Translations under genes and position numbers: made by a program
Notes under the pieces: model-generated
What the model saw: only the letters and a program-made list of their open reading frames with translations
Told to the model about the DNA's origin: nothing
Databases searched by the model: none
In this document: piece after piece, positions 1 to 64,000 of the stretch
How the letters are laid out: the number at the start of each line of letters is the position of its first letter
Position numbering within the stretch: position 1 is the first letter of the stretch
From: Escherichia virus TH55
DNA: 64,000 bases
Reading direction: 5' to 3' (one strand)
Sequence record: MT446421.1

Positions 1-115
1 TTTGTTAAGGACTGAATAGAATGTATAAGGAAGGTTTAAGGAGCCCAGAAGGCTCCTGACGTGCATACAACCAGGGCATCGACCGACTTCTTCGGGGATA
101 CCATAGATTTCAATC

Positions 116-415
116 TTAGTCGAGTTTTGGCCCACAGGAAATCACTCCTTGGTAGTTCCAGGTTTTAATAACTTCTTCATCGCTGGCGGTTGCATACGGG
201 ACATAAACCTGAATAAGGAAACCTGTGTCATCGAAAGAGAAATAAACCGTCGGTTTGATTCCATGAATCTCAGATAGAGCATAGATATCTTTAAGGTCTT
301 CTTCTTTATCAGCAAAGAATTTCGGGTCCAAGTCACAGTCATGGAAGTACCATTCATCACCGAACTTGTCCCATGCGGTCCAATTAGTAGCTACATATTC
401 TTCGAAACGTTTCAT
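116..415 (-). CDS. hypothetical protein (99 aa)
   Basis: Minus-strand ORF in early gene block; 4-nt overlap with next ORF (412-651) suggests translational coupling; no recognisable motif. Confidence 0.5.
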   Translation of the reverse strand: MKRFEEYVATNWTAWDKFGDEWYFHDCDLDPKFFADKEEDLKDIYALSEIHGIKPTVYFSFDDTGFLIQVYVPYATASDEEVIKTWNYQGVISCGPKLD

Positions 416-651
416 TCTTTCACCTTCATCATTTTAGCAATAACACTATGGACAGCCTGGATTCGTTTGTCGAACTCAGACCCTTCAAGGCCCTTTTCAG
501 TACTCAGGGCACCAATCATCACAAACAGCAATCCAAATGGGATAACCAGGATTAAAAGGCACACAATAAACAGGACAAATGTAATATTGGCCAGGATATC
601 AGAAACAGCATTACGAAATTTATTCATATTTACCCTTAATTGATTAACCAA
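412..651 (-). CDS. small membrane protein (79 aa)
   Basis: ORF with long hydrophobic stretch (ITFVLFIVCLLILVIPFGLLFVMIGAL); co-oriented with flanking genes. Confidence 0.45.
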   Translation of the reverse strand: MVNQLRVNMNKFRNAVSDILANITFVLFIVCLLILVIPFGLLFVMIGALSTEKGLEGSEFDKRIQAVHSVIAKMMKVKE

Positions 652-741
652 GCATTGATAAGCACTAAACTATACTGCGAATAAAATTCTGGACCAAAAT
701 GAAAAATCATATCATTTATAGTATCCATAATATAATTAAAT

Positions 742-1212
742 TTAATCATGTTTCCACACCCCATCGGTATTTGACCAAAGTCGCTGATTATCTGACCCTC
801 GCCACAGTTTTTTGGTCGGAAGATTTTTCTCATACTTCCCATCAATAATAACATCAACATATTTAAGCATTTCTAGTTGTTTAATATCTTCAAACTTATA
901 TCCTGTCCACATCCAAATGCTTTTATTTGGATAAAGATTTTTAACAGTTTGAACCACAGAGTGAATAACATCTCGGTTATCAGGATAGAGAGGGTCTCCT
1001 CCAGTTATAGTTAATCCTTCTATATAATCATTATTCAAACATTCAATTAATTGTTCTAGTGTTTCACCAGTGAATGGAACCCCATTTCTAGCATTCCATG
1101 TTGATTTATTATAACACCCTTCACATTTATGCAAACAACCTGTAACGAAAAGAACGACCCTGCATCCAGGGCCATTCACAAAATCACAAGGATAAAATCT
1201 ATCATAATTCAT
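742..1212 (-). CDS. nrdG: anaerobic ribonucleotide reductase activating protein (radical SAM)
   Basis: 156 aa; radical-SAM Cys cluster CLHKCEGC; same length and position (immediately downstream of nrdD) as T4 NrdG; ATGA overlap with nrdD. Confidence 0.9.
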   Translation of the reverse strand: MNYDRFYPCDFVNGPGCRVVLFVTGCLHKCEGCYNKSTWNARNGVPFTGETLEQLIECLNNDYIEGLTITGGDPLYPDNRDVIHSVVQTVKNLYPNKSIWMWTGYKFEDIKQLEMLKYVDVIIDGKYEKNLPTKKLWRGSDNQRLWSNTDGVWKHD

Positions 1213-3026
1213 TGGTGTTTAACCCTATGCATGATTTCTTTATTTTTGCCGAGATTAAATCCACGTTCGTTCGGATTTCCCAAATAACCGCAAGTTCTTC
1301 TTATTGTGTTCATCTTTTTAGGGTCAGTTTCTCCACAAATAGAACAAACAAATCCGTTTTCAGTAGGAGTCATTTCATGGGTACTTCCACACGTAAAACA
1401 TTTATCTACTGGCATATTAACACCAAAATAATCTAAATGTTGCGCGGCATAATCCCATACAGCCTCAAGACCTTTTAAGTTATTTTTCATATCAGGAAGT
1501 TCAACATAAGAAATGTGACCACCTGTCGCAATGAAATGATATGGGGCTTCGCGAGAAATCTTTTCAAACGGAGTAATATTTTCTTCTACTGAAACGTGGA
1601 AACTGTTAGTGTACCATCCTTTATCGGTAACATCTTTTACACTTCCATATTTTTCAGTATCAAGTTTACAGAAGCGATAACAAAGGTTTTCAGCAGGTGT
1701 AGAATACAAACTAAAAGCAAAACCGGTTCTTTCAGTCCACTGCTTAAGACGAGCATTCATTTTAGTTAAAATTTCTTGCCCAATATCACGACCGGCAAGA
1801 ATATTCAATTCGTGAATACCAATGTATCCCAAAGACACTGAACTTCTACCGTTTTTAAATAACTCAATTATATCATCATCAGGTTTAAGACGAACCCCGA
1901 ATGCACCTTCTTGGTAAAGAATAGGAGCAACAGTCGCTTTAACTCCTTTTAAAGAACTAATTCTACACATCAAAGCTTCAAAACACAAATCCATTCGCTC
2001 ATTGAACAATTCGATAAATTTCTGTTCATTGAACTGTGTTCCAATATAAGAATCTAACGCAATGCGAGGAAGATTCAGTGTTACAACACCAAGATTATTA
2101 CGTCCATCAAGAATTTCATTACCAGTCGAATCTTTCCATACGCCCAAGAAACTACGGCAACCCATTGGAGAAACAGGAATAGATGAACCAGTGATAGCTT
2201 TATTGTTCTTAGCTGAAATAATATCAGGATACATTCTTTTGCTTGCACACTCTAGAGCAAGCTGCTTAATATCATAGTTCGGGTCGTCTTTATAAAGATT
2301 AACACCTTCTTCAACGAACATAACAAGTTTAGGGAAAATAGGAGTTATCCCATCGCGACCAAGACCTTTGATACGATTTTTCAGAATTGCTTTCTGAATC
2401 ATTCGTTCAGTCCAGTCAGTTCCCGTGCCAAACGTAATTGTCACAAAAGGCGTTTGCCCATTTGAACTAAAGAGCGTATTTACTTCATATTCATAAGCTT
2501 GGAATGCATCGTATACGTCTTTTTCTGTTTTAGATTGGGCATAATTCAATGCATCAGTGATTTGCCATTTTTCTGCATCTTCAATATGTTTTGCGTATGT
2601 ACGTTTAACATAAGGAGAAAATACTTTGTCTACATTAGCAAAAGTCGTTCCGCCATATTGGTGAGAAGCAACCTGTGCAGTAATTTGTGCCATAATTGCA
2701 GTAGCAACACCGATTGATTTAGGAGTTTCAATCTGTGCATTACCAAGCTTAAATCCGTTCTCAAGCATTCCTTTTAAATCTACTAAACAGCAATTAGTAA
2801 ATGGAAGAGCAGGGGAATAATCAATATCATGGAAATGAATAATTCCACTTTCATGTGCTTTCATAATAAAAGACGCGACCATATTTTTGGCAATGTGTTT
2901 AGATACAATACCAGCCATAAGGTCCCGTTGAGTTGGAAAAACACGAGAATCTTTATTAGCATTCTCGTTTAAAAGGTCTTTATTAGTTTTATGAATCAAT
3001 CCTTCAATTTCGTTTTCAATTGTCAT
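1209..3026 (-). CDS. nrdD: anaerobic ribonucleoside-triphosphate reductase large subunit
   Basis: 605 aa; C-terminal glycyl-radical motif RTCGYLG and zinc ribbon CFTCG...CSICG; length equals T4 NrdD; ORF uninterrupted. Confidence 0.93.
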   Translation of the reverse strand: MTIENEIEGLIHKTNKDLLNENANKDSRVFPTQRDLMAGIVSKHIAKNMVASFIMKAHESGIIHFHDIDYSPALPFTNCCLVDLKGMLENGFKLGNAQIETPKSIGVATAIMAQITAQVASHQYGGTTFANVDKVFSPYVKRTYAKHIEDAEKWQITDALNYAQSKTEKDVYDAFQAYEYEVNTLFSSNGQTPFVTITFGTGTDWTERMIQKAILKNRIKGLGRDGITPIFPKLVMFVEEGVNLYKDDPNYDIKQLALECASKRMYPDIISAKNNKAITGSSIPVSPMGCRSFLGVWKDSTGNEILDGRNNLGVVTLNLPRIALDSYIGTQFNEQKFIELFNERMDLCFEALMCRISSLKGVKATVAPILYQEGAFGVRLKPDDDIIELFKNGRSSVSLGYIGIHELNILAGRDIGQEILTKMNARLKQWTERTGFAFSLYSTPAENLCYRFCKLDTEKYGSVKDVTDKGWYTNSFHVSVEENITPFEKISREAPYHFIATGGHISYVELPDMKNNLKGLEAVWDYAAQHLDYFGVNMPVDKCFTCGSTHEMTPTENGFVCSICGETDPKKMNTIRRTCGYLGNPNERGFNLGKNKEIMHRVKHQ

Positions 3027-3496
3027 TTTAAACTCTTTCTAAGCTGCTTCTTAAATGAAGCCATTAATTGTGTTTTGGTGTCAGATTCATTATAAGTCAT
3101 ACCATTCAAAAGCATTTCCCGAATCATTTCTTCTTTCCCCAGACGACCGAACTCTTTGGCTTTGTCTGTTACAAAATTGGGGTGAATATTGTTTTCGGTA
3201 TAATCAGATTTCAGATAGACAAGCAAACTCTCTAACCATTCCAGGTAGTCAACATCGCGACTTTTCAGACCCGAACGGCTGAACTTATGCTTCATTTGTC
3301 CTTCTGTCCCATTGCACAGATTGCATAGTAACCCGCGAACCTTACCAGCTTTTGGCCCGTTCAATTCGTGGTCATGGTCAAGATGGTTGGCCTGAACATC
3401 GGAGTCCAAATCACGGTGGCAAATTGGACACTTACCAGCTTGTGCATCATAAAGTTTTTGTTTTTCTTCTTTGTATAATTTGCCAGTCAACAACAT
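3023..3496 (-). CDS. 49: endonuclease VII (Holliday junction resolvase)
   Basis: 157 aa; near-identical to remembered T4 gp49 (MLLTGKLYKEEKQKLYDAQ...CNLCN...); zinc-binding CxxC/H-N-H core; adjacent to nrdD as in T4. Confidence 0.93.
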   Translation of the reverse strand: MLLTGKLYKEEKQKLYDAQAGKCPICHRDLDSDVQANHLDHDHELNGPKAGKVRGLLCNLCNGTEGQMKHKFSRSGLKSRDVDYLEWLESLLVYLKSDYTENNIHPNFVTDKAKEFGRLGKEEMIREMLLNGMTYNESDTKTQLMASFKKQLRKSLK

Positions 3497-3704
3497 AATA
3501 AACCCTTACCATTATTAGATAAGGGTATTTATTAAATCTTATAAAACGCGCGGTGTAACCGTTTAAATTGACGAATCATCTTTTTAGTAGGACGAGTATA
3601 CAATCCTACACAGGTGGCCATAAACTGGTCGGTAGGACTTCCTTTAATAAGAAGTTTCCAGACCTTGACACCATTTAACTTTTCGGTATAGACTAATGCA
3701 GTTT

Positions 3705-4007
3705 TCATGCGACCTCAAATTCATTATCATCGTTAGTCCAAAAACACCAGAATGAAGCTTTAGTATCTTCAAACATTTCTTTAGTGTATTCGTATACCTT
3801 ACCATTGAATTCGATAGCAGTTACGCCAATGATTTCAGGATTGCCCCATGGAGAAATCTCCACCTTCAAGATTTTAACTTCAGCACCTTCACAGAGCTCG
3901 CCTGACTCAAAACCGCGATTGCCGTTTAATTCAGGCCAGTCAACATAATGGTCAACATCTTCTTCAGTAATACGAACAGTTTTACCTTCAAATTCAAATA
4001 AATTCAT
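3705..4007 (-). CDS. hypothetical protein (100 aa)
   Basis: Minus-strand ORF in 49-nrdC interval (region of pin/49.x small genes in T4); no motif recognised. Confidence 0.5.
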   Translation of the reverse strand: MNLFEFEGKTVRITEEDVDHYVDWPELNGNRGFESGELCEGAEVKILKVEISPWGNPEIIGVTAIEFNGKVYEYTKEMFEDTKASFWCFWTNDDNEFEVA

Positions 4008-4297
4008 CAGAAGGCCTCATCAGCAAAGCGAAGTTGAGCTTCAAGCCAATGGATATAATCCGCCGCGGCAAAAATTAAAGCAGATTCTTCATCAGGTAAC
4101 TTACGGGAATCCGACAGTTCATAAAGTGATTTTTCAATCAGGCGGCCTTTATGACGGCCAATTTCAATTTTGGTACTCATATCCAAACTCCATATCGATT
4201 AAATCATTGTTTGAAGGTTCATTATAATCTATTTCGGAATCGTTGTAAACAGGTTCCTCTGGCTCGACGGTTTCCCATCGAGCGGTATACCATGGTT

Positions 4298-4618
4298 TTA
4301 TAGCGTAATCCATTCTCTGATAGTTTGGGTTACGACACGTTCTTGGAGCTTAACCAGTTCAACAGTCGGGACCATATGGTCCCAGTCGGTATGATAAGAA
4401 CCGGTACGAGTTTCGTTTACAGCCACATGCACATTATGTTTTTTGCTGAAATAAATTGCCTGGCGATATTGGTATTTGCCGGTTTGTGTCCATTCGCCTA
4501 ATTCAACCGGAACCAGGTAGTCCGAAAATTCAAACTCGTATGATTCAGTAAACGCATCATGGTCTTCAATGATTTCGCTTAAAACAGCATCAACATCTAA
4601 TTCATTTTCAATAGTCAT
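4298..4618 (-). CDS. hypothetical protein (106 aa)
   Basis: Minus-strand ORF; ATGA-type overlap with upstream ORF 4615-4923. Confidence 0.5.
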   Translation of the reverse strand: MTIENELDVDAVLSEIIEDHDAFTESYEFEFSDYLVPVELGEWTQTGKYQYRQAIYFSKKHNVHVAVNETRTGSYHTDWDHMVPTVELVKLQERVVTQTIREWITL

Positions 4619-4923
4619 TGGTCACTCCAATAGCTTGATACTTCAAAATCAGGCTCGCCGTCGTCCCAGTACCAGGGACCCACCGGATGCCAATCGCCAT
4701 GCTTATCTTCTTCATATTCTATAGATTCAAGCCCAACGTATTGCCATTGGACTTCATAAGCAGTGCCACCAATTACAACAGTGTTCTCACCATACGGGTT
4801 AGCCACAGCAAAGTCAATACCTTCTTCCTTTGCCAGGGCGACCATGTATTCGTATAGTTTATATTCCAGGTCGTCTTCGTTGCCATCGCCCAGATAAATT
4901 GTTTGTCCGTCTAATTCACTCAT
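4615..4923 (-). CDS. hypothetical acidic protein (102 aa)
   Basis: Minus-strand ORF; acidic, Trp/Tyr-rich. Confidence 0.5.
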   Translation of the reverse strand: MSELDGQTIYLGDGNEDDLEYKLYEYMVALAKEEGIDFAVANPYGENTVVIGGTAYEVQWQYVGLESIEYEEDKHGDWHPVGPWYWDDGEPDFEVSSYWSDQ

Positions 4924-5096
4924 AATTCCACCATAAATTCAAATAACTGGTCGCGTACACAAGTATCAGTCCAACCCCATTCGTTGGCTTCTTCTTTTAA
5001 CCAATCCGGGAGATTTGCCAATACGGTTTCTTTACTAGGCGCAGGAGTATCAAACTCTCTTGCGCAGGTTTTATAAGCCATATCAAATTCGGTCAT
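4920..5096 (-). CDS. hypothetical small protein (58 aa, below ORF-track cutoff)
   Basis: Hand-translated: MTEFDMAYKTCAREFDTP...; start and stop both overlap neighbours (AAATGA / TTATGA coupling). Confidence 0.35.
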   Translation of the reverse strand: MTEFDMAYKTCAREFDTPAPSKETVLANLPDWLKEEANEWGWTDTCVRDQLFEFMVEL

Positions 5097-5260
5097 TTAA
5101 AGTTCCAGAATGAAGCACCAACCAGAAATAAAGGCCAACAAATCATAGACGTCAGCCACCAGCAAAAGTCACCTGCACCGAAATCATCTAATTTAGCTAG
5201 GGTCTTAGCATAACCAATACCGATGATAAGATACAAAACACCCAACGATAATTCAATCAT
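5093..5260 (-). CDS. hypothetical small membrane protein (55 aa, below ORF-track cutoff)
   Basis: Hand-translated: MIELSLGVLYLIIGIGYAK...; hydrophobic; start overlaps nrdC stop. Confidence 0.35.
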   Translation of the reverse strand: MIELSLGVLYLIIGIGYAKTLAKLDDFGAGDFCWWLTSMICWPLFLVGASFWNFK

Positions 5261-5520
5261 TTAAAATATTCTCGCAGTTGGTCAAAGCCGCCAATATGAC
5301 TTCCGTCAGGAGCAAATACTTGCGGCATGGTCAAACCAATTTGAGATTCGCGACCAAGTGCAGCCAGGAGTTGGGCAATCTTCTCATCATCAAACACACC
5401 TTTTTCTGGCATAACGTTGATGAACTCGTAAGGTTGTTTTTTAACATCCAAAAAACGTTTTGCATTATCGCAGAATACACAGCGATGAATAGATGAATCA
5501 TAACCATATACTTTAAACAT
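5257..5520 (-). CDS. nrdC: glutaredoxin/thioredoxin
   Basis: 87 aa; active site CVFCDNAK; near-identical to remembered T4 NrdC (MFKVYGYDS...GGFDQLREYFK). Confidence 0.9.
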   Translation of the reverse strand: MFKVYGYDSSIHRCVFCDNAKRFLDVKKQPYEFINVMPEKGVFDDEKIAQLLAALGRESQIGLTMPQVFAPDGSHIGGFDQLREYFK

Positions 5521-5521
5521 A

Positions 5522-5779
5522 TTATTCCTTAATTCCTAATACTTGTTTGAAGGTCTCAGTATAATCGGGGTATTGACCGGTTTGTTCTTTATGTTTGACC
5601 ATAATACCATAAACTTCTGAACGCATATTATTATATGAACGAGTTAAAGCAGATTTCAATACTGAATAACTATCCGGAAGTTTACCGTGTTCTTTATAAT
5701 AGGCCAGAGTTAATTCACGGACCGCCTTATCAGCAGTCTCAAGATATTCTTTACGCTTTGCCATTTTCGTCTCGCTCAA
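5522..5779 (-). CDS. hypothetical protein (85 aa or shorter)
   Basis: Minus-strand ORF immediately upstream of nrdC; start ambiguous (M1 or M6). Confidence 0.45.
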
Positions 5780-6044
5780 ATTTGTGTTTACAATGTCTGC
5801 ATTTGTAACGAAGAGTACTAGTCTGCCAATGGACTAACTGGACCTGTTCAGTTCCACATTCTGGACAGTTAGGAACGCTCTTAGAAGCACGTTCACGGCG
5901 GCGAACCATAGCCATTACCATATCCCAATCGGGAACCTGACTATAATCATCAGTCCAGTTTATAAGACCTTTATTAAACCCCGCTGCGGGGGTCCATTCT
6001 GGAAATGCAGTTTCTGCAATATCTTCAGCTAAACGTTGTTTCAT
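5751..6044 (-). CDS. zinc-ribbon protein (97 aa)
   Basis: CPECG...(17)...CRHCKHKF four-Cys zinc ribbon. Confidence 0.5.
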
Positions 6045-7030
6045 TTCAGTAGCTCCAGAGCCTGTTCCAGTTTATCCAGACGATTAGTTGATTCTTCCCA
6101 AAGTCGCTTGGCTTTGGTATAGTCTTCAGTTGCCTTTTTATTAACAGCAAGAGCTTTATTATACGCCATTTCCAGAGCAACAATTTCAGGCGCTTTTTGT
6201 TCCACTGGCTCATTATTCAGATTATCAATCAGGTCTTCAAGGGTGGTTTCTTGCGGAGCATTCATAATTTCCTCACTTTTCTTTTTATAAATTTCTGCAT
6301 CAGTTGGTTGTTTTGCGCATTTAACTTCGCGTAATGTCACCACAATTTTCCAACCTTTCCAACCATGAGTACTGGTGATAGGGTCTACTTTAATTTTTTC
6401 AACAGTGCGCATATAGTTAAGGGCGCACTGCATCTGTGAAGTAAGCGTGCTCGCGGCATCAAGATACTTTTTGACATTTTCTGGAGTAGCTACCGGCGTA
6501 AAGAATTCATACTTAACTGTAATAATTACCTGGTTTTCACCAGACTCTTTAACATTTATCATGTGCTCAGCCAAATGGGAGATAGTGCGATAATCGCTAC
6601 CCATCAATTTTGTCGCTGATTTGATGATAGACATTTTGTTATCTCTGAATTCACGAGCCCAGCAATTTGCGAATTCAGAAACAGTATAGCCTTGTTTATC
6701 AAGGTAGTATTTTTCAACATCACCAAACCAATGATATCCAATTGTACCTTTACCATGTCTGGATTCAACGCCAAACTTATTAAGAAGGTCTTTATTAACC
6801 AGGTATGCCAGGACTCGGGAACCTTTAAAAGTTTTCTTGATATCATCTTTACCGGCACGGCTCGCAATAGTCGCAATGTCTTTCTTGAAGCGCCCGGATG
6901 CAACAATCGTCGAGTCAATCTGATTTAACCAGTAATTGATAATTAAAAGGATAGCCGATTCACCTATTAATGGTTTTACTTTTGCATCGATAGTGGTGTT
7001 AAAGGCCTGGATATATTCGTTACGTGTCAT
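6041..7030 (-). CDS. hypothetical protein (329 aa) with C-terminal coiled coil
   Basis: Long minus-strand ORF, ATGA overlap with downstream gene; C-terminal heptad-like tail (...[13 protein letters not shown]). Confidence 0.55.
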   Translation of the reverse strand: MTRNEYIQAFNTTIDAKVKPLIGESAILLIINYWLNQIDSTIVASGRFKKDIATIASRAGKDDIKKTFKGSRVLAYLVNKDLLNKFGVESRHGKGTIGYHWFGDVEKYYLDKQGYTVSEFANCWAREFRDNKMSIIKSATKLMGSDYRTISHLAEHMINVKESGENQVIITVKYEFFTPVATPENVKKYLDAASTLTSQMQCALNYMRTVEKIKVDPITSTHGWKGWKIVVTLREVKCAKQPTDAEIYKKKSEEIMNAPQETTLEDLIDNLNNEPVEQKAPEIVALEMAYNKALAVNKKATEDYTKAKRLWEESTNRLDKLEQALELLK

Positions 7031-7088
7031 AGTGTTCTCCTCATAAAGTAGGAATTCATTATACTCCCTCCATCCTTGGAAGTAAACA

Positions 7089-7970
7089 TTATTTTAATGC
7101 TAAAATCGCCGCCTGCAATTTATTGCGTTGTGTTTCCATATTCTTGATGCGATTCAGAACATCCTGAATACCCTTTTTCTCATCTTCAATCAGACCGTTT
7201 AAGCGGTTGACTGATTCCTGGATAGCATCAGCATGATAGCTCTCAATAGGCTTCATTGGTGGGTTAAAGATTTCAAGAGAGCTGTTTGGCTGGATTTTCC
7301 ATTGATACATATTTTTAACTTCCAGTGGTGAAATTTTAGCCTGGTCGTAAGATTTAAACTGACCTGTAACTGCTGGGTTATATGTCGCAGTAGGGATATG
7401 TTCTGCCATTTCTGGTTCCTTTTTCTCTTGATAAGGTGCATAAGACAAAAGATATTCTTTAGTTAATTTAATATCAATGACTATAGTTTTAAGGAATTTT
7501 TCCGTTTGGTGGATATAATTTGTATCTTCTTCAAACGTGTATGCTTCAACAGCATGGCGCATATAAAACAGCGCGATACCCATAACCTCTTTAAAGGTAT
7601 CACAAAGAGCAACGTCGCCCTTGGTGGTTGGTTTGAACTTAATCTGTATACCATCATTCTTGATATTGATAATCAAGTTGTCAGAGTTAAAATTATAGTT
7701 CTTGATGTTAACCGGAGCCTTGCGAATACGAAGCCCGCCAGCCAGGATTTCCTTAATGCTCTTACGAACTGTGGCACCAAACAAAAACGCAGGGCGGCGG
7801 CAGTAATCATTCAGAGAGTTAATTCTTACAATACGTTGCCCATACCCCTGGGTGGCAGAACCTGATTTGATTTTACCAAAGTTAACCAGAGAATTCATCG
7901 CGATAAGACGGGTTGCACGACCTTCACGCTGTTCAAATCGAGAATATTCTTTACGTGTTTTAATGTTCAT
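7089..7970 (-). CDS. hypothetical protein (about 293 aa)
   Basis: ORF 7089-8021 trimmed to M18 (MNIKTRKEY) to avoid 50-nt overlap with upstream gene; C-terminal coiled-coil tail. Confidence 0.45.
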   Translation of the reverse strand: MNIKTRKEYSRFEQREGRATRLIAMNSLVNFGKIKSGSATQGYGQRIVRINSLNDYCRRPAFLFGATVRKSIKEILAGGLRIRKAPVNIKNYNFNSDNLIINIKNDGIQIKFKPTTKGDVALCDTFKEVMGIALFYMRHAVEAYTFEEDTNYIHQTEKFLKTIVIDIKLTKEYLLSYAPYQEKKEPEMAEHIPTATYNPAVTGQFKSYDQAKISPLEVKNMYQWKIQPNSSLEIFNPPMKPIESYHADAIQESVNRLNGLIEDEKKGIQDVLNRIKNMETQRNKLQAAILALK

Positions 7971-7971
7971 A

Positions 7972-8187
7972 TCATAATCCAAATAATTTTTTATAGAGTT
8001 TAGCAAAAGGCCAGGCCACACACATTATAACAGCGACTACCCAGAATATAGGCCAGCAAAATGTTGTGAACACCGCATCATACTCGTCCCCACTTTCGTA
8101 GGGACTATCAAACTTGTGAAGTAACAGGGTAGTAATAAAACCTATCACAAGATAACCAAAAATAATGCTGATAATCAAAATAGTCAT
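7972..8187 (-). CDS. small membrane protein (about 71 aa)
   Basis: Two hydrophobic segments; start placed at M8 to avoid overlap with 8189-9034. Confidence 0.4.
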   Translation of the reverse strand: MTILIISIIFGYLVIGFITTLLLHKFDSPYESGDEYDAVFTTFCWPIFWVVAVIMCVAWPFAKLYKKLFGL

Positions 8188-8188
8188 A

Positions 8189-9034
8189 TTAATCCTTAAG
8201 CAATTCAATAACGTTCATCAGTTTCTGACGTTCGGCTTTCGCCGCGTTATTCAGTCCCGACAGACGGAAAATTTCATCATCTTGCTGCTGGATGGTGATG
8301 TTAAGCTCTTCAATCTGTTTAGTGAAAAGCTCAATTTGCTCTGAATATTTTTCATTGCTTCGCACTGGAACAGGTTCCATTTTAGGAGCTTGTTCTGAAG
8401 GGCTGACTTCAAATTGGTCTTTAATTTGACATAGTTTAATACGCTGGACGCCTCCAGTTTTAACATCATAAAAGGTAAGAACACCATGGCATTCCAGTAC
8501 AGACAATGCCAAACGAAGATGGAATTTCCAATTATCATATTGACATCCACTAAAAGAAGAAATACTGTATTCACCTTCTTTTTGACCTTTAATAACATTA
8601 AATAGTTTATAATCTAAAGAATTATTGGTTTTAAAGGTCATTTGTTTATCTTGACCGCTTGCTAAACGAGCGCCTAATGCCAATAAACGGCGCTGGTTTT
8701 TCCAAAGGTCTTTAACCACTTCATCAAACGTCATGGTGCTAATCGCACGACCATAAAGGTCATAGCCTTTGTTATAATTTTTAAGTAGAATTTTGGCATT
8801 AGCACGAGACAACATACCTGAACGATGAAGAGATTTCATGACTCGGTCTTCTAATGTAAGAAGACCAGTGGTCTTTTCAAAGATTTTAGTGAATTCAGCG
8901 GAATTAGTACAAACATTGAACTTATTCCACATCATATATAGAACATTTAAAACCACATCTTTAGTGCTTGGAATACTGTTAAATTTAACAACTTTTTTAA
9001 CTTCAGAACGAATTTCATTAATTGCTTGTGACAT
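8189..9034 (-). CDS. hypothetical protein (281 aa)
   Basis: Long minus-strand ORF; C-terminal coiled-coil tail (...ERQKLMNVIELLKD). Confidence 0.55.
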   Translation of the reverse strand: MSQAINEIRSEVKKVVKFNSIPSTKDVVLNVLYMMWNKFNVCTNSAEFTKIFEKTTGLLTLEDRVMKSLHRSGMLSRANAKILLKNYNKGYDLYGRAISTMTFDEVVKDLWKNQRRLLALGARLASGQDKQMTFKTNNSLDYKLFNVIKGQKEGEYSISSFSGCQYDNWKFHLRLALSVLECHGVLTFYDVKTGGVQRIKLCQIKDQFEVSPSEQAPKMEPVPVRSNEKYSEQIELFTKQIEELNITIQQQDDEIFRLSGLNNAAKAERQKLMNVIELLKD

Positions 9035-9097
9035 AATAATTTCCTCAATAGATTAATCAAAGGTCAGAACCATTATACCATCCTTGGTATAAAGCGT

Positions 9098-9622
9098 TTA
9101 TGCGAGAACCGTCTTTAAACGCTCTTCAAACTTCTGAAGGAGTACCTGGCGCTCTGCTCTTTGTTTGGTATAGGTTTCAATACGCTCTGAAGTGAGATTG
9201 TATTGTTCATTAACTGATTCCCTCATGAATTCAGGAATCTCTTTACATGCTTTGATTTCATTGAACTTATCAAGCACCGCTTGTTGTTCAGCAATCAGAC
9301 CATCATAATATTGGATATCTGATTTGATGTTTTGTACATCAGATTCAGTAGGCATATTTTTCTTCGCTCTTGTCGCCTGATACTCAGCATTAGTCTCTCT
9401 TGACCAGAACAGGGAGCGGTTTTTATTGGTGTTTTTATACACATCAACAATACCAACTGAATCAACAGTCACAATCCAGTTCCAGGCGTTTTTATAAGTT
9501 TGACCACCTGATACTGTAATCTCACCCGCACAAGCAACATCATTAAAGAACTTGCTTTGTGCTTCTGATTTAAAATTACCATTATTGTAATTAATCAGAT
9601 TAAAGATTGATTTAGCTTCCAT
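9098..9622 (-). CDS. hypothetical protein (174 aa)
   Basis: ORF preceded by early promoter (9659-9687) and GGAG Shine-Dalgarno. Confidence 0.55.
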   Translation of the reverse strand: MEAKSIFNLINYNNGNFKSEAQSKFFNDVACAGEITVSGGQTYKNAWNWIVTVDSVGIVDVYKNTNKNRSLFWSRETNAEYQATRAKKNMPTESDVQNIKSDIQYYDGLIAEQQAVLDKFNEIKACKEIPEFMRESVNEQYNLTSERIETYTKQRAERQVLLQKFEERLKTVLA

Positions 9623-9658
9623 TTTATTCTCCAGTATTTGGTAACTCAGTATGGGAAC

Positions 9659-9687
9659 ATTATACGTCTATCCCCATACCATGTACA
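9659..9687 (-). promoter_or_regulatory. T4-type early promoter
   Basis: Minus strand: -35 TGTACA, 17-nt spacer, -10 TATAAT; upstream of gene 9098-9622. Confidence 0.6.
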
Positions 9688-9690
9688 CAT

Positions 9691-9993
9691 TTAATTAAAA
9701 GTTCTTTCAGTATTTTCACCACTGAACCAGACGCTCTTAACGGCTTGCTGGGCGCGATGGAGCTGCTCTGCCATATAAACACCAAGGGCCTCAGCTTTAC
9801 GTGCCCTGTGAGCTTCTGCGGCGACTATTTGCAACTTATCCATCATGATAAGAGCTTTACATTTCTCCTTCAGAGCATATCGCTTCTTCTCTTCTGGAGT
9901 TTTGACCATTCCTCTTAACTTGTGCATTTTCAACTTAAAATGGTCAGCAGATTTCAGACATGCGTCAGTCATGTCAAGTTCATACTTTTTCAT
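9691..9993 (-). CDS. hypothetical basic protein (100 aa)
   Basis: Minus-strand ORF, basic/helical. Confidence 0.45.
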   Translation of the reverse strand: MKKYELDMTDACLKSADHFKLKMHKLRGMVKTPEEKKRYALKEKCKALIMMDKLQIVAAEAHRARKAEALGVYMAEQLHRAQQAVKSVWFSGENTERTFN

Positions 9994-9999
9994 AATTCC

Positions 10000-10206
10000 T
10001 CACTTGCGACGACGTTTTGGTAATGGTTTAGGGAAGAACATTGCTTTACCTGCAGGGGTCAAAGTCACACGCAAAGCATTACCAATACCAAGGGATGCTT
10101 TAACCAGACCTTTGGCTTTTAACTCACCAAATGCTTGACGTTGTTCGGGGTCACGAGTGTTAACCATCAGACCTTTTTCACCAGCAGCTTTGATTAATTC
10201 TAACAT
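10000..10206 (-). CDS. small basic protein (68 aa), possible nucleic-acid binding
   Basis: Preceded by early promoter 10256-10284 and SD GGAG; C-terminal KRRRK tail. Confidence 0.5.
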   Translation of the reverse strand: MLELIKAAGEKGLMVNTRDPEQRQAFGELKAKGLVKASLGIGNALRVTLTPAGKAMFFPKPLPKRRRK

Positions 10207-10255
10207 TTTATTCTCCGTTTGTTCGTTTGTTTATTTGGTAACTCAGTATGGAATC

Positions 10256-10284
10256 ATTATGCATCATGACCATCTGGTTGTACA
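10256..10284 (-). promoter_or_regulatory. T4-type early promoter
   Basis: Minus strand: -35 TGTACA, 17 nt, -10 CATAAT; follows terminator 10299-10320. Confidence 0.6.
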
Positions 10285-10298
10285 CTACTTTTTAAAAT

Positions 10299-10320
10299 AA
10301 AAAAGGACCCCGAAGGGTCC
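10299..10320 (-). terminator. rho-independent terminator
   Basis: Minus-strand RNA GGACCC-UUCG-GGGUCC followed by U6; directly after stop of 10321-10563. Confidence 0.65.
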
Positions 10321-10563
10321 TTAGATTACACTCCAAAAATTATGGAAGCGGATATCATCGATAGCCCAGTTAACAAACATGCGAGTTTGTTTGGGTGTTG
10401 GTTTACATGAGTACTTGTTATTGACCCGACGACCAGTTTCTCGACAGACTGCTTCGAGATACCATCGGCGGCCTTTATGAGGTCTTCCGTATGATAAGAA
10501 GACCTTGATTTCTTTGTTAACGATAATAGGAATTGTGGTTGTCAAGGTATACCTCTTCAACAA
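10321..10563 (-). CDS. hypothetical protein (80 aa)
   Basis: ORF followed by hairpin+U-run terminator; overlaps upstream gene by 47 nt, start uncertain. Confidence 0.4.
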   Translation of the reverse strand: MLKRYTLTTTIPIIVNKEIKVFLSYGRPHKGRRWYLEAVCRETGRRVNNKYSCKPTPKQTRMFVNWAIDDIRFHNFWSVI

Positions 10564-11527
10564 ACTTGTCCCAGAACTTCATGTCCACCTTCACAGGCAT
10601 ACCATTCTTAGCAGCCTGGATGGCCAGAACTTCAACTAAATCGACAGTATCTTCAAGAAGTTCTTGAACTTCTTTAAATGGTAATTCACCAGCTTTAATC
10701 AGCTTAATGATAGAGGCTTCACGCAATGGGAATACCAAGTCACCTGTTTGGTAGATTTCCATCAATTGATACCCTGCACGATATGCATGGCTCAGTGCTT
10801 TCCAGTCAATACCTTCATTAGCTTCAGCCTTACGAGCACGTTCACCATATTCGGCGTCGAGTTTATTCAGAGATTGCTTGAGCTCGATTAATGATAGAGT
10901 AGTTTGGTATTTACGACCGAGGACAGTATAGAACGTTTGAGGACCTGTTTTCTCATGGTTATGAAATACCCATTCGCAGAACTCGTTTTCAGGGAGCCTG
11001 TGTTTGATATCTTCTACCTTAGTACGTCGTTGCTTAGTGGAACCATCTTCTTGATAATCAACCCATTGTTCAGGAATCTGGTTAACAATTTCCAATACAC
11101 CACGCAGTGCAGCCAATCGAGAACCTTTAACACCATATTTGGAAGCTTGCTTACGGACGTACCCCAAATAGGCTTTCATGTTAGTTGTATAGAACCGCGA
11201 ACGGTTGTCTTGAATAAACTTCCATACATCTGGTAAATCGGATTTGACTACCAGGTCAGCCGGTGTGTGAATCATATCCAGAGCAACGGTTTCGCCTTCG
11301 GCTGCCAGTTTAAAGAAATATTTCAGGCTATAAAGTTCATGGTCAACATCATCTTTTGTATTTTTGGTAGCCGTGTTATTCGTGTTCAGGTTGGTATGGT
11401 TCATCGCGGTTCCGAGCAGGATATCTCGCGGATGAGGAACAAAGATTTCTTTAAAATCAACATCAGATTCCGGAGTGCTTGTTCCATAAAGATGGCTACC
11501 GAAGTAGCCTTTCATAACTGTTCTCAT
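10517..11527 (-). CDS. putative pol-beta-superfamily nucleotidyltransferase-like protein (336 aa)
   Basis: N-terminal hG[GS]-x10-DhDh signature (FGSHLYGTSTPESDVDFKEIF) typical of minimal nucleotidyltransferase fold; rest helical; family not identified. Confidence 0.5.
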   Translation of the reverse strand: MRTVMKGYFGSHLYGTSTPESDVDFKEIFVPHPRDILLGTAMNHTNLNTNNTATKNTKDDVDHELYSLKYFFKLAAEGETVALDMIHTPADLVVKSDLPDVWKFIQDNRSRFYTTNMKAYLGYVRKQASKYGVKGSRLAALRGVLEIVNQIPEQWVDYQEDGSTKQRRTKVEDIKHRLPENEFCEWVFHNHEKTGPQTFYTVLGRKYQTTLSLIELKQSLNKLDAEYGERARKAEANEGIDWKALSHAYRAGYQLMEIYQTGDLVFPLREASIIKLIKAGELPFKEVQELLEDTVDLVEVLAIQAAKNGMPVKVDMKFWDKFVEEVYLDNHNSYYR

Positions 11528-11976
11528 TTCTTCGCCTCAAAATGGATTACCGGGCACATCTTAGATTTACGAGCTTTGATATATTGAATGAAAACGTTTT
11601 CTTTAATTTCCTTTCCTTCGCGTTTGGCTAGAATGCGTTGCCATTCCTTTTCTTCTTTACGTAAATCATACCAGGACCATAAATTCATTAGACCGTACAT
11701 AATGCCAAAGGATACCACTAGAATAAGGGCCAGTGTAGCCAGTCCTAAAATAAATCCTAAGCTTAAACCAACCGGCATGCTTAATACAAAGAAATGCTCT
11801 AATACACCAGCCCCCGCGACAGTTAATCCAAAAACCATACTACCGATAAAAACGGCACAAACAAAACAAGCCCAAACCATTTTCCAGAAGTAAGCACACA
11901 AAGAGTGTGGTCGAGAATGACGGTCATAAAAACGGTCGTGTAATTTAACGTGCCAAGAGTTTGCATTGATAATCAT
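11524..11976 (-). CDS. membrane protein (150 aa)
   Basis: Three hydrophobic helices (e.g. VWACFVCAVFIGSMVFGLTVAGAGVL). Confidence 0.5.
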   Translation of the reverse strand: MIINANSWHVKLHDRFYDRHSRPHSLCAYFWKMVWACFVCAVFIGSMVFGLTVAGAGVLEHFFVLSMPVGLSLGFILGLATLALILVVSFGIMYGLMNLWSWYDLRKEEKEWQRILAKREGKEIKENVFIQYIKARKSKMCPVIHFEAKK

Positions 11977-11986
11977 AATATTTTCC

Positions 11987-12547
11987 TTAAGAGTTCATAG
12001 TTGGGATAACAGAGTTCAGATAAGAGACTAAAACTTTTAGCTCGTCCTTAGTAAATACCACTTCATTAAAACCATCGTGTACTTGGGTAATACATAGTTG
12101 GTCACGACCGTCATGTTGAACAACAGTCAGTTCAGTATTATAATTTAATTCTTCTTCGTCGCCGTCAAAGGTTTCGCTGGAGCGAATCAGTGCATCTTGG
12201 CCTGGTACTTTCCATTCGACTTCTGGCTTACATTCTTCCTGGAACAGTTTGAAAATACAATCAAAGAATTTATCAGAATCGCTAATGCTCAGACATTTTT
12301 CATCTGTTTCAATATTAAACCCACCATCGTGCTTATAAATGCGAGCGCATACATCATCGTTAATATCAAATACACCACTAAAACTACCGCTAAGATAATC
12401 CTGTTTATCTAAAACCTTTAAAGCATAAAGTGGTTTAATATCTTGGATAGTCAGTACGATTTTATCGTCTTCTTGACAAAGCTCAATTGCATTATTAACT
12501 ACTTCAGCGGTCAGTTCGCCAAACAATTCAGTTGTTTCAATAATCAT
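11987..12547 (-). CDS. hypothetical acidic protein (186 aa)
   Basis: Minus-strand ORF; strongly acidic. Confidence 0.5.
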   Translation of the reverse strand: MIIETTELFGELTAEVVNNAIELCQEDDKIVLTIQDIKPLYALKVLDKQDYLSGSFSGVFDINDDVCARIYKHDGGFNIETDEKCLSISDSDKFFDCIFKLFQEECKPEVEWKVPGQDALIRSSETFDGDEEELNYNTELTVVQHDGRDQLCITQVHDGFNEVVFTKDELKVLVSYLNSVIPTMNS

Positions 12548-12557
12548 TTTCTGTTCC

Positions 12558-12842
12558 TCAACGGTTATGTTTTAAAATACTATAAAGTGCTTCTACTTGG
12601 CTTGCATCCAGGTAAATAACATCATCATCTTGCTCAATGGAAATCCCACCGGTATTACCTTTAACAAAATTACATTCGCATACTTCAACTGGGCGGTATA
12701 CGTCACCAACTGGATGCTCAGGCTCCAGAACAATCACACCATTTTCAGAATTGCCGCTTGGGTCATATAACATTACATTTTCCTCACTAACCACGAAAAG
12801 AATAAACCGATTAAAATAGGACCTATAATCATTGTTGACCAA
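12558..12842 (-). CDS. hypothetical protein (94 aa)
   Basis: Minus-strand ORF. Confidence 0.45.
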   Translation of the reverse strand: MVNNDYRSYFNRFILFVVSEENVMLYDPSGNSENGVIVLEPEHPVGDVYRPVEVCECNFVKGNTGGISIEQDDDVIYLDASQVEALYSILKHNR

Positions 12843-12864
12843 GCCCAGGGTTCTAAGTAATAAA

Positions 12865-13122
12865 TCATCTCATGCTCCTGTGCCAACAATTTCTTGGTTC
12901 ACGTTTAAAAATTTCATCATGCATTGATTGACAACCAACACAATATATCACACCTTTAATCGCTTGTCTCCGCGCTTCAGGAATTTTTTCGTCGCAGTCA
13001 AAACAGAATTCAGCAGACTCCCTTTCAACTGCAACTTGTGCTCGTGCGTGAACGATAGCGGCTTGGACAACCGCTTCCATCTCTAACTGTTCAGCACCAT
13101 CTTTTGCAAATCCAACAGCCAT
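12865..13122 (-). CDS. TraR/DksA-type C4 zinc-finger protein (85 aa)
   Basis: CFDC-x17-CVGC four-Cys motif at C-terminus preceded by helical region. Confidence 0.5.
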   Translation of the reverse strand: MAVGFAKDGAEQLEMEAVVQAAIVHARAQVAVERESAEFCFDCDEKIPEARRQAIKGVIYCVGCQSMHDEIFKREPRNCWHRSMR

Positions 13123-13304
13123 TATTCTTTCAACTCATTCAGATAAGCAATTAATTCTTCTTTAGAACTATTCAAATCACGCTTGCACTGTTCTATTCCA
13201 GAATATGAATAACCTTCACAATATTCAACAGCCAGGTCATTGGATGCATTTTCAATGTGCCAGGCGAGTTTGATAATTTTTTCAATCTGTTCAGTAGTTA
13301 ACAT
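13122..13304 (-). CDS. hypothetical protein (60 aa)
   Basis: Short ORF with 1-nt stop/start overlap with neighbour. Confidence 0.4.
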   Translation of the reverse strand: MLTTEQIEKIIKLAWHIENASNDLAVEYCEGYSYSGIEQCKRDLNSSKEELIAYLNELKE

Positions 13305-13308
13305 AATA

Positions 13309-13545
13309 TCACCAGTATTTTTTGATAGTAGAAATTAATTCTTGGACTTGAGTGGTCTTCAGCTTACACCCACAACCTTTTAAGGTGTCTTTAAGGAGCC
13401 ATGGCTCTTTGAGCTCATCCTTTTCCAGGCGAATTCTATATCCGCGGTAATCAGCAAATATGCTTCCGTCATCAAATATCTTAATTTCAAGAATATGATT
13501 ATTGGTTTCATATTCCAATGAAACCATGGTATTTGTAAGTTTCAT
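13309..13545 (-). CDS. hypothetical protein (78 aa)
   Basis: Short ORF with stop/start overlap with neighbour. Confidence 0.4.
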   Translation of the reverse strand: MKLTNTMVSLEYETNNHILEIKIFDDGSIFADYRGYRIRLEKDELKEPWLLKDTLKGCGCKLKTTQVQELISTIKKYW

Positions 13546-13748
13546 TATTCCACCACATATGATAATGAGAAAATTGCTGATGAAAGATGAGTAGCATCTT
13601 CTTCACACAGTTCAAATGGAGCTTTCTGCAAGAGTTCAACAACTTCTTCATCAGTGGCACTGTCCATAAAGATTGCATAATCATTAAGATAGATAACAAC
13701 CTCATCACCAGTATTAACTGCATCAATCTTGATATTTTTAATTCTCAT
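13545..13748 (-). CDS. hypothetical protein (67 aa)
   Basis: Preceded by early promoter 13777-13806 and SD GGAG. Confidence 0.45.
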   Translation of the reverse strand: MRIKNIKIDAVNTGDEVVIYLNDYAIFMDSATDEEVVELLQKAPFELCEEDATHLSSAIFSLSYVVE

Positions 13749-13776
13749 TGTATTCTCCTCAGTAGTTGATGGGATA

Positions 13777-13806
13777 ATAGTACACCCTTTTTATGAGGAT
13801 GTAAAC
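13777..13806 (-). promoter_or_regulatory. T4-type early promoter
   Basis: Minus strand: -35 GTTTACA, 17 nt, -10 TACTAT; follows terminator 13816-13841. Confidence 0.6.
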
Positions 13807-13815
13807 CCCTAAATG

Positions 13816-13841
13816 AAAAAAGGCCCACCCGAAGGCAGACC
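13816..13841 (-). terminator. rho-independent terminator
   Basis: Minus-strand RNA GGUCUGCC-UUCG-GGUGGGCC (with G-U pairs) followed by U6. Confidence 0.6.
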
Positions 13842-13848
13842 TTTTGAA

Positions 13849-14232
13849 TTACTCTAGTGTTAACAGATACTTAGTCTGAAAGAAAACTCCAACGATATCG
13901 TCCAGAGTCGATTGAATAGCCTTAGGTACAACTTTATAGACTCTTTCCGAGCTTTTAATCATTTCATCTAAAAACAAAATTGTATCTTTCGGCAAGTCCG
14001 AGGCGGACGGTAATGCAGCTTTGTATTGTTTCCCGCTGTAACCTAACCATTGCTCACTGAACTGGTCGAGTGGACCTTGGATTTCTGTGAAGTAGAAATC
14101 ATAAGCTTTATGGCGGGCGTAACTTTTGGTTTCAAGATGGGCGGATTTAAAATAAGCCAAAGAGACTAACAACCACCCAATATATGAATCCACCTCAGAC
14201 CCACGACCCGTTACGAAATCATCAAATTTCAT
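13849..14232 (-). CDS. hypothetical protein (127 aa; position of T4 rI.-1)
   Basis: ORF directly downstream of rI, followed by UUCG-hairpin terminator. Confidence 0.5.
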   Translation of the reverse strand: MKFDDFVTGRGSEVDSYIGWLLVSLAYFKSAHLETKSYARHKAYDFYFTEIQGPLDQFSEQWLGYSGKQYKAALPSASDLPKDTILFLDEMIKSSERVYKVVPKAIQSTLDDIVGVFFQTKYLLTLE

Positions 14233-14515
14233 CTTCCAATTTTACCTTCATTAATTTAGCGTATTCGACTGCAGCAGCACGGCCATCAATTTGACATGTG
14301 ATTTCATTTACACATTGACTCTTATTGTTCCATTCAGTTTTAATAAAAGCCCAAAATTGTTCGGACTGCTCGACGCTGGGTTCTTTGAATTGCGAATAGA
14401 TTTGCATCGCACTATCTGCATACTGGGTAAATTTACCATCTGTCGCAGAGGACATATTTGGGCCTAAACAGCCCATTAGTAATAGACTTAGAGAAAGTCC
14501 TCGAATAAGGTCCAT
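14222..14515 (-). CDS. rI: lysis inhibition regulator rI (membrane-anchored antiholin)
   Basis: From M17, 97 aa (same as T4 RI); signal-anchor then SVEQSEQFWAFIKT / AKLMKVKLEDE matching remembered T4 RI; minus-strand TATAAATA at 14587-14594. Confidence 0.7.
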   Translation of the reverse strand: MDLIRGLSLSLLLMGCLGPNMSSATDGKFTQYADSAMQIYSQFKEPSVEQSEQFWAFIKTEWNNKSQCVNEITCQIDGRAAAVEYAKLMKVKLEDEI

Positions 14516-14586
14516 AAAGGACTCCTTATTGTTGGTCATGATTACGCTTTGCAGCCTTAACATAGCGGAATACTAGTTAGTAACTG

Positions 14587-14594
14587 TATTTATA
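14587..14594 (-). promoter_or_regulatory. late promoter TATAAATA (rI)
   Basis: Exact T4 late consensus on minus strand between rI and upstream gene. Confidence 0.5.
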
Positions 14595-14865
14595 ATCTTT
14601 TAAATTTGAAACAATACATTGCAAATAAATCAGAAAAATGTCTATCAACCCATATTCTTTGCACTGGACTAGTCACAGTCAGCATATAATGTGATTTTTG
14701 TAAATTTATTCCATTTTTATTCGGGCATTCTTTATTAACAGAATGGTACGTGCTTGCTACTATTTCAATTTCCCTTTCATATCTCTCGCTATCTGTTTGT
14801 GTGGGAATAAATGCAATTCCAGCAATAACAAAAATAGAGATATACGTCCAAACCTTGTATACCAT
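14590..14865 (-). CDS. hypothetical membrane-anchored protein (91 aa)
   Basis: N-terminal hydrophobic segment; between tk and rI. Confidence 0.45.
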   Translation of the reverse strand: MVYKVWTYISIFVIAGIAFIPTQTDSERYEREIEIVASTYHSVNKECPNKNGINLQKSHYMLTVTSPVQRIWVDRHFSDLFAMYCFKFKRL

Positions 14866-14872
14866 GCGAACC

Positions 14873-15445
14873 TCAGCTTGTTAATTCGAGCCAGTGTTTT
14901 CTGCATAAAGATACGTACGATTCATTCCCACCGACTAACACTTGCTCGCCGTCCTTTACAGCAGCACCGTCGATTACTCTCGCGGTCATGGTTGCTTTCC
15001 GGCCGCAATGACAGACGCCCTTTAATTCAACCAGTTTATCCGAAATAGCCAGAAGTCTGGCTGAACCGGGAAATAATTGACCCCGAAAATCTGTTCTTAA
15101 CCCGTAACACATAACGGGGATATTGTAATTATCAACCACTTGAGCTAACTGGTCAATTTGCTCTGGTAACAAAAATTGAGCTTCATCGACCAGGACACAA
15201 TGGATATCCTTTTGAGACTCGGCCCATTTATAGAATTCAAACAGGTTCATGTCGGCCGTTACCAGGTTTGCTTCCTGGCTAATACCAATACGTGATTTAA
15301 TTTCAGATTCCGAGTCCCGATTATCAATAACAGGTTTTAGCAAAAGCACACTCATTCCACGCTCTTTATAGGAATAAGCTGCAGTCAGCAATGAAGCTGT
15401 TTTGCCTGCATTCATTGCTGCGTAATGATAAATTAAACTCGCCAT
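14873..15445 (-). CDS. tk: thymidine kinase
   Basis: 190 aa; P-loop NAGKTASL, C-terminal zinc Cys pairs (CHCG...CRKHW); T4 order rI-tk. Confidence 0.92.
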   Translation of the reverse strand: MASLIYHYAAMNAGKTASLLTAAYSYKERGMSVLLLKPVIDNRDSESEIKSRIGISQEANLVTADMNLFEFYKWAESQKDIHCVLVDEAQFLLPEQIDQLAQVVDNYNIPVMCYGLRTDFRGQLFPGSARLLAISDKLVELKGVCHCGRKATMTARVIDGAAVKDGEQVLVGGNESYVSLCRKHWLELTS

Positions 15446-15454
15446 ATCACCTTC

Positions 15455-15640
15455 TTAAAGCGTATTCACATAAGCTATTAATTCGTTTTCTTTCGCATCA
15501 AATCGATTAGCAAATTCTTCTTGCTGTTCGGGAGATAGCGGGCCATATTCATCGTAAAAAGCGTTTGCTTCTGTATGCTCATCCAAAAGCTCATGGATAA
15601 GCTCAAACAATCTACTTTTCTGACTAATACTTAAACTCAT
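15455..15640 (-). CDS. hypothetical acidic protein (61 aa)
   Basis: Short ORF, stop/start overlap with next gene. Confidence 0.4.
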   Translation of the reverse strand: MSLSISQKSRLFELIHELLDEHTEANAFYDEYGPLSPEQQEEFANRFDAKENELIAYVNTL

Positions 15641-15843
15641 TTCGGTTCACCATATCGCACAAATTTAGGATGTTCGCAATAACCAGAATGAAAACCTTCA
15701 CCCTTATGATTAGAACATCCTTTATTAGAACAGTACCACCAGTAATCAAATTCACATTCCATTTCGTCGTTGCATAAAGCTGCGATTACTGGCCATTCGC
15801 ATTTTTCACATTTGGCCGTTTTAAGAATTCGGGCTTGACTCAT
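15637..15843 (-). CDS. Cys-rich small protein (68 aa), probable zinc binding
   Basis: Cys/His pattern CEKCEW...CNDEMEC...CSNKGCSNH...CEH. Confidence 0.45.
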   Translation of the reverse strand: MSQARILKTAKCEKCEWPVIAALCNDEMECEFDYWWYCSNKGCSNHKGEGFHSGYCEHPKFVRYGEPK

Positions 15844-16016
15844 AATTCAATTCCATCCATAACCAAAATTCTTTTTCGTTGGGTCTTGAGAGCTTCGTTA
15901 GCCCGGTCATAATCTTCTTGACTACCGCTAGGCTGTAAAGCCGCTACCTTTTTGGCCAAGTGAATAAGCTTATCCAAGTTTTCAACAATACGTTCTTGTT
16001 CTTCATTCAGGCTCAT
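15840..16016 (-). CDS. hypothetical small protein (58 aa, below ORF-track cutoff)
   Basis: Hand-translated MSLNEEQERIVENLDKLIH...; stop overlaps next start (TTATGA). Confidence 0.3.
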   Translation of the reverse strand: MSLNEEQERIVENLDKLIHLAKKVAALQPSGSQEDYDRANEALKTQRKRILVMDGIEL

Positions 16017-16467
16017 AATCCACCACTATTAAATCAATATCAGGAGTAAACATGTCGATTAATTTAGAAACCTTTTCCCAATCTCCACCTGCAATACCAC
16101 AACCAATGCGAGGAATGTAAATTACCGGTTTAAACAAAAGGGTTTCTGCTTGTAGATTTAATTCTATCATACAATTTACTAAAGCACCATAATCAAGATT
16201 AGGGCCCGGTTCATATTGAGTGTACAAATTATAACACATACCAAACCCAGTAGGTTTATGTTTAAAAACAATAGACATATCGCCTAATTTATCACGAGAA
16301 CCATATTCAGTGGTGGTTTTATCTATTTCTAAAACTTTTGGATAGGCCTTCGCCAACTGTCCAGCTACACCAGAACCCATTGTGTGGAAGCAGTTACAAC
16401 CATGAGCAATAATATTGCCTTGAAGAAAGAGGGCGACGATATCGCCCTTAATATACTGGGTAATCAT
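16003..16467 (-). CDS. macro-domain protein (ADP-ribose binding / hydrolase fold)
   Basis: 154 aa; N-terminal GDIV...AHGCNC...MGSGVAGQL and C-terminal IPRIGCGIAGGDW match macro-domain motifs. Confidence 0.6.
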   Translation of the reverse strand: MITQYIKGDIVALFLQGNIIAHGCNCFHTMGSGVAGQLAKAYPKVLEIDKTTTEYGSRDKLGDMSIVFKHKPTGFGMCYNLYTQYEPGPNLDYGALVNCMIELNLQAETLLFKPVIYIPRIGCGIAGGDWEKVSKLIDMFTPDIDLIVVDYEPE

Positions 16468-16823
16468 TTAGAGTTCAATCCTCTATTATATGAATCCACT
16501 AACCTGTCAACCATACTGGTGCAGGCCGCCTTATATTTTGCACTTGAAAGAATGCAATCCATTTCAAATAATTTCTTTTCATATTTGTTGGATAATACAT
16601 TCTTTTTCAAAAGTGTATGTTCAACATCATTTTGGCCATCTTTATATGCCGCGGTGAGCTTGGCGCTGAACTGGATTACACAATCCACATTGCTTGGTGC
16701 GCAATAATCTTTAGCCGTCCTCGTTGCATATTCTATGATGCTGTTGTTGTCATCGCTCTGTACTGAAGCTATTCCTCCCATGCTGAATACTAACCCTATG
16801 GCTAAAGTGATAACTCTTACCAT
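16464..16823 (-). CDS. secreted/periplasmic protein (119 aa)
   Basis: N-terminal signal-peptide-like segment (MVRVITLAIGLVFSMGGIASVQS); four Cys. Confidence 0.5.
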   Translation of the reverse strand: MVRVITLAIGLVFSMGGIASVQSDDNNSIIEYATRTAKDYCAPSNVDCVIQFSAKLTAAYKDGQNDVEHTLLKKNVLSNKYEKKLFEMDCILSSAKYKAACTSMVDRLVDSYNRGLNSK

Positions 16824-16825
16824 TT

Positions 16826-17368
16826 TTAATCCACCGTTTTTAATAGGCCTCGTGATTTTAAGTAGTTAGCTTTTTCTAGGACCTGTGAAGCATACGTATT
16901 ACCAGCTTTCACATTCCATCCTGCGTTATATGATGATAGTGTTTTCCTTATATCCCCCTTATGAATATTCAACCAGTATGAAAGCTCAATGTAAGCCCAG
17001 CGTGCACTGTTCTCTCTCTTGCTTATCATTTTGATTATTTCTTTATCTGTCATTGTCCACCCAACCTGTTTCACGCGTTCGCGCACGGTTGGAAGATAAT
17101 TTTGGAATATACCATATGCATGATGCTTATCTTTATTTAATCCAGTATTAATCCCAGCAGAACTCTCCTGCCAGGTTAAACCAGCCATGATATATCCCAA
17201 ACCATTATGTTGGTGCGGATTTTCTTTGTACTTACCATTTTTCTGGAACTGTTCTCCAAACGCATAAGCATATTGGAGGTTTTCCATTTGTTCATTACTG
17301 AAAGTAGGCTCTACGCTATGGGCAGACATACTAACTGTCAATAGTAAGGTGGCGATTACTTTTTTCAT
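16826..17368 (-). CDS. periplasmic lytic transglycosylase-like protein (SLT family)
   Basis: Signal peptide (MKKVIATLLLTVSMSAHS); SLT motifs WQESSAG...AYGIFQ...SYNAGW. Confidence 0.6.
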   Translation of the reverse strand: MKKVIATLLLTVSMSAHSVEPTFSNEQMENLQYAYAFGEQFQKNGKYKENPHQHNGLGYIMAGLTWQESSAGINTGLNKDKHHAYGIFQNYLPTVRERVKQVGWTMTDKEIIKMISKRENSARWAYIELSYWLNIHKGDIRKTLSSYNAGWNVKAGNTYASQVLEKANYLKSRGLLKTVD

Positions 17369-17378
17369 GAATTCCCCA

Positions 17379-17837
17379 TTAGATATAAATCACTTTTGTG
17401 CTAATTTTTCCTTCCAGACGATTAGAGTTAACAAACGCCATACGACAACACATGGTCGGAGACTTCCCAGGAATAGCGGGGTTAACTGTCATTCCTAACC
17501 ATAGGTTCTTGTCCGTGATTTCCAGACGAAGTGGACGGTAGTTCACATTCGGGTCAATTTGTGCTTCAACTTCCGGGAGTGGTTTCATCTCCAAGAATTC
17601 AACGATTTCTTTTACATGTGGTGTGATTTTTCCAAACAAGTCAAAAACATATTGTTCATCAATTTCACGCTGGATTGCACGGTCCAACAGGTGTGGACTG
17701 TACTTAATGAAGAATGCCTCAAGGCCTGCTTCTTTACAAGCCTTGTTGATAGCATTATTAATTTTGAGGAACTCCGTTTCAAAAATGCGACGAAGTTTAT
17801 TGCGGCGAATGTAAACACTTGAATCGATAGTAGTCAT
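17379..17837 (-). CDS. regB: endoribonuclease RegB (cleaves GGAG in early mRNAs)
   Basis: From M20 (MTTIDSS), about 152 aa; close match to remembered T4 RegB (VYIRRNKLRR...LLDRAIQREIDE...RPLRLEITDKNLWLG); promoter lies inside the longer ORF-track frame. Confidence 0.88.
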   Translation of the reverse strand: MTTIDSSVYIRRNKLRRIFETEFLKINNAINKACKEAGLEAFFIKYSPHLLDRAIQREIDEQYVFDLFGKITPHVKEIVEFLEMKPLPEVEAQIDPNVNYRPLRLEITDKNLWLGMTVNPAIPGKSPTMCCRMAFVNSNRLEGKISTKVIYI

Positions 17838-17864
17838 GATTATCTCCTTTTGTTTGATGGGATA

Positions 17865-17893
17865 ATCATAACTCATTTCAATCTGCTTGTACA
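17865..17893 (-). promoter_or_regulatory. T4-type early promoter (regB)
   Basis: Minus strand: -35 TGTACA, 17 nt, -10 TATGAT; 28 nt upstream of regB ATG. Confidence 0.55.
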
Positions 17894-18473
<580 letters not shown>

Positions 18474-18477
<4 letters not shown>

Positions 18478-18692
18478 TTCACTTCCTCATCAGATGCAAT
18501 ATCATATTCTACAAAACGAAGGCCATCATATCCACCCCGAACAGAGATATACGTAGTCGGGTAAACAATTTCTTTACCATTCCATTGGCCACCGTCCCAA
18601 CATTCCATAAAGCCTTGTTCGCCCTGTTCGTGGAACCAGTCAACAAACATCTTCAGAGCTTCTTCAGAACCTTCAATAGTCAATTTAGACAT
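18474..18692 (-). CDS. hypothetical protein (72 aa)
   Basis: Minus-strand ORF, ATGA coupling. Confidence 0.45.
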
Positions 18693-18981
18693 ATTTTTTC
18701 CAGTCAGAAATCATGTGAATCTCCTGGTCATATGCCAGGAGACTGCGAGTAATAATACCCTTACAAGGTCCAGAAATAAATTCCAGAGTAAAGTAAGGAA
18801 CCTGTTTCATTAATCGGATACTTGGAGCATGACATCTAAAACGAGAGCCCTTAAAGGGCCCTGACATGAATACATATTCTAATGGATAGAAATAAGCATA
18901 TTCAAAATTAACGGTAAGGTCCTCTCTTCGGACCTTACGTGAGAAATAGCAAAACTCAAAAAGTTCTTCATCAGTCATCAT
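18685..18981 (-). CDS. hypothetical protein (98 aa)
   Basis: Minus-strand ORF. Confidence 0.45.
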   Translation of the reverse strand: MMTDEELFEFCYFSRKVRREDLTVNFEYAYFYPLEYVFMSGPFKGSRFRCHAPSIRLMKQVPYFTLEFISGPCKGIITRSLLAYDQEIHMISDWKKYV

Positions 18982-19505
18982 TGCATTCCTATCACAAAGA
19001 ACAACGGCAAAGGCTTATCACCTTGACACATAAATTTATTCATCATTACCTGATAAGCTTCATAGAACTTATCCATTGCAGGGAGGCGAATAGGTTCTTC
19101 AATAATGATTAAAAGACGCGTAAAACGCAATCCACGGTACTTATGGAAATTATCTTCATCAAGGAAACTGCGTACAGTATCATAGACAACGAATCCAGGT
19201 CGTTCAACTTGAAGATGTGGTTGTGCCTTAGAAACCCGCTTTATTATATTACAGATTTCTCGTGAGCGATGCGAAGAACTCGACATAACAATCACATCAT
19301 TACCTTTAGAAACCCAATCCGCAGCAAACTGCGCAATAGCACTTGTTTTACCTGTTTGTCTTCCACCATCAAGTCTAAGAGTACCAAACTCTTGCATTCT
19401 TGAAGCGGGTTCATACCAGGTGTATTGGTCTGAATCTAAACGTTCAATGGCGCGTTCAGCGAAGGCGTGCATTAAGGTTAGATAAATGGGAGTTAAAAAT
19501 TTCAT
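18978..19505 (-). CDS. small P-loop NTPase-like protein (175 aa)
   Basis: Walker A GGRQTGKTS and Walker-B-like LLIIIEEP; possible early promoter at 19541-19570. Confidence 0.5.
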   Translation of the reverse strand: MKFLTPIYLTLMHAFAERAIERLDSDQYTWYEPASRMQEFGTLRLDGGRQTGKTSAIAQFAADWVSKGNDVIVMSSSSHRSREICNIIKRVSKAQPHLQVERPGFVVYDTVRSFLDEDNFHKYRGLRFTRLLIIIEEPIRLPAMDKFYEAYQVMMNKFMCQGDKPLPLFFVIGMQ

Positions 19506-19540
19506 AGTTGTCTCTTAATTGTGGGGCCATTCCTTGGCAC

Positions 19541-19570
19541 ATTAATTCGTCCATGTATCCGTATGTAAAC
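19541..19570 (-). promoter_or_regulatory. possible T4-type early promoter
   Basis: Minus strand: -35 GTTTACA, 17 nt, -10 ATTAAT (weak); in 161-bp ORF-free gap upstream of 18978-19505. Confidence 0.4.
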
Positions 19571-19666
19571 CCTTTACCGCACTTGGGCTCGACCTTATTA
19601 CAGGTAGGGAAAGGTCCATCACTCAGAGGACGCGACGTTCATGAGGAGAGGGCCGGCTTGCCTTTA

Positions 19667-19966
19667 TTAGAAAGAACCAGAACCTTTAATTGTGTTCTGG
19701 CGACCTTTATTTTCTAATTCAGAATGGTCGATTTCGTATGCTTGTGCTACACCAAAGGCCTTTTTAACTTTAGCTAAAGAGCCTTTAGATGTGACAATAT
19801 TAAAAGTATTGCCTTTAGTAAAATCAACCAAATCCACTTGTACACCCTGTTTACCGAGGCTTGCTACAATAGCATCAACATATTGTTGGTCTAAATTGCC
19901 CTGGACTCCGATTTGAAATGCTTTGGGAGCTTTGGCTTCAGTAATAAATTCTTGATAAGTTTTCAT
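19667..19966 (-). CDS. internal-protein-like capsid-targeted protein (about 99 aa)
   Basis: Start at M14 gives N-terminus MKTYQEFITEA, the capsid targeting sequence of T4 internal proteins; early promoter 19997-20026 upstream. Confidence 0.6.
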   Translation of the reverse strand: MKTYQEFITEAKAPKAFQIGVQGNLDQQYVDAIVASLGKQGVQVDLVDFTKGNTFNIVTSKGSLAKVKKAFGVAQAYEIDHSELENKGRQNTIKGSGSF

Positions 19967-19996
19967 TTTATATTCCATTGTTTGGTTAATAAAATC

Positions 19997-20026
19997 ATTA
20001 TACAACCTTTTTAGTTAAGCGTACAC
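19997..20026 (-). promoter_or_regulatory. T4-type early promoter
   Basis: Minus strand: -35 TGTACG/GTGTAC, 17-18 nt, -10 TATAAT; upstream of MKTYQEF start at 19966. Confidence 0.5.
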
Positions 20027-20431
20027 AGCTTTCCCATAGTATTTGTACCAAGCAGGCTTTTGAGAAATTTTCTCATTCAGTCTAGCTTGACTGATTTCAA
20101 TTGACCAGATTGATGGTTGATAATCATTCTTCCATTCATCAGGAATATCAGTTAAATCTTGGGTAGAAATATCTTTTATGTTAAACCCTCGCTTTAAACA
20201 TTCCGCAATAAGTTCTTGATGCCGGTTTTTAAGGAACAAAAGCTTATCATAAAAGAAGGTGACATGACCAGTCCCTAAAAGGAAAGATGATGGGATTTTA
20301 AAGTCAGAAACCTTTTTACCATTTTGTACATGCTTACGAACAGCACCAAACACGCGAGGAAGCTCACGATATTCAGCCATAAGATGTTGGTCAGCGAGTT
20401 CAGATACCAGGGTTAAGTTAATGCGAGTCAT
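20015..20431 (-). CDS. denV: endonuclease V (pyrimidine dimer DNA glycosylase)
   Basis: 138 aa; near-identical to remembered T4 DenV ([35 protein letters not shown]...[11 protein letters not shown]). Confidence 0.95.
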
Positions 20432-20457
20432 GTTTGTTCTCCGTAGTTGATAGGGTC

Positions 20458-20486
20458 ATTATAACCCTATCATTTGGAGATGTACA
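20458..20486 (-). promoter_or_regulatory. T4-type early promoter (denV)
   Basis: Minus strand: -35 TGTACA, 17 nt, -10 TATAAT lying in loop of palindrome ATAGGGT/ACCCTAT. Confidence 0.6.
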
Positions 20487-20756
20487 TCATTTCTTAGAGT
20501 ATTGACCCATAAGTTTAGCGATATCACCCAATTTCTGATTAAACAAATAATCCACTTCTTTGCCAGATTTATCTACAATTTGCCACTGACCATTTCCTTT
20601 GTTGCCAAAGGTCCAATCACCGACTTTAAATGAAGTTCCATTAACTTTTTTAATAGAAGTAAACTCAAAGCCTTCTTTCTTAGCTAAAAATGCCATGCGG
20701 CTTTCATCTGATTCATTTAATACAGATTCAGCCAAAAATTCTTGATACGTTTTCAT
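20487..20756 (-). CDS. internal protein II-like capsid-targeted protein
   Basis: 89 aa; N-terminal MKTYQEFLAES capsid targeting sequence; between denV and e as ipII/ipIII in T4. Confidence 0.7.
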   Translation of the reverse strand: MKTYQEFLAESVLNESDESRMAFLAKKEGFEFTSIKKVNGTSFKVGDWTFGNKGNGQWQIVDKSGKEVDYLFNQKLGDIAKLMGQYSKK

Positions 20757-20764
20757 ATTTTACC

Positions 20765-21256
20765 TTATTTGTATGCGTCAAAAGTTCCGGTGCGGAAAGT
20801 TTCAATAACTCGTTTAGCCCGGTTCGGAGTCTGGACTTTATACCATCTTGAGTCTGCCAGTTCCTTGGCAGCCGCTTCCCATGATTTAGCCTTCAGCAAT
20901 CGCATACCCTTAGGAAAACCCGCAACACCAGCAACACCCATCTGGAATACCATATTAATGAGTGCACAACGACGAACTTCATCAAGTACATCATAAACAG
21001 GTTTTAAGACAGGATGTCTCAAGATTCCGGCTTTAGCCTTTTCGACCGAACGGTTAAACAGTGTTTCGGCTTCGTGTTGGGTTATACGACCATTACAGAC
21101 GCGACCCATGAGCTTATCGAGCTCGGCGCGAGCAACATCTTTAGATGGGTTCTTAGTTATCAGTTGCCCGATGCCAATGGTCCAATAGCCTTCAGTATCT
21201 TTATACAAATCCAACTTACAACCTTCATCTATGCGTAACATTTCGAATATATTCAT
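20765..21256 (-). CDS. e: lysozyme (endolysin, T4 e)
   Basis: 163 aa; [12 protein letters not shown]...[13 protein letters not shown]...[12 protein letters not shown]...[19 protein letters not shown] matches T4 lysozyme. Confidence 0.95.
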
Positions 21257-21282
21257 AATACCCCCTTATATAGGGGTATTTA

Positions 21283-21741
21283 TTATCCGAAAATTTGAGT
21301 CATTACCTTGTACATCGATTTGCCCATCACATACTGCCATTGACTCGGTTTAATCAGAGCAAATGCATCGAACTCTGGAACCGAACTACCATCCGGGAAG
21401 GTATGATAGGCAGAGCATTTACTATGTCTAAACTGCTCATGCTCAACCGGAACCGTGTACAAAAACAGGTGAAGATTTTTGTTATCTGAATAACGGAACT
21501 CACCCAGGTCCTTTAAGAATGCCGGGTCGTATTGGGTAAACCCGGTTTCTTCTTCGGTTTCACGGATAGCCGCTTCAATCGGGGATTCACCAGCTTCAAC
21601 ATGGCCCTTAGGGATGTCCCATTTATGTGCAGGCATACCTGGTTTACGAGAACAAGTCACACGACCCATGAATAACTCTTTATCTTCAGTCATGAAAATA
21701 ATGCCAGCAGATAATTCTTTCACCTTGTTTTTCTTACTCAT
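21283..21741 (-). CDS. nudE: Nudix hydrolase
   Basis: From M12 about 152 aa; Nudix box GHVEAGESPIEAAIRETEEETG; position downstream of e as T4 nudE. Confidence 0.8.
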   Translation of the reverse strand: MSKKNKVKELSAGIIFMTEDKELFMGRVTCSRKPGMPAHKWDIPKGHVEAGESPIEAAIRETEEETGFTQYDPAFLKDLGEFRYSDNKNLHLFLYTVPVEHEQFRHSKCSAYHTFPDGSSVPEFDAFALIKPSQWQYVMGKSMYKVMTQIFG

Positions 21742-21970
21742 CGTCACGTTTCCATGATTGGTTAAAAATATCACTCATTAAAAATTCAAGTCTATTTTCC
21801 AATGAAGGGCTTTCACTACTAGAAACTTGAACCATGTAGTCGGAAATAGGTCGGAACATATCCAAGTCAGTTTCTAAATCATCTTTGATTTTCTCTTCTG
21901 ATGTACCTGTATCATAGGAATACAGATAAGAATCACATGACTCTGATTTAATATAAATTGCAATACTCAT
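21734..21970 (-). CDS. hypothetical acidic protein (78 aa)
   Basis: Minus-strand ORF, ATGA coupling. Confidence 0.45.
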   Translation of the reverse strand: MSIAIYIKSESCDSYLYSYDTGTSEEKIKDDLETDLDMFRPISDYMVQVSSSESPSLENRLEFLMSDIFNQSWKRDDE

Positions 21971-22554
21971 TTACGGCATTCCTCAATAAAGGAGTTCAAT
22001 GTATTTTTCTTAGTGATATCGTCATATACCTTTTTAACTTTAGAAATACGAAAAGGTACTTCAATAACCATAGTCCATAAAAATGATGCAATAAGTCCAG
22101 CAAGAGCAGTAGAAAAGCACGCACCCATTACAGCTACGGGTGCTTCATTTTTGCCTGTCAAGAAAAACCACAGGAATGGTAAAAATAAGATTCCAGCCCA
22201 GGCATAAAACCTGGAACAAATTAACTTATCAAATTCATCACTCCAGGTACGAAATCCATATTTCTTGCTATAAGAAATTAATGGGTCGGGTGTCTGTTCT
22301 TTGAGTGGTTCTGGTTGATACCCATTAATGATATATCCCATTTTATATTCCTTAATTAAAAGCTCTTTCACATGACGATTGCATCGCGACCAATCAACAT
22401 TTTCCACCTTGATTCCTTCATCACCATCATCAAGGTTCGCCCAATATTTTTTGGTAATCATAAATTCATCTCTTGATACAATTATACCTGCATTTTCCGA
22501 CCGACGGATGAAGTTTACATCAACACCCATACAACCCGGCTCATAAAGGGCCAT
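21967..22554 (-). CDS. membrane protein with C-terminal FIEECRK tail (195 aa)
   Basis: Two TM helices in C-terminal half; C-terminus ...NTLNSFIEECRK shared with three other ORFs here. Confidence 0.5.
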   Translation of the reverse strand: MALYEPGCMGVDVNFIRRSENAGIIVSRDEFMITKKYWANLDDGDEGIKVENVDWSRCNRHVKELLIKEYKMGYIINGYQPEPLKEQTPDPLISYSKKYGFRTWSDEFDKLICSRFYAWAGILFLPFLWFFLTGKNEAPVAVMGACFSTALAGLIASFLWTMVIEVPFRISKVKKVYDDITKKNTLNSFIEECRK

Positions 22555-23240
22555 TACCAGCCCTCCATAGGGAATTCCAGATATACTTGAGCATTAACGC
22601 GGATTTCATTTGTAATCTTTTTAACACGGTCGGTATTACGAGACACACGACCAAACCAGCGCCAACCGTTACTTACTGCGCGAGAACCTGTATGCCATGT
22701 CTGCCAATCAAACTGGAGCAACGTGCGGTCAGGAGCATCCCACTTGGCTAATTCATTGGACTCAATTTTTTCCAGAACTTCTTTATGCCACTGACGATAG
22801 ATAAGTTCGCCTTCAGGAATCTGACTAAATTGTGCAGTTCCGGTTGCAAAATAAGTAGGACACACATCAGCGTTAACAAGACCAAGAATATGTTCAGAAT
22901 GGTAACGAGGATTATCATAATCAGGTTGCCCTGCAGTAATAAAGTGTTGACCAACCGGAATATCCGGGCGTGGTACATCGTCATGGTGATAACCTGGGAT
23001 AGCAGGATACCAACCAGGCATCAGCATATGAACCCGAGAATCAAATACAACCTGGTCGGTGTTCCAATCATCCGGCAGACTCATAATAAAGCTACGAGTA
23101 ATAGGACCGCCATTGTCAAAAGCGAAAGCCAATGAGCTGTTGAAGAACATAGTTTCGTTTTTGATTTTATCATTAGAAATTTTACCAGCGAAACTGCCTA
23201 CTGCATGAGCTTGAGAATTAAAAGTTTTTGGACCGTTCAT
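22554..23240 (-). CDS. hypothetical protein (228 aa)
   Basis: Minus-strand ORF; His/Trp/Pro-rich; possible weak early promoter upstream. Confidence 0.5.
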   Translation of the reverse strand: MNGPKTFNSQAHAVGSFAGKISNDKIKNETMFFNSSLAFAFDNGGPITRSFIMSLPDDWNTDQVVFDSRVHMLMPGWYPAIPGYHHDDVPRPDIPVGQHFITAGQPDYDNPRYHSEHILGLVNADVCPTYFATGTAQFSQIPEGELIYRQWHKEVLEKIESNELAKWDAPDRTLLQFDWQTWHTGSRAVSNGWRWFGRVSRNTDRVKKITNEIRVNAQVYLEFPMEGW

Positions 23241-23299
23241 AATATTTTCCTCATTGATTGTGGGACCATTGTGTCATAGTCCCACTTGGATGTACACAC

Positions 23300-24280
23300 T
23301 TATTTTTCGAAAGGACGAATTAAATGTTGGTTAGCCTTGAAACGTTTAACATAGTCTTCGTGACCCAGGGTGTTGTACATATTAACCACTTCCTGGTAAT
23401 GTTCCCAGGCATACTCGCGGAACCATCCAGAAGTAATGGAGGTGCAGACTTTTTCCAGCGCAATATGGAAGCTCACGGATGGAGAGATATTGAACTCATT
23501 GGGAACCTGCGAACGCTCCAGAGCGAGTACACATGCTTCTTCATAAACCCCTGCCAGTTTAATAATCTCAGGGAGTGCTTCAAATTTTTCACGCGAGGTC
23601 ATAACTTCTGAATCATCTTTCATATAGAACTTATATGCAGGCTTATCAGCAAGCGCCACGGCCTCGTGGATGGAGTCATGGTCAAGGGTATAGATTGTAT
23701 CATTAAAGAAAGTTTTCTTGCCCACGTCTAGTTTAGGGTGACTATATGACAATGTTTCTGCCTGGCGCTGCAGCATGATTTTATGCAGTTCGTCATTAAG
23801 AACAACCCCCTTATTGCGAAGGTAATTAATATGACTCATGGTCTTCAGGAAGAATGGATTGTTCTTCAGGTAACGATGAGACAATTTAATTGCCAGACAA
23901 ATATCAGGAGTCGCCCAGTAAAAACCAGATAGACGGTCTTTCTGAATATTTGCCTTCGCATATTTGAGTAAACGATAACTGGAGGTAAAATCTTCCTCTT
24001 GTAGCTCATCAGTCAGCTCACGAACACTTGTCAATGCGCGGACGATGTACGCTTCAAAATAGGTTTCTTTACCATTGTGCATACATTTAAAAGCTTGAAC
24101 ATCTGGGTTATCCACATGCACATGTTGTCCCATCATCTGGGTTTTAAAGCTATTCCAGGAGCCCTGGTCAGCGATAAAGTCCCAATCAGAGTTTTCAATT
24201 TTCTGACTTTCAATCAGACCAGCGTTATGTAATGCACGAGAACCAATAACTAACATCATAATATTTTCCTCAAATAACAC
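23300..24280 (-). CDS. hypothetical protein (326 aa), weak nucleotidyltransferase-like N-terminus
   Basis: N-terminal LVIGSRALHNAG...SDWDF loosely resembles GS...DxD nucleotidyltransferase motif (spacing atypical). Confidence 0.5.
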   Translation of the reverse strand: MLFEENIMMLVIGSRALHNAGLIESQKIENSDWDFIADQGSWNSFKTQMMGQHVHVDNPDVQAFKCMHNGKETYFEAYIVRALTSVRELTDELQEEDFTSSYRLLKYAKANIQKDRLSGFYWATPDICLAIKLSHRYLKNNPFFLKTMSHINYLRNKGVVLNDELHKIMLQRQAETLSYSHPKLDVGKKTFFNDTIYTLDHDSIHEAVALADKPAYKFYMKDDSEVMTSREKFEALPEIIKLAGVYEEACVLALERSQVPNEFNISPSVSFHIALEKVCTSITSGWFREYAWEHYQEVVNMYNTLGHEDYVKRFKANQHLIRPFEK

Positions 24281-24511
24281 TTAAATTTCAGCAGCAGAGA
24301 TATTAGATTCATCTATCATCTCAGAGGCGGACCCCTTAACGATAGGAACCAATTTGCCATAGAGGTCTTCATTATAAGGGTCGTTGATACAGTGTGCATC
24401 TTCAAAACGAACACCGTAATCAGACTTCTTATAAACGAGACCGTAAATCTTTGTAAACTTAGCACGACTAATTTTTACAGGCTCATCAGTCATTGGGGCG
24501 TAATACCACAT
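24281..24511 (-). CDS. hypothetical protein (76 aa)
   Basis: Preceded by early promoter 24540-24568 and SD GAGGA. Confidence 0.45.
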   Translation of the reverse strand: MWYYAPMTDEPVKISRAKFTKIYGLVYKKSDYGVRFEDAHCINDPYNEDLYGKLVPIVKGSASEMIDESNISAAEI

Positions 24512-24539
24512 AATGTTTTCCTCATTAGTTGACGAAATA

Positions 24540-24568
24540 ATGATACTACATTTCTTTAGGCTTGTACA
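24540..24568 (-). promoter_or_regulatory. T4-type early promoter
   Basis: Minus strand: -35 TGTACA, 17 nt, -10 TATCAT; upstream of 24281-24511. Confidence 0.55.
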
Positions 24569-24614
24569 CTAAATTTCTGCACATAAGTCCTCCTATCACA
24601 TCCTTGTGATTAAA

Positions 24615-24842
24615 TTATTTTCCTAACGAAATACGAGTAGGTTTTTTACCGAAATATTCTTCATAGGAACCATCTAAACGACCTGCTTTAGACCGACAGT
24701 ATGAATCATACTTTTTGTAATAAGTCAACTCTGTATTGTAACGTGGATGTCTATCAGCCATAATAATACTTAACGGCCAGCCTTTAGCATAATCGATAAG
24801 ACCATTTATTTTACGAATATATCTTTTCTTTAATTTTAGCAT
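24615..24842 (-). CDS. hypothetical basic protein (75 aa)
   Basis: Minus-strand ORF. Confidence 0.4.
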   Translation of the reverse strand: MLKLKKRYIRKINGLIDYAKGWPLSIIMADRHPRYNTELTYYKKYDSYCRSKAGRLDGSYEEYFGKKPTRISLGK

Positions 24843-25069
24843 GAGCTTGGGTACCAGATTTTACCATCGGCACGAGCAACGAAGGTGCGACCAGCTTCTT
24901 CACCATAACAAGAGCTGTTCAACCAGTCTTCAAGACGGACTTCGCCGTCATAATCATCAAGCTCGACACCGAAATCTTGAGCAGAAGCCATATCTTTTAC
25001 TTTCTTATACAGCGCGGCCAGTTCAAGGGCAGCTTTTTCTAATTCAGCATGTTCAACAGCAGTAGTCAT
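24836..25069 (-). CDS. small acidic protein, C-terminal W-x-SS-C family member A (77 aa)
   Basis: Ends ...GKIWYPSSC; first of five tandem paralogues. Confidence 0.5.
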   Translation of the reverse strand: MTTAVEHAELEKAALELAALYKKVKDMASAQDFGVELDDYDGEVRLEDWLNSSCYGEEAGRTFVARADGKIWYPSSC

Positions 25070-25078
25070 TTTATCACC

Positions 25079-25309
25079 TTAGCAAGTCATAGAGGAGTTA
25101 AACCAGAAACCCTGGCCATCATTGATGCCGTAATCACTGCGAATCCAGTCATATTCTTCATATTCTTCGCTAGAAGCCGGAATATAACGTTGGAAACGGT
25201 CTGCGGCGTGTAAATTAAAAATTTCACCGGTTTTATCGGCTAACTGCTCACCTTCACAGATTAGTGCACGGATTTGGTCTTCAATTTCTTTAACAGTTTT
25301 AGTAGTCAT
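25079..25309 (-). CDS. small acidic protein, W-x-SS-x-C family member B (76 aa)
   Basis: Ends ...GFWFNSSMTC; helical acidic N-terminus similar to neighbours. Confidence 0.55.
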   Translation of the reverse strand: MTTKTVKEIEDQIRALICEGEQLADKTGEIFNLHAADRFQRYIPASSEEYEEYDWIRSDYGINDGQGFWFNSSMTC

Positions 25310-25318
25310 TTTATAACC

Positions 25319-25516
25319 TTAGCATTCATAAGAGGAGGACACCCAAGAGGTACCGCTAATAGTAATACAACCATTATAAAGCGTAATATGTTGTTCCAGA
25401 TTACGCTGACCGTCAATATAGATATCAGCTTCTTCGCGTTCTTCTTTGCAAATCTGGATAACGTTTTCAATAGCTGCCGCGGCAGTACGGATTGCACAAT
25501 CTAATTCACGAGACAT
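25319..25516 (-). CDS. small acidic protein, W-V-SSS-x-E-C family member C (about 65 aa)
   Basis: Ends ...TSWVSSSYEC; start placed at second ATG preceded by AAGGA. Confidence 0.55.
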   Translation of the reverse strand: MSRELDCAIRTAAAAIENVIQICKEEREEADIYIDGQRNLEQHITLYNGCITISGTSWVSSSYEC

Positions 25517-25524
25517 ATAATTCC

Positions 25525-25806
25525 TTAACATTCAGAAGAGGAGGACACCCAACCGCCATTTTCTAGGTCGGTTGTGTAGTCATGAGTATTAACAATAGCC
25601 CATTCAGGATGACCATCTTCTTCCCAATGAGCAAGGTCAGCTTTCAAGGCGCCAGGAGAATAATAGTCACCGCCCATACCGCGAGCAGGGTATATATTAA
25701 AATGAGTCTCATATTTGTCTGCAATTTCCTCAGCACGGCGAATGGCTTCATGGATTTCTTTTACTGCGGCCAGAAGCTCTGGTTGGTTATGGTTATCATT
25801 CATCAT
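25525..25806 (-). CDS. small acidic protein, W-V-SSS-x-E-C family member D (about 93 aa)
   Basis: Ends ...GGWVSSSSEC; ORF-track frame (160 aa) trimmed to M68 because upstream gene ends at 25808. Confidence 0.55.
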   Translation of the reverse strand: MMNDNHNQPELLAAVKEIHEAIRRAEEIADKYETHFNIYPARGMGGDYYSPGALKADLAHWEEDGHPEWAIVNTHDYTTDLENGGWVSSSSEC

Positions 25807-25807
25807 A

Positions 25808-26098
25808 TTAGCACATCTCAGAAGAGGAAACCCAGGCACCAACAGTAACAACGCCGTTTTCAACTCGCCCGCCGTTGTTTTCAATATGGTGAGCGAACCA
25901 TTCGGAACATTCATAACCAACTGGATGATATGTACGGCCGGTGCCGTAATCACCAGTGCTGAATTCGATACCATATTCATCTGCGATTTCTTCACAGTGT
26001 TTTTCAATTTCAGAGGTCTTATTTAGAAGAGAATAGATGGCTTTTTCTGCAGATTTCTCATCATAATACTTGGGGATAGCAATTTCAATTTTATTCAT
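25808..26098 (-). CDS. small acidic protein, W-V-SSS-x-E-C family member E (96 aa)
   Basis: Ends ...GAWVSSSEMC; shares EEIADxY...F block with member D. Confidence 0.55.
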   Translation of the reverse strand: MNKIEIAIPKYYDEKSAEKAIYSLLNKTSEIEKHCEEIADEYGIEFSTGDYGTGRTYHPVGYECSEWFAHHIENNGGRVENGVVTVGAWVSSSEMC

Positions 26099-26448
26099 GA
26101 TTTACATTCCTTAATAAAGGTTTCAAGGTCATTACGTTTTGTTTTGTCTAGGAACTTATTATACTCAGCCATTGCCAAAGCGTATCTCTTTCGGCTGGGA
26201 GCATTCACGGCATTTGTGTGACAGATATCATACACAACCGGGATAAAATAAGCCACAACAGCCGGAGCAATTATCATAAAGAAGCCCATCTCAATAGGCA
26301 TGACTCCCTCGATTGCAGCCATAACCGTGGTCATTACCAGACCAACCAAACCACCAAGCATGGCAGTGACAATCCCCAATAATAAATTGCCGCCAATATC
26401 ATATTCAGCCAATTGATAAACATGTGATGCAAGACTAGGCCGTTCCAT
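26095..26448 (-). CDS. membrane protein with C-terminal FIKECKS tail (about 117 aa)
   Basis: Two TM helices; C-terminus ...NDLETFIKECKS; start at M32 to limit overlap. Confidence 0.45.
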   Translation of the reverse strand: MERPSLASHVYQLAEYDIGGNLLLGIVTAMLGGLVGLVMTTVMAAIEGVMPIEMGFFMIIAPAVVAYFIPVVYDICHTNAVNAPSRKRYALAMAEYNKFLDKTKRNDLETFIKECKS

Positions 26449-26794
26449 TACGAACCTCCTTAATAAATTCTTCGGCACATTTAATTTTGTGCTCTTCTTG
26501 TAGGGAAACACATTTTTGTTCCCACTCTTTAACTCGTCCACGGTATCCTTTATTCATATGATTTTGATGCCACACATTTATCAAAATCATACTCAGGACT
26601 GTAATAAAAGGAGCTGCGATTATTAGCGCCCAGGCAACTCCAACACTAATGATACTCATATCCCCACAAAGCACCATCATTATAACCCCAACGATGCATA
26701 TGGACAGGGCCCCAAATGCTGGCATAAGGTCTTTATCAATTTTGTCTGCGTATACAAATTTTTCTGGTTTACTTGGCAGATATAACGTTCGCAT
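26435..26794 (-). CDS. membrane protein with C-terminal FIKEVR tail (about 119 aa)
   Basis: Two TM helices; C-terminal ...CAEEFIKEVRNGTA; start ambiguous. Confidence 0.45.
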   Translation of the reverse strand: MRTLYLPSKPEKFVYADKIDKDLMPAFGALSICIVGVIMMVLCGDMSIISVGVAWALIIAAPFITVLSMILINVWHQNHMNKGYRGRVKEWEQKCVSLQEEHKIKCAEEFIKEVRNGTA

Positions 26795-27341
26795 TTTGAA
26801 CCCCTTTAGCATATTCACGACATTCAGCAATAAAACGATTAAGCTTACGTTTCCGTTTACGACCCTCTAATGTATACTCAGCCGCCAAATCAAGAAGCTC
26901 ATCTTTATCATAATTTTTAATATCAGTATAAGTTGGGCGGCGGTCAACCATTCCAAAGTGGTCACCATTTTCCAACATCAAATAACACACCAAATGGTCA
27001 TCATCGTCCGCATTAATAAGCTGCTTATAATCACTTGGTTCATTTAACGCATACACAGAATAACTCAGCCCAGCGAATTCCACTCGTTGAATACCCAGAT
27101 TTACGTCAATAATTTCCAAGGCATCTGCAAAAGAAAGGTCTTCAGCTAAAGCAAAAATAAAAGGCAATTTGGTAGTATCGCCGCGACTTGTTGTTCTTCT
27201 TAAGAAATCATTGGAATAGCCCAAGTCGCGGCGGATTCTATAAAGAACTGTGTTAGTTTCAGTGGCAAGACCACTACCGCCAAACCATTCCACATTTGAT
27301 AAAAGATTATCATATAAAGTCATAATTTTCTCCTCTCCCAA
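26769..27341 (-). CDS. hypothetical protein with C-terminal FIAECR motif (190 aa)
   Basis: Soluble; C-terminal ...RKRKRKLNRFIAECREYAK... Confidence 0.5.
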   Translation of the reverse strand: MGEEKIMTLYDNLLSNVEWFGGSGLATETNTVLYRIRRDLGYSNDFLRRTTSRGDTTKLPFIFALAEDLSFADALEIIDVNLGIQRVEFAGLSYSVYALNEPSDYKQLINADDDDHLVCYLMLENGDHFGMVDRRPTYTDIKNYDKDELLDLAAEYTLEGRKRKRKLNRFIAECREYAKGVQNANVISAK

Positions 27342-27365
27342 TTAGGGGGCTTTGCCCCCTTTATC

Positions 27366-27959
27366 TTACTTAAGTGAATTGATGTATTCTTCAATGTCAG
27401 CGGACGTGGTATCCACACCAACCTGTGGACCTTTGAAGGTTTCAACACGCATCAAGGTGTCTTCAATATCAATCTTAGTCAATGCAGCGATTTCAACAAC
27501 ATCATCTGCAGTCGCAATACCCAGGGCAGATACCTTACGGGTTTCGCGGATGTATTCCAGTTTAACAGCTAGTTCCTGACGAGAATCATCCAGCTCTTTA
27601 ACTTTCAATTTAATTTCATTACGCATTTCAACATAATCGTCTGCCTTCTTACGAAGTTGTTTAGCAGTGCGACGATACAGGAGACCCAGTTTAGCATGGA
27701 CCTGGACATCAGCACCATCAGCAATCAGTTTGCGGATTTCACGCTCTTTTGAGGCGGCGAGTTGGTCTTTTTCATTCGCTAACTCGCGGATGCGTTTTTC
27801 TTCATTAACAGACTTAACGTGGGCGGTCTGGAGCTCAGTAATCTTGTCAATCAGGGTAGACGCCGCTTGAGTATATTGGTCTTCAATAGACAGGTTTTTT
27901 GCCATTGCAGTACCCAGTTTGGAGCGGATGAATTCAACAAGTTTCTTTAAAGTATTCAT
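27366..27959 (-). CDS. coiled-coil protein (197 aa), possibly PspA/IM30-like
   Basis: Almost entirely heptad-rich helix; resemblance to PspA is impressionistic only. Confidence 0.5.
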
Positions 27960-28031
27960 GGTATTTCCTTCAGTTGGTTAATGTTTTATTATCCAGGGAA
28001 CATACTATCATGTTCCCATTAAAGCACTAAT

Positions 28032-28337
28032 TTAGATTTTGTTTTCCTGCACACCATAGTAAAGTTCATCAGACACAATATCCAGGATGCGGCGAACATA
28101 TTCATCATGGTATTGGCAGTCAAAATCAAATGCAACAGTAGTTTCCGCTTCACGAGTGAATTTAACTTGCACATTCAGGTGATTAACAACGTTAGTTAAT
28201 TTATCAGTAAAGAACTCTTTTGCTACCGCCTGTTGGACTTGTACTTTGAACTTGGTGTTGCGAATCATATTTTCAGCAGATGCGAAATTACCAGTTTTAT
28301 CAAAGTCAACAAGCGCCAGGTTGATGATGAATTTCAT
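28032..28337 (-). CDS. hypothetical protein (101 aa)
   Basis: Preceded by promoter-like element 28379-28407 and SD GGAG. Confidence 0.5.
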   Translation of the reverse strand: MKFIINLALVDFDKTGNFASAENMIRNTKFKVQVQQAVAKEFFTDKLTNVVNHLNVQVKFTREAETTVAFDFDCQYHDEYVRRILDIVSDELYYGVQENKI

Positions 28338-28378
28338 TTTATTCTCCAGTGTTTTATTTGGTAACTCAGTATGGAATC

Positions 28379-28407
28379 ATTATGCCTTAAAGCAGGGGGC
28401 TTGTATA
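28379..28407 (-). promoter_or_regulatory. T4-type early promoter-like element
   Basis: Minus strand: -10 CATAAT plus conserved leader; -35 TATACA (weaker); adjacent G5/C8 hairpin 28395-28415. Confidence 0.45.
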
Positions 28408-28423
28408 CCCCCCCCTTTTTGAA

Positions 28424-28867
28424 TTAAATTTCAAATTCTTTGCGGAAGTTGGAAGCATAAGACTGAACTGATGCTTTGTTGAACCCAAACTCACGCACAA
28501 TCATATCAATAACAGCTCTGCGAGCAGCACCATTAGACATATTAACAGTTTTGAACATATCATAGCATAAATCTTTGTTGCTCATACCGGAGCGTTTAGG
28601 TGCCTTACGTTCAGCTTTTGGTTCAGCTTTAGGAGTAGGTTTAACTTCTGGTTTAACCTGTCCATCATTCAGACCTTTAAAAATTTTACCTGCCAGAGTT
28701 GCCAGTTTAGCAGCTTCGCCACGAGTGATACCAAATACTGCCGGGTTAAATGAAATACCTTCAGCTGTCAGACGTTTGAAGAACATACGGGCTGCGGATT
28801 GTGCTTCAGCTTCAGAAGAGTTGTTTAATGCCAGTTTAACGTACTTAACCAGTTTTGAAGTTTTCAT
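28424..28867 (-). CDS. hypothetical protein, paralogue pair member 1 (about 147 aa)
   Basis: Start at M18 (MKTSKL) downstream of promoter 28910-28938; C-terminal block NGAARRAVIDMIVREFGFNKASVQSYASNFRKEF shared with 28951-29376. Confidence 0.5.
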   Translation of the reverse strand: MKTSKLVKYVKLALNNSSEAEAQSAARMFFKRLTAEGISFNPAVFGITRGEAAKLATLAGKIFKGLNDGQVKPEVKPTPKAEPKAERKAPKRSGMSNKDLCYDMFKTVNMSNGAARRAVIDMIVREFGFNKASVQSYASNFRKEFEI

Positions 28868-28909
28868 TTTATTATCCCGTTTGTTTATTTGGTAACTCAG
28901 TATGGGATA

Positions 28910-28938
28910 ATTATACATTATCCCACCTGGAAGTAAAA
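28910..28938 (-). promoter_or_regulatory. T4-type early promoter-like element
   Basis: Minus strand: -35 TTTTAC, 17 nt, -10 TATAAT plus conserved leader. Confidence 0.45.
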
Positions 28939-28950
28939 CACTTTTCTCAA

Positions 28951-29376
28951 TTATTTTTGAGCTTTGCGGAAGTTGGAAGCATATGACTGAACAACAGTCT
29001 TTTTGATATCATGGGTGTTAACCAGAACATCAATCAGAGCGCGACGAGCTGCACCATCTGCCATATCAATTTCTGCAAATGCCTGGAAGCAAATGTCACG
29101 AGCATTACCAGATTTTGACTGGATTTTTTCTTCTTTAACTTCTTCAATTGGGAATTCAATCATTTCAGCTTGGATTAATTCAATGATAGATTCTTTTGAC
29201 TGTTTGGTGTTTACCTTCAGTTCAGAATTAAGGGACTTGGCGATGGCAACAATCTGGGTTGAAGTCAGATGAATAAGTGCATCTTCACGAATGCAGATTT
29301 CACATACTTCATCGGCAACCATTTTGTTGGTGATGCGGGTAACAGAGAATGCAGAGGTCAGGGTCAGGAAGTTCAT
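28951..29376 (-). CDS. hypothetical protein, paralogue pair member 2 (about 141 aa)
   Basis: Start at M28 downstream of promoter 29428-29456; C-terminal DGAARRALIDVLVNTHDIKKTVVQSYASNFRKAQ. Confidence 0.5.
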   Translation of the reverse strand: MNFLTLTSAFSVTRITNKMVADEVCEICIREDALIHLTSTQIVAIAKSLNSELKVNTKQSKESIIELIQAEMIEFPIEEVKEEKIQSKSGNARDICFQAFAEIDMADGAARRALIDVLVNTHDIKKTVVQSYASNFRKAQK

Positions 29377-29427
29377 TTTATTTCTCCAAAGTTTTGTTTG
29401 ATTCAGTGTGTAACTCAGTATGGAATC

Positions 29428-29456
29428 ATTATGCATCCAGTCAATTCGGATGTACA
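29428..29456 (-). promoter_or_regulatory. T4-type early promoter
   Basis: Minus strand: -35 TGTACA, 17 nt, -10 CATAAT; follows terminator 29495-29516. Confidence 0.6.
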
Positions 29457-29494
29457 CTACTTTTTGAAGAAAATTTCAAATTTATTCGGGGTAT

Positions 29495-29516
29495 AAAAAA
29501 GCCCGCAATGCGGGCT
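29495..29516 (-). terminator. rho-independent terminator
   Basis: Minus-strand RNA AGCCCGC-AUU-GCGGGCU followed by U6. Confidence 0.65.
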
Positions 29517-29517
29517 G

Positions 29518-30072
29518 TTAGTTCTTATAAAAGCGGAACGGATTTATATGAAAGGCGAGCATAGCCTTAGGGATTGGTCGGGACAGAAGGCTCTTGAGCT
29601 TCCAACCACAATAAACGCGCAGATAAAAGGTGATTCCACCGACCTTGAGATAAGGAACAGAAGCAAAAACACCCCAGGCATTATCCGTCCACATCCAGAG
29701 CCATCCGTGATGAGCTTTATCCGGGGAACCGGATTCAACATCAGGATTGCCTTTATAATGGAATTCTGAATTGCAATCACGACCGAGCTTGTGGTAAGCA
29801 AAATTGTATGCTTTGTTTCGCCAGAGCCAAGCTACTCGTTGGAAGTAAACACCTAACGGCCATTTTCGGATTTTTGACCAACGTTTGACATGACCCCGGT
29901 CACCATCAATCGGATTATCATAAGTCATCATCCAATCAAACCCGAACGGAAGTTTACCAGTCTTTTTATTATAGAATGGAACTACAAATGGAGCCAGGAT
30001 AACGGCCAGAATCATGGAGATAAAATCCAGTGGAACTAACAGAATCCAACTCAAATATTTTAACAGTTTCAT
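29518..30072 (-). CDS. membrane-anchored protein (about 184 aa)
   Basis: Start at M27 (MKLLKYLSWILLVPL...) because a terminator lies at 30095-30124 inside the longer ORF-track frame; N-terminal TM; Trp-rich. Confidence 0.5.
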   Translation of the reverse strand: MKLLKYLSWILLVPLDFISMILAVILAPFVVPFYNKKTGKLPFGFDWMMTYDNPIDGDRGHVKRWSKIRKWPLGVYFQRVAWLWRNKAYNFAYHKLGRDCNSEFHYKGNPDVESGSPDKAHHGWLWMWTDNAWGVFASVPYLKVGGITFYLRVYCGWKLKSLLSRPIPKAMLAFHINPFRFYKN

Positions 30073-30094
30073 ACGTTTCTCTTTAGTTGATTTA

Positions 30095-30124
30095 TAAAAA
30101 AGCCCCAACCTTTCGGAAGGGGCT
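30095..30124 (-). terminator. rho-independent terminator
   Basis: Minus-strand RNA AGCCCC...GGGGCU stem with internal loop followed by U6; between 30162 stop and ATG at 30072. Confidence 0.55.
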
Positions 30125-30161
30125 ATACCTTGTCGGGGTTCCACCTGCAAGGCAAGTGTTC

Positions 30162-30545
30162 TTATCCGCGAGCGAATGCCATTGCAGCGCGTTCGTTAGC
30201 ACGGTCGGTGATGTTCAAGAATTTATCACGAGCGATTTCGATTGGAGCACCAACCCAGTCAGCAGCACCATTACCTGGAGACTGTTTAGGGCGAACCATA
30301 TAAGTTGAAACTTTGGAACCGGCTAGTTTGGCACCAGGTGCCGCGGCATTTTTAACGTCTTTAGCTTTGATGCCAAACCCAGTTACGATACCCCAAGAAA
30401 CGCCATTAACTGGTTTCTTGAACATAACACGGTCACCAATTGAAACACCGGCTTTTTCTGGAGCCACTAAAGAAAATTTACCAGCTTCAGTCAGTACGGA
30501 TTCGGTGATGGTATTGCGATTTAAAAATTCTGCATATGTAAGCAT
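30162..30545 (-). CDS. putative capsid-targeted (internal-protein-like) protein (about 127 aa)
   Basis: N-terminus MLTYAEFLNRNTITE resembles CTS (MKTYQEF..E); minus-strand TATAAATA at 30576-30583; start could be 30557. Confidence 0.5.
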   Translation of the reverse strand: MLTYAEFLNRNTITESVLTEAGKFSLVAPEKAGVSIGDRVMFKKPVNGVSWGIVTGFGIKAKDVKNAAAPGAKLAGSKVSTYMVRPKQSPGNGAADWVGAPIEIARDKFLNITDRANERAAMAFARG

Positions 30546-30575
30546 TTTGTTTTCCATTATTAGGGTTGTTGTTAA

Positions 30576-30583
30576 TATTTATA
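30576..30583 (-). promoter_or_regulatory. late promoter TATAAATA
   Basis: Exact late consensus on minus strand just upstream of CTS-like gene 30162-30545. Confidence 0.5.
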
Positions 30584-30590
30584 TTCCATA

Positions 30591-30650
30591 GTACCGGATG
30601 CACCATCCGCTCGGATTTCTCATACTACCGGACGCACCGTCCGCTCTGGA
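30591..30650. repeat. tandem pair of 34-bp units each forming a 6-bp hairpin
   Basis: TACCGGATGCACCATCCGCTCGGA / TACCGGACGCACCGTCCGCTCTGGA; stems CGGATG-CAC-CATCCG and CGGACG-CAC-CGTCCG differ by a compensatory T-A to C-G change. Confidence 0.55.
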
Positions 30651-30781
30651 AAAACTCCGTAAAAGGGTGCGCCGTTTCAGCTGTGATATAAGGGGGCATC
30701 AACAAATCGTAAAGATTTATTAATGCCAGTCCTTAAACAGGGAACTTCAGTCCGACGACTTACCGGTAGCGACCCGGTTTC

Positions 30782-31021
30782 TCATTCAATTGTAATAGCT
30801 AATTTGACTTTAACAACCTTATAATTGGAATCAAGGTCATTGAATTCCATAAAATTTGTTGCTAATCTGCGAGTCGGGAAACTTAGATATTTATTATGCT
30901 CAGGTGGAGCGGTTAATGCAAACCATGGGACTTGTTTATCATTTTCATCAAACTCATCAAAGCTATAAACCAACTCGTTGTTGGTTATATCCATAACTGC
31001 ATATGATTCACTAATAACCAT
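30782..31021 (-). CDS. hypothetical acidic protein (about 79 aa)
   Basis: ORF trimmed to M16 so it does not overlap tRNA-Arg. Confidence 0.4.
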   Translation of the reverse strand: MVISESYAVMDITNNELVYSFDEFDENDKQVPWFALTAPPEHNKYLSFPTRRLATNFMEFNDLDSNYKVVKVKLAITIE

Positions 31022-31036
31022 AATATCCTCGGTAAT

Positions 31037-31113
31037 TGGTCGGGGTGGTGGGATTCTAACCCACAACCTACGGTTTAGAAGACCGTTGCTCTATACAATT
31101 GAGCTACACCCCG
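31037..31113 (-). tRNA. tRNA-Arg (anticodon UCU)
   Basis: Hand-folded cloverleaf: 7-bp acceptor CGGGGTG/CACCCCG, D-stem GCTC/GAGC, anticodon stem ACGGT/ACCGT with loop CUUCUAA, T-stem GTGGG/CCCAC, encoded CCA; T-loop is UUAGAAU (A at conserved C56 position). Confidence 0.75.
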
Positions 31114-31189
31114 GGTGGCCCCATCCGGACTTGAACCGGAAACCTGCCAGTTATGAGCCGGATGCTCTAACCAATTGAGCTACAGGGCC
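31114..31189 (-). tRNA. tRNA with CAU anticodon (Met, or Ile if lysidine-modified)
   Basis: Hand-folded: acceptor GGCCCTG/TGGGGCC (two G-U pairs), D-stem GCTC/GAGC, anticodon loop CUCAUAA, T-arm TCCGG-TTCAAGT-CCGGA; abuts tRNA-Arg with no spacer. Confidence 0.75.
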
Positions 31190-31194
31190 TAAAA

Positions 31195-31464
31195 TTAAAT
31201 TACAAATCCAGCGGGAGCATTATCATCTTTAACCATATGCTGAATTGTATGATAAGTCATTTCTTCTGGTGCAACCAGATAAGCCGCAGTGTTAACCAAC
31301 GGGATTAATTTGACTTTATTGAATGTTGAACAACCAATTGACATAAAGGTTTCGCCTGTTGGATGCTGAATTTCGCCAAATTGGCACTCATACGAAATAG
31401 AGCAACGTTTGGTAGTGGTTGTCTTTGTTTTAGGGTCGTAAAAAGCTAATTTTAATACTAACAT
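31195..31464 (-). CDS. hypothetical protein (89 aa)
   Basis: Minus-strand ORF just upstream of tRNAs. Confidence 0.4.
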   Translation of the reverse strand: MLVLKLAFYDPKTKTTTTKRCSISYECQFGEIQHPTGETFMSIGCSTFNKVKLIPLVNTAAYLVAPEEMTYHTIQHMVKDDNAPAGFVI

Positions 31465-31584
31465 AACACCTCAAATAAAATTAAGTAAAGTAAGTTTGAT
31501 TAATAGCACATGCTATTATGAAAGGTTCTTTGAGGGAAGAACCTTTGGTAATAGAGGGTACTTATTAATAATAACGCGTTTTTA

Positions 31585-32067
31585 TTAAAGCATATCAAGC
31601 GCTTTAACAGATGGGATTTGGATTTCTTCTTCGATTATATATAGCTTAACATAAGAAATTACACGCATGAAATCACCATCATTTTCACAAGCCATGCCTA
31701 AAAGTTCGGTCAGGGCTTCATTCAGGTAGTATTCTTCATCATCGCCATTTAGCAATGCATCTAAATCTTCTACACCCAGAACCTTACTTAAAAATTCATG
31801 GGTTAACTGACCAGATTTTACACCAGATGCAATGTAGTCGATAACCAAGTGTTTAACCACATCCCATTCTGAATTACCACATTTGTTGCGGTTATTGCAA
31901 TGCGAACCATAGAAAAGTTCCAGGATATATTTGTACTGTTGTATTTCTTGTTCTTCTACACCAAATACAGTCTGGGTTTTATAATTATCACCATCATTTT
32001 CCCAGGTTTCAATTTCAATCACATAACCTTTAGGGATGGTCTGACCAAATTTGATATTCATTCGCAT
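31585..32067 (-). CDS. hypothetical acidic protein (160 aa)
   Basis: Minus-strand ORF. Confidence 0.5.
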   Translation of the reverse strand: MRMNIKFGQTIPKGYVIEIETWENDGDNYKTQTVFGVEEQEIQQYKYILELFYGSHCNNRNKCGNSEWDVVKHLVIDYIASGVKSGQLTHEFLSKVLGVEDLDALLNGDDEEYYLNEALTELLGMACENDGDFMRVISYVKLYIIEEEIQIPSVKALDML

Positions 32068-32495
32068 GTTCCTTCATCAACAATAGTATGCGTATTGGCA
32101 TTAACAATCTGCCACCAGTCAAAACGGTTGGAACCATAACAAGGCTTCTTCTCGTTTTCTTTAATGATATCACGCAGTTCATCTTCAGTCGCAGCTTTTG
32201 CAATTAAGTCAGCATAACCGCCACGAGGATAATAGCTATCACCAGCAAAGAGCAAAAAGTTTGTTTTGATATTCTTGAATTCTTCAAGAGTAATAACTGT
32301 TCCACCCGGTTGAACAATATCCACATAACTATACCCTAATTCCTGGGCTTTATCTACTGCTTCAAGCAGGGTGTCATACGCCCACCCAATTTGGCAATCT
32401 GATTTTTCAGATGGATTTGCCTGATAATCCGCATACACTTTATACATTTTACTCACCTTTGGAGATTTTATCCATAACGAAAGAGATTGAACCAA
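32058..32495 (-). CDS. hypothetical protein (145 aa or shorter)
   Basis: Minus-strand ORF; start ambiguous (M1 or M17). Confidence 0.45.
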   Translation of the reverse strand: MVQSLSLWIKSPKVSKMYKVYADYQANPSEKSDCQIGWAYDTLLEAVDKAQELGYSYVDIVQPGGTVITLEEFKNIKTNFLLFAGDSYYPRGGYADLIAKAATEDELRDIIKENEKKPCYGSNRFDWWQIVNANTHTIVDEGTCE

Positions 32496-32634
32496 TTAAA
32501 AATGCAACTACTAAAGAGATTATATTCTCAGAAGTTGAAAGCATATTCAACATAAAGCCAGCAAACATGCTAAAACCAAAAACGGTAACAGCAACAAGGG
32601 CAGTAACATTTCTAATTAATTCACAACGTTTCAT
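32449..32634 (-). CDS. small membrane protein (61 aa)
   Basis: Two hydrophobic segments; early promoter 32663-32691 and SD GAGGAG. Confidence 0.45.
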   Translation of the reverse strand: MKRCELIRNVTALVAVTVFGFSMFAGFMLNMLSTSENIISLVVAFLIGSISFVMDKISKGE

Positions 32635-32662
32635 TTTATTCTCCTCAGTAGTTGATGGGATA

Positions 32663-32691
32663 ATTATACGCTATCCCATTCAAAAGTACAC
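32663..32691 (-). promoter_or_regulatory. T4-type early promoter
   Basis: Minus strand: -35 GTGTAC, 17 nt, -10 TATAAT; leader TATCCCATCAACTACTGAGGAG. Confidence 0.5.
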
Positions 32692-32946
32692 TTATTTTTT
32701 AGGGATACGATAGTAACGCATCTCAACATCTTTCTGCTTGTGCCACTTTTTGATAAGGTCTTCAGAACCTTTAATAGTAACGATGTCATAGCGACCATCA
32801 TGCGATACTTCAGCACTTAACTGCATGAAGTTGTCTAGTGAACGGCGCAATTCCTCATTAGAAAAACTACCACGCGGGGAACCAACATAAGCAAACTCAA
32901 CTTTTGCATCTGCGGCTTCGTTAATAAATTCTTGATAAGTTTTCAT
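32692..32946 (-). CDS. internal-protein-like capsid-targeted protein (84 aa)
   Basis: N-terminus MKTYQEFINEA (CTS). Confidence 0.6.
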   Translation of the reverse strand: MKTYQEFINEAADAKVEFAYVGSPRGSFSNEELRRSLDNFMQLSAEVSHDGRYDIVTIKGSEDLIKKWHKQKDVEMRYYRIPKK

Positions 32947-32971
32947 GTTGTCTCCAGTAGTTGATGAGATA

Positions 32972-33001
32972 ATTATACTGCAGTTATCCCATCGCGTATA
33001 C
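32972..33001 (-). promoter_or_regulatory. possible early promoter
   Basis: Minus strand: -10 TATAAT, -35 GTATAC at 18-nt spacing; same leader motif. Confidence 0.4.
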
Positions 33002-33002
33002 T

Positions 33003-33245
33003 TTATTTTAAGTCTTCCAGACGTTTTTTCATCTTGGTGCCATTCTTAGCAATCTCGCCGGCATCAGAACAAAGAGCAAGGAGAGCTTTAACTTTACCCT
33101 GGTCGCCTTTAAAAGATGATGCATCTACTGAATCAGCAAGTTCTTTGATACGTGCAAACAGGCGCTCTGCTTCAGCAAGGGCTTGACCAAGTTTAACTTC
33201 CATACCATGGGAAGATTCTGTTATAAATGTTTGATAAGTTTTCAT
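33003..33245 (-). CDS. internal-protein-like capsid-targeted protein (80 aa)
   Basis: N-terminus MKTYQTFITES (CTS-like). Confidence 0.6.
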   Translation of the reverse strand: MKTYQTFITESSHGMEVKLGQALAEAERLFARIKELADSVDASSFKGDQGKVKALLALCSDAGEIAKNGTKMKKRLEDLK

Positions 33246-33253
33246 TTGAAATC

Positions 33254-33526
33254 CTATTTTAGATAAATTGCATATTTTTTATAACCAGCCGTCTCATGGC
33301 GAAGACCCTTGTCATTGGCAAAACGCTCAATGTTATTAATTTGGTTCTGGTCAAGTTCTGAAATGTCAAACGCAAAAAAGTTGCGTTTGTTACCAATTGT
33401 TATATGGTCAGTTAAGTCAATGCTATACAGGTGATTGATATTGTCAATCATAGCTTTGACTGCTTTACTAATTTTTACTTCTTCATTCAGTTGTGACTCG
33501 TTGAAAAATTCATTGAAAGTTTTCAT
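33254..33526 (-). CDS. internal-protein-like capsid-targeted protein (90 aa)
   Basis: N-terminus MKTFNEFFNES (CTS-like). Confidence 0.55.
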   Translation of the reverse strand: MKTFNEFFNESQLNEEVKISKAVKAMIDNINHLYSIDLTDHITIGNKRNFFAFDISELDQNQINNIERFANDKGLRHETAGYKKYAIYLK

Positions 33527-33534
33527 AAGAAACC

Positions 33535-33867
33535 TTATTTATAAAGTTTTGCCAGTTCTTTACGTCCGCGTGCAGACATAATAAATTGTTCATCGCCAAT
33601 TTTAAAATAAGCCATACCGCCGTCAACAGCGATACCAATTTCTTTAGTACCTTCTTTGCCTTTCCACTTGCCACCAGATTTCAGGACAGCTTCAACTGCA
33701 GCTTTGGAATATTTGGACGTTTGAAAACGTTCATTACCAATCTGAAAGAAAACACCATCTGCATTTTTGGTTAAACCAAATTTCAGAGAGCCTTCACTAT
33801 CATCAATTGATTTGGTCTCATTGATGGCGGATTCGGCTAAAAACTCGTTGTAAGTTTTGATGTTCAT
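33535..33867 (-). CDS. internal-protein-like capsid-targeted protein (110 aa; position of T4 ipI)
   Basis: N-terminus MNIKTYNEFLAES (CTS-like); early promoter 33903-33931; adjacent to 57B as ipI in T4. Confidence 0.6.
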   Translation of the reverse strand: MNIKTYNEFLAESAINETKSIDDSEGSLKFGLTKNADGVFFQIGNERFQTSKYSKAAVEAVLKSGGKWKGKEGTKEIGIAVDGGMAYFKIGDEQFIMSARGRKELAKLYK

Positions 33868-33902
33868 ATTGACTCCGTTTGTTCATTCGTTGGTGTAGGA
33901 AC

Positions 33903-33931
33903 ATAATACTGCACCTACACTTATTTGTACA
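33903..33931 (-). promoter_or_regulatory. T4-type early promoter
   Basis: Minus strand: -35 TGTACA, 17 nt, -10 TATTAT; upstream of internal-protein-like cluster. Confidence 0.55.
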
Positions 33932-34622
<691 letters not shown>

Positions 34623-34623
<1 letters not shown>

Positions 34624-35300
34624 TATATTACCTTATTAATTTTATCAAAAAGTTCTTCGAGTGTGCCATTGTTTTTAATAACAATGTCACTAGCTAGTGG
34701 TGGAAGTCCAGCTTCCGTAATGTGTGTATCGGTAGAATGATTTGCTTCATCGCGTTCTACAAAGATTATTGTAGCACCCATCGCCCGAAGCGAATCAAGT
34801 TCGTTCTTTTGACGAACATCTGGGACAACGTAATATTTATATCCAGAATAGAGGTTGTCAAGATAATCGCACGCAAAAGTTTTAATCCAAAACATGCTGT
34901 CGAACTCTGTACAAACGATGTCAGTTCCAAGGGTCTGCATGAAACGTCTAACTGTCCAGGGCTCAACATTATTTAGTGTGTGAAATTCAATGATTTTACG
35001 AACCATATCTGGATTCGGAAGGTCAAGATTGTATTGTTGTTTCAACCATTCAAGAGCATCAACCAGAAGAATATAAGCTTCGGTGTTGTTCATTATCAAG
35101 GTTTTTTCACGGTCATAACCTTGTCCATCAAAATTTTCCAGGGTCAAATTGTGTGGCAGGTCTTGACGAATCCACGCTTTATAAAGCGCTTCTTTAATCG
35201 GACCTGCAAGCTGCCACTTTGTTCCGTTTTGACTAATAACATAATCAGCAGTCGTATCTTTACCACTGCGTTTTTTACCCACAATCGCAATTAATTTCAT
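34623..35300 (-). CDS. 1: deoxynucleoside monophosphate kinase
   Basis: 225 aa; P-loop GKKRSGKDTTADY...QLAGPIKEAL and C-terminal DTHITEAGLP match remembered T4 gp1. Confidence 0.9.
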
Positions 35301-35896
35301 ACGTTTCTCATAGATGGATGCATTGACTTAGACCTGATTTCCTGTTGCATTGCTGCATTACTATCAATCTGTGGTCTACCTTCTATTATTATACCATCAA
35401 TTTCTACAGCAAAAGACTTAAAGTTAAAAGTTGCTGTTGCATTGATAGCCGGGTCAGAATCTTCTTTATATGAATACTGAATCTCTGACAGGTCGGACGG
35501 CCATGCTCCATAGTAATGGATTGACATGACAATTTTGTCCTTGTTGTTATCTAAGATATGAAGCGTGACCGCTTCGGGACGACCCTTCGGATGCCATGCT
35601 TTTGATTCGTGTGTGATGTAGTTGTTGAGCGAGAGCATCCATTTATAAATGTCAAGCCATGCTCTTAGGTCTTTGTCACACAGAAAGTTAACAATCAGTG
35701 GGTCGAATTCTATTGTACTACCAGGAAGACTGGAGCGATTTATACCTTGTGTTCCCCCAGGAACATCTGTCACAGGGATGTGAACACCAGGGAGGGTAAC
35801 GTCTTGAACGTTGAGTTTAAAGGTCTGTGTGAGGTTTGAATCGCTTACCTCTAATATAAAGTTAGTCGTGTTAGTTTGATTATATAAACCTGACAT
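35297..35896 (-). CDS. 3: tail completion / sheath stabiliser protein (gp3-like)
   Basis: 199 aa ORF in position of T4 gene 3; ATGA overlap with gene 1; assigned by synteny. Confidence 0.65.
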   Translation of the reverse strand: MSGLYNQTNTTNFILEVSDSNLTQTFKLNVQDVTLPGVHIPVTDVPGGTQGINRSSLPGSTIEFDPLIVNFLCDKDLRAWLDIYKWMLSLNNYITHESKAWHPKGRPEAVTLHILDNNKDKIVMSIHYYGAWPSDLSEIQYSYKEDSDPAINATATFNFKSFAVEIDGIIIEGRPQIDSNAAMQQEIRSKSMHPSMRNV

Positions 35897-35981
35897 AATG
35901 CACCTTGTTTGCTTTAAAACAATCAGTGTTATAATGGTTCTAGACCTTTTGTCCTTACCAATAACACTGACCGATAATAGA

Positions 35982-36656
35982 TTATTTTATTAATGTGTTA
36001 AGTCTTAGCTTAGTCATAAACGGATAACGTTCCAACATTGGCTTTACCCAGTATCGAGGATGCAATTCCTTTTTATATGCTAAGACCAACTCTCGAGCTT
36101 GCTCGACGGTATCAACTCCGAAGTTTTTACACATTTCTTGCCTATCTTTTTCCCACCGGCGCTTTCTCAATTCATCCTGAATCTCTTTATTTTTAAAATG
36201 ACCATTATTGCGAGAATGTTTTGTACCCTTGGTTGGACTGTAATGTCTTCCTTTGACAAACCCATCCGGAATATTTTCCCATGGAAATAGTTTTATCGAT
36301 TTGACACCATTATTAAAGTAAACTTTACCGGTTTGACTTTTAGAAATATTGTCAGCGTGTCTACGTCTTAACCAACCAAATAATTTATTATTGCGTTTCA
36401 AATACTTGCTTGACTGGCACATGGATGTAGCAGCAAAACTTAAACCTGGATTTGTAGGATATATTTTAACCAATAGTTGATGGGCTACATAATGTTCCTC
36501 AGGAGTCAAATCGACCAGATTATCTGGGTCATTTGAACCACCCATACATTTCGGAATGATGTGATGAGATTCTTTATATGAAATCAGGACCCTGTTACGG
36601 GCCCTTTCAATTAACGATGAATATATAAACTGATAATTCAAAGTGAATTTCTCCAT
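35982..36656 (-). CDS. free-standing HNH homing endonuclease
   Basis: 224 aa; HNH core [29 protein letters not shown]; inserted between genes 3 and 2. Confidence 0.75.
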
Positions 36657-37465
36657 ACTTTCTGGGAAGAATATCTTTTGCCTTTTGAAAAAAACTGCTG
36701 AAGGGGGAGTAATACCACATTTGCCCAGTCGCTGGGCTTGATTTCAGTGATAGTACCTTTTATATTGCCGGGTATATATGCTTTAATCATCTGGTCAGCC
36801 CCTTTAAATCCCTTCACCTTTGACCAATCAATCTTCAGATGAGTCTTGTTTGTAATCGTAGGAGTATTAGCATATTGCTTAAGAAGTTCCTCAAGGAACT
36901 CTTGACGTGCCTTCGGTGGAATATAGTGCAAGTTCAAACCGTACATCAAATTATGCTTACCTAGACCAAGATAAATGATTAACGGATATTTGTCCCAGTA
37001 TGGAAGAGTATCCTTATGCTTTGCATCATAGATATAAGCATAAAGTTTACCTGGTTGAGGTTTAGCCGTTACGTGGCCGCGAACTGATTTCTTAATTGTC
37101 TCTGCGAACCATCTGGCAGATTTGGTGTTGCTTGCAGCGCCTTCGTTAGCAATCTTATCTCTTATGCTCTTCCTAAAGCTATTCACCATTATCAGCTGGC
37201 GTTCAGCCTTCGTAAGTTTACCAGCAGGTTTCTTTTTGAGCTTGGATACTTTATAAGCAGTCTGAATTCTTGAATGATACCTCGACATGCTTTTGGTAAA
37301 GGTCGAATAGTTGATTCCTTTCTCTTCAGCAAACTTCTTCGAGGTCATTCCTTTTTCTTTTGCTGTATAAAATTCAACCCCTATCTCAACCCATTGTTGT
37401 TCTGATTTACTGGGTTTCGGACCTGGTTTATCTGCAGATTCATTGATAAATGTAAAAATACTCAT
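36638..37465 (-). CDS. 2: DNA end protector protein gp2
   Basis: About 275 aa from MSIFTF; position between 3 and 4; ATGA coupling with gene 4; assigned by synteny and length. Confidence 0.7.
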
Positions 37466-37911
37466 CCTTTCCATCCTAATTTTTTCAGGCCGTTTTCGGT
37501 TAGAATGCGAAATGTAATACCCATTTTATCTGCGGTAGCTTGTGCAGCTTTCCACTTATCCCTGTTCACAGAATAAGTGTACATTTCGTTTATATAACGT
37601 TTCTTACTGGCTGCTGTATTATTTACAGGAATTTTTGGGGGCTGTGTTTCTTTGAATGGTTTTATTTCAATAAAAAATTGCTGGCCGGTATCAAATTTAC
37701 ACCATATATCCATATAGTAACGGCGCTTTTTGCCATCAGCATTGCTAAAATATGGAATAACAACAGTCTCAGAACCCCATTGAACAACATTGGGGTGAGT
37801 GTCGAGCCACTTGAACATATATGCCTCCCAACTCGACCTGTACTGTATTTTCTTCCAATCACCTTTATATTTTTCTAGATTTGTTGGTTTAAACTTCCCG
37901 GAGTACGCCAT
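37462..37911 (-). CDS. 4: head completion protein gp4
   Basis: About 149 aa from MAYSGKFKP (T4 gp4-like N-terminus and length). Confidence 0.75.
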
Positions 37912-38596
37912 TTTTAAGTACCTTACAATTTTCACCATGCCAACGTTTATAGTTGCCTGGATTTGTTATTTTTCCACAGTGTTCACAGGTGTGACGGGGA
38001 GCATTTTTATTAAGCTCTGATAAACGTTTTCTGACATCATCAGTAATACCTTGCTTTATTTTCTCGCTATGATTTACCAAAACTCTTTCTTTATTTGCCT
38101 TGGATATTTTTGCTCGCCAATCATCTGTAAACACTCTTTCTGATAATTTCTTACAATGTTCTTCAGAGAACTTTTTACCCTTTGCTGCTTCTGACAACTT
38201 TTTGCAATGCTCTTCAGAGCGCGGGCCATATTTCTTACCTTTAAGAGCTTTTGAAATATTTTCACATGTTTGTTTTGAACGTTTACGTCCAGTGTGAAAC
38301 TTAATGGAAGTCTCAACAGCGCGGATGCGCACCCATTCAAATTGTTTGTTATTGTAATTGTTGGAACCCATTAGAATTTTCGCAGCATGTGCTAACGAGT
38401 GATTATCTGGATAAATTTTAACCAATAACAGGTGGGCGACAAAATGTTCAGGAGCGGTAAGCTCGACTAAATTTTCATCAGTATCTAATCCGCCCATACA
38501 TCTTGGAATAATGTGATGTTTCTCTTTGTAACCATCAATGGGTGCTCGATTTTTAGCTCGTTGGATTAAGTTATTGTAATGTTTTAGATAGTTCAT
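37889..38596 (-). CDS. free-standing HNH homing endonuclease with NUMOD3-like repeats
   Basis: 235 aa; HNH core HHIIPRCMGGLDTDENLVELTAPEHFVAH; two repeats SEEHCKKLSEAAKGKK; C-terminal CxxC; minus-strand TATAAATA at 38615-38622; inserted between 4 and 53. Confidence 0.75.
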   Translation of the reverse strand: MNYLKHYNNLIQRAKNRAPIDGYKEKHHIIPRCMGGLDTDENLVELTAPEHFVAHLLLVKIYPDNHSLAHAAKILMGSNNYNNKQFEWVRIRAVETSIKFHTGRKRSKQTCENISKALKGKKYGPRSEEHCKKLSEAAKGKKFSEEHCKKLSERVFTDDWRAKISKANKERVLVNHSEKIKQGITDDVRKRLSELNKNAPRHTCEHCGKITNPGNYKRWHGENCKVLKNGVLREV

Positions 38597-38614
38597 TTAT
38601 ATTTTCCTCATATG

Positions 38615-38622
38615 TATTTATA
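38615..38622 (-). promoter_or_regulatory. late promoter TATAAATA (HNH endonuclease gene)
   Basis: Minus-strand TATAAATA 19 nt upstream of HNH ORF start; overlaps the divergent plus-strand late promoter of gene 53. Confidence 0.5.
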
Positions 38623-38626
38623 AATA
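38619..38626 (+). promoter_or_regulatory. late promoter TATAAATA (gene 53)
   Basis: Exact late consensus 41 nt upstream of gene 53 ATG. Confidence 0.65.
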
Positions 38627-38666
38627 GAGTATATCATACTTAAACCATATTGTAAATGGAGGCTTT

Positions 38667-39269
38667 ATGCTTTTTTCATTTTTTAACCCAATTGATTATG
38701 ATGCTAAAACAATCAGAAAAAACTCGGCATCATTAACGAAAGAAGATGTCTTAAGCATCCCAATGACTGACATCTTCAGAAACTATCGTGCATATTTTGA
38801 TAAGGTCGCGGTTAATTATACACCGAAAACATATTACATCGCCGGAGCTCCGAGACCTGAAGAACTTGCATATCAGCTCTATGGTAATACTCAACTCTAT
38901 TGGGTTCTCCTTATGCTTAATAATATCTATGACCCGTATTATGGTTGGATATGTTCACAAGAATCATCATATCAGGCATCAATTCAACGCTATTCGAATA
39001 TAGGTGGTAATCAGGTTCTTTATCATGTAAATGAAGATGGTGAAAAATTCTGGAATCTTGTTTCTTATCCTGATAATCCATACACATGGTATGATAAAGG
39101 TGATAAGAACAAATTATACCCACAGTATGAAGGCCCATTAGCTGCAGTGGATATCTACGAAGATGCTATTCGCAAAAATGAATATAAACGAGAAATAAAG
39201 ATAATCGACCCTAATGATATCGAATCATTTATTTCGGCATTAATCCGCGAGATGGAGAAGGCGCTATGA
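38667..39269 (+). CDS. 53: baseplate wedge protein gp53
   Basis: 200 aa; first gene of plus-strand late cluster, late promoter 38619-38626; ATGA overlap with gene 5. Confidence 0.75.
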   Translation: MLFSFFNPIDYDAKTIRKNSASLTKEDVLSIPMTDIFRNYRAYFDKVAVNYTPKTYYIAGAPRPEELAYQLYGNTQLYWVLLMLNNIYDPYYGWICSQESSYQASIQRYSNIGGNQVLYHVNEDGEKFWNLVSYPDNPYTWYDKGDKNKLYPQYEGPLAAVDIYEDAIRKNEYKREIKIIDPNDIESFISALIREMEKAL

Positions 39270-41008
39270 TTAATATGTCAGATAGTGTAAGTTGGTTCGT
39301 CGGTGTTGTCGAAGACCGAATGGACCCACTTCAACAAGGTCGTGTTCGTGTTCGTGTATGGGGTATGCATCCATATGAGAAATCGCAAGGGCCTGTAAAA
39401 GGTATCAGAACTGAAGACCTGCCCTGGATGTCTGTATTGATGCCAACATCATCTGCATCGGTTTCCGGTATTCAAACTGCCATGACTGGTATGGTCCCGG
39501 GTACTCAAGTATATGGTCACTTTTTGGACAAGTGGAAGCTCAATGGATTAGTCCTTGGTACATATGGCTCAGCATCAAGACAGAAGGCAAACACAACAGA
39601 AGGTTTTAGTGACCCCACAGGGCAATATCCGCTTTATGTGGGCAATGATGCTGCTGCGCTTAACCGAGGCGGTGAGGTCGGTTATGATGACACTTCAAAC
39701 GTAATACAAGATGCAAACACTGATGTAGGTATTAATCCAGACGGGTTAGATTTAAGCCAAGTTAAGCCTGATGATAATCCTAATTTCACAATAGAAAACA
39801 TGCTTCACCGCGATGAAGGTCTTCGTCTGAAAGTATATTGGGACACTGAAGGTTATCCTACTATAGGTATAGGACACTTAATTACACCACAACCTATTAG
39901 AGATATGAATCAGATAAACAAAATATTATCCAATCAAATAGGCCGTGAAGTTAAAGGTAACCCTGGTGCAATATCAATGGACGAGGCTTCTAAGTTATTC
40001 CAAGAAGACCTTAAAAAAGTCCAAAATGATATAGGTAGACATAGTGTTGTAGGTCCGGTTTACAATAAAGAAAACCGTTCAAGACAAATGGCTCTTGAAA
40101 ACATGGCTTTCCAAATGGGATTAGGTGGACTTGCTAAATTTAAAACGATGCTCGCTGCAATGTTAGCCGGAGATTATAAGAAAGCATTTGATGCCGCTCG
40201 TGATTCTGTATGGTTTAACCAAACTAAAGGCCGTGCATCAAGGGTATCAATGATTATCCTCACAGGTAACATGGAATCATATGGTATTATGGCCCCTAAA
40301 GAAAGGTCATTTAAAGGGCGTTCATACAGGATGATTCAAACCTTTGTGGCCCCTACAAATTCCGACCCGGCCGACCCGTGGACTCCAGAAGATACGAGGA
40401 TTCTATTTAAAGAGCCAGAATCAAGTTACAAAGGTGAATATCCTTACGTGCAGACAATGCAAACTGAAGGCGGTCATATTCAGGAATTTGATAACACTCC
40501 AGGACAAGAACGTTATCGACTGATTCATCCGACCGGTTCCTATGAGGAAGTTGCACCAGATGGTCGTAAGACTTCGAAGACGGTAGCCGATGGCTATTAT
40601 ATGACCCAGGGCGATTCAAGCACTTATGTTGGTGGGAATAATAAAGTCAACGTTGGTGGTGATGAAACCTATTACAATATGGCTAACGTTCGTCGTCAGA
40701 CCGATGGAAACGAAACCATCCATATTCGTGGTAACGAAGAGAAAACTGTAGAAGGTAATGGAACACTCAGAGTTAAAGGCAACGTTACTGTTATTGTTGA
40801 AGGAAATGCTGATGTTACTGTTAAGGGTGATGCGACTACCTTAGTAGAAGGTAATGAAACTCGCACGACTAATGGTAATTTAAACTGGACTGTAAATGGT
40901 ACCGTATCTTGGACTTGTGCAGGTGCTTGGTCCGAGACTATGGCTTCAATGAGTTCTATTGCATCTGGTCAATATACTATTGATGGTTCGAGGATTGACA
41001 TTGGCTAA
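39266..41008 (+). CDS. 5: baseplate hub + tail lysozyme (cell-puncturing device) gp5
   Basis: 580 aa; central lysozyme domain DEGLRLKVYWDTEGYPTIGIGHLIT; C-terminal VxGN beta-helix repeats. Confidence 0.92.
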   Translation: MINMSDSVSWFVGVVEDRMDPLQQGRVRVRVWGMHPYEKSQGPVKGIRTEDLPWMSVLMPTSSASVSGIQTAMTGMVPGTQVYGHFLDKWKLNGLVLGTYGSASRQKANTTEGFSDPTGQYPLYVGNDAAALNRGGEVGYDDTSNVIQDANTDVGINPDGLDLSQVKPDDNPNFTIENMLHRDEGLRLKVYWDTEGYPTIGIGHLITPQPIRDMNQINKILSNQIGREVKGNPGAISMDEASKLFQEDLKKVQNDIGRHSVVGPVYNKENRSRQMALENMAFQMGLGGLAKFKTMLAAMLAGDYKKAFDAARDSVWFNQTKGRASRVSMIILTGNMESYGIMAPKERSFKGRSYRMIQTFVAPTNSDPADPWTPEDTRILFKEPESSYKGEYPYVQTMQTEGGHIQEFDNTPGQERYRLIHPTGSYEEVAPDGRKTSKTVADGYYMTQGDSSTYVGGNNKVNVGGDETYYNMANVRRQTDGNETIHIRGNEEKTVEGNGTLRVKGNVTVIVEGNADVTVKGDATTLVEGNETRTTNGNLNWTVNGTVSWTCAGAWSETMASMSSIASGQYTIDGSRIDIG

Positions 41009-41042
41009 TATACTTCCGATGAGCACTGACCTAGGAGACTCC

Positions 41043-41540
41043 ATGGAAGGAGCCTCAATCGATGTTACGTTTACAGCTCAATTAGAAACAAACGAAACAT
41101 TAGTCGAAATAAATATAACTGAATATGAGGTCACCCCTGGCGTTAATGTTGAGGGAAATCATCTTTATGGTGTTTATGAATCCGTGTTTGGATTTGCAGA
41201 TGATGCACTTAAATATCGGCTTAATGATGAATTTAAAACTGCTGGTTCATGGGAAGACCTTCCTACCGATAAGAGTACTCAATTGTATCTCTGGAGGGCC
41301 CCATCGAGCCTCCAGAAGGTCTTTTCATACACGGTAACCCTAACCTATGATTTTCAAGAAGAGAGCTCTGGCGGAGACACAGGGAACTCTGGTGGCAGTA
41401 ATAGCCGTACAGGTAATGAGACCGACCCACCTCCTGCTCCAGTAAGAAAGACAATGACAAAAGTTTACACAAAAACTATCGTTGGCAACTGGTCAAGATG
41501 GGCCGATAAATTGCGTTCATACGTATACGCGAGGGATTAA
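41043..41540 (+). CDS. hypothetical protein between 5 and 5.4 (about 165 aa)
   Basis: ORF 40959-41540 trimmed to ATG at 41043 preceded by AGGAGA; Gly/Ser-rich C-terminus. Confidence 0.5.
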
Positions 41541-41833
41541 TGGCTGGATTAAGTTTTAATCAATGTGTTACAGCAGGCCACGAAGCATGGCCGCCGACTG
41601 TAATTAATGCAACTCAAGGTAAAGTATTCACCGGGGGAATTCCAGTATTAGTCGCCGGAGACCCTATTACCGAGCATACCGAAATTAAAAAACCATATGA
41701 AACCCACGGCGGAGTAACACAACCGCGTACATCAAAGGTATTTGTTACTGGTAAGAAAGCTGTTCAAATGGCAGACCCGATTTCATGTGGTGATACTGTG
41801 GCTCAAGCCTCATCAAAAGTCTTTATAAAATAG
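41540..41833 (+). CDS. 5.4: PAAR-repeat spike tip protein gp5.4
   Basis: 97 aa (same as T4 gp5.4); PAAR-like; between 5 and 6. Confidence 0.75.
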
Positions 41834-41841
41834 GAAATAAA

Positions 41842-43788
41842 ATGGCTACTCCTACGAATTACCAATTAACAAGAACCGTTAACGCTATCCCAAAAGTATT
41901 TGTGGGAGCTACGTTTGAAGAAATTAAAAAGAATATCATCGACTGGTTATCAAGCCAGGATGAATTTAAGGATTATGATTTCGTAGGTTCGCGAATGAAT
42001 ATCCTGATTGACATGCTTGCATATAATACATTGTATATGCAGCAGTTTGCTAATACAGCGGTTTATGAATCATTTATTGGAACTGCAAACTTAAGGTCTT
42101 CAGTTGTTCAGGCTGCGCAGGATAATGGATATCTTCCATCTTCTCGCTCGGCTGCAAAGACTTCGGTTATGTTGACATGTTCTCATGCTTTGCAGCCGTC
42201 GAATATTGAAATCCCACGAGGAACTAAATTCCTGGCTTATGCTCGTGATACATCAGCTGACCCTTATGTTTTTGTTACCACGGAAAACGTTATCGCGGTT
42301 AAAGATATTAACAACCAATACCTTCCGATTGTATCTCTGGCACAGGGTCGTATTATTCGTACGGAACTTTTATATGACCCGAAACAACCTATTCTTATCC
42401 GCGACCCGGATATTGACCGCAAAGAAGTTAAGTTATATGTGAATGGTGTTGAGTGGGATGACTGGACGAACAAATCAATGGTTCACGCTGGTTCGACTTC
42501 CACCATATTTTATATGCGTGAAACAATCGATGGCTATACCGAATTTTTCTTCGGTGAAGGCGAATCCACCAAATCTGTGGCCGGTGGCGTTATGGAAGCC
42601 AACTATATTGGCGGTCTTAAACCTGTGCAAGATTCAACAATTGTTATTGAGTATCTTCGTACTTCCGGGGCAGATGCAAACGGCGCTGTCGATTTCAGTT
42701 ATGCTGATACGTTGTCTTATATCACAGTGGATAAGATTACTGAAAACTACAATAATGACCCTGATTATGTCGGTGCTGATGGTGGTGGTGACCCAGAAGA
42801 TATCGAACGTATCCGTGAACTGGCTGTTGTTAAACGTGAAGCGCAGATGCGTGCTGTCACCGGAACAGATTATGATACCTTCGTATCCGAAAGATTTGGG
42901 TCAATTGTACAAGCCGTGCAGACGTTTACAGACGCTAATAAACCTGGATATGCGTTTATATCAGTTAAGCCTAAATCGGGCTTGTATCTCACTGCAGTGC
43001 AGCGTGAGGACATCCAGAACTACCTTAGCGAGTTCAACGTATCAACAATTACACCATCGGTAATTTCTCCGGATTATTTGTTCCTTAAACATAATATCAA
43101 AGTGTCTTATGCGCTGAACAAATTGCAAGAATCTGAACAATGGTTGCAAGCACAAATCATTAATCAGATTGACCGTTATTATATCGATGAAGTTGAAATC
43201 TTTAACAGAAGTTTTGCTAAGTCAAAAATGCTTACATATGTGGATAATACCGACCATAGTATTCTTGGCTCGTCTGCAACCATTTCGATGGTGCGTGAAG
43301 TCCTGAACTTCTTTAAGACTCCGGAATCCGGCATTAAATACTATAACCAGTATGGCAACCGTTCAGTCGAATCAAGCGAATTTGAATTTGTTCCGACTAC
43401 GGGTGAAGCCTATAACGTTCGCATTGTTGCAACTGATAAAGATTCTCGCGGTGATGGCAAAATGGTAATTGGTCCATTCCGTCCGGGTGATGTTATCGAA
43501 AACGTAAACATCCAGCCTTACCTCCAAGATGACTTTAATAAAATGGAAGCTCCGGCTGACCAAACAGTTTATTACGCAATTGGCGAAATTGACTATTACT
43601 CTGATTATATTTTTTGGGATATCGCCGCGATTGGATTGACCTCCGAGCGCTTTGAAGTTCAATCAATCGAACTTTATGCAAGTCCCAACCAAGATAATAT
43701 ATACACGCAAGATGGTTCACTGATTGTATTTGAGAATGACCTTCGTCCGCAATATACAAAGATTGACCTTGAACCGATTACACTATAA
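41842..43788 (+). CDS. 6: baseplate wedge protein gp6
   Basis: 648 aa; synteny 5.4-6-7; hairpin terminator 43788-43807. Confidence 0.85.
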   Translation: MATPTNYQLTRTVNAIPKVFVGATFEEIKKNIIDWLSSQDEFKDYDFVGSRMNILIDMLAYNTLYMQQFANTAVYESFIGTANLRSSVVQAAQDNGYLPSSRSAAKTSVMLTCSHALQPSNIEIPRGTKFLAYARDTSADPYVFVTTENVIAVKDINNQYLPIVSLAQGRIIRTELLYDPKQPILIRDPDIDRKEVKLYVNGVEWDDWTNKSMVHAGSTSTIFYMRETIDGYTEFFFGEGESTKSVAGGVMEANYIGGLKPVQDSTIVIEYLRTSGADANGAVDFSYADTLSYITVDKITENYNNDPDYVGADGGGDPEDIERIRELAVVKREAQMRAVTGTDYDTFVSERFGSIVQAVQTFTDANKPGYAFISVKPKSGLYLTAVQREDIQNYLSEFNVSTITPSVISPDYLFLKHNIKVSYALNKLQESEQWLQAQIINQIDRYYIDEVEIFNRSFAKSKMLTYVDNTDHSILGSSATISMVREVLNFFKTPESGIKYYNQYGNRSVESSEFEFVPTTGEAYNVRIVATDKDSRGDGKMVIGPFRPGDVIENVNIQPYLQDDFNKMEAPADQTVYYAIGEIDYYSDYIFWDIAAIGLTSERFEVQSIELYASPNQDNIYTQDGSLIVFENDLRPQYTKIDLEPITL

Positions 43789-43807
43789 GCCTCTTCGGAG
43801 GCTTTTT
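43788..43807 (+). terminator. hairpin terminator after gene 6
   Basis: GCCUC-UUCG-GAGGC followed by U5. Confidence 0.55.
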
Positions 43808-43816
43808 AAGGAAACC

Positions 43817-46800
43817 ATGATGAGTGTTAAAGCCCCTTATGTAACCAGCTTACGGATTGATAAACTATCTGCTAACCAGGTTAGCATAAAATGGGATAAT
43901 GTTGGCGCCAACTTTTATTATTTTGTTGAGATTGCTACGACAAAAGAAAATGGTGTTGCTATTCCAGAAGAAAATCTGTTATGGAGGAATTTAGGTTATA
44001 CTCCAGACAATGAATGGTTCGAACAAGATTTTATTCGTCCAGTATCATTTTACAAAATGCGTGTTGCTGTTGCAGCAATGGGTTTTGAACAATCTGATTG
44101 GGTTTATACCGAAGAATTTGAAACCTTTGCAACTAACGCATACACATTTGAGCACATGCGTGAATTTACATTAACAAATAAATTCATCGAAGAAAAATTT
44201 ACAAACAATAACCAAGCTTATATCAACTTTAATAATGATGCAATTATGGCATCGCTGATGTCTGAAGATTTTAGCTTTACTCCTGCGTATTCTCATTTGT
44301 CTTCAATTTCAAACTATGTATTAAAAGAAGACCAATACCACGAAATCCAGGGTAGCATTCAGCCGGTATGTAACGATGTTAATCGTACAATGATTGCTGA
44401 ACTCGGTGGCGTACTGTATTTGTTTGAACGATTCCAGACAACTGTCAAAGTCTCCAATGATAAAGGGCAGAACTGGTATTATGTAAAATTGTTTAATGAC
44501 CGTATCGGTAACCCAGTATCGCGCACAATTTATTATCAATCAGATACGACAACTTACGTACTCGGGTATGACCGAATTTTTTACGGCCGCAAATCAAGTG
44601 ACATAAGATGGTCTGCTGATGATGTTCGATTCAGTTCCCAGGATATAACATTTGCAAAAATTGGTTCGGATATCAATCTTGGATTTGATATTGAAATATT
44701 TGGCACATACGCAAGACTTCCTGCTTATATCTCGACAATTGCTGAAGCAATCACTACGACCGATTCCATGATTTACGTTGCCGGGCGCGACCGTGTGTAC
44801 AAAGCTAAATCTTCTGATGCTCCAATTGATAACGACCCCAACTCCCCAACATTCGGTGAAAAATTATTTGAAGCTGGATATAGCACAATAAGTGGTAATC
44901 CAAAAGCTGTTTGTTATAAGATGGATGCAATTGATGGTGAAGTATTTGCATTAATCACGGGGGAAGTAAAAGAAGAGCGACAAGACCCGACTAAACCTGA
45001 AAACGTTGTCGATTCGTTATCTAAGGGCGTTTATAAATTAAATGCTGACACCGATACATGGACACGAGTTTTTGGTAACACAGAGGATGAACGTCGACGT
45101 ATTGAACATGGTTACACAAGCATGTCAACCGACGGAATTGAACTTTTTATCAGTTCAAGTAACTTCCGTTATTCCGTAGAGCCGGATACTGAACTCCCTG
45201 CTAAGTATCCTGAAGAAGTTAATGAAGCAGTCAAATATGTGTATGACGAACAATGGATACATGACAAGCATTATTTGATGATGAGTTTTAGGTCGAATAA
45301 AGATTCAGGTTGGGAAGAGTTTAAACCTGGCCGTATGTCATATTACGCTGAACCGTTCTTTAACTGGTCTCGTCGTGATGATACTCGTTGTTGGATTACT
45401 ACGTCAGACAGAGCTCTGGTTGTATATAATGACATGCTGTATCAAAAGATTATCGATACCTTTGGTGGTTCATCCCCTGAACGTATTGTACACGAATACT
45501 GGAATAAAGGTCAAGTAAAAGTTACTTCTCCTAACATCGAATTCAATGGCTTTAAAAAATACGCCTCGGGTATTATGTTACACAAAAATACTGGAGAGCT
45601 TATTGGCTATTTTGAATTTGACTATCGTAGGCGTGATGAAGTTAGATTAATCTGGAAACCGAAAGAAGTTATGTTCACTGCAGAATTACAGAACCAGGAA
45701 CATGATATTCCATGGACACCAGATAATGACGAACAAGAGAAAGACCCAGACTTGCGTCCTCTTTTAACAAAGATGGTTCCAGATAGTTATTTGCTCCAGG
45801 ATAGCAACTTTGAAAAATTCTGTGAATATTATTTGCAGTTTATCAGTGATGGCTCTGGTACATATTATAACAACCTTTTGAACTTAATTCGCAACCAGTA
45901 CCCGCGCGAGGAAGATGCATGGGAATACCTTTGGAGCGAAATGTACAAAAGAAATATATATTTGTCAAAGACCAAGCGTGACGAAGTAGTTCGTTTCTTT
46001 GAAGCAAGACAGTCTGATTTTTGGGCCACTAAGGGTACTGAAGCATCCTATAAATTTTTGTTCAAATTGTTATATAATGAAGACGTTGAAATCGATATTG
46101 AATCCAAGAACGGAACCGAGTATGACATAATCGTCGAATCTGATAACATCAGCGAAGATATTGTTGGACAAACAATTTACACACCAACTGGTCGCAGTAA
46201 CGTTACTTATATGGAACGTGACTACAAACAGGGTAAATTGAGATGGCGTATCACGATTCATAACTTACTTGGTCGCTTTATTGTTGGGCAAGAAATTAAA
46301 TCCGAAAGGACTTCCTTTGAAGGTATGATTGTTCAGGGTGTTCGTGGGAAAGAATTACTTAGCAACAACATCGATTATATCAACCGAAATCGTTCTTACT
46401 ATGTAATGACCATTAAATCAAGTCTCCCAACATCTCGTTATCGTAATGACGTATTGCGATTTGTTCATCCGGTTGGATTTGGATTCGTTGGAATTACATT
46501 ATTGACAATGTTTGTTAATGCTGGTCTGTCATTAAAACATACCGAAACTATTATCAATAAACTGAACAACTATCGTTGGTCGTCAGGTATTCCGTCAGAA
46601 TGGTGCGACCGTATCGCAGTTATTGGGGCCGATGGAAACATTGAGCGTAGTCCTGTTACAGGTGAAGCGGTATATAATATTGCTCCTAATGCAGGTTTAC
46701 CATTCCCATTACCAGCAGATTATGATGCCGAAAACGATTTTTCAGATTTTCATGGGACTCTCCCGTCTGAACGTCGTAAAAAATACAGTCCATTGTTTGA

Positions 46801-46915
46801 CCAGTCTGCCGTGACTTTTGCTAACTGGCGCAATTTGGTTAATCAACGTCTTAAGGATGATATTGGTAATCCACGCGACCCGAAAGAACCCACACAGGTA
46901 AAGGTAAATGAATAA
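43817..46915 (+). CDS. 7: baseplate wedge protein gp7
   Basis: Start at ATG 43817 (SD AAGGA) gives 1032 aa, the T4 gp7 length; ORF-track frame starts earlier inside gene 6. Confidence 0.85.
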   Translation: MMSVKAPYVTSLRIDKLSANQVSIKWDNVGANFYYFVEIATTKENGVAIPEENLLWRNLGYTPDNEWFEQDFIRPVSFYKMRVAVAAMGFEQSDWVYTEEFETFATNAYTFEHMREFTLTNKFIEEKFTNNNQAYINFNNDAIMASLMSEDFSFTPAYSHLSSISNYVLKEDQYHEIQGSIQPVCNDVNRTMIAELGGVLYLFERFQTTVKVSNDKGQNWYYVKLFNDRIGNPVSRTIYYQSDTTTYVLGYDRIFYGRKSSDIRWSADDVRFSSQDITFAKIGSDINLGFDIEIFGTYARLPAYISTIAEAITTTDSMIYVAGRDRVYKAKSSDAPIDNDPNSPTFGEKLFEAGYSTISGNPKAVCYKMDAIDGEVFALITGEVKEERQDPTKPENVVDSLSKGVYKLNADTDTWTRVFGNTEDERRRIEHGYTSMSTDGIELFISSSNFRYSVEPDTELPAKYPEEVNEAVKYVYDEQWIHDKHYLMMSFRSNKDSGWEEFKPGRMSYYAEPFFNWSRRDDTRCWITTSDRALVVYNDMLYQKIIDTFGGSSPERIVHEYWNKGQVKVTSPNIEFNGFKKYASGIMLHKNTGELIGYFEFDYRRRDEVRLIWKPKEVMFTAELQNQEHDIPWTPDNDEQEKDPDLRPLLTKMVPDSYLLQDSNFEKFCEYYLQFISDGSGTYYNNLLNLIRNQYPREEDAWEYLWSEMYKRNIYLSKTKRDEVVRFFEARQSDFWATKGTEASYKFLFKLLYNEDVEIDIESKNGTEYDIIVESDNISEDIVGQTIYTPTGRSNVTYMERDYKQGKLRWRITIHNLLGRFIVGQEIKSERTSFEGMIVQGVRGKELLSNNIDYINRNRSYYVMTIKSSLPTSRYRNDVLRFVHPVGFGFVGITLLTMFVNAGLSLKHTETIINKLNNYRWSSGIPSEWCDRIAVIGADGNIERSPVTGEAVYNIAPNAGLPFPLPADYDAENDFSDFHGTLPSERRKKYSPLFDQSAVTFANWRNLVNQRLKDDIGNPRDPKEPTQVKVNE

Positions 46916-47912
46916 TTCATCTGTAGTTTATCGTTCGATAATTACCTCGAAATTTCGAACTGAAAAAATGTATAACTTTTATAAAATGATTGGTAACGAG
47001 CCTGACCAGAATACGATGTATGTAACATTCGGTCGGGCTGAACCCTGGGCTTCGAATGAGAATGACCCGGGGTTCGCCCCTCCTTATCCGGTTGATACAG
47101 CACAAGGTGTTGAAGATACTTGGACCAATATGATGGGGGCAGTCAAAGTTTATAAGTCAATGCTTGATTGTGTTGTCCCACGTAAAGACTGGGGCGATAT
47201 CAGATATCCTAATCCGCTTAACTTCCAGGTAGGGGAAATTGTTGTAGCTAACAGTGCTCCATATAACCGAACTGATGTTGGTAAAGGTTGGATGGTTTAT
47301 CGTTGCGTGGATGTTCCTGATGTTGGGACTTGCTCCATTTATTCCATTATCAATAAAGAAGAGTGCTTAAAACTCGGTGGTAAATGGACGGCAGAATATA
47401 ACTCGACGAGAGCTCCAGCAGGGACTGGCGACACTGAAGGACGAGTTGATATGGGCGATGGTTATCTCTGGGAATATTTGTATGAGATTCCGCCTGATGT
47501 ATCCATCAACCGTTGTACTAACGAATATATTGTTGTTCCATGGCCTGAAGAAATCGAAGAAGACCCGTCACGCTGGGGTTACAAAGATAATATCAGCTGG
47601 CAACAAGATGATTTCGGTTTAATATATAGAATCAAAGGATATACAATCAGATTTAAAGCATTTATGGATTCCATTTACTTCCCGGAATTCAGTCTCCCGG
47701 GAAACAAAGGCTTCCGACAGCTGTCGATTATATCCAACCCACTTGAAGTTAAAGTACATCCTAATGACCCAAATATCAAAGCAATCAAAGAATACTACGA
47801 TGCAATTGATTTGGACCGTCATTCTGGGGAAATGATTTATATGGAAAACCGCCCACCAATTATTCGTGCAATGGACCAGACAGAAGAAGTTAACATTATT
47901 TTTGAATTCTAA
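46908..47912 (+). CDS. 8: baseplate wedge protein gp8
   Basis: 334 aa (same as T4 gp8); overlaps gp7 end; terminator and late promoter follow. Confidence 0.85.
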   Translation: MNNSSVVYRSIITSKFRTEKMYNFYKMIGNEPDQNTMYVTFGRAEPWASNENDPGFAPPYPVDTAQGVEDTWTNMMGAVKVYKSMLDCVVPRKDWGDIRYPNPLNFQVGEIVVANSAPYNRTDVGKGWMVYRCVDVPDVGTCSIYSIINKEECLKLGGKWTAEYNSTRAPAGTGDTEGRVDMGDGYLWEYLYEIPPDVSINRCTNEYIVVPWPEEIEEDPSRWGYKDNISWQQDDFGLIYRIKGYTIRFKAFMDSIYFPEFSLPGNKGFRQLSIISNPLEVKVHPNDPNIKAIKEYYDAIDLDRHSGEMIYMENRPPIIRAMDQTEEVNIIFEF

Positions 47913-47915
47913 CTA

Positions 47916-47937
47916 GGGACCTTCGGGTCCCTTTTTT
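47916..47937 (+). terminator. rho-independent terminator after gene 8
   Basis: GGGACC-UUCG-GGUCCC followed by U6. Confidence 0.7.
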
Positions 47938-47941
47938 ATTC

Positions 47942-47949
47942 TATAAATA
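47942..47949 (+). promoter_or_regulatory. late promoter TATAAATA (gene 9)
   Basis: Exact consensus between terminator 47916-47937 and gene 9 start. Confidence 0.65.
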
Positions 47950-47976
47950 TAGCTATATCAATAACGAGGCTTACCT

Positions 47977-48846
47977 ATGATTAATCAAACCCCAAAATTA
48001 TTAGTAGACATCGGCGAGATTGGTAACGCTAGCACCGGTGATATTCTATATGAAGGCGGTCGTAAACTGAACGTGGATTTAGACAGTTTGTATAATACAT
48101 TTGGCGACCAACGTCTGTACTCTGTGAACAATGGAGAAAACACCCAGGTCCTTCATGCGACTGGGTACTATCAAAAAGCTACAAATATCATCGAATGGAA
48201 CTCAACTGTTGCTCTCGGTTCTATGCGTGATGTCAATACTGCCGAAGGTGTTATCACCGCAAGAATTGCAAAAGGTAAAGCAGGCGAAGGTGTTATCTTT
48301 ATTAACTCCAATGGTTCATTATCTACCTCGATGCCTCTGGAAGTTGAACTACAAGGCACGGATTCATTCCTGACCGCTGCAACGAACAAAATGAAATTTA
48401 CTCAGCCTTATACAAAAATTACATTGTGGTGTATTGACGATGCTAACGGCGTAGGGACCTGGGACTACAAAATTGAAAGTATGTTTGGTAACCAATCTGT
48501 ATTGCTCGACAAAACATACAATATGAGCTCGGTTGTTCGTGATATTCCAATCGCTTACCGCGCAGATTATAAAACTATCAAATTGATGCTTACGGCTATT
48601 TCAACAGACGAAACTAAATACAAAGCATCAGAAATGTTACTTTACATCGACCTTAAGGACCGCAAGGTATATAGCACAGAATACGCTGTAATCAGACGTG
48701 GACAAGCTAACGACGATGATGAGATATATGCTATCGATTTTAGAATTGATAACCAGGACATCATACAGGCGGCTATAAGCTCACCCACTGCCATGAAGCT
48801 CGCTATTAAAGTAATTTCCGCCCAAACAATCGGAGTACCGGTATAA
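47977..48846 (+). CDS. 9: baseplate wedge / long-tail-fibre socket protein gp9
   Basis: 289 aa; late promoter 47942-47949 upstream. Confidence 0.85.
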   Translation: MINQTPKLLVDIGEIGNASTGDILYEGGRKLNVDLDSLYNTFGDQRLYSVNNGENTQVLHATGYYQKATNIIEWNSTVALGSMRDVNTAEGVITARIAKGKAGEGVIFINSNGSLSTSMPLEVELQGTDSFLTAATNKMKFTQPYTKITLWCIDDANGVGTWDYKIESMFGNQSVLLDKTYNMSSVVRDIPIAYRADYKTIKLMLTAISTDETKYKASEMLLYIDLKDRKVYSTEYAVIRRGQANDDDEIYAIDFRIDNQDIIQAAISSPTAMKLAIKVISAQTIGVPV

Positions 48847-50657
48847 TGAAACAGAATTTAAAAATTGGCAATATGGTTGATGATGGTACTGGTGATTACC
48901 TTCGTCTCGGCGGTCAAAAAATAAATAATAACTTTGATGACCTTTATTATCAGCTAGGGGACGGTGAAAATCCCCATGCAGCTGGTGCATGGAAAACTTG
49001 GACTACGCAAGAAGGTACCGAGTTGTCCGCTGTTATGGGCCGAAGCTATACCATCGATACATCAGCGGGTGCCGTTCGAGTCGTCCTTCCGAAAGGAACA
49101 ACTCAAGAATACAATTATGTAATTCGCTTGCGTGATGTGTTTGCTACCTGGCAAATCAACCCGGTGACAATTGTTCCTGCAGTCGGGGATACGATTAAAG
49201 GCTCACCGAATCCAGTAGAAATTAAACGCAACTTAGCTGACCTTGAACTTGTATATTGTTCACCAGGTCGTTGGGAATATATCGATAATAAACAAGTCGA
49301 TAAAATTTCAAATAACGACGTTGCCACAGTTGCATCCCAACAGTTTATTGCCACCGAAGGACAAACTGACTTTATCAATGTGTTTGGTGCTATTCCATAT
49401 AGCGTATCGAACTTAGAAGTCAAACATCGTGGTAACGACCTGTTTTATGGTAAAGATGATATTTTTGACCCGGTGAATGCTGAATTTGGTTCCCCTGGTG
49501 CAAACCCTGGTGAAATCGTTGCGCTTGATGGTAAAAGCATCCGTCTGAAAATGCCATGTGCTGAAGGTGATACTGTTATCATCCGAACATTTAATGATGG
49601 TATTGCTCAATGGCGTAGTTCGTATAATCGTCGTGATATACTTGTTCGTAGTCAAGACAGGACCAAAGAAACAACAATTAATGGTTCTTTGATTGTTACA
49701 GATTTGACAACCAAACACACCTTTACAATTGAAGAACTTGGTATTTCTCCTGGTAGCCCAATTAACCCAAACGCATGTCAGGTATTCATTAACAGTATTT
49801 TGCAACATCAAGCTGGTACTGCGGGAACTCCAGTATTTTATTGTGAAGGTGCACAAGGTTCTACTGCTGCAGAATGTAGTGCAAATGGTGGTAGCTGGTC
49901 TGAATCAAACCAGGATTATTTGCTGCAATTTGATGATGATAACCGTATCGAAGGCATTAGCATTTACCGTGAATTTGAAGACGGTGATATTCTGTCAGTC
50001 ATTTGGTACAATAACGATATCGGCACAACTATGACCATGGATGAAATCCGTGATGAGACTGATACTCTTTATGTTTCTCAGGGAAATACGTTGAGCCTAA
50101 CCGGTCGTGTGCGTATTACAGATTTTGATAATCCGTTTGCACCAAACGTTGAACCAGTCGGTCTTCAGGAAGTTGTTCCATCTTCTGTTGGCGTTATCTT
50201 TGAATTATTCTATCCGGTCGGTACAATTTACGAAAATACGGTTAACCCAAATAACCCGGTTACTTATATGGGATTTGGTTCATGGAAACGTTTGAAAGAA
50301 CGTGTAATTGTTGCCTGGTCAGACGACCCTGCCTCAAACTTCCATACAAACAATAATGACCTGGATTCTGGTGGTAACCCACAAGCGACAGCAGGTGGTA
50401 CAGGTGGTAGCGTTGAAGTTCATATTAAAGATATAAACGTACCTAAACTTGAAACTGATGAGAAGGTTTTAGTTGTTGATGATAATGGCCCGATTGTTGT
50501 CGGTGGTTGTCAGGTAGACCCAGATGCACAAGGTCCAGCCTATACCAAATACAGAGAAGACAAAGCCACCATTAATCAGGCGCAAGACCCTCAAGCTCAA
50601 CCGGTTTATACAATGCCTCCATATTTGATTGCTCATCGCTGGGTAAGGATTGCTTAA
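48846..50657 (+). CDS. 10: baseplate wedge / short-tail-fibre attachment protein gp10
   Basis: 603 aa (T4 gp10 about 602); ATGA coupling. Confidence 0.85.
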   Translation: MKQNLKIGNMVDDGTGDYLRLGGQKINNNFDDLYYQLGDGENPHAAGAWKTWTTQEGTELSAVMGRSYTIDTSAGAVRVVLPKGTTQEYNYVIRLRDVFATWQINPVTIVPAVGDTIKGSPNPVEIKRNLADLELVYCSPGRWEYIDNKQVDKISNNDVATVASQQFIATEGQTDFINVFGAIPYSVSNLEVKHRGNDLFYGKDDIFDPVNAEFGSPGANPGEIVALDGKSIRLKMPCAEGDTVIIRTFNDGIAQWRSSYNRRDILVRSQDRTKETTINGSLIVTDLTTKHTFTIEELGISPGSPINPNACQVFINSILQHQAGTAGTPVFYCEGAQGSTAAECSANGGSWSESNQDYLLQFDDDNRIEGISIYREFEDGDILSVIWYNNDIGTTMTMDEIRDETDTLYVSQGNTLSLTGRVRITDFDNPFAPNVEPVGLQEVVPSSVGVIFELFYPVGTIYENTVNPNNPVTYMGFGSWKRLKERVIVAWSDDPASNFHTNNNDLDSGGNPQATAGGTGGSVEVHIKDINVPKLETDEKVLVVDDNGPIVVGGCQVDPDAQGPAYTKYREDKATINQAQDPQAQPVYTMPPYLIAHRWVRIA

Positions 50658-51322
50658 TGAAAACATTAACGAATAAAAAGGCTGGAGTAATTTCCCGCCT
50701 TGCTAGTTGCTTAGAATTTCAAAATACATCAAAAAATATTACGGCTGTCATGGGTCAACGAGCAATCGGCGGCCCATCCGCAACACAAACAACCGAAGGT
50801 ATTTTTTATCCAACAGTTCAGAGCGCAATAGATGATATTGCGTTTCGATATGAGCTTCCGGTTGGCAGTGTAATTACTAATACGAATAACCTTTCTCCTG
50901 CAGCAATCAGTCAGTCGGATAAAATTAAATTTACCGGGTCTATTTCTGGTGCTGGGGTTGGTGATACTGTTTTATTTTTCATTTTTGGTATTCCAGTTGA
51001 GGTTATTGTCGGGGATTCGGCTGTATTAGTTGCTTCCAAGGTTAACGATGCTTTGCTGGCGGCTGTTGCTGATAGTTTAATTGTGTCAAGCTCTGCAATT
51101 GATAGTGTAGACCAGTCTATATTAAATATTACATATAACGACTATCAAAACCATAATTTTGCACCTTTTGCTCAATATGGTTGTACGCTTAGCCAGACTA
51201 TTATACAGCAACCGCGCGGTGGTTATGGTTCCTGGGAATATCTTGGAACTTCAACCCAGACATTATCAGGTGGCACAGCAGATGGCGCAATTTCACTTTA
51301 CCATTATAAGCGAGTATCGTAA
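50657..51322 (+). CDS. 11: baseplate wedge protein gp11
   Basis: 221 aa; synteny 10-11-12. Confidence 0.85.
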   Translation: MKTLTNKKAGVISRLASCLEFQNTSKNITAVMGQRAIGGPSATQTTEGIFYPTVQSAIDDIAFRYELPVGSVITNTNNLSPAAISQSDKIKFTGSISGAGVGDTVLFFIFGIPVEVIVGDSAVLVASKVNDALLAAVADSLIVSSSAIDSVDQSILNITYNDYQNHNFAPFAQYGCTLSQTIIQQPRGGYGSWEYLGTSTQTLSGGTADGAISLYHYKRVS

Positions 51323-52872
51323 TGACAACGACTAACACGCTAAAACACATTAGCGATAAATCCGAATATAAAACATTCGACCCGACGGGAACAGCTTTCC
51401 CGTCGACTGTTACCAACGTGCAAGAGGCTTTAGGGTCTCTTAATAAAATTGCGTTAGATGGATATATCCCAGCCTCATCCGAAACGACCGCAGGACTCAT
51501 CAGGCTAGCCACCACACAAGAAGTTATTGATGGTATTAGTCCAGACTCTGCAGTTACTCCAGCGACCTTAAAAGCTCGTTTAGACATTCCTACGCAAGCT
51601 ACAGAAACTTATGTAGGTATTACCCGTTATGCAACCAATGCCGAAGCAATTGCCGGGACAGTAACCGATGCAGCTATTGTTCCATCTTCATTAAAAGCAA
51701 CAATTGATGATGTTTTTACTGTTCGTGTTGGTACTGAAAATAACCTGGGTGTTCTTCGTATTAGTACCGAGGATGCAGCTTTAGCTGGCACAGATGACAC
51801 AACCGCTATGTCTCCGTTGAAAGTTGCTCTGGCAATTGGCAAAGCAACAGCGGCGCTTCCAACTTATTCAACTGCCACACAAACTGTTTCTGGTTTAGTA
51901 CGAATTGCTACAAATGCTGAAGTGCAAGCAGGAACCCTGGGTGACGGTGTAGCAATTTCTCCAGCAGGTTTAAATGCTCGTACAGCAACACAAGACCGCG
52001 CTGGGATTATTCGTCTTGGTAATCAGTCAGAGATTAATAACAGTGCTGATGGTGTTGCGGTAACTGGCGCAACTCTTAATGGTCGTGGAGCCACAACCGA
52101 TAATCGCGGCGTCGTTAGATTAACTACTCAGGCTGGGGTTGCTCCTGGTGGTGATGGTGCCGGTGCACTGGCTTGGAATGCTGATGTAATCAACACTCGC
52201 GGTGGTCAACGAATTAATGGAAGTCTTTCTTTAGATTATATTTCCACCGGCAATTTTGATTCCAATACAGCTCATATGGGCGGTCAATTACTTTCTACAC
52301 AGCGTTATGCTTCTGAACGGGTTCCAGTTGGAACGGTGATGATGTTCGCAGGTGATAGTGCTCCTCCTGGCTGGATTATGTGTCACGGCGGCACCGTTAA
52401 TGGTGACCAATTCCCTGACTATCGAAATACTGTTGGAACTCGTTTCGGTGGCGATTGGACCAACGTCGGTATTCCTGATATGCGTGGTTTGTTTGTTCGT
52501 GGTGCTGGTACCGGTGGACATATTCTGAATAACCGCGGTCAAGATGGTTATGGCAAAGACCGTTTGGGTGTTGGTTGTGATGGTTCATGGGTCGGTGGTG
52601 TACAAGCTCAGCAAATGTCATATCATAAACACGCGGGTGGTTGGGGTGAATACCAACGTAACGAAGCTCCATTTGGTGCATCAGTTTATCAAGGTTATCT
52701 GGGTACAAGAAAATATGCAGACTGGGATAACGCTTCATATTTTACTAACGATGGATTTGAACTCGGTGGCGGCAGAGATGCTTTAGGTACGTTAAACCGT
52801 GAAGGTCTTATTGGTTATGAAACTCGCCCATGGAATATGTCTTTAAACTATATTATCAAAATTCATTACTAA
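51322..52872 (+). CDS. 12: short tail fibre protein gp12
   Basis: 516 aa; repetitive beta-rich N-terminus, His-rich C-terminal head domain (HKHAGGWGEYQ). Confidence 0.85.
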   Translation: MTTTNTLKHISDKSEYKTFDPTGTAFPSTVTNVQEALGSLNKIALDGYIPASSETTAGLIRLATTQEVIDGISPDSAVTPATLKARLDIPTQATETYVGITRYATNAEAIAGTVTDAAIVPSSLKATIDDVFTVRVGTENNLGVLRISTEDAALAGTDDTTAMSPLKVALAIGKATAALPTYSTATQTVSGLVRIATNAEVQAGTLGDGVAISPAGLNARTATQDRAGIIRLGNQSEINNSADGVAVTGATLNGRGATTDNRGVVRLTTQAGVAPGGDGAGALAWNADVINTRGGQRINGSLSLDYISTGNFDSNTAHMGGQLLSTQRYASERVPVGTVMMFAGDSAPPGWIMCHGGTVNGDQFPDYRNTVGTRFGGDWTNVGIPDMRGLFVRGAGTGGHILNNRGQDGYGKDRLGVGCDGSWVGGVQAQQMSYHKHAGGWGEYQRNEAPFGASVYQGYLGTRKYADWDNASYFTNDGFELGGGRDALGTLNREGLIGYETRPWNMSLNYIIKIHY

Positions 52873-52880
52873 GGACCAAA

Positions 52881-54506
52881 ATGATTAATAAACTCAGTCT
52901 CAAAGAACTGCCGTATAGCATCGGTATTCCAGACGAAGGTCAACAGAGAATTCGTTGGATACAAAACGGCGATTGTATGACTGCGGCCAGTACCAAATAT
53001 GGTCATGATGGTAATTTGAACGCCGCTGCAGTTGGCGTTCAAACAAACGTAGATACACTCGACGACAACTCAAATGCATCTAAAGAAAAAATAAACGAAA
53101 TTATTGATAACGTCAATAATATTCAGGAAGCTTTGAATATAACAACTAACACGGAAGTTGTTAAACAAATTGAAAAAAACCGTACGGATATTCTTGACCT
53201 TGATGAACGTCAATTTAATACCGAATTGTTATCAAGCGAAACATCTGAAGACCTTAAAAAGTTAAAAGAAGATGTTGGTGTTTATGACCCGTTAACCGAT
53301 TCATATTATCGCACAGTTCGTAATGACCTCGTATGGATTAAAAATGAATTAGGCCAGTATGTTGACCAAGATATAAATGGTCTCCAGGTTATCGGCAATC
53401 CGTCAAAAGGCATGAAACGCCGCATCATCGATAACAGTTCGGCTATTGTTGCTCATGGAGTTCGTATTAAGACTCTTGAAGATAACTATCATGATTCTGA
53501 TGTTGGTTCTCTTAACGTAAAAGTAATTAAAATTCGTGAAGAATTAGGTGAGTCTACTTTAGCAACAGGTAAACCGGCTGTATTTGTTCGACTGAATACT
53601 CTTGATGGTAAAGCAGTTGAAATTGACGAAGATATTGCCAACATTCAAGAAGCTATTGGTTTTGGTACCGGACTTGCAATTACAACTCGCGTTGAAAATC
53701 TTGGTGGACGTGTTTCGGTCAATGAAACAGATATTGTGGATATCAAACCAAGACTTGCTAAGGTTGAAGCTGATATCGGCACCGCTCTGGAACCGTTAAC
53801 AATTAATGGTCGAATCAGTGCTTTGCGTTCGGATGTTAATGGCTTACAGGTTGTTGTTGGCCAGGATTCAAGCTCTGGTTTACGCGGAACCACTGCATGG
53901 CTTTCTCAGAGAATCGGTACAGAGCAATCTCCGGAGCCAAACACTATCACGTATAAGTTGAATGCGACCACTACACTGGCTAACGAAACTGCATCAGGCC
54001 TTCAGGATGTACAGGCCGAAATCGGTACAAATAACACTGGTATGAAAGGCTCTATTTTGACTTTAACTAGCCAGATGAATGGTACAAACCCTAACGGTGC
54101 TACCGTGGCTGAACGTGGTGTTCTTCCGGTTGTAATTAACTTGGATATGCTGATGGCGTCCAAGCTGAACGACGCACCATTGGACAATAAGTTATATGGT
54201 CGCAAGCAAGGAAACTGGACTGAAATTATCGATACCAGAACCGAGATTGATGCAATTAAACTCGATACTGCAAAAATTGCACCATTAACCACTCGCGTGA
54301 CAACCCTTGAAGGTACAGTAACTCCGCTCCCTGGTCGCCTGGATGCGGCCGAGGCGAAGATAACTACTTTAGAAGGTAAAGTATCAGCCTTAGAAACAGA
54401 GCTCGCCAAAAGGCCTCCTGTCGCTCCTGCAGCTGATGGTCTCCCTTATGTGCTCGTTGATAATGCATGGGTTCTTTTGTCTACATTCGTGACTGTTGGA
54501 CCATAA
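52881..54506 (+). CDS. wac: fibritin (whisker antigen control)
   Basis: Start at ATG 52881 (SD AAGGA) gives 541 aa; N-terminus LPYSIGIPDEGQQRIRWIQNG and C-terminal foldon-like DGLPYVLVDNAWVLLSTF resemble T4 fibritin. Confidence 0.85.
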   Translation: MINKLSLKELPYSIGIPDEGQQRIRWIQNGDCMTAASTKYGHDGNLNAAAVGVQTNVDTLDDNSNASKEKINEIIDNVNNIQEALNITTNTEVVKQIEKNRTDILDLDERQFNTELLSSETSEDLKKLKEDVGVYDPLTDSYYRTVRNDLVWIKNELGQYVDQDINGLQVIGNPSKGMKRRIIDNSSAIVAHGVRIKTLEDNYHDSDVGSLNVKVIKIREELGESTLATGKPAVFVRLNTLDGKAVEIDEDIANIQEAIGFGTGLAITTRVENLGGRVSVNETDIVDIKPRLAKVEADIGTALEPLTINGRISALRSDVNGLQVVVGQDSSSGLRGTTAWLSQRIGTEQSPEPNTITYKLNATTTLANETASGLQDVQAEIGTNNTGMKGSILTLTSQMNGTNPNGATVAERGVLPVVINLDMLMASKLNDAPLDNKLYGRKQGNWTEIIDTRTEIDAIKLDTAKIAPLTTRVTTLEGTVTPLPGRLDAAEAKITTLEGKVSALETELAKRPPVAPAADGLPYVLVDNAWVLLSTFVTVGP

Positions 54507-54509
54507 CAA

Positions 54510-54529
54510 AAGGGCTTCGGCCCTTTTTT
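54510..54529 (+). terminator. rho-independent terminator after wac
   Basis: AAGGGC-UUCG-GCCCUU followed by U-run. Confidence 0.7.
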
Positions 54530-54531
54530 CG

Positions 54532-54539
54532 TATAAATA
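54532..54539 (+). promoter_or_regulatory. late promoter TATAAATA (gene 13)
   Basis: Exact consensus directly after terminator 54510-54529. Confidence 0.65.
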
Positions 54540-54557
54540 CAGTAAAGAGGAAAACAT

Positions 54558-55496
54558 ATGGCAACTGAATCATACAACCCGAAACAATTAAAAGATGCAA
54601 TCCTTCGACGTCTTGGTGCTCCAATTACGAATATCGAAGTTACGACCGAACAGGTCTATGATTGCATCCAGCGTGCATTAGAATTATATGGCGAATATCA
54701 TTATAATGGTTATAACAAAGGTTATCAGGCTTTTTATATCGGTCATGATGACGTTTCACAACAGAAATTTCGCGATGGTGTTTTCGATTTAAAAGGCCGT
54801 AATATTTTTGCAGTAACGCAGATTATTCGTACTAACGTCGGTTCATTAACTTCGATGGATGGTCAAGCTACATATCCATGGTTCACAGATTTTGTTCTGG
54901 GACTGGCCGGGATTAACGGTGGAATGGGTAGCTCATGTAACAGCTTTGGTCCAAATGCTTTTGGTGCAGACCTTGGTTATTTTACACAGCTTATGCAATA
55001 TCGTTCAATGATGCAAGACCTGATGGTTCCGCTTCCGGATTACTGGTATAATGACGATACTGAACAACTTAAAATTATGGGCAACTTCCGTCAGGGAGAT
55101 GTGATTGTAATTGAAGTTTATACCAAATCGTATAACGGCGTGGATTCAATGGTAGGTAATACAGCTGGATATGGTTTTGCTTCGGCCGATTGTGATAATC
55201 CGTGGAATGCTGGCGCACAGTGGGATAACCCGGCACGCAGAATAAGCGGCATGAGAGCAGGTGAGGACCTTGGACTTCAAGATGGCGCATACAACAACCG
55301 TTGGGTGAAAGACTATGCCACGGCGCTCGTTAAGGAAGTTAACGGCAACGTATTGGCTAAACACCAGGGGATGATGATGCCAGGTGGTACCACGGTTGAT
55401 GGTGTTCGTTTAATTGAAGAAGCTCGTATGGAAAAAGAACGTCTTCGTGAGGAACTTGACCTGCTGGATGCACCGACTCCTATATTGGTGGGCTAA
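54558..55496 (+). CDS. 13: neck protein gp13
   Basis: 312 aa; late promoter 54532-54539; synteny wac-13-14. Confidence 0.85.
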
Positions 55497-56281
55497 TGGC
55501 TACTTATGACGCAAGATTATTCGCCCGGCTCGAAGACGGGACCGGGTATGACAATACCAATGCTACAGAGATATTGAACCCTTATGTAAACTTTATGCAT
55601 CATGAAAATACCCAGACTTTAGCCGATGCTATTGTTGCTGAAAGTATTCAGATGCGCGGAATGTCTCTTTATTATATCCCAAGGCAATTCGTTAAACCGG
55701 ATTTGTTATTTGGTGAAGACCTCCAGAGTAAATTTGATAAAGCATGGAAATTTGCTGGATATCTGGATACGTTCGATGCATATCAGGGTGATGGTTCTAT
55801 CTTTAGTAAATTCGGTATGACTGTGAACGATGAAATTACAATATCCATTAACCCTAATCTGTTTAAACACCAATGCAATGGAACTGAACCTATTGCCGGG
55901 GATTTGATTTATTTCCCTCTTGATAACAGCCTGTTCGAAATTACATGGGTGCAACCTTATGACCCATTCTATCAGGTAGGTCAAAATGCTATCCGTAAAA
56001 TCACCGCGAGCAAATACATTTACTCCGGAGAAGAGCTTAAACCCGAATTGCAACGAAATGAAGGTATTAATATTCCAGAATTCAGTGAGCTCGATTTACA
56101 ACCAATCCACAATATCGATGGTCTTACAGATATCAGCGATATCCCTTATGCTGAATCCAATGAGATTAACGCAGAAGCAGCTGAATATGTTAAACCATAT
56201 TTTGTGCAGAATGGTCGTGGACTTGAGGCTCCACCTAAGGCAAAACAGGATAGCTTTGACGATAGTTTCTTTGATGAATAA
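55496..56281 (+). CDS. 14: neck protein gp14
   Basis: 261 aa; ATGA coupling with 13. Confidence 0.85.
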
Positions 56282-56324
56282 ATACATTTATTAATGCGCC
56301 CGAACTGGGCGCCTGGAGGTTACT

Positions 56325-57196
56325 TTGTTTGGGCATTTTTATAATTCGTCTCTGCGTCGCTATATCGTTTTAATGGGCGATTTATTTTCCCATGTACAAG
56401 TGGCCAGAACCAGAGAAGACACTGGACTTAAATATATTAAGGTCCCTATTTCTTATGCTTCAAAAGAAAAATTCATGATGCAGCTTGGAAAATGGACCGC
56501 TATTCAGAATACACCGACTCCTGACATGTCACCACAAGAACGTGCTGCTCAGAAGGCTAAAATCGAGACCATATTGCCCCGTATGAACCTACATATGGTT
56601 GACTTGATGTATAATGGGCAATATAAAACGGCTCTCCAGAATCACACACAGGCGCGATTTGCTAATAACGACCCTCGCAAGCAGATATCTCAATATTCTC
56701 CTGTACCGGTCAAAATGATTTTCGAGCTTGGAATATATACAAGGCATCAAGATGATATGTTCCAGATTATCGAACAAATCATGCCTTACTTCCAGCCACA
56801 TTTTAATACAACCATCACTGAACTTTATACGAATGAAATTACGTTCGAACGTGATATAAGAATCGTATTGCAGTCCATAGCAATGGATGAGCAAATTGAA
56901 GGTGATGCAATGACTCGTCGTAGACTCGAATGGTCCATTATGTTCGAAGTTAACGGTTGGTTATATCCACCGGTCAAGGAAGTAGCCGGGGAAATCCGTA
57001 CTATCTATCTTGACTTCTTTGCAAATTCCAGAGAGCTTGCACCGGAGGGCAATTTCGAATCTGTTGACTCGGAAGCTGTTCCACGAGACGTCGACCAAGA
57101 AGACTGGCAAGGTGAATCTGTTCAAACATATTCGCAGGATATTCCTGTACCGGTTGACCCAGCACCGCCAGCCCCAAGAAAAAATAGGGTACCACT

Positions 57197-57200
<4 letters not shown>
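56325..57200 (+). CDS. 15: tail sheath stabiliser / tail terminator gp15
   Basis: 291 aa; ORF-track start is a TTG at 56325 preceded by GGAGG (56314-56318). Confidence 0.8.
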
Positions 57201-59507
<2,307 letters not shown>

Positions 59508-59536
59508 AAGTAAAGCAAACTATTAGAGGACTCAAA

Positions 59537-61516
59537 ATGGCTTTATTATCCCCGGGCATTGAGCTCAAAGAAACAACGGTACAAAGCACTGTTGTTCGTA
59601 ACGCGACGGGTCGTGCGGCGCTGGTTGGTAAATTCCAGTGGGGCCCAGCTTTCCAGGTAACTCAAATTACAAACGAAGTTGAACTTGTTGATTTGTTTGG
59701 TGGTCCGAATAATGAAACAGCAGATTACTTTATGAGTGGGATGAACTTCCTGCAATATGGTAACGACCTCCGTACTGTACGTGTTGTTAACCGTGACGAA
59801 GCTAAAAACGCATCCCCTATTGCTGGCAATATTGAAACTACCATCGTAACTGCTGGTACAAACTATGCTGTCGGTGATGTTATTCAGGTTAAACACAACC
59901 AGACTGTTGTTGAACCGGCTGGCCGTGTGACCAAGGTCGACGTTGATGGTAAAATTCAGGCAATCTTTATTCCTACCGATAAGATTATTGCATTTGCCAA
60001 AACTATTAACCAGTATCCTAATTTAGGTAGTGCATGGACTGCAGAAGTTACAACCACTTCTTCTGGCGTATCTGGTACCATCACCGTTGGGAAAATTGTT
60101 ACCGATTCTGGCATTCTGTTGACTGAAGCAGAAAATAGTGAAGAAGCAATTACTTCTCTGGAATTCCAGGCATCATTAGCAAAATATGCAATGCCAGGTG
60201 TTGTTGCTCTTTATCCAGGTGAAATCGGTTCGACTCTGGAAGTTGAAATCGTATCTAAAGCTGAATTTGAAAAAGGCGCAGCTGCAAATCTGAATATTTT
60301 CCCGGGCGGCGGAACGCGTGCTTCTGTGGCTCGTGCCGTGTTTAACTATGGCCCACAGTCTGAAAACCAATATGCAATTATCGTTCGCCGCGATGGTGCA
60401 ATCGTCGAAAACGTTGTTTTGTCTACCAAGCAGGGCGAAAAAGATGTTTACGGTAATAACATTTACTTGGATGACTACTTTGCAAAAGGTACTTCCAACT
60501 ACATCTATGCAACATCTCGCAACTGGCCTGCAGGCTTCAGTGGTATCATCAATCTGTCAGGTGGTATTTCTGCAAACGATAAGATTACCGCTGGTGATTT
60601 GATGCAAGGTTGGGACCTGTTTGCTGACCGTGAAGCACTGCATATTAACCTGCTTATCGCTGGTGCAGTAGCTGGTGAAGGTGATGCAACCGCTTCCACT
60701 GTTCAGAAACACGTGGTTTCTATTGCTGACGAACGTCAGGATTGTCTGGCATTTATTTCCCCGCCGAAAGGTCTGTTGGTTAACGTTCCTCTGACCCGTG
60801 CAGTGGATAACCTGATTGACTGGCGTACAGGTGCTGGCGCATTTGATACTGATAACATGAATATCAGCACGACTTATGCAGCGATTGATGGCAACTATAA
60901 ATATCAGTATGATAAATATAATGACGTTAACCGTTGGGTTCCTCTGGCAGCTGATATGGCTGGTCTGTGTGCTCGTACTGATGATGTTTCTCAGCCTTGG
61001 ATGTCTCCGGCTGGTTATAACCGCGGTCAGATTCTGAACGTTCTGAAATTGGCTGTTGAACCACGTCAGACCCAACGTGACCGCATGTATCAAGAAGCTA
61101 TCAACCCGGTTGTTGGTTTCGCAGGTGGTGATGGTTTTGTTCTGTATGGTGATAAGACTGCAACTAAAGTTCCATCTCCGATGGACCATATTAACGTTCG
61201 TCGTCTTACGAATATGCTGAAGAAAAATATCGGTGATGCATCCAAATATAAACTGTTTGAGCTTAACGATAACTTCACTCGTGCATCATTCCGTATGGAA
61301 ACTTCTCAATACTTGGATGGTATTCGTGCACTTGGTGGCATTTATGAAGGTCGTGTAGTTTGTGATACTACTAACAACACCCCGTCGGTCATAGACCGAA
61401 ATGAGTTTGTTGCTAGCATTTATTTTAAACCTGCGCGCAGCATCAACTACATCACTCTTAACTTCGTAGCCACTAGCACTGGTGCTGATTTTGATGAGCT
61501 GATTGGGCCACAATAA
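59537..61516 (+). CDS. 18: tail sheath protein gp18
   Basis: 659 aa (same as T4 gp18); late promoter 59500-59507. Confidence 0.93.
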   Translation: MALLSPGIELKETTVQSTVVRNATGRAALVGKFQWGPAFQVTQITNEVELVDLFGGPNNETADYFMSGMNFLQYGNDLRTVRVVNRDEAKNASPIAGNIETTIVTAGTNYAVGDVIQVKHNQTVVEPAGRVTKVDVDGKIQAIFIPTDKIIAFAKTINQYPNLGSAWTAEVTTTSSGVSGTITVGKIVTDSGILLTEAENSEEAITSLEFQASLAKYAMPGVVALYPGEIGSTLEVEIVSKAEFEKGAAANLNIFPGGGTRASVARAVFNYGPQSENQYAIIVRRDGAIVENVVLSTKQGEKDVYGNNIYLDDYFAKGTSNYIYATSRNWPAGFSGIINLSGGISANDKITAGDLMQGWDLFADREALHINLLIAGAVAGEGDATASTVQKHVVSIADERQDCLAFISPPKGLLVNVPLTRAVDNLIDWRTGAGAFDTDNMNISTTYAAIDGNYKYQYDKYNDVNRWVPLAADMAGLCARTDDVSQPWMSPAGYNRGQILNVLKLAVEPRQTQRDRMYQEAINPVVGFAGGDGFVLYGDKTATKVPSPMDHINVRRLTNMLKKNIGDASKYKLFELNDNFTRASFRMETSQYLDGIRALGGIYEGRVVCDTTNNTPSVIDRNEFVASIYFKPARSINYITLNFVATSTGADFDELIGPQ

Positions 61517-61573
61517 TTATCATCGCTTAGAATGAATTAATCAGTTAGAAACCGTAGAACCATTATACAGTGA

Positions 61574-61581
61574 TATAAATA
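61574..61581 (+). promoter_or_regulatory. late promoter TATAAATA (gene 19, distal)
   Basis: Exact consensus in loop of inverted repeat CCGTAGAACC/GGTTCTACGG (61552-61602). Confidence 0.5.
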
Positions 61582-61660
61582 AAAGCATAATCGGTTCTAC
61601 GGGCTCCTGTGGTTGATTCTGGGAAGCCATTATCTTGAGATGATGAATCATATTACCTAG

Positions 61661-61668
61661 TATAAATA
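61661..61668 (+). promoter_or_regulatory. late promoter TATAAATA (gene 19, proximal)
   Basis: Exact consensus about 53 nt upstream of gp19 start at 61721. Confidence 0.6.
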
Positions 61669-61720
61669 CATGCATCAGGGACGCGTTCGCGCGACCTGTG
61701 TCTATAAAGAGGATTCCTTA

Positions 61721-62212
61721 ATGGAGTTGACCGATATCACACGCGCTTTCGAATCCGGCGACTTTGCTCGCCCTAACCTGTTCGAAGTCGAAATCCCATT
61801 CCTGGGTAAAAACTTTGCTTTCCATTGTAAAGCAGCCCCGATGCCAGCAGGCATTGTAGAAAAAGTTCCTGTCGGTTACATGAACCGTAAAATCAACGTT
61901 GCGGGCGACCGTACATTTGATGACTGGACTATTACGATTTATAACGACGATGCTCATAAAGTTCGTCAAGCAATTGTTGATTGGCAAAACCTGTGTCACG
62001 GTATGACTAACGAAATCACCGGTGCAGCTCCTGCTGATTATAAGAAAACCGCTACTGTTCGTCAGTTCCATCGTGATGGTAAGACCGTTACGAAAGAAGT
62101 TGTTATTACCGGCATGTGGCCAACCAACGTTGGGGAAGTCCAGATGGATTGGGACAGTAACAACGAAATTGAAACGTTCGAAGCAACGTTCGCAATTGAC
62201 TGGTGGGAATAA
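61721..62212 (+). CDS. 19: tail tube protein gp19
   Basis: Start at M18 (MELTDITRAF, SD AAAGAGGA) gives 163 aa = T4 gp19; the ORF-track ATG at 61670 abuts the late promoter. Confidence 0.88.
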   Translation: MELTDITRAFESGDFARPNLFEVEIPFLGKNFAFHCKAAPMPAGIVEKVPVGYMNRKINVAGDRTFDDWTITIYNDDAHKVRQAIVDWQNLCHGMTNEITGAAPADYKKTATVRQFHRDGKTVTKEVVITGMWPTNVGEVQMDWDSNNEIETFEATFAIDWWE

Positions 62213-62213
62213 G

Positions 62214-62221
62214 TATAAATA
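62214..62221 (+). promoter_or_regulatory. late promoter TATAAATA (gene 20)
   Basis: Exact consensus directly after gp19 stop; followed by UUCG hairpin 62230-62247. Confidence 0.6.
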
Positions 62222-62229
62222 AAGTTATT

Positions 62230-62247
62230 ATGAGGCTTCGGCCTCAT
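62230..62247 (+). other. UUCG-tetraloop hairpin in gene 19-20 intergenic leader
   Basis: AUGAGGC-UUCG-GCCUCAU, 7-bp stem; only a short U-rich tail follows. Confidence 0.45.
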
Positions 62248-62269
62248 TTCCCAAACTTCGGAGACTCTA

Positions 62270-63844
62270 ATGGCAGGTTTTAACACAATACTAAATTTTC
62301 TTAAGCCTTGGGCTAAAGAAGATGAACAAGAATATAAGCAACAAGAAAAAAATAATTTAGAGTCAATGACCGGGCCGAAGTTTGACGATGGGGCTCGCGA
62401 AATTGAGTCACAAGAACAAAACGTCCCGTATAATGCATTGATGCAACAGATGTTCGGGAGTAATGAACCTGAAGTAAAAAATACCAGGGAATTAATTGAC
62501 ACCTACCGCAACTTACTAAATAATTATGAAGTTGATAACGCGGTGCAAGAAATTGTGTCTGATGCTATCGTTTTTGAAGACGGTAAAGATGTTGTAGCTC
62601 TTAATCTTGATGCTACCGAATTTAGTCAGAAAATTAAAGACCGAATCCTCGAAGAATTCGCGGAAGTTAATAACCTCCTTAATTTCGAGCGTAAAGGTTC
62701 TGACCACTTTAAACGTTGGTATGTGGATTCTCGAATTTTCTTCCACAAAATTATCAACCCTTCAAAACTTAAAGATGGAGTTCAAGAACTTCGTCGCCTT
62801 GACCCAAGACAAATCCAGTTCATCCGTGAAATCGTTACACGCATGGAAAATGGCACAAAAATTGTCGACGGTTACAGAGAATATTTTGTATACGATACTG
62901 GCCACGAAAGTTATTGTGCCGATGGTCGTATATATGAAGCAGGTACTAAAATAAAAATTCCTCGTGCGGCGATTGTATATGCGCATTCTGGATTACTCGA
63001 TTGCTGTGGCAAGAATATCATCGGATACTTACAACGAGCAATTAAACCTGCAAACCAATTAAAACTATTAGAAGATGCTTTAGTCATTTATCGTATAACT
63101 CGTGCCCCAGACCGCCGAGTCTTTTATATCGATACTGGGAATATGCCGTCTCGTAAAGCAGCAGCACACATGCAACATATTATGAATACGATGAAAAACC
63201 GTGTCGTATATGATGCAACCACGGGTAAAATCAAAAACCAACAGCACAACATGTCAATGACAGAAGACTATTGGTTGCAACGTCGTGATGGTAAAGCAGT
63301 CACCGAAGTTGATACACTCCCGGGTGCACAAGGCATGTCGGATATGGACGATGTTCGCTGGTTTAAGAACAACCTATATCAGGCTCTCCGAATTCCATTA
63401 TCTCGTATCCCTAATGACCAAAACAGCGGCGTTATGTTTGATGCGGGCGCGACAATTACTCGCGATGAATTGAATTTCTCTAAATGGATTAGGCAGCTAC
63501 AGAATAAATTTGAAGAAGTTTTCCTCGACCCGCTTAAAACCAACCTTATCCTGAAAAAAATTATTTCAGAAGAGGAATGGGAAAAGGAACTAAATAATAT
63601 TAAAGTTACGTTCAACCGTGATAGCTATTTCACCGAAATGAAAGACGCAGAAATCATGGAACGCAGAATCAATATGCTAACGATGGCTGAACCGTTTATC
63701 GGTAAATATATTTCGCATCAAACGGCTATGAAGGACTTCCTCCAGATGTCTGATGAAGAAATTAATCAAGAAGCTAAGCAAATTGAATTGGAGTCCAAAG
63801 AGGCTCGTTTCCAAAACCCTGAAGAAGAAGAAGAGGATTTCTAA
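62270..63844 (+). CDS. 20: portal vertex protein gp20
   Basis: 524 aa (same as T4 gp20); late promoter 62214-62221, SD GGAG. Confidence 0.93.
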
Positions 63845-64000
63845 TGGATGATTTATTTGAAGCCATTAAATCAAACGACCTCGTAGCCGTTCGCAAATAT
63901 TTTGCTGAAAACATTGGCCCAGTATGCGGTAGTTTGATTGAAGAACGTAAGATTGAAATTGCACGTTCCATCATGATTGAAGGCGAAGAGCCTAAAGAAG
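63844..64000 (+). CDS. 67: prohead core protein gp67 (5-prime partial, runs off window)
   Basis: ATG overlapping gp20 stop (TAATG); [23 protein letters not shown]...IEGEEPKE resembles T4 gp67. Confidence 0.75.
   Translation, partial: MDDLFEAIKSNDLVAVRKYFAENIGPVCGSLIEERKIEIARSIMIEGEEPKE

Follow-up and report, generated by a model that had tools for sequence, protein, structure and literature searches.

The 64,000-nucleotide stretch of Escherichia virus TH55 analysed here (the window) is 100% identical to the Escherichia phage UPEC07, a Gaprivervirus. It contains an interval, bounded by nudE and a pair of tRNA genes, in which 21 open reading frames (g01–g21) all lie on the minus strand together with one small RNA. 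The annotated nudE gene ends at 21741, its GTG-extended reading frame at 21774, and tRNA-Arg begins at 31037. The features are as follows:

21775–31036, 9,262 bp: interval between nudE and tRNA-Arg
21283–21741, minus strand: nudE, the anchor on one side (63% identity with T4 NudE; annotated as nudix hydrolase in UPEC07)
21734–21970, minus strand: g01, 78 aa, acidic (pI 4.1), RB69 ORF130c homologue, phrog_2900 (unknown function)
21967–22554, minus strand: g02, full-length e.2 homologue (blastp and tblastn against T4 e.2), membrane protein of phrog_2203, C-terminus FIEECRK
22554–23240, minus strand: g03, putative Fe(II)/2-oxoglutarate (2OG) oxygenase, PhyH-like fold (AF2 pLDDT 86)
23241–23299, minus strand: intergenic predicted early promoter (TGTACA-N17-CACAAT, 23296–23268) and hairpin (GTGGGAC..GTCCCAC), a recurrent insertion site
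23300–24259, minus strand: g04, predicted nucleotidyltransferase-fold protein (DUF7277 + DUF7275), structurally nearest to MenT/AbiEii-type toxins
24273–24581, minus strand: g05 cassette, predicted early promoter (24568–24540) and 76-aa ORF (24281–24511), exchanged as a unit among relatives
24615–24842, minus strand: g06, 75 aa, basic (pI 9.9), phrog_7065
24836–26098, minus strand: array of five small acidic paralogues, g07 (24836–25069), g08 (25079–25309), g09 (25319–25516), g10 (25525–25806) and g11 (25808–26098)
26095–27323, minus strand: overlapping genes at the e.3, e.4 and e.5 positions, g12 (26095–26448), g13 (26435–26794) and g14 (26769–27323)
27366–27959, minus strand: g15, e.6 homologue (75% identity with T4 e.6 over 197 aa), phrog_1203
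28032–29438, minus strand: three Gaprivervirus-specific cassettes, g16 (28032–28337), g17 (28424–28867) and g18 (28951–29376)
29500–29516, minus strand: putative intrinsic terminator 3′ of g19 (7-bp GC stem and T-run), also a breakpoint
29518–30072, minus strand: g19, DUF7338 membrane protein (Pfam, 1e-62), N-terminal TM segment, patchy distribution
30162–30583, minus strand: g20 cassette, late-promoter motif TATAAATA (30583–30576) and 127-aa basic ORF (30162–30545, pI 9.9)
30666–30785, minus strand: homologue of T4 rnaD (species 2 small stable RNA), 88% identity over 121 nt
30782–31021, minus strand: g21, 79 aa, phrog_33509, GAGGA Shine-Dalgarno 4 nt 5′ of the ATG
31037–31189, minus strand: tRNA-Arg(TCT) and tRNA-Met(CAT), the other anchor (ARAGORN; Rfam 73.7 and 62.2 bits)

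The nudE end and the ARAGORN tRNA start confirm the coordinates of the roughly 9.3-kb interval in the original prediction, which counted about 22 genes, close to the 21 ORFs found here, and missed the rnaD homologue. It also correctly recognised two motif families (five tandem ORFs ending in W..SS..C and four ending in F[IV]x[ED]C[RK]), one paralogous pair (g17/g18, 31% identity), several membrane proteins (TM segments in g02, g12, g13 and g19) and a coiled-coil protein, matched by the helical g15. CTS-like proteins were also listed; only one, g20, lies inside. PHROGs places all interval ORFs but one in families of unknown function, and Pfam returns only DUFs.

Homologues of T4 genes are g02, g12, g13, g14 and g15 (blastp), joined by rnaD. 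The e.3 and e.4 homologues, g12 and g13, match T4 at 3e-9 and 2e-14, and g14 matches the C-terminal end of e.5; all three end in F[IV]x[ED]C[RK]. The TM segments of g02 fall at approximately residues 116–168. The best-conserved gene of the interval is g15, which is preceded by a MotA-box-like site (TGCTTTA-N12-TAGTAT, ~28026–28002). Two further small genes vary mostly at codon position 3: g01, present in 12/12 non-T4 relatives and absent from T4, and g06 (87/115 substitutions).

Relative to T4, whose interval is a few kilobases of small ORFs (3.7 kb; seven ORFs, e.2–e.8, plus rnaC and rnaD), the TH55 interval is indeed greatly expanded (2.5 times the length), but not relative to 12 relatives from three genera (Gaprivervirus, Dhakavirus and Mosigvirus), which hold 8.1–9.7 kb with the same backbone. 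Between the same nudE and tRNA-Arg anchors, RB69 has 8.6 kb with 21 ORFs (ORF130c–ORF150c), JS98 9.0 kb (orf118–orf136), SP18 9.0 kb (gp128–gp150) and eight other relatives 8.1–9.7 kb. The non-T4 relatives have a common order of g01, e.2, g03, g04, the W..SS..C array, e.3, e.4, e.5 and e.6; in RB69 the series ORF130c, e.2, ORF132c (g03), ORF134c (g04), ORF135c–139c (array), e.3, e.4, e.5, e.6 and rnaD equals that of TH55. The alignment that was to refute the original prediction goes only half of the way: well-characterised T4-like phages have matching content and order, but their genes likewise lack assigned functions. T4 and TH55 have e.2, e.3, e.4, e.6 and rnaD in common, with order and strand conserved, as well as the C-terminal F[IV]xEC[RK] motif. 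In contrast to the 9.3-kb TH55 interval, that of T4 lacks g01, g03–g11 and g16–g21 and keeps e.7, e.8 and rnaC. Its e.2 is a truncated remnant with two stop codons, the 3′ part of which still encodes NFITECRK (tblastn). Since RB69, JS98, SP18 and the eight others hold intervals of this size in the same order, T4 is the reduced outlier. A recent, lineage-specific expansion in which size itself is the oddity is therefore largely refuted and highly improbable, even though six ORFs (g16, g17, g18, g20, g21 and partly g19) are missing from RB69 and JS98; the signs of loss in T4, and the occurrence of g03, g04 and the W..SS..C family in hundreds of phages, also argue against it.

As is usual in RB69/JS98-type T4-like phages, a variable accessory region lies between nudE and the tRNA genes; it is very probably the TH55 version of the e/nudE-to-tRNA hyperplastic region known from T-even phages, composed of non-core, mostly early-transcribed accessory genes built from small cassettes. 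Three layers may be distinguished: a T4 backbone (e.2, e.3, e.4, the e.5-position gene, e.6 and rnaD); a block common to RB69 and JS98 but missing in T4 (g01, g03–g11); and genus- or strain-specific cassettes (g05, g08, g16–g21). Differences from the RB69, JS98 and SP18 intervals include g16, g17, g18 and g21, found only in Gaprivervirus; g20 in place of rnaC, in only 5/13 compared phages; and the lack of e.8 and of the RB32-type ORF of JS98. Identity is also mosaic, which fits cassette shuffling: despite the Gaprivervirus membership of TH55, its g03 allele is JS98-like (98–100% identity with the JS98-type allele, 77–79% with SP18-type phages of its own genus).

The description as a hyperplastic region is correct: as in the classic T4-type case, T4 homologues (e.2–e.6 and rnaD) alternate with cassettes that have predicted early-promoter/hairpin elements at their edges. 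Early promoters and terminators had been proposed to punctuate the interval. Motif matches agree with this: the predicted early-promoter motif T[GT]TAC[AT]-N16-17-[TC]A[TC][AC]AT has 11 matches in the window versus 1.2 in shuffles (~9-fold), with 10/11 on the minus strand and four inside the interval (plus one TATACA variant), and terminator-like hairpins number 18 versus 9.3 expected. A generic sigma-70 scan, on the other hand, stayed at chance (34 matches versus 34.1 expected). Comparison with 11 relatives repeatedly places breakpoints in a recurring set of intergenic elements, or where the 5′ or 3′ ends of g07/g08 and of g09/g10 are homologous; several fall inside genes, away from promoter elements. 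For example, alignments break at 23253|23289–23297 in JS98, SP18, dhaeg, phage 212 and RB69, each with a different extra ORF. The g05 cassette breaks at 24272 and 24574–24597 in nine relatives, and g05 is patchily distributed. A promoter/5′UTR repeat of ~60 nt precedes each of g16, g17 and g18 (28332–28389, 28862–28920 and 29372–29438; direct-repeat families D1 and D2), with predicted promoters at 28407, 28937 and 29456. The duplicated 50 bp at 28865–28914 flank an extra ORF in CJ20, YenP8 and MN01, and in RZ exactly the segment between 27995 and 28336, with g16, is missing. Downstream, g19 is present in JS98 and absent from SP18 and phage 212, whose homology ends at 29508.

This pattern matches the published HPR/PeSL model (PMC4122927, PMC2839356). 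Like PeSL cassettes (Arbiol 2010; Comeau 2014), the TH55 interval has predicted T-even-type early promoters (TTTACW/TGTACA-N16-17-TAYWAT) with adjacent hairpins between small ORFs, and these repeated elements mark the edges of insertions, deletions and replacements; one of them is the duplicated element around an insert. Unlike in those cassettes, where the hairpin stands strictly upstream, hairpin and promoter often overlap, and unequal crossing-over between the coding ends of paralogues, not between promoters, accounts for some events. Content probably turns over by recombination at repeated promoter/5′UTR/hairpin elements, and also by unequal crossing-over between conserved ends of tandem paralogues.

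The conserved core of the second layer is a two-part module, in which small acidic GxWxSSSxxC proteins are followed by g04, a predicted MenT-like nucleotidyltransferase-fold enzyme, with g03 adjoining. By its predicted fold, g03 is a probable Fe(II)/2OG oxygenase: nearly all of its best 50 Foldseek matches in the PDB are 2OG oxygenases (probability 0.9–1.0, E ~1e-3, TM ~0.35), and H85/H86, D87/D88, H183, R198 and S200 are invariant across 26 homologues. A Pfam search with g03 gave no match; its homologues number 1,143, the majority more than 68% identical. The best structural matches of g04 are the MenT1, TglT and MenT4 toxins, and its acidic triad (D25, D27, E69) is invariant. Both proteins were assigned from predicted folds, for which Foldseek scores are modest (E ~1e-3, TM 0.33–0.5), and at the sequence level neither matches a Pfam enzyme family, PADLOC or the PDB.

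The array proteins g07–g11 (pI 4.4–4.75; phrog_899, phrog_4882) end in GxWxSS(x0-2)C, with W, S, S and the terminal C invariant in alignments. Their family comprises 103 clusters of proteins of 65–143 aa with a conserved helical N-terminus, variable otherwise apart from W, S, S and Cys; the terminal motif is found in 93/101 clusters and Cys is the last residue in 94/101. One to five such proteins are encoded on the same strand 5′ of a g04-type gene in 70/80 viral loci, many of which belong to related T4-like phages, so that the synteny is partly inherited and not independently maintained. All 207 W..SS..C ORFs at the 80 loci lie upstream of, and on the same strand as, a g04-type gene; about 10% of cases depart from the pairing. 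The same layout occurs in two non-T4-like lineages, an Otagovirus and a Phapecoctavirus, and at 52 loci with less than 60% identity no other window gene accompanies g04. The small acidic proteins and g04 form a widely conserved, previously undescribed pairing, the new module in an otherwise known T-even variable region and one worth testing.

What the pairing does may be read in several ways. A toxin-antitoxin-like or enzyme-regulator pair is possible, though doubtful: a MenT-like g04 would modify RNA 3′ ends (e.g., tRNA acceptor stems) during infection, and g07–g11 would bind it and gate or retarget it. The nearest structures and the invariant triad fit this proposal, as do the small helical proteins in the antitoxin position across three phage lineages; MenT1 is bound by the 68-aa MenA1, a precedent for a small partner gating the enzyme (PMC10435456). 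RNA-ligase genes lie close by at an Aeromonas locus and in a Streptomyces phage, and tRNA genes in the TH55 region. Against it, g04 has no detectable sequence relationship to MenAT1 or AbiEii/DUF1814 and possesses in addition a highly conserved helical domain of 190 aa (DUF7275). Moreover, its one to five divergent partners per enzyme, with their unique C-terminal motif, are unlike a toxin-antitoxin pair, g05 and g06 intervene between array and g04 in TH55, and the TH55 family is confined to phages, unlike MenAT1 and AbiEii. Because the structural scores of ANT(2″) and lincosamide nucleotidyltransferases come close to those of MenT-type toxins, a small-molecule substrate of g04 is equally possible. 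Less likely still, g07–g11 could be substrates, their C-terminal Ser-Ser...Cys being modified by g04 (nucleotidylylation, or activation for dehydration and thioether formation) in a RiPP-like module with several tandem precursors. The invariant, mostly terminal Cys in otherwise variable proteins, the tandem copies with a conserved helical N-terminus and the strict linkage to one enzyme gene would suit such precursors, but there is no recognisable dehydratase, cyclase or decarboxylase, acidic proteins of 65–143 aa are long for RiPP precursors, and the idea is drawn by analogy from lanthipeptide chemistry.

For the block as a whole, the original prediction favoured novel accessory or anti-defence functions. 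An anti-defence role is plausible, yet a chiefly anti-defence arsenal seems rather unlikely. One candidate is g20, which from its sequence looks like an internal-protein-like cassette behind a putative late promoter, replacing rnaC. Its N-terminus (MLTYAEFLNRNTITESVLTE, against MKTYQEFLAESVLNE of the neighbouring internal protein) resembles a capsid-targeting sequence and follows the M-x-T-Y-x-E-F-[IL] pattern of T4 Ip1, Ip2 and Ip3 with subsequent [IL]-x-E sites; like them it is basic, preceded by a late motif and located in the ip/tRNA neighbourhood. Past the N-terminus its sequence is unrelated to theirs and without a PHROG family match. T4 Ip1, Ip2 and Ip3 inhibit GmrSD-type restriction enzymes (PMC12373910), a precedent for this role. 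The toxin-like fold of g04, the strain-level presence or absence of cassettes, which fits arms-race turnover, and the small, acidic g01 and g07–g11, similar to nucleic-acid-mimic inhibitors in charge only, point indirectly the same way. However, none of the proteins is homologous to any characterised anti-defence protein (PADLOC gave no matches), g03, g04 and e.6 show strong conservation instead of rapid turnover, and the e.2–e.4 membrane proteins might just as well act in superinfection exclusion or lysis control. A variable accessory region, parts of which may serve host takeover or anti-defence, remains the preferred reading.

All 34 substitutions in g20 fall at codon position 3 (34/34); g20 sits at the rnaC position, no relative compared has both, and the T4 segment following rnaC matches 30097–30160. 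The rnaD homologue matches no Rfam family and is supported by its alignment and a consensus fold with seven compensatory pairs. Finally, g21 (codon-position substitutions 11:5:20) is wedged between tRNA-Arg and rnaD, which are neighbours in T4; RB69 has an unrelated ORF150c at that junction.

The interval between nudE and tRNA-Arg (positions 21775–31036) has a G+C content of about 40% all through, with no compositional island. By megablast, it is matched at 100% across its full length by UPEC07 (MW250787, Gaprivervirus, Tevenvirinae) and at 94–96% by other Gaprivervirus phages; 694 phage records match it, and at least 80% of it is covered in 19 of them. The features are as follows, with ORF starts corrected from relatives and from a recurrent Shine–Dalgarno pattern, GGAgAAtAAA-ATG.

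Features of the nudE to tRNA interval
21283–21741, nudE, 63% identity to T4 NudE
21734–21970, minus, g01
21967–22554, minus, g02 (e.2)
22554–23240, minus, g03
23300–24259, minus, g04
24281–24511, minus, g05
24615–24842, minus, g06
24836–26098, minus, g07–g11, array of small acidic paralogues
26095–27323, minus, g12–g14
27366–27959, minus, g15 (e.6)
28032–28337, minus, g16
28424–28867, minus, g17
28951–29376, minus, g18
29518–30072, minus, g19
30162–30545, minus, g20
30666–30785, rnaD homologue
30782–31021, minus, g21
31037–31113, tRNA-Arg(TCT), from ARAGORN and Rfam
31114–31189, tRNA-Met(CAT), from ARAGORN and Rfam

Together, the placement of nudE and the tRNAs, the count of 21 ORFs (all on the minus strand) and the comparison with T4, whose counterpart of 3.7 kb holds e.2–e.8, rnaC and rnaD, bear out the size and ORF number of the original prediction. 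Its inventory was also largely recovered: five tandem ORFs end in W..SS..C and four in F[IV]x[ED]C[RK], g17 and g18 form the paralogous pair, and transmembrane segments are present in g02, g12, g13 and g19. Several proteins with a capsid-targeting sequence had been expected; g20 has such an N-terminus but is the sole ORF of this kind within the interval, and the rnaD homologue had been missed. The tRNA with anticodon CAT, called tRNA-Met here, is tRNA-Ile2(cat) in the EAWsc9 record (slice 11073–11146), and an additional tRNA-Asn separates the Arg and Met tRNAs in SP18, JS98 and dhaeg.

For comparison, the counterpart in 12 other phages was retrieved; in all 13 genomes, nudE and tRNA-Arg, conserved genes at a fixed map position, form the flanks. 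The region had been described as greatly expanded, which holds against T4 only, whereas its relatives span 8.1–9.7 kb (RB69, 8.6 kb; JS98, dhaeg and SP18, 9.0 kb each; RZ, 8.1 kb; YenP8, 9.1 kb; EAWsc9, 9.5 kb; CJ20 and MN01, 9.6 kb each; phage 212, 9.4 kb; TH41, 9.7 kb). The reading as a hyperplastic accessory region stands, but the size is ordinary among RB69-, JS98- and SP18-type phages with public genomes. The RB69 and JS98 annotations, published years ago, list the same order: ORF130c (g01), e.2, ORF132c (g03) and ORF134c (g04), followed by ORF135c–139c (the array), e.3, e.4, e.5 and e.6. The T4 backbone is recognizable by blastp, with e.2 corresponding to g02, e.3 to g12, e.4 to g13 and e.6 to g15 (75% identity), while g14 occupies the e.5 position and aligns to T4 e.5 solely in the C-terminal motif. 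T4 itself looks like a reduced form of the interval: two in-frame stops cut its e.2 (positions 2482–2961, minus strand, of the NC_000866 65000–75000 slice), and the "intergenic" DNA between nudE and e.2 still codes, in the same frame, for the full-length e.2 C-terminus ...IWRMFIEMPWRLRRQQKIFDEKKYAQNLNNFITECRK, ending beside nudE. The comparison confirms the region as a standard shuffling zone of T4-like phages, for whose size T4 is a poor yardstick. The region as such changes little, and its size is not special.

The interval has the hallmarks of a hyperplastic region built from promoter-early stem-loop cassettes, namely a fixed position, variable content, promoter and stem-loop elements, and boundaries at these elements. 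Gene content varies between the conserved flanks: six ORFs (g05, g08, g09, g16, g19 and g20) each occur in some and are missing from other phages that share 90–98% identity elsewhere. A generic sigma-70 scan of the window gave no enrichment (34 sites against 34.1 expected) and was exchanged for the published T-even early consensus (PMC4122927), searched as T[GT]TAC[AT]-N16–17-[TC]A[TC][AC]AT. This motif occurs 11 times in the window, 10 of them on the minus strand, against 1.2 in shuffled sequences. Within the interval, early promoters are predicted upstream of g03, g05, g17 and g18, with a TATACA variant upstream of g16, and each of these five sites has a hairpin beside or across it. A promoter/5′UTR unit of about 60 nt is present three times, ahead of g16, g17 and g18. 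The latter two proteins share 31% identity, yet their genes have in common a 3′ coding stretch of 31 nt that is 97% identical (28438–28468 and 28962–28992; VQSYASNFRK), which suggests gene conversion or a recombination site.

Breakpoints, taken as the ends of megablast alignments against 11 relatives, recur at few positions, and the boundaries of indels and replacements coincide with promoter/stem-loop elements.

Recurrent breakpoints in the interval
23253/23289–23297, different extra ORFs in five phages
24272/24574–24597, edges of the g05 cassette
27995/28030–28336, g16 cassette
28865–28914, 50-bp duplication flanking an additional ORF in three phages
29508, terminator
30160/30666, no early-promoter element, bounded by a terminator segment and rnaD

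The breaks around g05 imply that the promoter and this ORF move as one unit. Two more events are unequal crossovers between paralogue ends, not at promoter elements: g08 was lost through exchange between its 5′ end and that of g07, and g09 through exchange between the 3′ ends that code for WVSSS..C. Identity is mosaic as well, g03 being 98–100% identical to the JS98-type allele and 77–79% to SP18-type members of its own genus. This cassette picture agrees with the hyperplastic-region/PeSL model (Arbiol 2010; Comeau 2014). The resulting map of backbone ORFs, exchangeable cassettes and exchange points is useful for phage engineering and deletion design.

At the tRNA-proximal end, the homologue of rnaD (T4 species 2 RNA) is 88% identical to T4 over 121 nt and keeps its fold, with compensatory pairs. 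It adjoins tRNA-Arg in T4 and JS98; in this phage, an inserted 79-aa ORF, g21, separates the two, with a good Shine–Dalgarno sequence, a match to phrog_33509 and a modest third-position substitution bias. RB69 carries ORF150c (slice 16421–16765) at the same junction, unrelated to the Gaprivervirus g21. The junction, which in T4 lies inside a single processed transcript, seems to be a second hot spot for insertions.

The window has no copy of the neighboring RNA gene rnaC (T4 species 1 RNA). The relatives that carry it, with 98–99% identity to T4, are precisely the ones without g20 (RZ, phage 212, CJ20, SP18 and RB69), and the T4 segment downstream of rnaC matches window positions 30097–30160. 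From this mutual exclusion and the position of the match, we infer that the g20 cassette replaced rnaC. In the five rnaC carriers, the adjacent proteins are only 60–75% identical to those of T4, and the near-identity of the RNA suggests either extreme constraint or recent exchange.

The incoming ORF is a credible candidate for a new internal, injected protein. Its start is probably at 30545, giving an N-terminus MLTYAEFLNRNTITESVLTE similar to MKTYQEFLAESVLNE of the adjacent internal protein, and its capsid-targeting sequence with [IL]-x-E sites reads MLTYAEFLNRNTITE/SVLTE/, compared with MKTYQEFLAE/SVLNE/ in that neighbor. The window contains four M.TY.EF ORFs, g20 among them. The predicted product has a pI of 9.9, and its substitutions fall at third codon positions in 34 of 34 cases. 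A late motif, TATAAATA, lies about 30 nt upstream and is the sole indication for late expression, packaging or injection. Taken together, the N-terminus, late motif, pI and substitution pattern make an internal protein credible. The T4 internal proteins Ip1–3 inhibit GmrSD-type enzymes (PMC12373910), and the g20 cassette offers a ready candidate for a new injected anti-restriction protein; its exchange for rnaC is a concrete, testable lead. For the interval as a whole, an anti-defense role is putative.

Database searches assign little function to the other ORFs. PHROGs has a family for every ORF except g20, all of unknown function bar "membrane protein" for e.2, and Pfam finds three DUF domains on two of 20 ORFs (DUF7277 and DUF7275 on g04, DUF7338 on g19). 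PADLOC gave no match for 10 ORFs, phmmer and profile searches of PDB sequences with g03, g04 and g15 returned nothing meaningful, and the only credible Rfam matches at E ≤ 1 are the two tRNAs, rnaD having no Rfam family. A literature search on DUF7275, DUF7277, DUF7338, RB69ORF134c and phrog_899 found no papers, and the e.x genes are not mentioned in the HIDEN-SEQ and Ip2/Ip3 papers. In the UPEC07 record, e.2 is called portal vertex, g05 and g07 major capsid, e.6 host specificity and g19 holin; no profile search supports these names or that of tail completion. The record's 151-aa "tail completion protein" (25525–25980) is g10 fused to out-of-frame g11 sequence, and a 41-aa plus-strand ORF (30598–30723), likewise lacking profile support, overlaps rnaD. 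The C-terminal motif [NEK]-F-[IV]-x-[ED]-C-[RK] is common to the proteins at the e.2, e.3, e.4 and e.5 positions (21967–22554 and 26095–27323), both here and in T4, and three of its four carriers are membrane proteins. Because the distance from motif to stop varies, it does not look like a ribosome-binding site or other DNA-level artifact.

Structures were predicted for g03 and g04. The g03 model (pLDDT 86) has a predicted double-stranded beta-helix fold, as in PhyH-like Fe(II)/2-oxoglutarate dioxygenases: nearly all of the best 50 Foldseek matches in the PDB are Fe(II)/2OG oxygenases, with probabilities of 0.9–1.0 but TM scores of only about 0.35. Candidates for the HxD/E...H iron triad and the 2OG-binding Arg of such enzymes are the invariant residues H85, H86, D87, D88, H183, R198 and S200, each located on or beside a predicted strand. 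No Pfam family, of 2OG oxygenases or otherwise, matches at E ≤ 0.1, and among the 1,143 homologues, mostly more than 68% identical, only one UniRef cluster is named "phytanoyl-CoA dioxygenase". A homologue with 72% identity resides, with no g04 near it, on Klebsiella plasmid-like contigs of 98–113 kb; Rep3, RecA, an SbcCD-like nuclease and a 5′–3′ exonuclease are encoded there too. The putative oxygenase thus circulates beyond T4-like phages.

The adjacent g04, with 2,062 homologues and matches in 731 phage records, is predicted (pLDDT 89.6) to adopt a Pol-beta nucleotidyltransferase (NTase) fold with a G[GS] motif and an acidic triad. Its best structural match is the toxin MenT1, and antibiotic nucleotidyltransferases score nearly as high as the MenT toxins. 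The protein is not a member of the DUF1814/AbiEii models, as Pfam reports only DUF7277 and DUF7275, and both PADLOC and the PDB-sequence profile search are silent; unlike MenT and AbiEii, it possesses a helical domain of its own that is large and highly conserved. In the MenT1 system, the neutralizing partner is a helical protein of 68 aa whose gene lies just upstream (PMC10435456), a parallel by analogy rather than membership; the small proteins upstream of g04 are unrelated to MenA and AbiEi and often multi-copy. Relatives of g04 are all but absent from bacterial genomes, with five MAG contigs only.

These small upstream proteins are the GxWxSSSxxC family, represented here by g07–g11, which are acidic (pI 4.4–4.75), are its only members in the 64-kb window and are separated from g04 by g05 and g06. 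At distant loci in Klebsiella 150-kb phages, an Aeromonas 230-kb phage and Pseudomonas phage PspYZU05, W..SS..C-ending ORFs lie immediately upstream of the g04-type gene, while its remaining neighbors differ. We sampled 80 IMG/VR loci with 39–97% identity to g04, including contigs of 350–370 kb. Within ±4 kb of the g04-type gene, these contain 207 W..SS..C ORFs, all upstream on the same strand and none downstream or on the opposite strand; in 70 of the 80 loci, at least one lies within 1.5 kb. Many sampled loci belong to related phages, so part of this synteny is inherited. Among the 52 loci below 60% identity, nudE is never found beside g04, g03 twice and e.6 five times. A linkage between g03 and g04 is rejected on this count and on the solitary g03 of the Klebsiella contigs. 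Outside T4-like phages, Otagovirus phiPsa397 shows this layout with four copies and Phapecoctavirus Schickermooser with three. The pairing spans Straboviridae, Stephanstirmvirinae, Otagovirus and jumbo-phage-sized contigs. T4 nrdC.1–nrdC.3 were considered as a T4 copy of the module and rejected, with no homology in T4 bases 1–50000.

A W..SS..C profile search of 1.84 billion representatives yielded 103 clusters of 65–143 aa; where C-termini were read, W..SS(x0–2)C forms the protein end in 93 of 101 and Cys is the last residue in 94. Literature searches found no description of an NTase fold paired with a C-terminal-motif protein. It is possible, though on balance doubtful, that the small acidic proteins and the DUF7277/DUF7275 NTase-fold protein constitute a phage-restricted, undescribed two-component system, in which the enzyme would be controlled by, or act on, the C-terminal Ser/Cys motif of its partners, with its target or outcome in host takeover or in the modification of RNA (tRNA) ends. 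Such a MenT-like pairing recurs in hundreds of large virulent phages, where Pfam gives a DUF label or none, and should it act on the ends of tRNA or other RNA, or else on the partner proteins themselves, it would represent a new host-takeover or counter-defense mechanism. Like the g20 exchange, it is a concrete, testable lead, and the one with wider reach.

Two genomic contexts involve RNA ligases. In the actinophage Streptomyces phage Beuffert (slice 788–3133), an RNA ligase gene is followed, after about 1 kb, by a gene for a DUF7275-only protein, and in an Aeromonas phage (slice 25–1203), the g04-type gene has a T4-type RNA ligase 1 situated 4 kb upstream. These neighbors may hint at an RNA-end function. 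Elsewhere in the window, a plus-strand lysozyme-like sequence (39791–40282), the second one present, is 42% identical to T4 e; its position suggests that it belongs to the baseplate hub protein gp5, as the lysozyme domain.

Follow-up and report, generated by a model that had tools for sequence, protein, structure and literature searches.

Genes for small acidic proteins with an invariant C-terminal tail form a conserved module with a MenT-like nucleotidyltransferase gene in virulent phages

We find that a tandem array of five small phage genes belongs to a conserved module made of two types of gene, the second type encoding a MenT/AbiEii-like nucleotidyltransferase with an intact catalytic set. 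In all 20 independent lineages examined, the enzyme gene has at least one small gene on its own strand no more than about 2.3 kb away. This synteny suggests an undescribed two-part system and is proof of linkage, not of mechanism. Our main reading, to which we assign a probability of about 0.55, is that the small proteins are partners of the nucleotidyltransferase, either as acceptors of a modification or as modulators of its activity, a mechanism that we infer.

Five small genes with a common tail

The minus strand of the window, by which we mean the whole 64-kb stretch of DNA that was analysed, carries five consecutive small open reading frames (ORFs) of 65–96 amino acids. The window comes from a T-even relative of the SP18 type and the array occupies its nudE–tRNA interval; both this location and the five genes with their C termini had been proposed in a sequence-only reading of the same DNA, and every ORF lies where that reading had placed it. 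Member A (24836–25069, minus strand, 77 amino acids) ends in KIWYPSSC and matches phrog_899 with an E value of 8.6e-10, and member B (25079–25309, minus strand, 76 amino acids) ends in GFWFNSSMTC (phrog_899, E 1.4e-14). Member C (25319–25516, minus strand, 65 amino acids) ends in TSWVSSSYEC and matches phrog_4882 (E 3.8e-36), with phrog_899 reaching only E 0.19. Member D (25525–25806, minus strand, 93 amino acids) ends in GGWVSSSSEC (phrog_899, E 1.4e-19), and member E (25808–26098, minus strand, 96 amino acids), the protein that was modelled, ends in GAWVSSSEMC (phrog_899, E 8.3e-23). The length of member C corresponds to an ATG with an AAGGA ribosome-binding site; an upstream ATG would give 70 amino acids. 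In its GenBank record member D has a wrong, longer TTG start that overlaps member E and is labelled 'tail completion protein'.

The five tails share the form W-x-(x)-S-S-(x-x)-C. Among the 215 ORFs of at least 50 amino acids in the six frames of the window, exactly five end in Cys, and these are members A–E; no other ORF in the window carries the tail motif. When each protein was shuffled with its composition preserved, the tail arose at a frequency of 0.5–4 × 10^-5, which answers the concern, raised with the original proposal, that the C-terminal similarity might not be significant against shuffled controls. Member A contains the motif twice, as an internal DWLNSSCYGE and as the terminal KIWYPSSC, the latter being a shorter W-Y-P-S-S-C form without Ser at position −3; four of the five members end in S-x-x-C-COOH. 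Member C is a reduced form in which the N-terminal helices and the tail WVSSSYEC are kept and the YGxGGTYYP loop is gone. The terminal Cys of member D is its sole Cys, and members D and E have in common the internal block EEIADxY(E/G)xxF, as had been noticed from the sequence. The proteins are acidic, also as proposed, with pI values of 4.4–4.8 and net charges of −6 to −12. A signal peptide or membrane anchor was rejected, the N termini being hydrophilic.

Spacers within the array are 1–9 nt long, and the start of member E overlaps the stop of an upstream e.3-like membrane gene (ATGA). A repeat search, accompanied by direct reading of the junction sequences, revealed a 30-nt repeat at the B/C and C/D junctions (25317–25346 and 25523–25552, 93% identical) that spans the tail codons, the stop and the ribosome-binding site, and a 37-nt repeat at the A/B and B/C junctions (25061–25097 and 25301–25337, 81% identical). 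The idea that the terminal Cys codon is a by-product of the downstream ribosome-binding site was rejected because the Cys is kept in distant phages with unrelated junctions. Upstream on the coding strand, the closest promoter-like sequence is TTTACT-16-TATAAT at 28910–28937 (minus strand), a candidate early promoter by consensus match only. Between 22 and 30 kb we found no late (TATAAATA) or MotA-box promoter on the minus strand, and none inside the array. Given the tight packing and the lack of an internal promoter in this search, the module is probably transcribed as a single unit, and probably early.

The tail belongs to a conserved domain under purifying selection

PHROG families 899 and 4882, which the array genes match, are both function-less in annotation. 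Sequence searches with the small proteins gave no significant match in Pfam, NCBIfam, PADLOC or the PDB, so that no characterised family accounts for the array, and no papers were found on the PHROG families, DUF domains, locus tags or tail sequence. The family comprises about 74 clusters at 50% identity, all of small proteins, with a median pI of 4.4; its longer members (119–146 amino acids) contain no recognisable extra domain. The sequence-only reading had not recognised this family from T4, and it is absent from the complete T4 genome.

The W, S, S and C of the tail are invariant across 38 close relatives and nearly invariant across 115 distant relatives, extending to the wider family what had been described for the five genes. 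In these sequences the tail reads G-x-W-h-S-S-(S/T)-x-x-C (h, hydrophobic residue) at the extreme C terminus, a pattern to which members A–E conform, member A in its shorter form. Nothing follows the Cys in 108 of 115 family sequences, in 49 of the 115 it is the sole Cys of the protein, and W stands at position −7 in 101 of 114. A shared C-terminal module had been proposed, and the tail is indeed conserved, but the similarity is not limited to it: the whole domain of about 70 amino acids appears to be homologous, with the consensus ...EAEEIADExGvxF...YGMGGTYYP...GxWvSSSxxC. The helix motif AExIADExG is kept across subfamilies, between which the small proteins are less than 30% identical, and internal duplication of the tail motif is a trait of A-type members.

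Homology throughout the domain is clear for members B, D and E. With a leave-one-subfamily-out HMM, member C scored 10.2 bits, above all 998 shuffles (maximum 6.5), and 8.8 bits without its tail. Member A scored 4.6 bits, not above shuffles, and its membership therefore rests on its phrog_899 match, motif and synteny. Comparison with three related phages gave dN/dS values of 0.03–0.32 across all five genes (0.06–0.08 for member A), indicating purifying selection. Member B is the most variable between related phages, with 50% amino acid identity to its dhaeg orthologue while the flanking members A and C have 90–95%. The five genes are tandem paralogues of one unnamed family, as first proposed, and encode small acidic cytoplasmic α/β proteins of virulent phages.

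Predicted fold of the small proteins

The AlphaFold model of member E (pLDDT 91) is an α/β fold in which two N-terminal helices are followed by a small sheet; the earlier description of the proteins as helical captured the helices and missed the sheet. The Trp is in the last strand and S-S-x-x-C forms the terminal turn. Confidence is about 75 for the last six residues and above 90 for the rest, which fits an exposed tip. As the Trp strand lies inside the modelled fold, part of the tail conservation may be purely structural. It is extremely improbable that the tail is structural or metal-binding altogether, with the Trp filling the core, Ser capping the turn and the terminal Cys and its carboxylate ligating a metal or bridging subunits. 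The position of the Trp in the last β-strand of a confident model favours such an arrangement, and a single invariant Cys would suit a site shared between subunits, but one thiol is not enough for a site within a monomer, the family conserves no further His or Cys that could serve as partner, and the linkage to the enzyme would be left unexplained.

The proteins could also be imagined as precursors of a modified peptide or cofactor, their W...S-S-x-x-C end being processed with involvement of the adjacent enzyme, through steps such as dehydration of Ser with addition of Cys, or the decarboxylation that the terminal Cys undergoes in AviCys peptides. Tandem precursor-like genes beside one conserved enzyme gene, the prevalence of S-x-x-C-COOH ends in the array and the nearly absolute position of the terminal Cys would all agree with this. 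Lanthipeptide and AviCys precursors are short and largely unstructured, with a known maturase nearby, whereas the small proteins are predicted to be compact along their full length, their body is conserved as a domain and not as a leader peptide, member A has no Ser at −3, and no lanthipeptide, HFCD or radical-SAM maturase was present in the gene neighbourhoods examined. We consider such processing very unlikely.

A fold search with the model returned no structural relative except uncharacterised family members. Small size, strong negative charge and location among early accessory-region genes recall the DNA-mimic and anti-restriction proteins Ocr, Arn and Ugi, with which the small proteins have no fold or sequence similarity; neither structural resemblance to a known acidic DNA mimic nor a DNA-like charge array was found. 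To our knowledge the known acidic mimics lack both an invariant terminal motif and a linked enzyme.

The small genes are linked to a nucleotidyltransferase gene

The partner gene (23300–24259, minus strand, phrog_2141) lies 0.56 kb downstream of the array and encodes 319 amino acids, with an N-terminal DUF7277 domain (nucleotidyltransferase core) and a C-terminal, helical DUF7275 domain of about 170 amino acids that is extremely conserved. Across lineages the partner is a highly conserved protein of about 310 amino acids, in which residues G6, S7, D25, D27, E69 and K125 are invariant or nearly so. The enzyme has a MenT-like fold and its best structural match is MenT1, with which it shares the G-S, the D-x-D, a third acidic residue and a catalytic Lys. 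The substrates of its nearest structural relatives are tRNA 3′ ends or antibiotics, not proteins. Searches against Pfam returned DUF7277 and DUF7275 only, even at E ≤ 10 on split domains, with no match to AbiEii/DUF1814, and PADLOC gave no match. An HD-domain identity for the C-terminal half (an H...HD...D metal site in an HD fold) was not supported. In MenT enzymes a conserved Ser/Thr phosphoacceptor precedes the first catalytic Asp by two residues (MenT1 T39, MenT3 S78; PMC11375011). This site is not kept here: N, C or D occupies position 23, and only 21 of 47 sequences have Ser at position 24.

The 20 lineages, among which are marine contigs, comprise Gaprivervirus, Dhakavirus, Mosigvirus RB69, Karamvirus, two Aeromonas genera, two Phapecoctavirus lineages and Otagovirus, together with two jumbo phages, phages of Shewanella, Xanthomonas, Stenotrophomonas, Acinetobacter and Providencia, and four metagenomic contig types. 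The small genes, one to six per enzyme gene, are upstream of it in most lineages and downstream in two. The member closest to the enzyme gene is of the A type in most lineages, and A-type orthologues adjoin the enzyme gene in Karamvirus, Aeromonas, Phapecoctavirus and Shewanella phages and in metagenomic contigs. In the window, two ORFs without assigned function separate array and enzyme gene, a basic protein of 75 amino acids (24615–24842, minus strand, phrog_7065) and a protein of 76 amino acids (24281–24511, minus strand, phrog_3723); both are missing at the equivalent position in most other lineages. Per-genus tblastn counts of the small genes and the enzyme nearly coincide (Escherichia 252 versus 259, Aeromonas 59 versus 59, Shigella 18 versus 18, Klebsiella 34 versus 35, Enterobacter 34 versus 36). 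The suggestion that the array is an undescribed system was right in that no characterised family matches; it was incomplete in treating the array as self-contained, since the array pairs with a nucleotidyltransferase gene outside the span then considered.

These data bear on whether the small proteins might instead be independent effectors, acidic mimics or inhibitors of host nucleic-acid-binding or defence proteins whose diversity reflects an arms race, with the enzyme as co-cargo of a variable region. Their size and charge are in the range of known DNA mimics, they are tandem diversifying paralogues in a hyperplastic early region, and member B is replaced between close relatives. The linkage, however, is kept in unrelated phage families whose neighbourhoods otherwise differ, which shared cargo of one variable region does not explain, and no known mimic (Ocr, Arn, Ugi or anti-CRISPR proteins) appeared among the fold matches. 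We judge independent action to be improbable.

Both components are absent from the complete T4 genome. In T4, nrdC.1–nrdC.3 bear a resemblance to the module, with two small genes and one encoding 308 amino acids beside nrd genes, as in Aeromonas phages; they were rejected as a counterpart, neither HMM matching there or elsewhere in T4. Nor was the module found in E. coli chromosomes and plasmids, its carriers being virulent phages. In a parallel case, a second clade, of shorter enzyme homologues, is accompanied by a different small acidic family, often as tandem pairs, in which a Ser between aromatic residues is invariant. Kinship between the two small families was rejected (hhalign probability 0.1%).

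Proposed function of the module

The pairing of a Pol-β-type enzyme with a small partner has precedents in GlnD on PII, MntA on HepT, CitX on the citrate-lyase carrier protein and MdcG on that of malonate decarboxylase. In each the enzyme modifies a partner from the same operon, acting on a hydroxyl of a small, often acidic protein with an invariant acceptor residue. None of these enzymes is among the top fold matches of the enzyme described here, and the putative acceptor would be a C-terminal Ser or Cys, as opposed to a Tyr or an internal Ser.

The invariant terminal Ser-Ser...Cys strongly suggests chemistry at the tail. In the main reading the small proteins would interact physically with the enzyme and engage its active site through their exposed Ser-Ser...Cys tail, which the buried Trp would hold in place. 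In the version that we tentatively prefer, the tail would be the acceptor of a nucleotidyl or nucleotide-derived group, so that one conserved enzyme could charge a set of diversified small acidic carriers or decoys. Such charging might amount to phage-specific protein tagging, a possible but doubtful extension in which the MenT-like enzyme would place a nucleotide or derivative on the Ser-Ser...Cys ends. The charged proteins could then serve as carriers or decoys in a conflict over host tRNA or nucleotide-sensing defences, for instance by mimicking tRNA 3′ ends. A role in host takeover or anti-defence, which the sequence-only reading had considered plausible, is possible. Several observations argue against an acceptor or partner role: the nearest structural relatives of the enzyme do not act on proteins, two unrelated small ORFs intervene in the window, the MenT-type phosphoacceptor position is not kept, the small proteins are unlike MenA1 or any antitoxin, member A is weakly tied to the family in the leave-out HMM, and the conservation of the tail is perhaps partly structural.

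A MenT enzyme, MenT1, is itself encoded with a 7.4-kDa partner upstream (PMC11375011). As in MenA1–MenT1, a small partner (7–11 kDa) is encoded just upstream on the same strand. A close alternative, which we regard as rather unlikely, is that the small proteins bind and gate the enzyme in the manner of MenA1 while its real substrate is the tRNA 3′ end. The N-terminal helices would then act as an antitoxin does, binding the enzyme and restraining a potentially toxic modification of tRNA, and the tail would remain unmodified as a structural element or pseudo-substrate plug; we hold this, too, to be somewhat doubtful. MenT1, the best structural match, has its antitoxin encoded immediately upstream, which is also the usual place of the small genes; the AExIADExG helix motif is kept across subfamilies; and the small proteins evolve faster than the enzyme (44–98% identity, far above that of the small proteins), as is usual for antitoxins. 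On the other side, up to six partner genes per enzyme gene would be unusual for a toxin–antitoxin pair, and the invariant residues are nucleophiles (Ser, Ser, Cys) and not typical interface residues.

The module further differs from MenAT and AbiE in several respects. The enzyme matches no AbiEii/DUF1814 Pfam model, does not keep the phosphoacceptor and has the extra C-terminal domain. The partner has a different fold, one to six copies and an invariant Ser-Ser...Cys end, with no sequence or fold similarity to MenA1, AbiEi or any antitoxin, and there is no single cognate antitoxin of the MenA1 or AbiEi/COG5340 type. The carriers are virulent phages, not E. coli chromosomes or plasmids.

RlaP (PF10127) is an RNA-ligase-associated nucleotidyltransferase of phages (PMC7824862). 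It resembles the present enzyme in being phage-borne and of Pol-β type; tRNA genes, RNA ligase and polynucleotide kinase are, here too, frequent neighbours of the DUF7275 gene. The two belong to different Pfam families, and identity with RlaP was rejected, as the enzyme has no PF10127 match. We know of no description of RlaP with an array of small Cys-ended partner genes.

Implications

Hundreds of virulent phages with sequenced genomes carry the module, including those of Escherichia, Shigella, Klebsiella, Enterobacter, Aeromonas, Acinetobacter and Pseudomonas as well as jumbo and marine phages, and many of the carriers are phage-therapy candidates. That it has never been studied may be due to its absence from the model phage T4. 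The linkage gives annotators grounds to handle the DUF7275 gene together with the small genes as a single unit.

The pairing joins a very highly conserved enzyme with fast-evolving, multi-copy small proteins. Whether these are acceptors or gatekeepers, establishing their role would give a function to two Pfam DUFs and two PHROG families. It would make clear how a virus uses a MenT-type enzyme instead of being opposed by one, and could uncover a type of protein modification, or of tRNA manipulation during infection, not seen before; if the ends of the small proteins are indeed tagged, this would be a post-translational chemistry and a protein class so far undescribed in phages.

Five tandem genes under purifying selection

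The array lies in the nudE–tRNA interval, as the sequence-only reading had placed it: comparison of the SP18, RB69 and T4 annotations gives the five genes the e.3/e.4 membrane-protein genes on one flank and the e.2/nudE side on the other. The sequence of this region matches that of Escherichia phage UPEC07 at 100% identity (MW250787; a Gaprivervirus and T-even relative of the SP18/JS98 type), and around 80 related phages match it at 85–94%. Read from the minus strand, the open reading frames are A (24836–25069, 77 aa), B (25079–25309, 76 aa), C (25319–25516, 65 aa), D (25525–25806, 93 aa) and E (25808–26098, 96 aa). The spacers between them are 1–9 nt and contain ribosome-binding sites, and the start of E overlaps the stop of the upstream e.3-like gene (ATGA), to which it is translationally coupled. 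Because pairwise dN/dS against SP18, VR20 and dhaeg is 0.03–0.32 for all five, similar to the values for the nearby enzyme gene, we conclude that A–E are real genes under purifying selection.

All five proteins terminate in W-x-(x)-S-S-(x-x)-C and are acidic (pI 4.4–4.75), both as first described; when each protein is shuffled, the tail arises at a rate of approximately 10^-5. No further open reading frame in the window carries this motif, and of its 215 frames of 50 aa or more only the five A–E have a terminal cysteine. Directly upstream (26095–26830) lie an e.3-like and an e.4-like membrane-protein gene, which overlap (phrog_2330 and phrog_2604); beyond T-even relatives they are not companions of the small genes. 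UPEC07 is misannotated in GenBank at 25525–26098 (MW250787 112441–113014): E is missing, D is extended to a TTG start so that it overlaps E and is labelled 'tail completion protein', and A and another nearby gene of around 76 aa are labelled 'major capsid protein'.

A cysteine-ended domain family

The matches are to two PHROG families of unknown function: phrog_899 for four members (A, B, D and E; E values of 10^-10 to 10^-23) and phrog_4882 for C (E = 4 x 10^-36). Searches of Pfam, NCBIfam, PADLOC and PDB sequences returned no match, and a literature search with the families, domains and locus tags found no mention in any paper of the library searched. Against 1.84 billion representative proteins, a profile search (E below 10^-3) recovered 74 clusters, all of 69–119 aa, with the alignment reaching the last residue in almost all. 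As the resulting consensus, MTTKKEAEKEIKELVKEAEALIKEAEEIADEEGVEFSIGPAYGMGGTYYPKGSEEEDWLESDYGEEEEEGGWVSSSESC, spans the domain, homology appears to cover all of it; the proposed C-terminal module holds in that the tail is shared, and the likeness extends beyond the tail.

Among 115 sequences of this W-SS-C family (named for its Trp-Ser-Ser...Cys tail), 108 end exactly in cysteine and 6 have one extra residue after it; tryptophan lies seven residues before the cysteine in 101, both serines are near-invariant, and median pI is 4.4. The terminal cysteine is the sole cysteine in 49 of the 115. A purely structural or metal-binding role for the tail is among the less likely readings. One subfamily, which includes A, carries an internal motif repeat, DWLNSSCYGE. 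In a leave-one-subfamily-out HMM test, C scored above all shuffles and A did not; the putative membership of A rests on its PHROG model, the motif and synteny. None of 5,426 complete E. coli genomes contains either the small gene or the enzyme gene, and the small protein was not found in 72,556 plasmids. T4 tk.1 (NC_000866 60346–60549) is a marginal match to the small-protein HMM (E = 0.011) and lacks the tail motif.

The AlphaFold2 model of E, run with 38 relatives, has a pLDDT of 91.4 and a pTM of 0.78. It comprises two N-terminal helices, the second of which contains EEIADEY, together with a small sheet and a short helix; the tryptophan lies in the final strand, and the terminal turn, S-S-E-M-C, is of lower confidence. 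That such proteins are peptide precursors is also less likely. Foldseek hits among predicted viral structures were confined to uncharacterised members of the family (in RB69, Aeromonas, Yersinia, Enterobacter and Acidovorax phages); the fold has no known relative.

Tandem or clustered arrays are a general feature of the family, with two copies in Providencia phage PSTCR6 and an Erwinia jumbo phage, three in phAPEC8, phiWec186 and RB69, and at least three in Pseudomonas phage PE09. In RB69 a frameshift divides one of the three, the orthologue of E, into ORF139c and ORF138c (5986–6295 of fetched locus L008). It reflects a pseudogene or else an error in sequencing, and such a split indicates that members can be lost. 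In UPEC07, a 30-nt repeat of tail codons, stop and ribosome-binding site is 93% identical between the B/C and C/D junctions, and a 37-nt repeat is common to A/B and B/C. Member B, with 50% protein identity between UPEC07 and dhaeg as against 90–97% for the flanking A, C and D, looks like an exchanged cassette, and the conserved 30–37-nt junctions could mediate such swaps and changes in copy number.

Linkage to a conserved nucleotidyltransferase-like enzyme

Across lineage after lineage, a gene of around 300–320 aa recurrently adjoins the small genes; here it lies at 23300–24259 (minus strand), 556 bp downstream of A. All fetched loci, a synteny sample of around 20 lineages, were searched with an HMM for each family. 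Wherever a full-length enzyme gene occurs, one or more W-SS-C genes lie within approximately 2.3 kb of it on the same strand, in Gaprivervirus, Dhakavirus, Mosigvirus, Karamvirus, Tulanevirus, Ceceduovirus, two Phapecoctavirus, Otagovirus, two jumbo phages, Shewanella, Xanthomonas, Stenotrophomonas and Acinetobacter phages, and four kinds of metagenomic contig, one marine. The sole apparent exception, PSTCR6, proved not to be one: its unannotated enzyme gene spans the circular-record junction (L003 and L033), and joining the ends recovered it (E = 5e-128) around 0.7 kb downstream of two W-SS-C genes. Broken down by host genus, the two genes give nearly the same tblastn counts, and the complete T4 genome has neither. 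That the small proteins are independent acidic effectors is, again, less likely.

The module is probably co-transcribed early, given its tight packing, a promoter scan that found no late or MotA promoters for it, and a candidate early-like promoter at 28937–28910 (minus strand). In the intergenic stretch upstream of the e.4-like gene is a G+C-rich hairpin, AGGGGGCTTTGCCCCCT (27344–27360), whose terminator-like score is for the plus strand, the coding strand being minus.

Features of the enzyme

The enzyme (phrog_2141) carries Pfam DUF7277 (E = 2 x 10^-27) and DUF7275 (E = 10^-75), domains also present in homologues from PE09, phAPEC8, Aeromonas phages and the Erwinia jumbo phage. It is 44% identical between T-even relatives and Phapecoctavirus and has 55 invariant columns in 47 sequences, a conservation that is unusually high for a phage accessory protein. 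The catalytic signature is complete (G6-S7, D25-x-D27, E69, K125); the sequence does not match an AbiEii/DUF1814 or RlaP identity. The most conserved blocks (YxHPxL, YDHDxIHE, GVYEExCVLALER and KVCTSITSGWFRE) lie in the C-terminal 170 or so residues, which have no counterpart in MenT. Their H...DHD...H...D pattern resembles a metal site, but kinship with HD domains gained no support when tested. T4 nrdC.11 (NC_000866 55435–56445), annotated as a nucleotidyltransferase, has no DUF7277/7275 HMM match.

Two cysteines, C243 and C272, do not vary among the 47 full-length enzymes aligned, and both are substituted in the short homologues that lack W-SS-C partners; the Acinetobacter enzyme has tyrosine at 243 and keeps C272. 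This pattern may reflect co-variation with a cysteine-ended partner or simply a difference between clades. The short homologues, of around 250 aa, occur without W-SS-C neighbours in Streptomyces, Gordonia and KVP40-like Vibrio phages. They are flanked, often in tandem pairs, by a second small acidic family (L020 4630–5328, L021 4454–5214, L022 3306–3602) with the motif GGEGxG...YF(R/K)K.G(Y/W)Y.S(W/Y)..G...EV.P, whose one invariant serine lies between aromatic residues. Kinship with the W-SS-C family was rejected (hhalign probability 0.1%), and the presence of unrelated small acidic families beside both clades suggests that working with small acidic proteins is general to this family of enzymes.

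Genes for tRNA, RNA ligase or polynucleotide kinase are often found close to the enzyme gene, a setting consistent with an RNA-end substrate but no proof of one. The only two tRNA genes of the window, Arg-UCU and Met-CAU (31037–31189), are 5 kb upstream of the array, and the same pair directly follows the enzyme gene in Shewanella phage Thanatos-2 (L015 4959–5106). In jumbo phages the neighbours are RnlA RNA ligase and polynucleotide kinase, and in actinophages RNA ligase or a tRNA array.

A putative enzyme–client module

We put the probability that the small proteins are functional partners of the enzyme at roughly 0.8. Other Pol-beta-type enzymes are known to modify a small protein of their own operon, as GlnD does PII and MntA does HepT, and CitX modifies the citrate-lyase carrier, likewise a small protein of its own operon. 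Within the partnership, modification of the tail by the enzyme is a tentative proposal, slightly preferred. Antitoxin-like gating of the enzyme by the small proteins is a close alternative, only a little less favoured. It has a parallel among the MenT toxins, which extend tRNA 3' ends with nucleotides: MenT1 is kept in check by a 7.4-kDa protein whose gene lies upstream (PMC11375011). One enzyme would serve several protein clients or pseudo-substrates, which fits better than a simple 1:1 inhibitor because a single conserved enzyme accompanies one to six fast-evolving partners that have invariant nucleophiles at an exposed terminus and a duplicated motif.

All that is known of the enzyme to date is its two domains, both of unknown function. 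Among known kinds, MenAT/AbiE, a nucleotidyltransferase with a small partner, comes nearest; several of its defining features were tested here and found lacking. There is a real chance that the module is something new.

Follow-up and report, generated by a model that had tools for sequence, protein, structure and literature searches.

A small gene on the minus strand of a T4-like coliphage pairs a late promoter box with an N-terminus resembling the capsid targeting sequence (CTS) of internal head proteins, and it raises the question of whether its product is packed into the virion and enters the next host with the DNA. The window analyzed here, the whole stretch of 64,000 nucleotides taken from record MT446421.1, comes from a phage of the genus Gaprivervirus. 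Over the 1.7 kb compared around the gene it is 100% identical to phage UPEC07, and MN01, DK-13, VR20 and others are 93–98% identical to it.

Gene model and start codon

Mechanical translation of the minus strand yields an open reading frame of 131 amino acids (30162..30557) that begins MENKMLTY. Its first ATG (30555..30557), from which the original prediction had measured the promoter spacing, is in frame only in the window and in MN01. The intervening A-run, ATGGAAAA(A)CAAAATG, carries an additional A in 12 of the 14 carrier genomes, giving the form ATGGAAAAACAAAATG and shifting the upstream ATG to another frame; only the window and MN01 differ, having one A fewer at 30546-30557, which brings the MENK extension into frame. 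In the other carriers a 23-codon ORF starts at the upstream ATG, out of frame, and overlaps the leader region. Because the upstream ATG is out of frame in 12 of 14 carriers, the second ATG (30545) is taken as the true start. The coding sequence then spans 30162..30545 (127 amino acids plus the stop) and consists of a leader followed by a basic globular domain. The 127-residue form is called in every annotated carrier record examined, and the protein start quoted in the original prediction, MLTYAEFLNRNTITE, is that of the second ATG. No Shine-Dalgarno sequence precedes the upstream ATG (30557). A weak Shine-Dalgarno-like GGA (30553..30555, minus strand) stands 7 nt before the true ATG, or 8 nt in most relatives, and is a candidate ribosome site.

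Conservation and distribution

The pattern of variation among the 14 carrier genomes demonstrates a genuine gene that is maintained by strong purifying selection. The gene offers 93 synonymous and 288 non-synonymous sites. Differences occur at 45 nucleotide sites; 43 of these are silent third-position changes, and the remaining two lie within a single codon (V17I). Thirteen of the 14 genomes encode the same protein sequence, and 43 of the 127 third codon positions (34%) vary.

The family is rare. A tblastn search of 50,697 phage records returned 15 carriers, each with at least 98.5% identity, and a word-seeded search of 5.8 billion clusters matched the protein's own cluster alone. An exhaustive HMMER pass over 1.84 billion representatives recovered one fragment and two distant homologues, to which a profile search added a third, for a total of four lineages among billions of proteins. 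IMG/VR, scanned twice, and the JGI metagenomes held near-identical copies only and no further family members. The three distant homologues are 38–41% identical to the target; all lie on contigs with T4-family genes, and in two cases tRNA genes come immediately before, the same arrangement as for the target. Neither Pfam nor PHROG yielded a match for the target or its homologues, which bears out the earlier description of the C-terminal part as unrecognized. The carriers include UPEC, ETEC and Yersinia isolates, and CJ20, RZ and P479, which are close relatives, lack the gene. A literature search retrieved no paper mentioning the protein or its accession numbers, no transcript data for it and no virion proteomics of the carrier phages.

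A CTS-like leader

Work on T4 has assigned the two functions of the targeting sequence to different residues: according to a review of the mutagenesis, targeting depends mainly on leader positions 4 and 7 and processing on positions 8 and 10, and Asp at position 10 stops processing and leaves targeting in place (PMC9026906). The leader of the target (residues 1-15; 30501..30545, minus strand), which ends in ITE15, begins MLTYAEFL and retains Thr3, Tyr4, Glu6, Phe7 and Leu8, so that the aromatic residue at position 4 and the Phe at position 7 are both present; it lacks Lys2 and has Arg in place of Glu10.

A position matrix trained on canonical leaders only recovered six canonical CTS genes in the window, with starts of the MKTYQEF type, and ranked the target seventh of 1312 candidate starts, right behind these six. 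Only 2 other positions among the 80,981 six-frame positions score equally high; the target's leader scores 11 bits and the canonical leaders 28–34. The resemblance thus exceeds chance, and the degenerate capsid-targeting-like N-terminus that had been proposed is confirmed by this rank and by homologues with clearer CTS-like starts. Four of the canonical genes lie in a row beside a 57B-like gene (33535-33867, 33254-33526, 33003-33245 and 32692-32946, minus strand), and two flank denV downstream of the lysozyme gene (20487-20756 and 19667-19966, minus strand). Several of them have a second [L/I]xE site five residues past the first.

The N-termini of the distant homologues are MLTYNEFLEEKSGNNLTE/A in P0005 (MLTYNEFLEE..NLTE), MKSFKEFMLSE/K in P0004 and MYTFKEFLVESELDLITE/A in P0003 (MYTFKEFLVE..LITE), and all retain Tyr or Phe at position 4, Glu6 and Phe7. 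As the CTS-like leaders persist in homologues whose remainder has diverged, the leader is an ancestral, conserved feature, and the comparison of the four lineages shows it, at the level of sequence, to belong to the whole family. In P0003 (contig L015, 1994-2602) roughly 80 extra residues, with an end rich in Lys, Ser and Thr, form a module between the leader and the shared barrel, so that leader and domain behave as separable modules.

The similarity extends to a neighbor in the same window. The target's MLTYAEFL[NRNTI]TESVLTE aligns with MKTYQEFL-----AESVLNE of an IPIII-like protein (start 20756), and a profile comparison of the target family with phrog_8765, a family of internal virion proteins, gave a probability of 90% and an E-value of 1.4e-6 over residues 1-50. 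With the leader removed the same comparison yielded no match to phrog_8765, and the match is therefore driven by the leader. A suspected kinship of the mature domain with the IPIII-like neighbor, prompted by the pattern 'xGD...NG..W.IV', was rejected on a profile probability of 0.2% without the leader. Recent recombination at the DNA level with the 5' end of another internal-protein gene is likewise unsupported, the DNA similarity amounting to a few codons. The T-even internal proteins have just the targeting sequence in common (PMC3012670).

Candidate protease sites

The protein contains only two [L/I]xE motifs, ending at residues 15 (ITE15) and 20 (LTE20). The second lies in SVLTE (residues 16-20; 30486..30500, minus strand), the counterpart of the SVLNE found after the leader in the IPIII-like protein of the window. 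In composition-preserving shuffles, a pair of such sites ending at residues 8-22 arose in 0.19% of cases. At leader positions 8-10, the place of the gp21 motif [L/I]-x-Glu, the target reads L-N-R; the three homologues retain an [L/I]xE site ending at 10 or 11. The retention of Tyr4, Phe7 and Leu8, the Arg at position 10 and the sites at 15 and 20 together predict that the protein is targeted and then cut after Glu15 and/or Glu20. The canonical Glu10 cut position is lost, so processing would lie further in, and the propeptide would be 15–20 residues long.

The precursor of T4 IPI has 95 residues. Its mature form has 76 (PMC3012670), and this long propeptide of 19 residues provides a precedent for a cut beyond position 10 of the kind predicted here; T4 head proteins have propeptides of 10–20 residues (PMC5694885). 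As for the protease, UPEC07, which matches the window, encodes a gp21 protease (Peptidase_S77, E-value 2e-101), a gp22 scaffold (T4_CASP) and GP67, in genes that adjoin the portal gene with which the window ends. A gp21-family protease and a gp22-type core are thereby found, via UPEC07, in the same genome as the target.

T4 core proteins, gp22, gp67 and gp68 among them, likewise have [L/I]xE sites at which they are cut, and they mostly exit the head. The processing of core and internal proteins by gp21 has been reviewed (PMC9026906). By this parallel the target might be an accessory component of the scaffold or core, directed to the prohead and degraded or expelled at maturation instead of being injected. 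We consider that very improbable: there is no [L/I]xE past residue 20, so the globular domain would survive gp21, as internal proteins do, and the gene is dispensable in CJ20, RZ and P479.

Predicted fold of the mature protein

The predicted mature protein comprises residues 21-127 (30165..30485, minus strand), or 16-127 if the cut falls at Glu15 alone. It would have 107–112 residues and a pI of 10.1–10.3, contains neither Cys nor His, and includes a conserved loop, KNAxAP...AGSKV. Gly and Ala make up 29% of residues 21-127, so that the original characterization of the C-terminal part as Gly/Ala-rich holds to a moderate degree. T4 internal proteins are basic too, and the target shares with that class its small size, basic charge, non-essential nature and patchy distribution.

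An AlphaFold model built from a 6-sequence alignment (pLDDT 78, pTM 0.68; a single-sequence model was unusable, with pLDDT 36) has a short N-terminal helix at residues 4-10, within the leader, and a linker at residues 13-20, which holds the cut sites, with pLDDT below 50. Beyond these the same alignment gives a five-stranded SH3-like barrel at about residues 39-111 and a C-terminal helix at 115-126, the predicted makeup of the mature part. Structural matches are generic, comprising KOW, Tudor, chromo, PWWP and ribosomal eL14-type barrels at 10–20% identity, and no Pfam sequence profile of the KOW or SH3-like barrel families matched. The likeness to KOW, Tudor, chromo and PWWP barrels concerns a fold that is very common and gives no reason to assume a shared function.

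The KOW, Tudor, PWWP and eL14-type fold class is nonetheless typical of nucleic-acid- and protein-binding adaptors, and the gene could on that ground encode a late cytoplasmic protein that is never packaged, its small basic KOW/Tudor-like barrel binding phage or host nucleic acid, or a polymerase or ribosome partner, in late infection. The CTS likeness would then be left over from an ancient fusion, or reflect a helix retained for another purpose, as might fit a leader that lacks Lys2 and Glu10 and scores well under the canonical ones, in a gene located outside the internal-protein loci. We think this unlikely, given that the leader is kept in four lineages whose mature parts are about 40% identical, that protease-type sites follow it directly and that the retained residues are exactly those needed for targeting; a relic, moreover, would not stay invariant while 34% of third codon positions vary.

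Late promoter box

An exact T4-type late promoter box, TATAAATA, lies upstream of the gene at 30576..30583 on the minus strand. The original prediction had placed it 19 nt before the first ATG; the box is indeed present, but the spacing (30583..30576 to the first ATG) is 18 nt, and from the true start codon, the appropriate reference given the frame of the upstream ATG, it is 30 nt. The window contains 14 copies of the octamer where 5.7 ± 2.4 are expected, a 2.5-fold excess that none of 100 shuffles reached, whereas the bare ATAAATA is not enriched (21 observed, 24.6 expected), and the full octamer is therefore a signal under selection in this genome. The same box is found 29 nt before the tail sheath gene (gp18) and 48 nt before the portal gene (gp20) of the window. 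Neither the target's copy nor its surrounding 60 nt varies among the 14 carriers, and boxes stand 35–47 nt before the starts of the three distant homologues (GATAAATA, AATAAATA and AATAAATA), the second form being also the one used by the window's lysozyme gene. Taken together, these features suggest that the gene would be expressed late.

It could be objected that the likenesses are coincidental, with the gene transcribed early or at middle times by read-through from the tRNA/rnaD unit and TATAAATA a chance A+T-rich octamer. The gene does lie directly after the tRNA genes and the rnaD-like RNA, on the same strand, and one further TATAAATA of the window (33536-33543, minus strand) is clearly mere codons. 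We judge coincidence improbable, in view of the 2.5-fold enrichment of the octamer and its presence before proven late genes at the same spacing, its invariance in 14 genomes, the near-identical box before all three distant homologues, and the leader statistics (matrix rank, profile match and shuffles).

The copy at 33536-33543 forms the last codons and stop (L-Y-K-stop) of an internal-protein gene and lies 9 nt before the ATG of the next gene, too near for a normal leader. Some copies of TATAAATA in the window may thus be non-promoters. A 12-mer, ATGGAATATAAA, is common to the promoter region of the target (30577-30588) and to a 5' UTR at 19970-19985 (minus strand), that of the internal-protein gene starting at 19966.

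Cassette and rnaC locus

The gene follows the tRNA genes and an rnaD-like RNA directly and on the same strand. In the gene-less CJ20, a close Gaprivervirus, and in about 680 T-even records the same position is occupied by rnaD and rnaC, which are annotated as such in the RB10 record. Alignment with CJ20 and RB10 delimits a cassette of hairpins, promoter and gene (30161..30665, minus strand) that replaces rnaC exactly, from the base after the 3' end of the rnaD-like RNA to the base after the target's stop (30665..30161). The rnaD-like segment itself, resembling species II RNA (about 30666..30785, minus strand), is seen from comparison with L002 and L021 to be retained upstream of the cassette, outside the gene. 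Some carriers (UPEC01, TH41, TH44, EAWsc9 and others) have a different middle in this segment. The cassette occurs with different neighbors on both sides, upstream in TH40 and downstream in P896 and TH54. After the gene, a hairpin with a GNRA loop and a run of T, resembling an intrinsic terminator (30096..30124, minus strand), belongs to the shared backbone and is present also in phages without the gene; a simple terminator scan missed it because its stem has an internal mismatch. The rnaC position is thus a site of cassette exchange.

Between the rnaD-like segment and the promoter lie two tandem 21-nt hairpin repeats, GAGCGGAYGGTGCRTCCGGTA, which are fully paired in all 14 genomes. Repeat 1 (CGGACG-GTG-CGTCCG; 30626..30646, minus strand) shows one compensatory AU/GC pair (6 versus 5 distinct sequences), and repeat 2 (CGGATG-GTG-CATCCG; 30592..30612, minus strand), directly upstream of the late promoter, an AU to GU change in two genomes. 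The 110 non-coding nucleotides before the start codon have about 6 variable columns across the 14 genomes and are conserved beyond the synonymous sites of the gene. Neither the hairpins nor the rnaD-like segment falls within an Rfam family. In L016 a related piece, CCAGAGCGGGCGGTGC (about 2905-2920), stands ahead of the distant homologue.

Control of the kind known from T4 gene e, with GTTTTTCCA pairing to TGGAAAAAC at the ribosome site in read-through transcripts, was considered and found unsupported, as minimum-energy folds leave the ribosome site open (z-scores −0.4 and −0.7). The lysozyme (e) gene of the window itself has AATAAATA followed by a perfect hairpin, CCCCTATATAAGGGGG, adjoining the start (21240-21290, minus strand), which we take to be the arrangement that restricts translation of T4 gene e to late transcripts.

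Elsewhere in the window, two paralogous ORFs with an HNH-type motif (HHIIPxCMGG), resembling homing endonucleases (35982-36656 and 37889-38596, minus strand), sit among head-completion and baseplate genes, separated from each other by two further ORFs. Another adjacent pair of paralogous ORFs (28424-28918 and 28951-29457, minus strand) has a common C-terminal segment and cross-matches phrog_18416 and phrog_9997.

A probable internal head protein

The reading that we favor, with a probability of roughly 0.65, is that its product is an internal head (ejection) protein not described before, made late, trimmed by gp21 and injected with the DNA. The virion-packaged protein proposed at the outset is in this way supported by the family-wide leader, Tyr4 and Phe7, the sites at 15 and 20, the invariant TATAAATA and the presence of gp21, gp22 and gp67. 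Against packaging stand the missing Lys2 and Glu10, the failure to match any PHROG internal-protein family and a location outside both canonical internal-protein loci. We infer late transcription, packaging, cleavage, injection and function alike from sequence.

Under the favored reading, the phage-modified RNA polymerase would start at TATAAATA late in infection, and the 127-residue precursor would be translated from the second ATG. The N-terminal helix M-L-T-Y-A-E-F-L, a diverged CTS, would dock the protein on the gp22 scaffolding core of the assembling prohead. The gp21 prohead protease, presumably unable to cut at position 10 because the residue there is Arg and not Glu, would cut after ITE15 and/or LTE20, much as T4 IPI loses its 19-residue propeptide. 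The mature basic barrel and helix, of about 107–112 residues, would then stay in the head with the DNA and enter the next host.

Once there, its two likeliest roles would be to bind and shield the incoming DNA or to block a host defence protein, as IPI* blocks GmrSD. The basic charge suggests association with DNA; counter-defence is suggested by the patchy distribution and by the IPI* precedent. Such near-total invariance is unusual for either role and is not usually expected of an arms-race effector. A more specific version, in which the product belongs to a new sequence family and acts after injection as a counter-defence effector, with a re-engineered leader cut only downstream and a self-contained cassette that displaced rnaC, is a tentative possibility with the odds against it, and that estimate takes in jointly the idea that the hairpin pair might be a regulatory or processing element coupling the gene to the tRNA/rnaD unit.

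Comparison with known internal proteins

Among the closest known parallels is T4 IPI, likewise a small protein with an N-terminal capsid targeting sequence. Its mature form, IPI*, is a compact domain that is kept in the head, injected and dispensable, and in which N- and C-terminal helices flank beta sheets (PMC3012670). The mature part of the target, however, has no sequence similarity to IPI, and IPI* is absent from its structural matches; the target also lacks Lys2 and Glu10 and lies at the rnaC position, not beside 57B, and IPI* is an inhibitor of GmrSD.

With the IPII/IPIII-type proteins, represented in the window by the phrog_8765 protein (20487..20756) and the five other canonical CTS genes, the target has in common the leader, two successive [L/I]xE sites, a basic character and a similar size. 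The similarity stops at the leader (0.2% for the mature domains), and the target differs by a 5-residue insertion and by its lack of a cleavable position 10. The polymorphic ORFs of the T-even internal-protein locus, according to Repoila et al. (1994) as cited in PMC3012670 and PMC9026906, offer a further parallel, being unrelated small proteins of patchy distribution that, like the target, have the leader alone in common. Those ORFs swap at the ipI locus; the target instead takes the place of a stable RNA gene some 2 kb distant, and with it come its own promoter and a conserved hairpin pair.

The window's six canonical genes match described PHROG families of internal head or virion proteins, and the target and its three homologues match none of them. 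The target accordingly falls outside every described internal-protein sequence family, and it has most of the features of the class that can be tested in a sequence. What sets it apart is the variant leader, the unrelated barrel domain and the unusual insertion site.

Implications

Proteins packed in the T4 head and coinjected with the DNA are a first line against host defences. To our knowledge IPI* alone among them has a known target, which is the GmrSD restriction enzyme. A rare, highly conserved family that bears the leader is therefore a candidate for an unknown counter-defence or DNA-protecting activity, in carrier phages that are under development for therapy. The gene also amounts to a natural experiment on the targeting sequence, with the targeting residues kept and the canonical cut position lost, which may be useful where this tag is employed to load foreign proteins into T4 capsids.

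Follow-up and report, generated by a model that had tools for sequence, protein, structure and literature searches.

The window, which is the whole 64,000-nt stretch of Escherichia virus TH55 DNA that was analysed (MT446421.1), is 100% identical to Escherichia phage UPEC07 between positions 29500 and 32000, and over the same region is 92-98% identical to other Gapriverviruses (T4-like, Straboviridae). In the order of minus-strand transcription, this region carries a tRNA with a CAU anticodon (31114-31189), tRNA-Arg (UCU) (31037-31113), an 80-aa ORF (ORF80, 30782..31021; phrog_33509, function unknown), a 224-bp gap and an ORF that ends at 30162. The two tRNAs form the upstream part of a same-strand stable-RNA cluster, and ORF80 lies between them and a homolog of rnaD. 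The CAU tRNA is called 'Met' by ARAGORN and tRNA-Ile2 (CAU) in the related record EAWsc9, and it may be a lysidine-type tRNA-Ile. In TH40 the 80-aa ORF is absent and a tRNA 3′ end (…TCGACCA) directly abuts rnaD, as in T4 and RB3, an arrangement that shows mosaicism directly upstream of rnaD.

An earlier note on this DNA had drawn attention to tandem hairpins in the 224-bp gap, which it described as free of ORFs. The gap is not featureless, as about 120 nt of it is an unannotated homolog of rnaD, the T4 species 2 stable RNA (30665..30785, minus strand; located by BLAST and alignment), and it also contains a late promoter at 30583-30576. A BLAST search with the gap matched window positions 30782-30666 to 732 phage records, with rnaD annotated in RB3 and Aplg8. 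Homology to T4-type rnaD stops at 30665-30666, which is the rnaD 3′ end, and the homolog finishes in ...GCGCACC-C versus ...GCGCACCA in T4-type phages. The association with the small stable RNAs of T4, which the same note had raised, is borne out by this neighbouring rnaD homolog at 30785-30665; it does not extend to the hairpins, which are homologous to neither rnaC nor rnaD. Between the rnaD 3′ end and the first hairpin is a U-rich single-stranded spacer, CUUUUACGGAGUUUUUCCA (30647..30664, minus strand), conserved in relatives apart from small indels or substitutions, and we regard it as a candidate site of endonucleolytic 3′ processing.

Annotation of rnaD is likewise missing from UPEC07 and from the other annotated Gaprivervirus records that we looked at. 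The gene occurs among the Gapriverviruses as two alleles that have common 5′ and 3′ ends and a replaced central segment of ~60 nt, with 63-74% identity between alleles versus 96-99% within a same-allele group. The hairpin variants described below are incongruent with these two alleles, and the incongruence, as read from the aligned records, indicates recombination within ~100 bp. GenBank lists a 41-aa plus-strand 'hypothetical protein' (QUL77608.1, 30598-30723) that spans rnaD and hairpin A, and the ORF calls of other records over the same stretch are inconsistent, being on the opposite strand in M719 and over rnaD in UPEC01. The 41-aa ORF is probably spurious because other annotated relatives have no comparable call, and the same probably applies to all the ORFs called across rnaD (UPEC07, M719 and UPEC01, reaching the hairpins in UPEC07 and M719).

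Beyond the spacer are two direct repeats of 26 nt, 34 bp apart and 88% identical, each of which holds one stem. As first described, these are two 34-bp tandem units with 6-bp stems and 3-nt loops, and the stems differ by one complementary change per arm (T:A in one unit, C:G in the other). On the plus strand they read CGGATG-CAC-CATCCG (30595-30609) and CGGACG-CAC-CGTCCG (30629-30643). The CAC loop originally reported is correct for that strand, but because all the flanking genes are on the minus strand, the loop of the relevant RNA is GUG. In this RNA, hairpin A (30626..30646, minus strand; unit 2 of the earlier note) is GAG-CGGACG-GUG-CGUCCG-GUA, with the 5′ arm at 30643-30638, the loop at 30637-30635 and the 3′ arm at 30634-30629. 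Hairpin B (30592..30612, minus strand; unit 1) is GAG-CGGAUG-GUG-CAUCCG-GUA, with the corresponding parts at 30609-30604, 30603-30601 and 30600-30595. The rnaD homolog ends 18 nt upstream of hairpin A, and the late promoter starts 11 nt downstream of hairpin B.

Each 6-bp stem has 4-5 G-C pairs, placing both among GC-rich stem-loops, with folding energies of -9.3 kcal/mol for hairpin A and -7.9 kcal/mol for hairpin B. Single-sequence folding z-scores are unremarkable (-0.8 to -1.7, with -1.7 for a 76-nt fold), and lone perfect palindromes with 6-bp stems and 3-nt loops are not unusual, numbering 27 in the window versus 20.7 +/- 4.6 in dinucleotide shuffles. Given these two results, the case for the hairpins rests on comparative evidence. 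Neighbouring hairpins with the same loop were found in none of 300 dinucleotide shuffles. A larger helix enclosing hairpin A (CGGAG-UUUUUC / GAGAAA-UCCG) is broken in TH44 and displays no covariation, and we do not claim it.

Downstream of the pair, a perfect T4-type late promoter, TATAAATA, occupies 30576..30583 on the minus strand, ~30 nt before a start codon. The motif occurs at 14 sites in the window versus 5.7 expected, and here 9 relatives match both the promoter and the 5′ UTR at 100%. The promoter is followed by ORF127, a 127-aa ORFan (30162..30545, minus strand; N-terminus MLTYAEFLNRNTITE) with no match in Pfam or PHROG. Its start is the second ATG, at 30545; the first, at 30557, was rejected because a 1-nt indel in relatives (GGAAAAC / GGAAAAAC) puts it out of frame. 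The records with ORF127 are precisely the same 15 as those with the hairpins. Its protein has 99-100% amino-acid identity among them and is 100% identical in 14, while nucleotide divergence is 2-6% in 9 aligned relatives and must be almost all synonymous. Since the protein is near-invariant despite this divergence, ORF127 is a real gene under purifying selection.

The N-terminus MLTYAEFLNRNTITE resembles the capsid targeting sequence (CTS) of T-even internal proteins, as in MKTYQEFINE, MKTYQTFITE and MKTFNEFFNE from genes at 33526-32900, and from this motif resemblance the ORF127 product is probably a late, packaged internal protein. Internal proteins have only the leader in common (PMC3012670, PMC12373910). 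The three leaders belong to consecutive small genes on the minus strand of the window (32900-33545; MKTFNEFFNE, MKTYQTFITE, MKTYQEFINE), the first of which is preceded by TATAAATA at 33543-33536.

ORF127 is followed by a T4-type double stem-loop terminator with a U tract (30095..30154, minus strand; -27.3 kcal/mol, z -2.7), homologous to the sequence after rnaC in RB3 and HX01. In RB3, rnaC (139 nt) begins 5 nt after rnaD and is itself followed by the double stem-loop terminator. In the window the terminator is conserved but comes after ORF127, and it marks the right-hand boundary of a replaced segment. A block of ~500 bp, made up of the spacer, the two hairpins, TATAAATA and ORF127, thus stands in place of rnaC between rnaD and the T4-type terminator. 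This block is found in a subset of Gapriverviruses, and the hairpins are its upstream edge. Beyond it, the U run of the terminator merges into TATAAATC (30088-30099, minus strand), a one-off late-promoter-like motif before an ORF at 30072-29518 for which two records give different annotations, 'holin' and 'amidase-6 domain'. At the position of TATAAATC, HX01 has a perfect TATAAATA driving a 218-aa gene.

Comparison of relatives allowed us to examine whether the pairing itself is conserved. The comparative set comprised 15 Gaprivervirus and 4 Kanagawavirus genomes, which yield six distinct hairpin versions, a small sample related by descent. All cells are paired (100%) in the six versions, and double-sided changes are seen in 5 of the 12 pairs or, with the two hairpins taken together, at 5 of the 6 stem positions. 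The covariation score of 0.456 was reached by none of 500 shuffles (0.251 +/- 0.042), and pairing drops to 14-56% in a control with slid 3′ partners. RNAalifold, unaided, gives the same two helices as the consensus. The hairpin structure is therefore real and maintained by compensatory mutations. The inference of selection on structure, drawn earlier from the two units of this one genome, is supported more strongly by the relatives, in which 5 of 6 stem positions covary and none is unpaired. The covariance analysis proposed with it recovered the same helices, and the twin hairpins are conserved in related phages of both Gaprivervirus and Kanagawavirus.

Variation within the genus was compared in ten Gapriverviruses plus a metagenome contig. 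Two forms of hairpin A occur, CGGACG/CGUCCG and CGGGCG/CGCCCG, which differ by a double change of A:U to G:C at position 4. Hairpin B is CGGAUG/CAUCCG, and in TH44 and TH40 it is CGGGUG/CAUCCG, with G.U at position 4. This G.U is the only single-sided change, and on the plus strand it would be a C-A mismatch. We read the hairpins as minus-strand (sense) RNA because the G.U pairs only there and the neighbouring genes are all on the minus strand. The arrangement recurs in Kosakonia phage 305 and three Enterobacter Kanagawaviruses, with two hairpins 35 nt apart whose stems are CAAGCG/CGCUUG, and CGGACG/CGUCCG or UGGACG/CGUCCA. Their hairpins lie directly 5′ of a late-promoter-like GATAAATA and an unrelated 218-aa gene, the product of which has a CTS-like start (MLNFNEFITE). 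In the six versions the GUG loop, the G-C closing pair, the 5′ GAG and the 3′ G are invariant: 10 of 12 stem nucleotide positions vary, compared with 0 of ~9 loop, closing and flank positions. The 15-16 nt spacer separating the two hairpins shows only ~50-60% identity from one genus to the other. In Winklervirus and EcS1 there is one degenerate copy that has lost the clean hairpin fold.

The pattern of invariant positions also bears on whether DNA or RNA is recognized. The invariant GAG, GTG and 3′ G lack two-fold symmetry, and the stem bases that are symmetric vary both within one genome, from site to site, and from genome to genome, which disfavours a symmetric dsDNA operator. This asymmetry, together with the difference between sites of one genome, favours a strand-specific hairpin, most simply in sense RNA, over a dimeric dsDNA operator.

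The motif is confined to one locus. Searches by regular expression of the window and of the remainder of the 170-kb UPEC07 genome match here only, and BLAST finds one place per record, so a dispersed repeat family was rejected. A look-alike at 50134-50148 on the minus strand (CGTTTG-GTG-CAAACG, fitting C-NNNN-G GTG C-NNNN-G) is antisense within a 603-aa plus-strand ORF and lacks the GAG flank; we take it as chance. BLAST against 5,426 E. coli genomes gave no match to the hairpin element, and Rfam gave none overlapping 30585-30665 at E up to 10. Two IMG/VR pattern scans returned only VR20, the remaining matches being collagen-like GGTGC repeats or chance. In the JGI metagenome and GTDB scans there was one true Gaprivervirus-like contig, and the other matches were chance ones in high-GC genomes. 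The twin hairpins are absent from the tandem internal-protein genes at 33526-33003, and the idea that they are a general feature of internal-protein cassettes was rejected on the ground that other internal-protein genes in the window are without them.

The position taken by the hairpins is filled by other structures elsewhere among the T-even phages. The 218-aa gene has homologs in many T-even genera. In PG7, JS98, HX01, Marfa and fHe-Yen9-01 the tRNA/stable-RNA cluster has at its far end the late promoter of an internal-protein-like gene, and a GC-rich stem with a UUCG or GAAA tetraloop stands immediately before that promoter. A U run follows this stem clearly in JS98, HX01 and fHe-Yen9-01, as in a canonical terminator, and in HX01 the pre-promoter stem is the terminator that follows rnaC. 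Because other genera have a boundary hairpin there, we consider that the twin hairpins hold a transcript-boundary slot. The terminators of this slot (after rnaC in T4, RB3 and HX01; also in JS98, PG7 and Marfa) share the place: the last stable RNA precedes them, and TATAAATA with an internal-protein-like gene follows a few nucleotides further on. They are single GC-rich stems of 8-11 bp with tetraloops, whereas each of the twin hairpins combines a 6-bp stem with a triloop and lacks a U run. A separate non-coding block, conserved in Kanagawa-, Winkler- and Marfaviruses (…AAAGAATGAC…GTAAGGC…GACCTCTGGGTG…CAGAGCCGA…), is located after the tRNAs and before the late gene, with a covarying large stem-loop (AAAGGGTTCTC…GAGAACCCTTT) downstream of it; the block may represent a further small RNA that has escaped annotation.

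The reading that we prefer for the hairpin pair is a proposed RNA boundary element, which would act in 3′-end protection or processing of the stable-RNA transcript, or in attenuation of read-through. We give this reading a probability of about 0.45, slightly under even odds, and we infer each step of the mechanism that it would involve. The hairpins would form within the 3′ trailer of transcripts that are initiated upstream and run through the tRNAs, ORF80 and rnaD, while late transcripts would start downstream of them. A structured 3′ end of the stable-RNA transcript would stop 3′-5′ exonucleases and so provide a defined, protected end. The hairpins would also keep the U/A-rich flanks single-stranded and open for endonucleolytic 3′ processing of rnaD. 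In T4, RNase P cuts at the 5′ end of rnaC and thereby defines the rnaD 3′ end; here the RNase P site of rnaC is missing and the terminal A is not encoded, and for these reasons another route of rnaD processing would be needed. We suggest that a different endonuclease would cut within the U-rich trailer to free rnaD, whose end would then undergo trimming and repair. A second possible role would be the attenuation of early/middle read-through into the late gene. The boundary reading draws on the covariation, the minus-strand orientation, the position between rnaD and the late promoter, the slot analogues, the replacement of rnaC and the single locus in the 170-kb genome. Against it, the stems are short (-8 to -9 kcal/mol), a simple exonuclease barrier has no need for an invariant loop and flanks, and a compensatory change in a DNA quasi-palindrome can also come from templated (strand-switch) mutation. 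Winklervirus and EcS1 count against it as well, and as they carry only one degenerate copy, the element would be dispensable or replaceable. Among the small RNA, processing site and operator that were originally put forward, the processing site comes closest to this preferred reading, and the operator, in its symmetric dsDNA form, is disfavoured.

The same invariant positions could instead point to a protein-binding RNA operator, in which the GUG triloop, the G-C closing pair, the 5′ GAG and the 3′ G would be displayed to a phage or host RNA-binding protein that controls how the stable-RNA transcript and the late gene are processed, stabilised or coupled. Stems that vary at 10 of 12 positions around ~9 fixed loop, closing and flank positions, with a spacer of ~50-60% identity, are what such an operator would leave. 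The retention in both genera of two copies whose stems are unlike each other is also typical of hairpins read through loop and flanks. Nevertheless, we consider this unlikely, as there is no known candidate protein, the downstream genes differ between the genera (127 aa versus 218 aa), the hairpins are clear of the ribosome-binding site with no sequestration in the folding, the sample is small and related by descent, and Rfam gives no match. More speculative still is the idea that the GUG-triloop pair is a dedicated recognition module for a putative phage or host RNA-binding or processing factor that would set the 3′ end of the stable-RNA operon where rnaC has been lost. If true, the recognition module would be a new cis element in the maturation of T4-like tRNAs and small RNAs and a handle on rnaD/rnaC biology. 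An improbable role at the DNA level, compatible with one in RNA, is that the hairpins are the conserved 5′ junction of a late-promoter cassette, serving as a homology patch or hairpin site for shuffling internal-protein-like genes in a manner analogous to PeSL-mediated shuffling. A module of two hairpins, late promoter, RBS and CTS-like start is indeed placed ahead of unrelated genes in two genera, ORF127 and the hairpins are found together in exactly the same 15 records, the cassette took the place of rnaC, and the incongruence of hairpins and rnaD alleles speaks for recombination within ~100 bp; stem-loop and promoter motifs of the PeSL kind are documented recombination sites (PMC2839356). 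A homology patch, however, needs neither hairpins nor compensatory change, the G.U variant is a mismatch in opposite-strand DNA, a motif unique in the genome has no second copy to recombine with, and the other internal-protein genes in the window do without hairpins.

Two further explanations, an independent small RNA and a functionless quasi-palindrome, were ranked as less likely than the boundary, protein-recognition and DNA-level readings. The interval 30665-30585 sits at the rnaC position right after rnaD and is structured and conserved, as would be anticipated of a small stable RNA of ~80 nt with two hairpins that functionally replaces rnaC. It has, however, no rnaC-like sequence or fold and no T-arm-like or acceptor-like domain for RNase P, its 76-nt fold is unexceptional (z -1.7) with no Rfam match, and Kanagawaviruses have both rnaC-like sequence and the hairpins, all of which makes such a replacement quite improbable. 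We assign a similarly low standing to a recently duplicated quasi-palindrome kept perfect by templated mutation and without function. T4 is a classic system for quasi-palindrome-templated mutation, and the narrow taxonomic range and the decay in Winklervirus and EcS1 would suit this account, but the two-hairpin layout persists in two genera despite the ~50-60% identity of the spacer, and all six of the six versions are perfectly paired with invariant loop and flanks.

The locus shows how T-even phages rebuild the end of a tRNA/stable-RNA operon when the gene for a late, probably injected, protein is swapped in. The rebuilt end retains rnaD but not rnaC, and a compact module of two covarying hairpins stands before the late promoter. 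Should the hairpins direct 3′ processing or bind a factor, they would offer an experimental entry to rnaD and rnaC, the roles of which have been unknown for 50 years. The annotation is also corrected, in that rnaD is recognised and the ORFs called across it are probably spurious. The main yield is the corrected strand, the recognition of rnaD, the replacement of rnaC and a clean small case of covariation.

Comparison with known families of elements places the pair near several of them. As a canonical intrinsic terminator it has the GC-rich stem without the U run. The flanks 3′ of the stems, GUAGUAUGAG and GUACUAUGGA, contain no U tract and the terminator scan reports neither hairpin, so intrinsic termination is unlikely and this class was rejected. 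PeSLs are intergenic stem-loop/promoter composite motifs of T4-like phages (Arbiol et al. 2010, PMC2839356; Comeau et al. 2014, PMC4122927), with a proposed role of insulating the downstream cassette from upstream transcription and marking a shuffling junction (PMC2839356, PMC4122927). The twin hairpins are like PeSLs in having a stem-loop directly 5′ of the promoter, RBS and start codon of a small variable gene, and in lying at a replacement junction, where close relatives differ in gene content. PeSLs have a sigma-70-type early promoter, many dispersed copies beside ORFans in hyperplastic regions and usually a single GGGG...CCCC stem, whereas the present locus has the late TATAAATA, a single site and two triloop hairpins with invariant GUG. 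No sigma-70-like site was found at 30585-30660, and membership among the PeSLs was rejected for want of both an early promoter and dispersed copies. T4 rnaC and rnaD are the species 1 and 2 stable RNAs, of unknown function (PMC3014915). They belong to the same locus and the hairpins lie where T4 has rnaC, but sequence and structure are dissimilar; the hairpin interval does not align to rnaC, and membership in rnaC/rnaD or descent as an rnaC relic was rejected. A tRNA fragment was likewise rejected, the 7-8-nt match to a neighbouring tRNA being within chance by our estimate.

REP elements block 3′ exonucleases, and the pair shares with REP/BIME elements the form of short GC-rich intergenic palindromes between same-strand units and a superficial CGGATG...CATCCGG resemblance. 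The twin hairpins differ from them in a much shorter stem, in direct rather than inverted copies and in not being dispersed, and a host-derived REP/BIME was rejected with no match in E. coli genomes and direct repeats at one locus. In the late T4 genes e, soc, 49 and I-TevI, inhibitory hairpins sequester the Shine-Dalgarno or AUG (PMC3014915). The likeness is that the structure is found only in read-through transcripts, with the late promoter downstream of or within it. A translation-occluding hairpin was nevertheless rejected, since both the MFE and centroid folds of 30668-30520 leave GGAAAA...AUG unpaired with upstream sequence. The compensatory substitutions are those of a conserved structured RNA in the generic sense, outside the curated families of Rfam. 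In its action the pair is most like the stem-loop half of a stem-loop/promoter cassette, or a 3′ stabilising hairpin.
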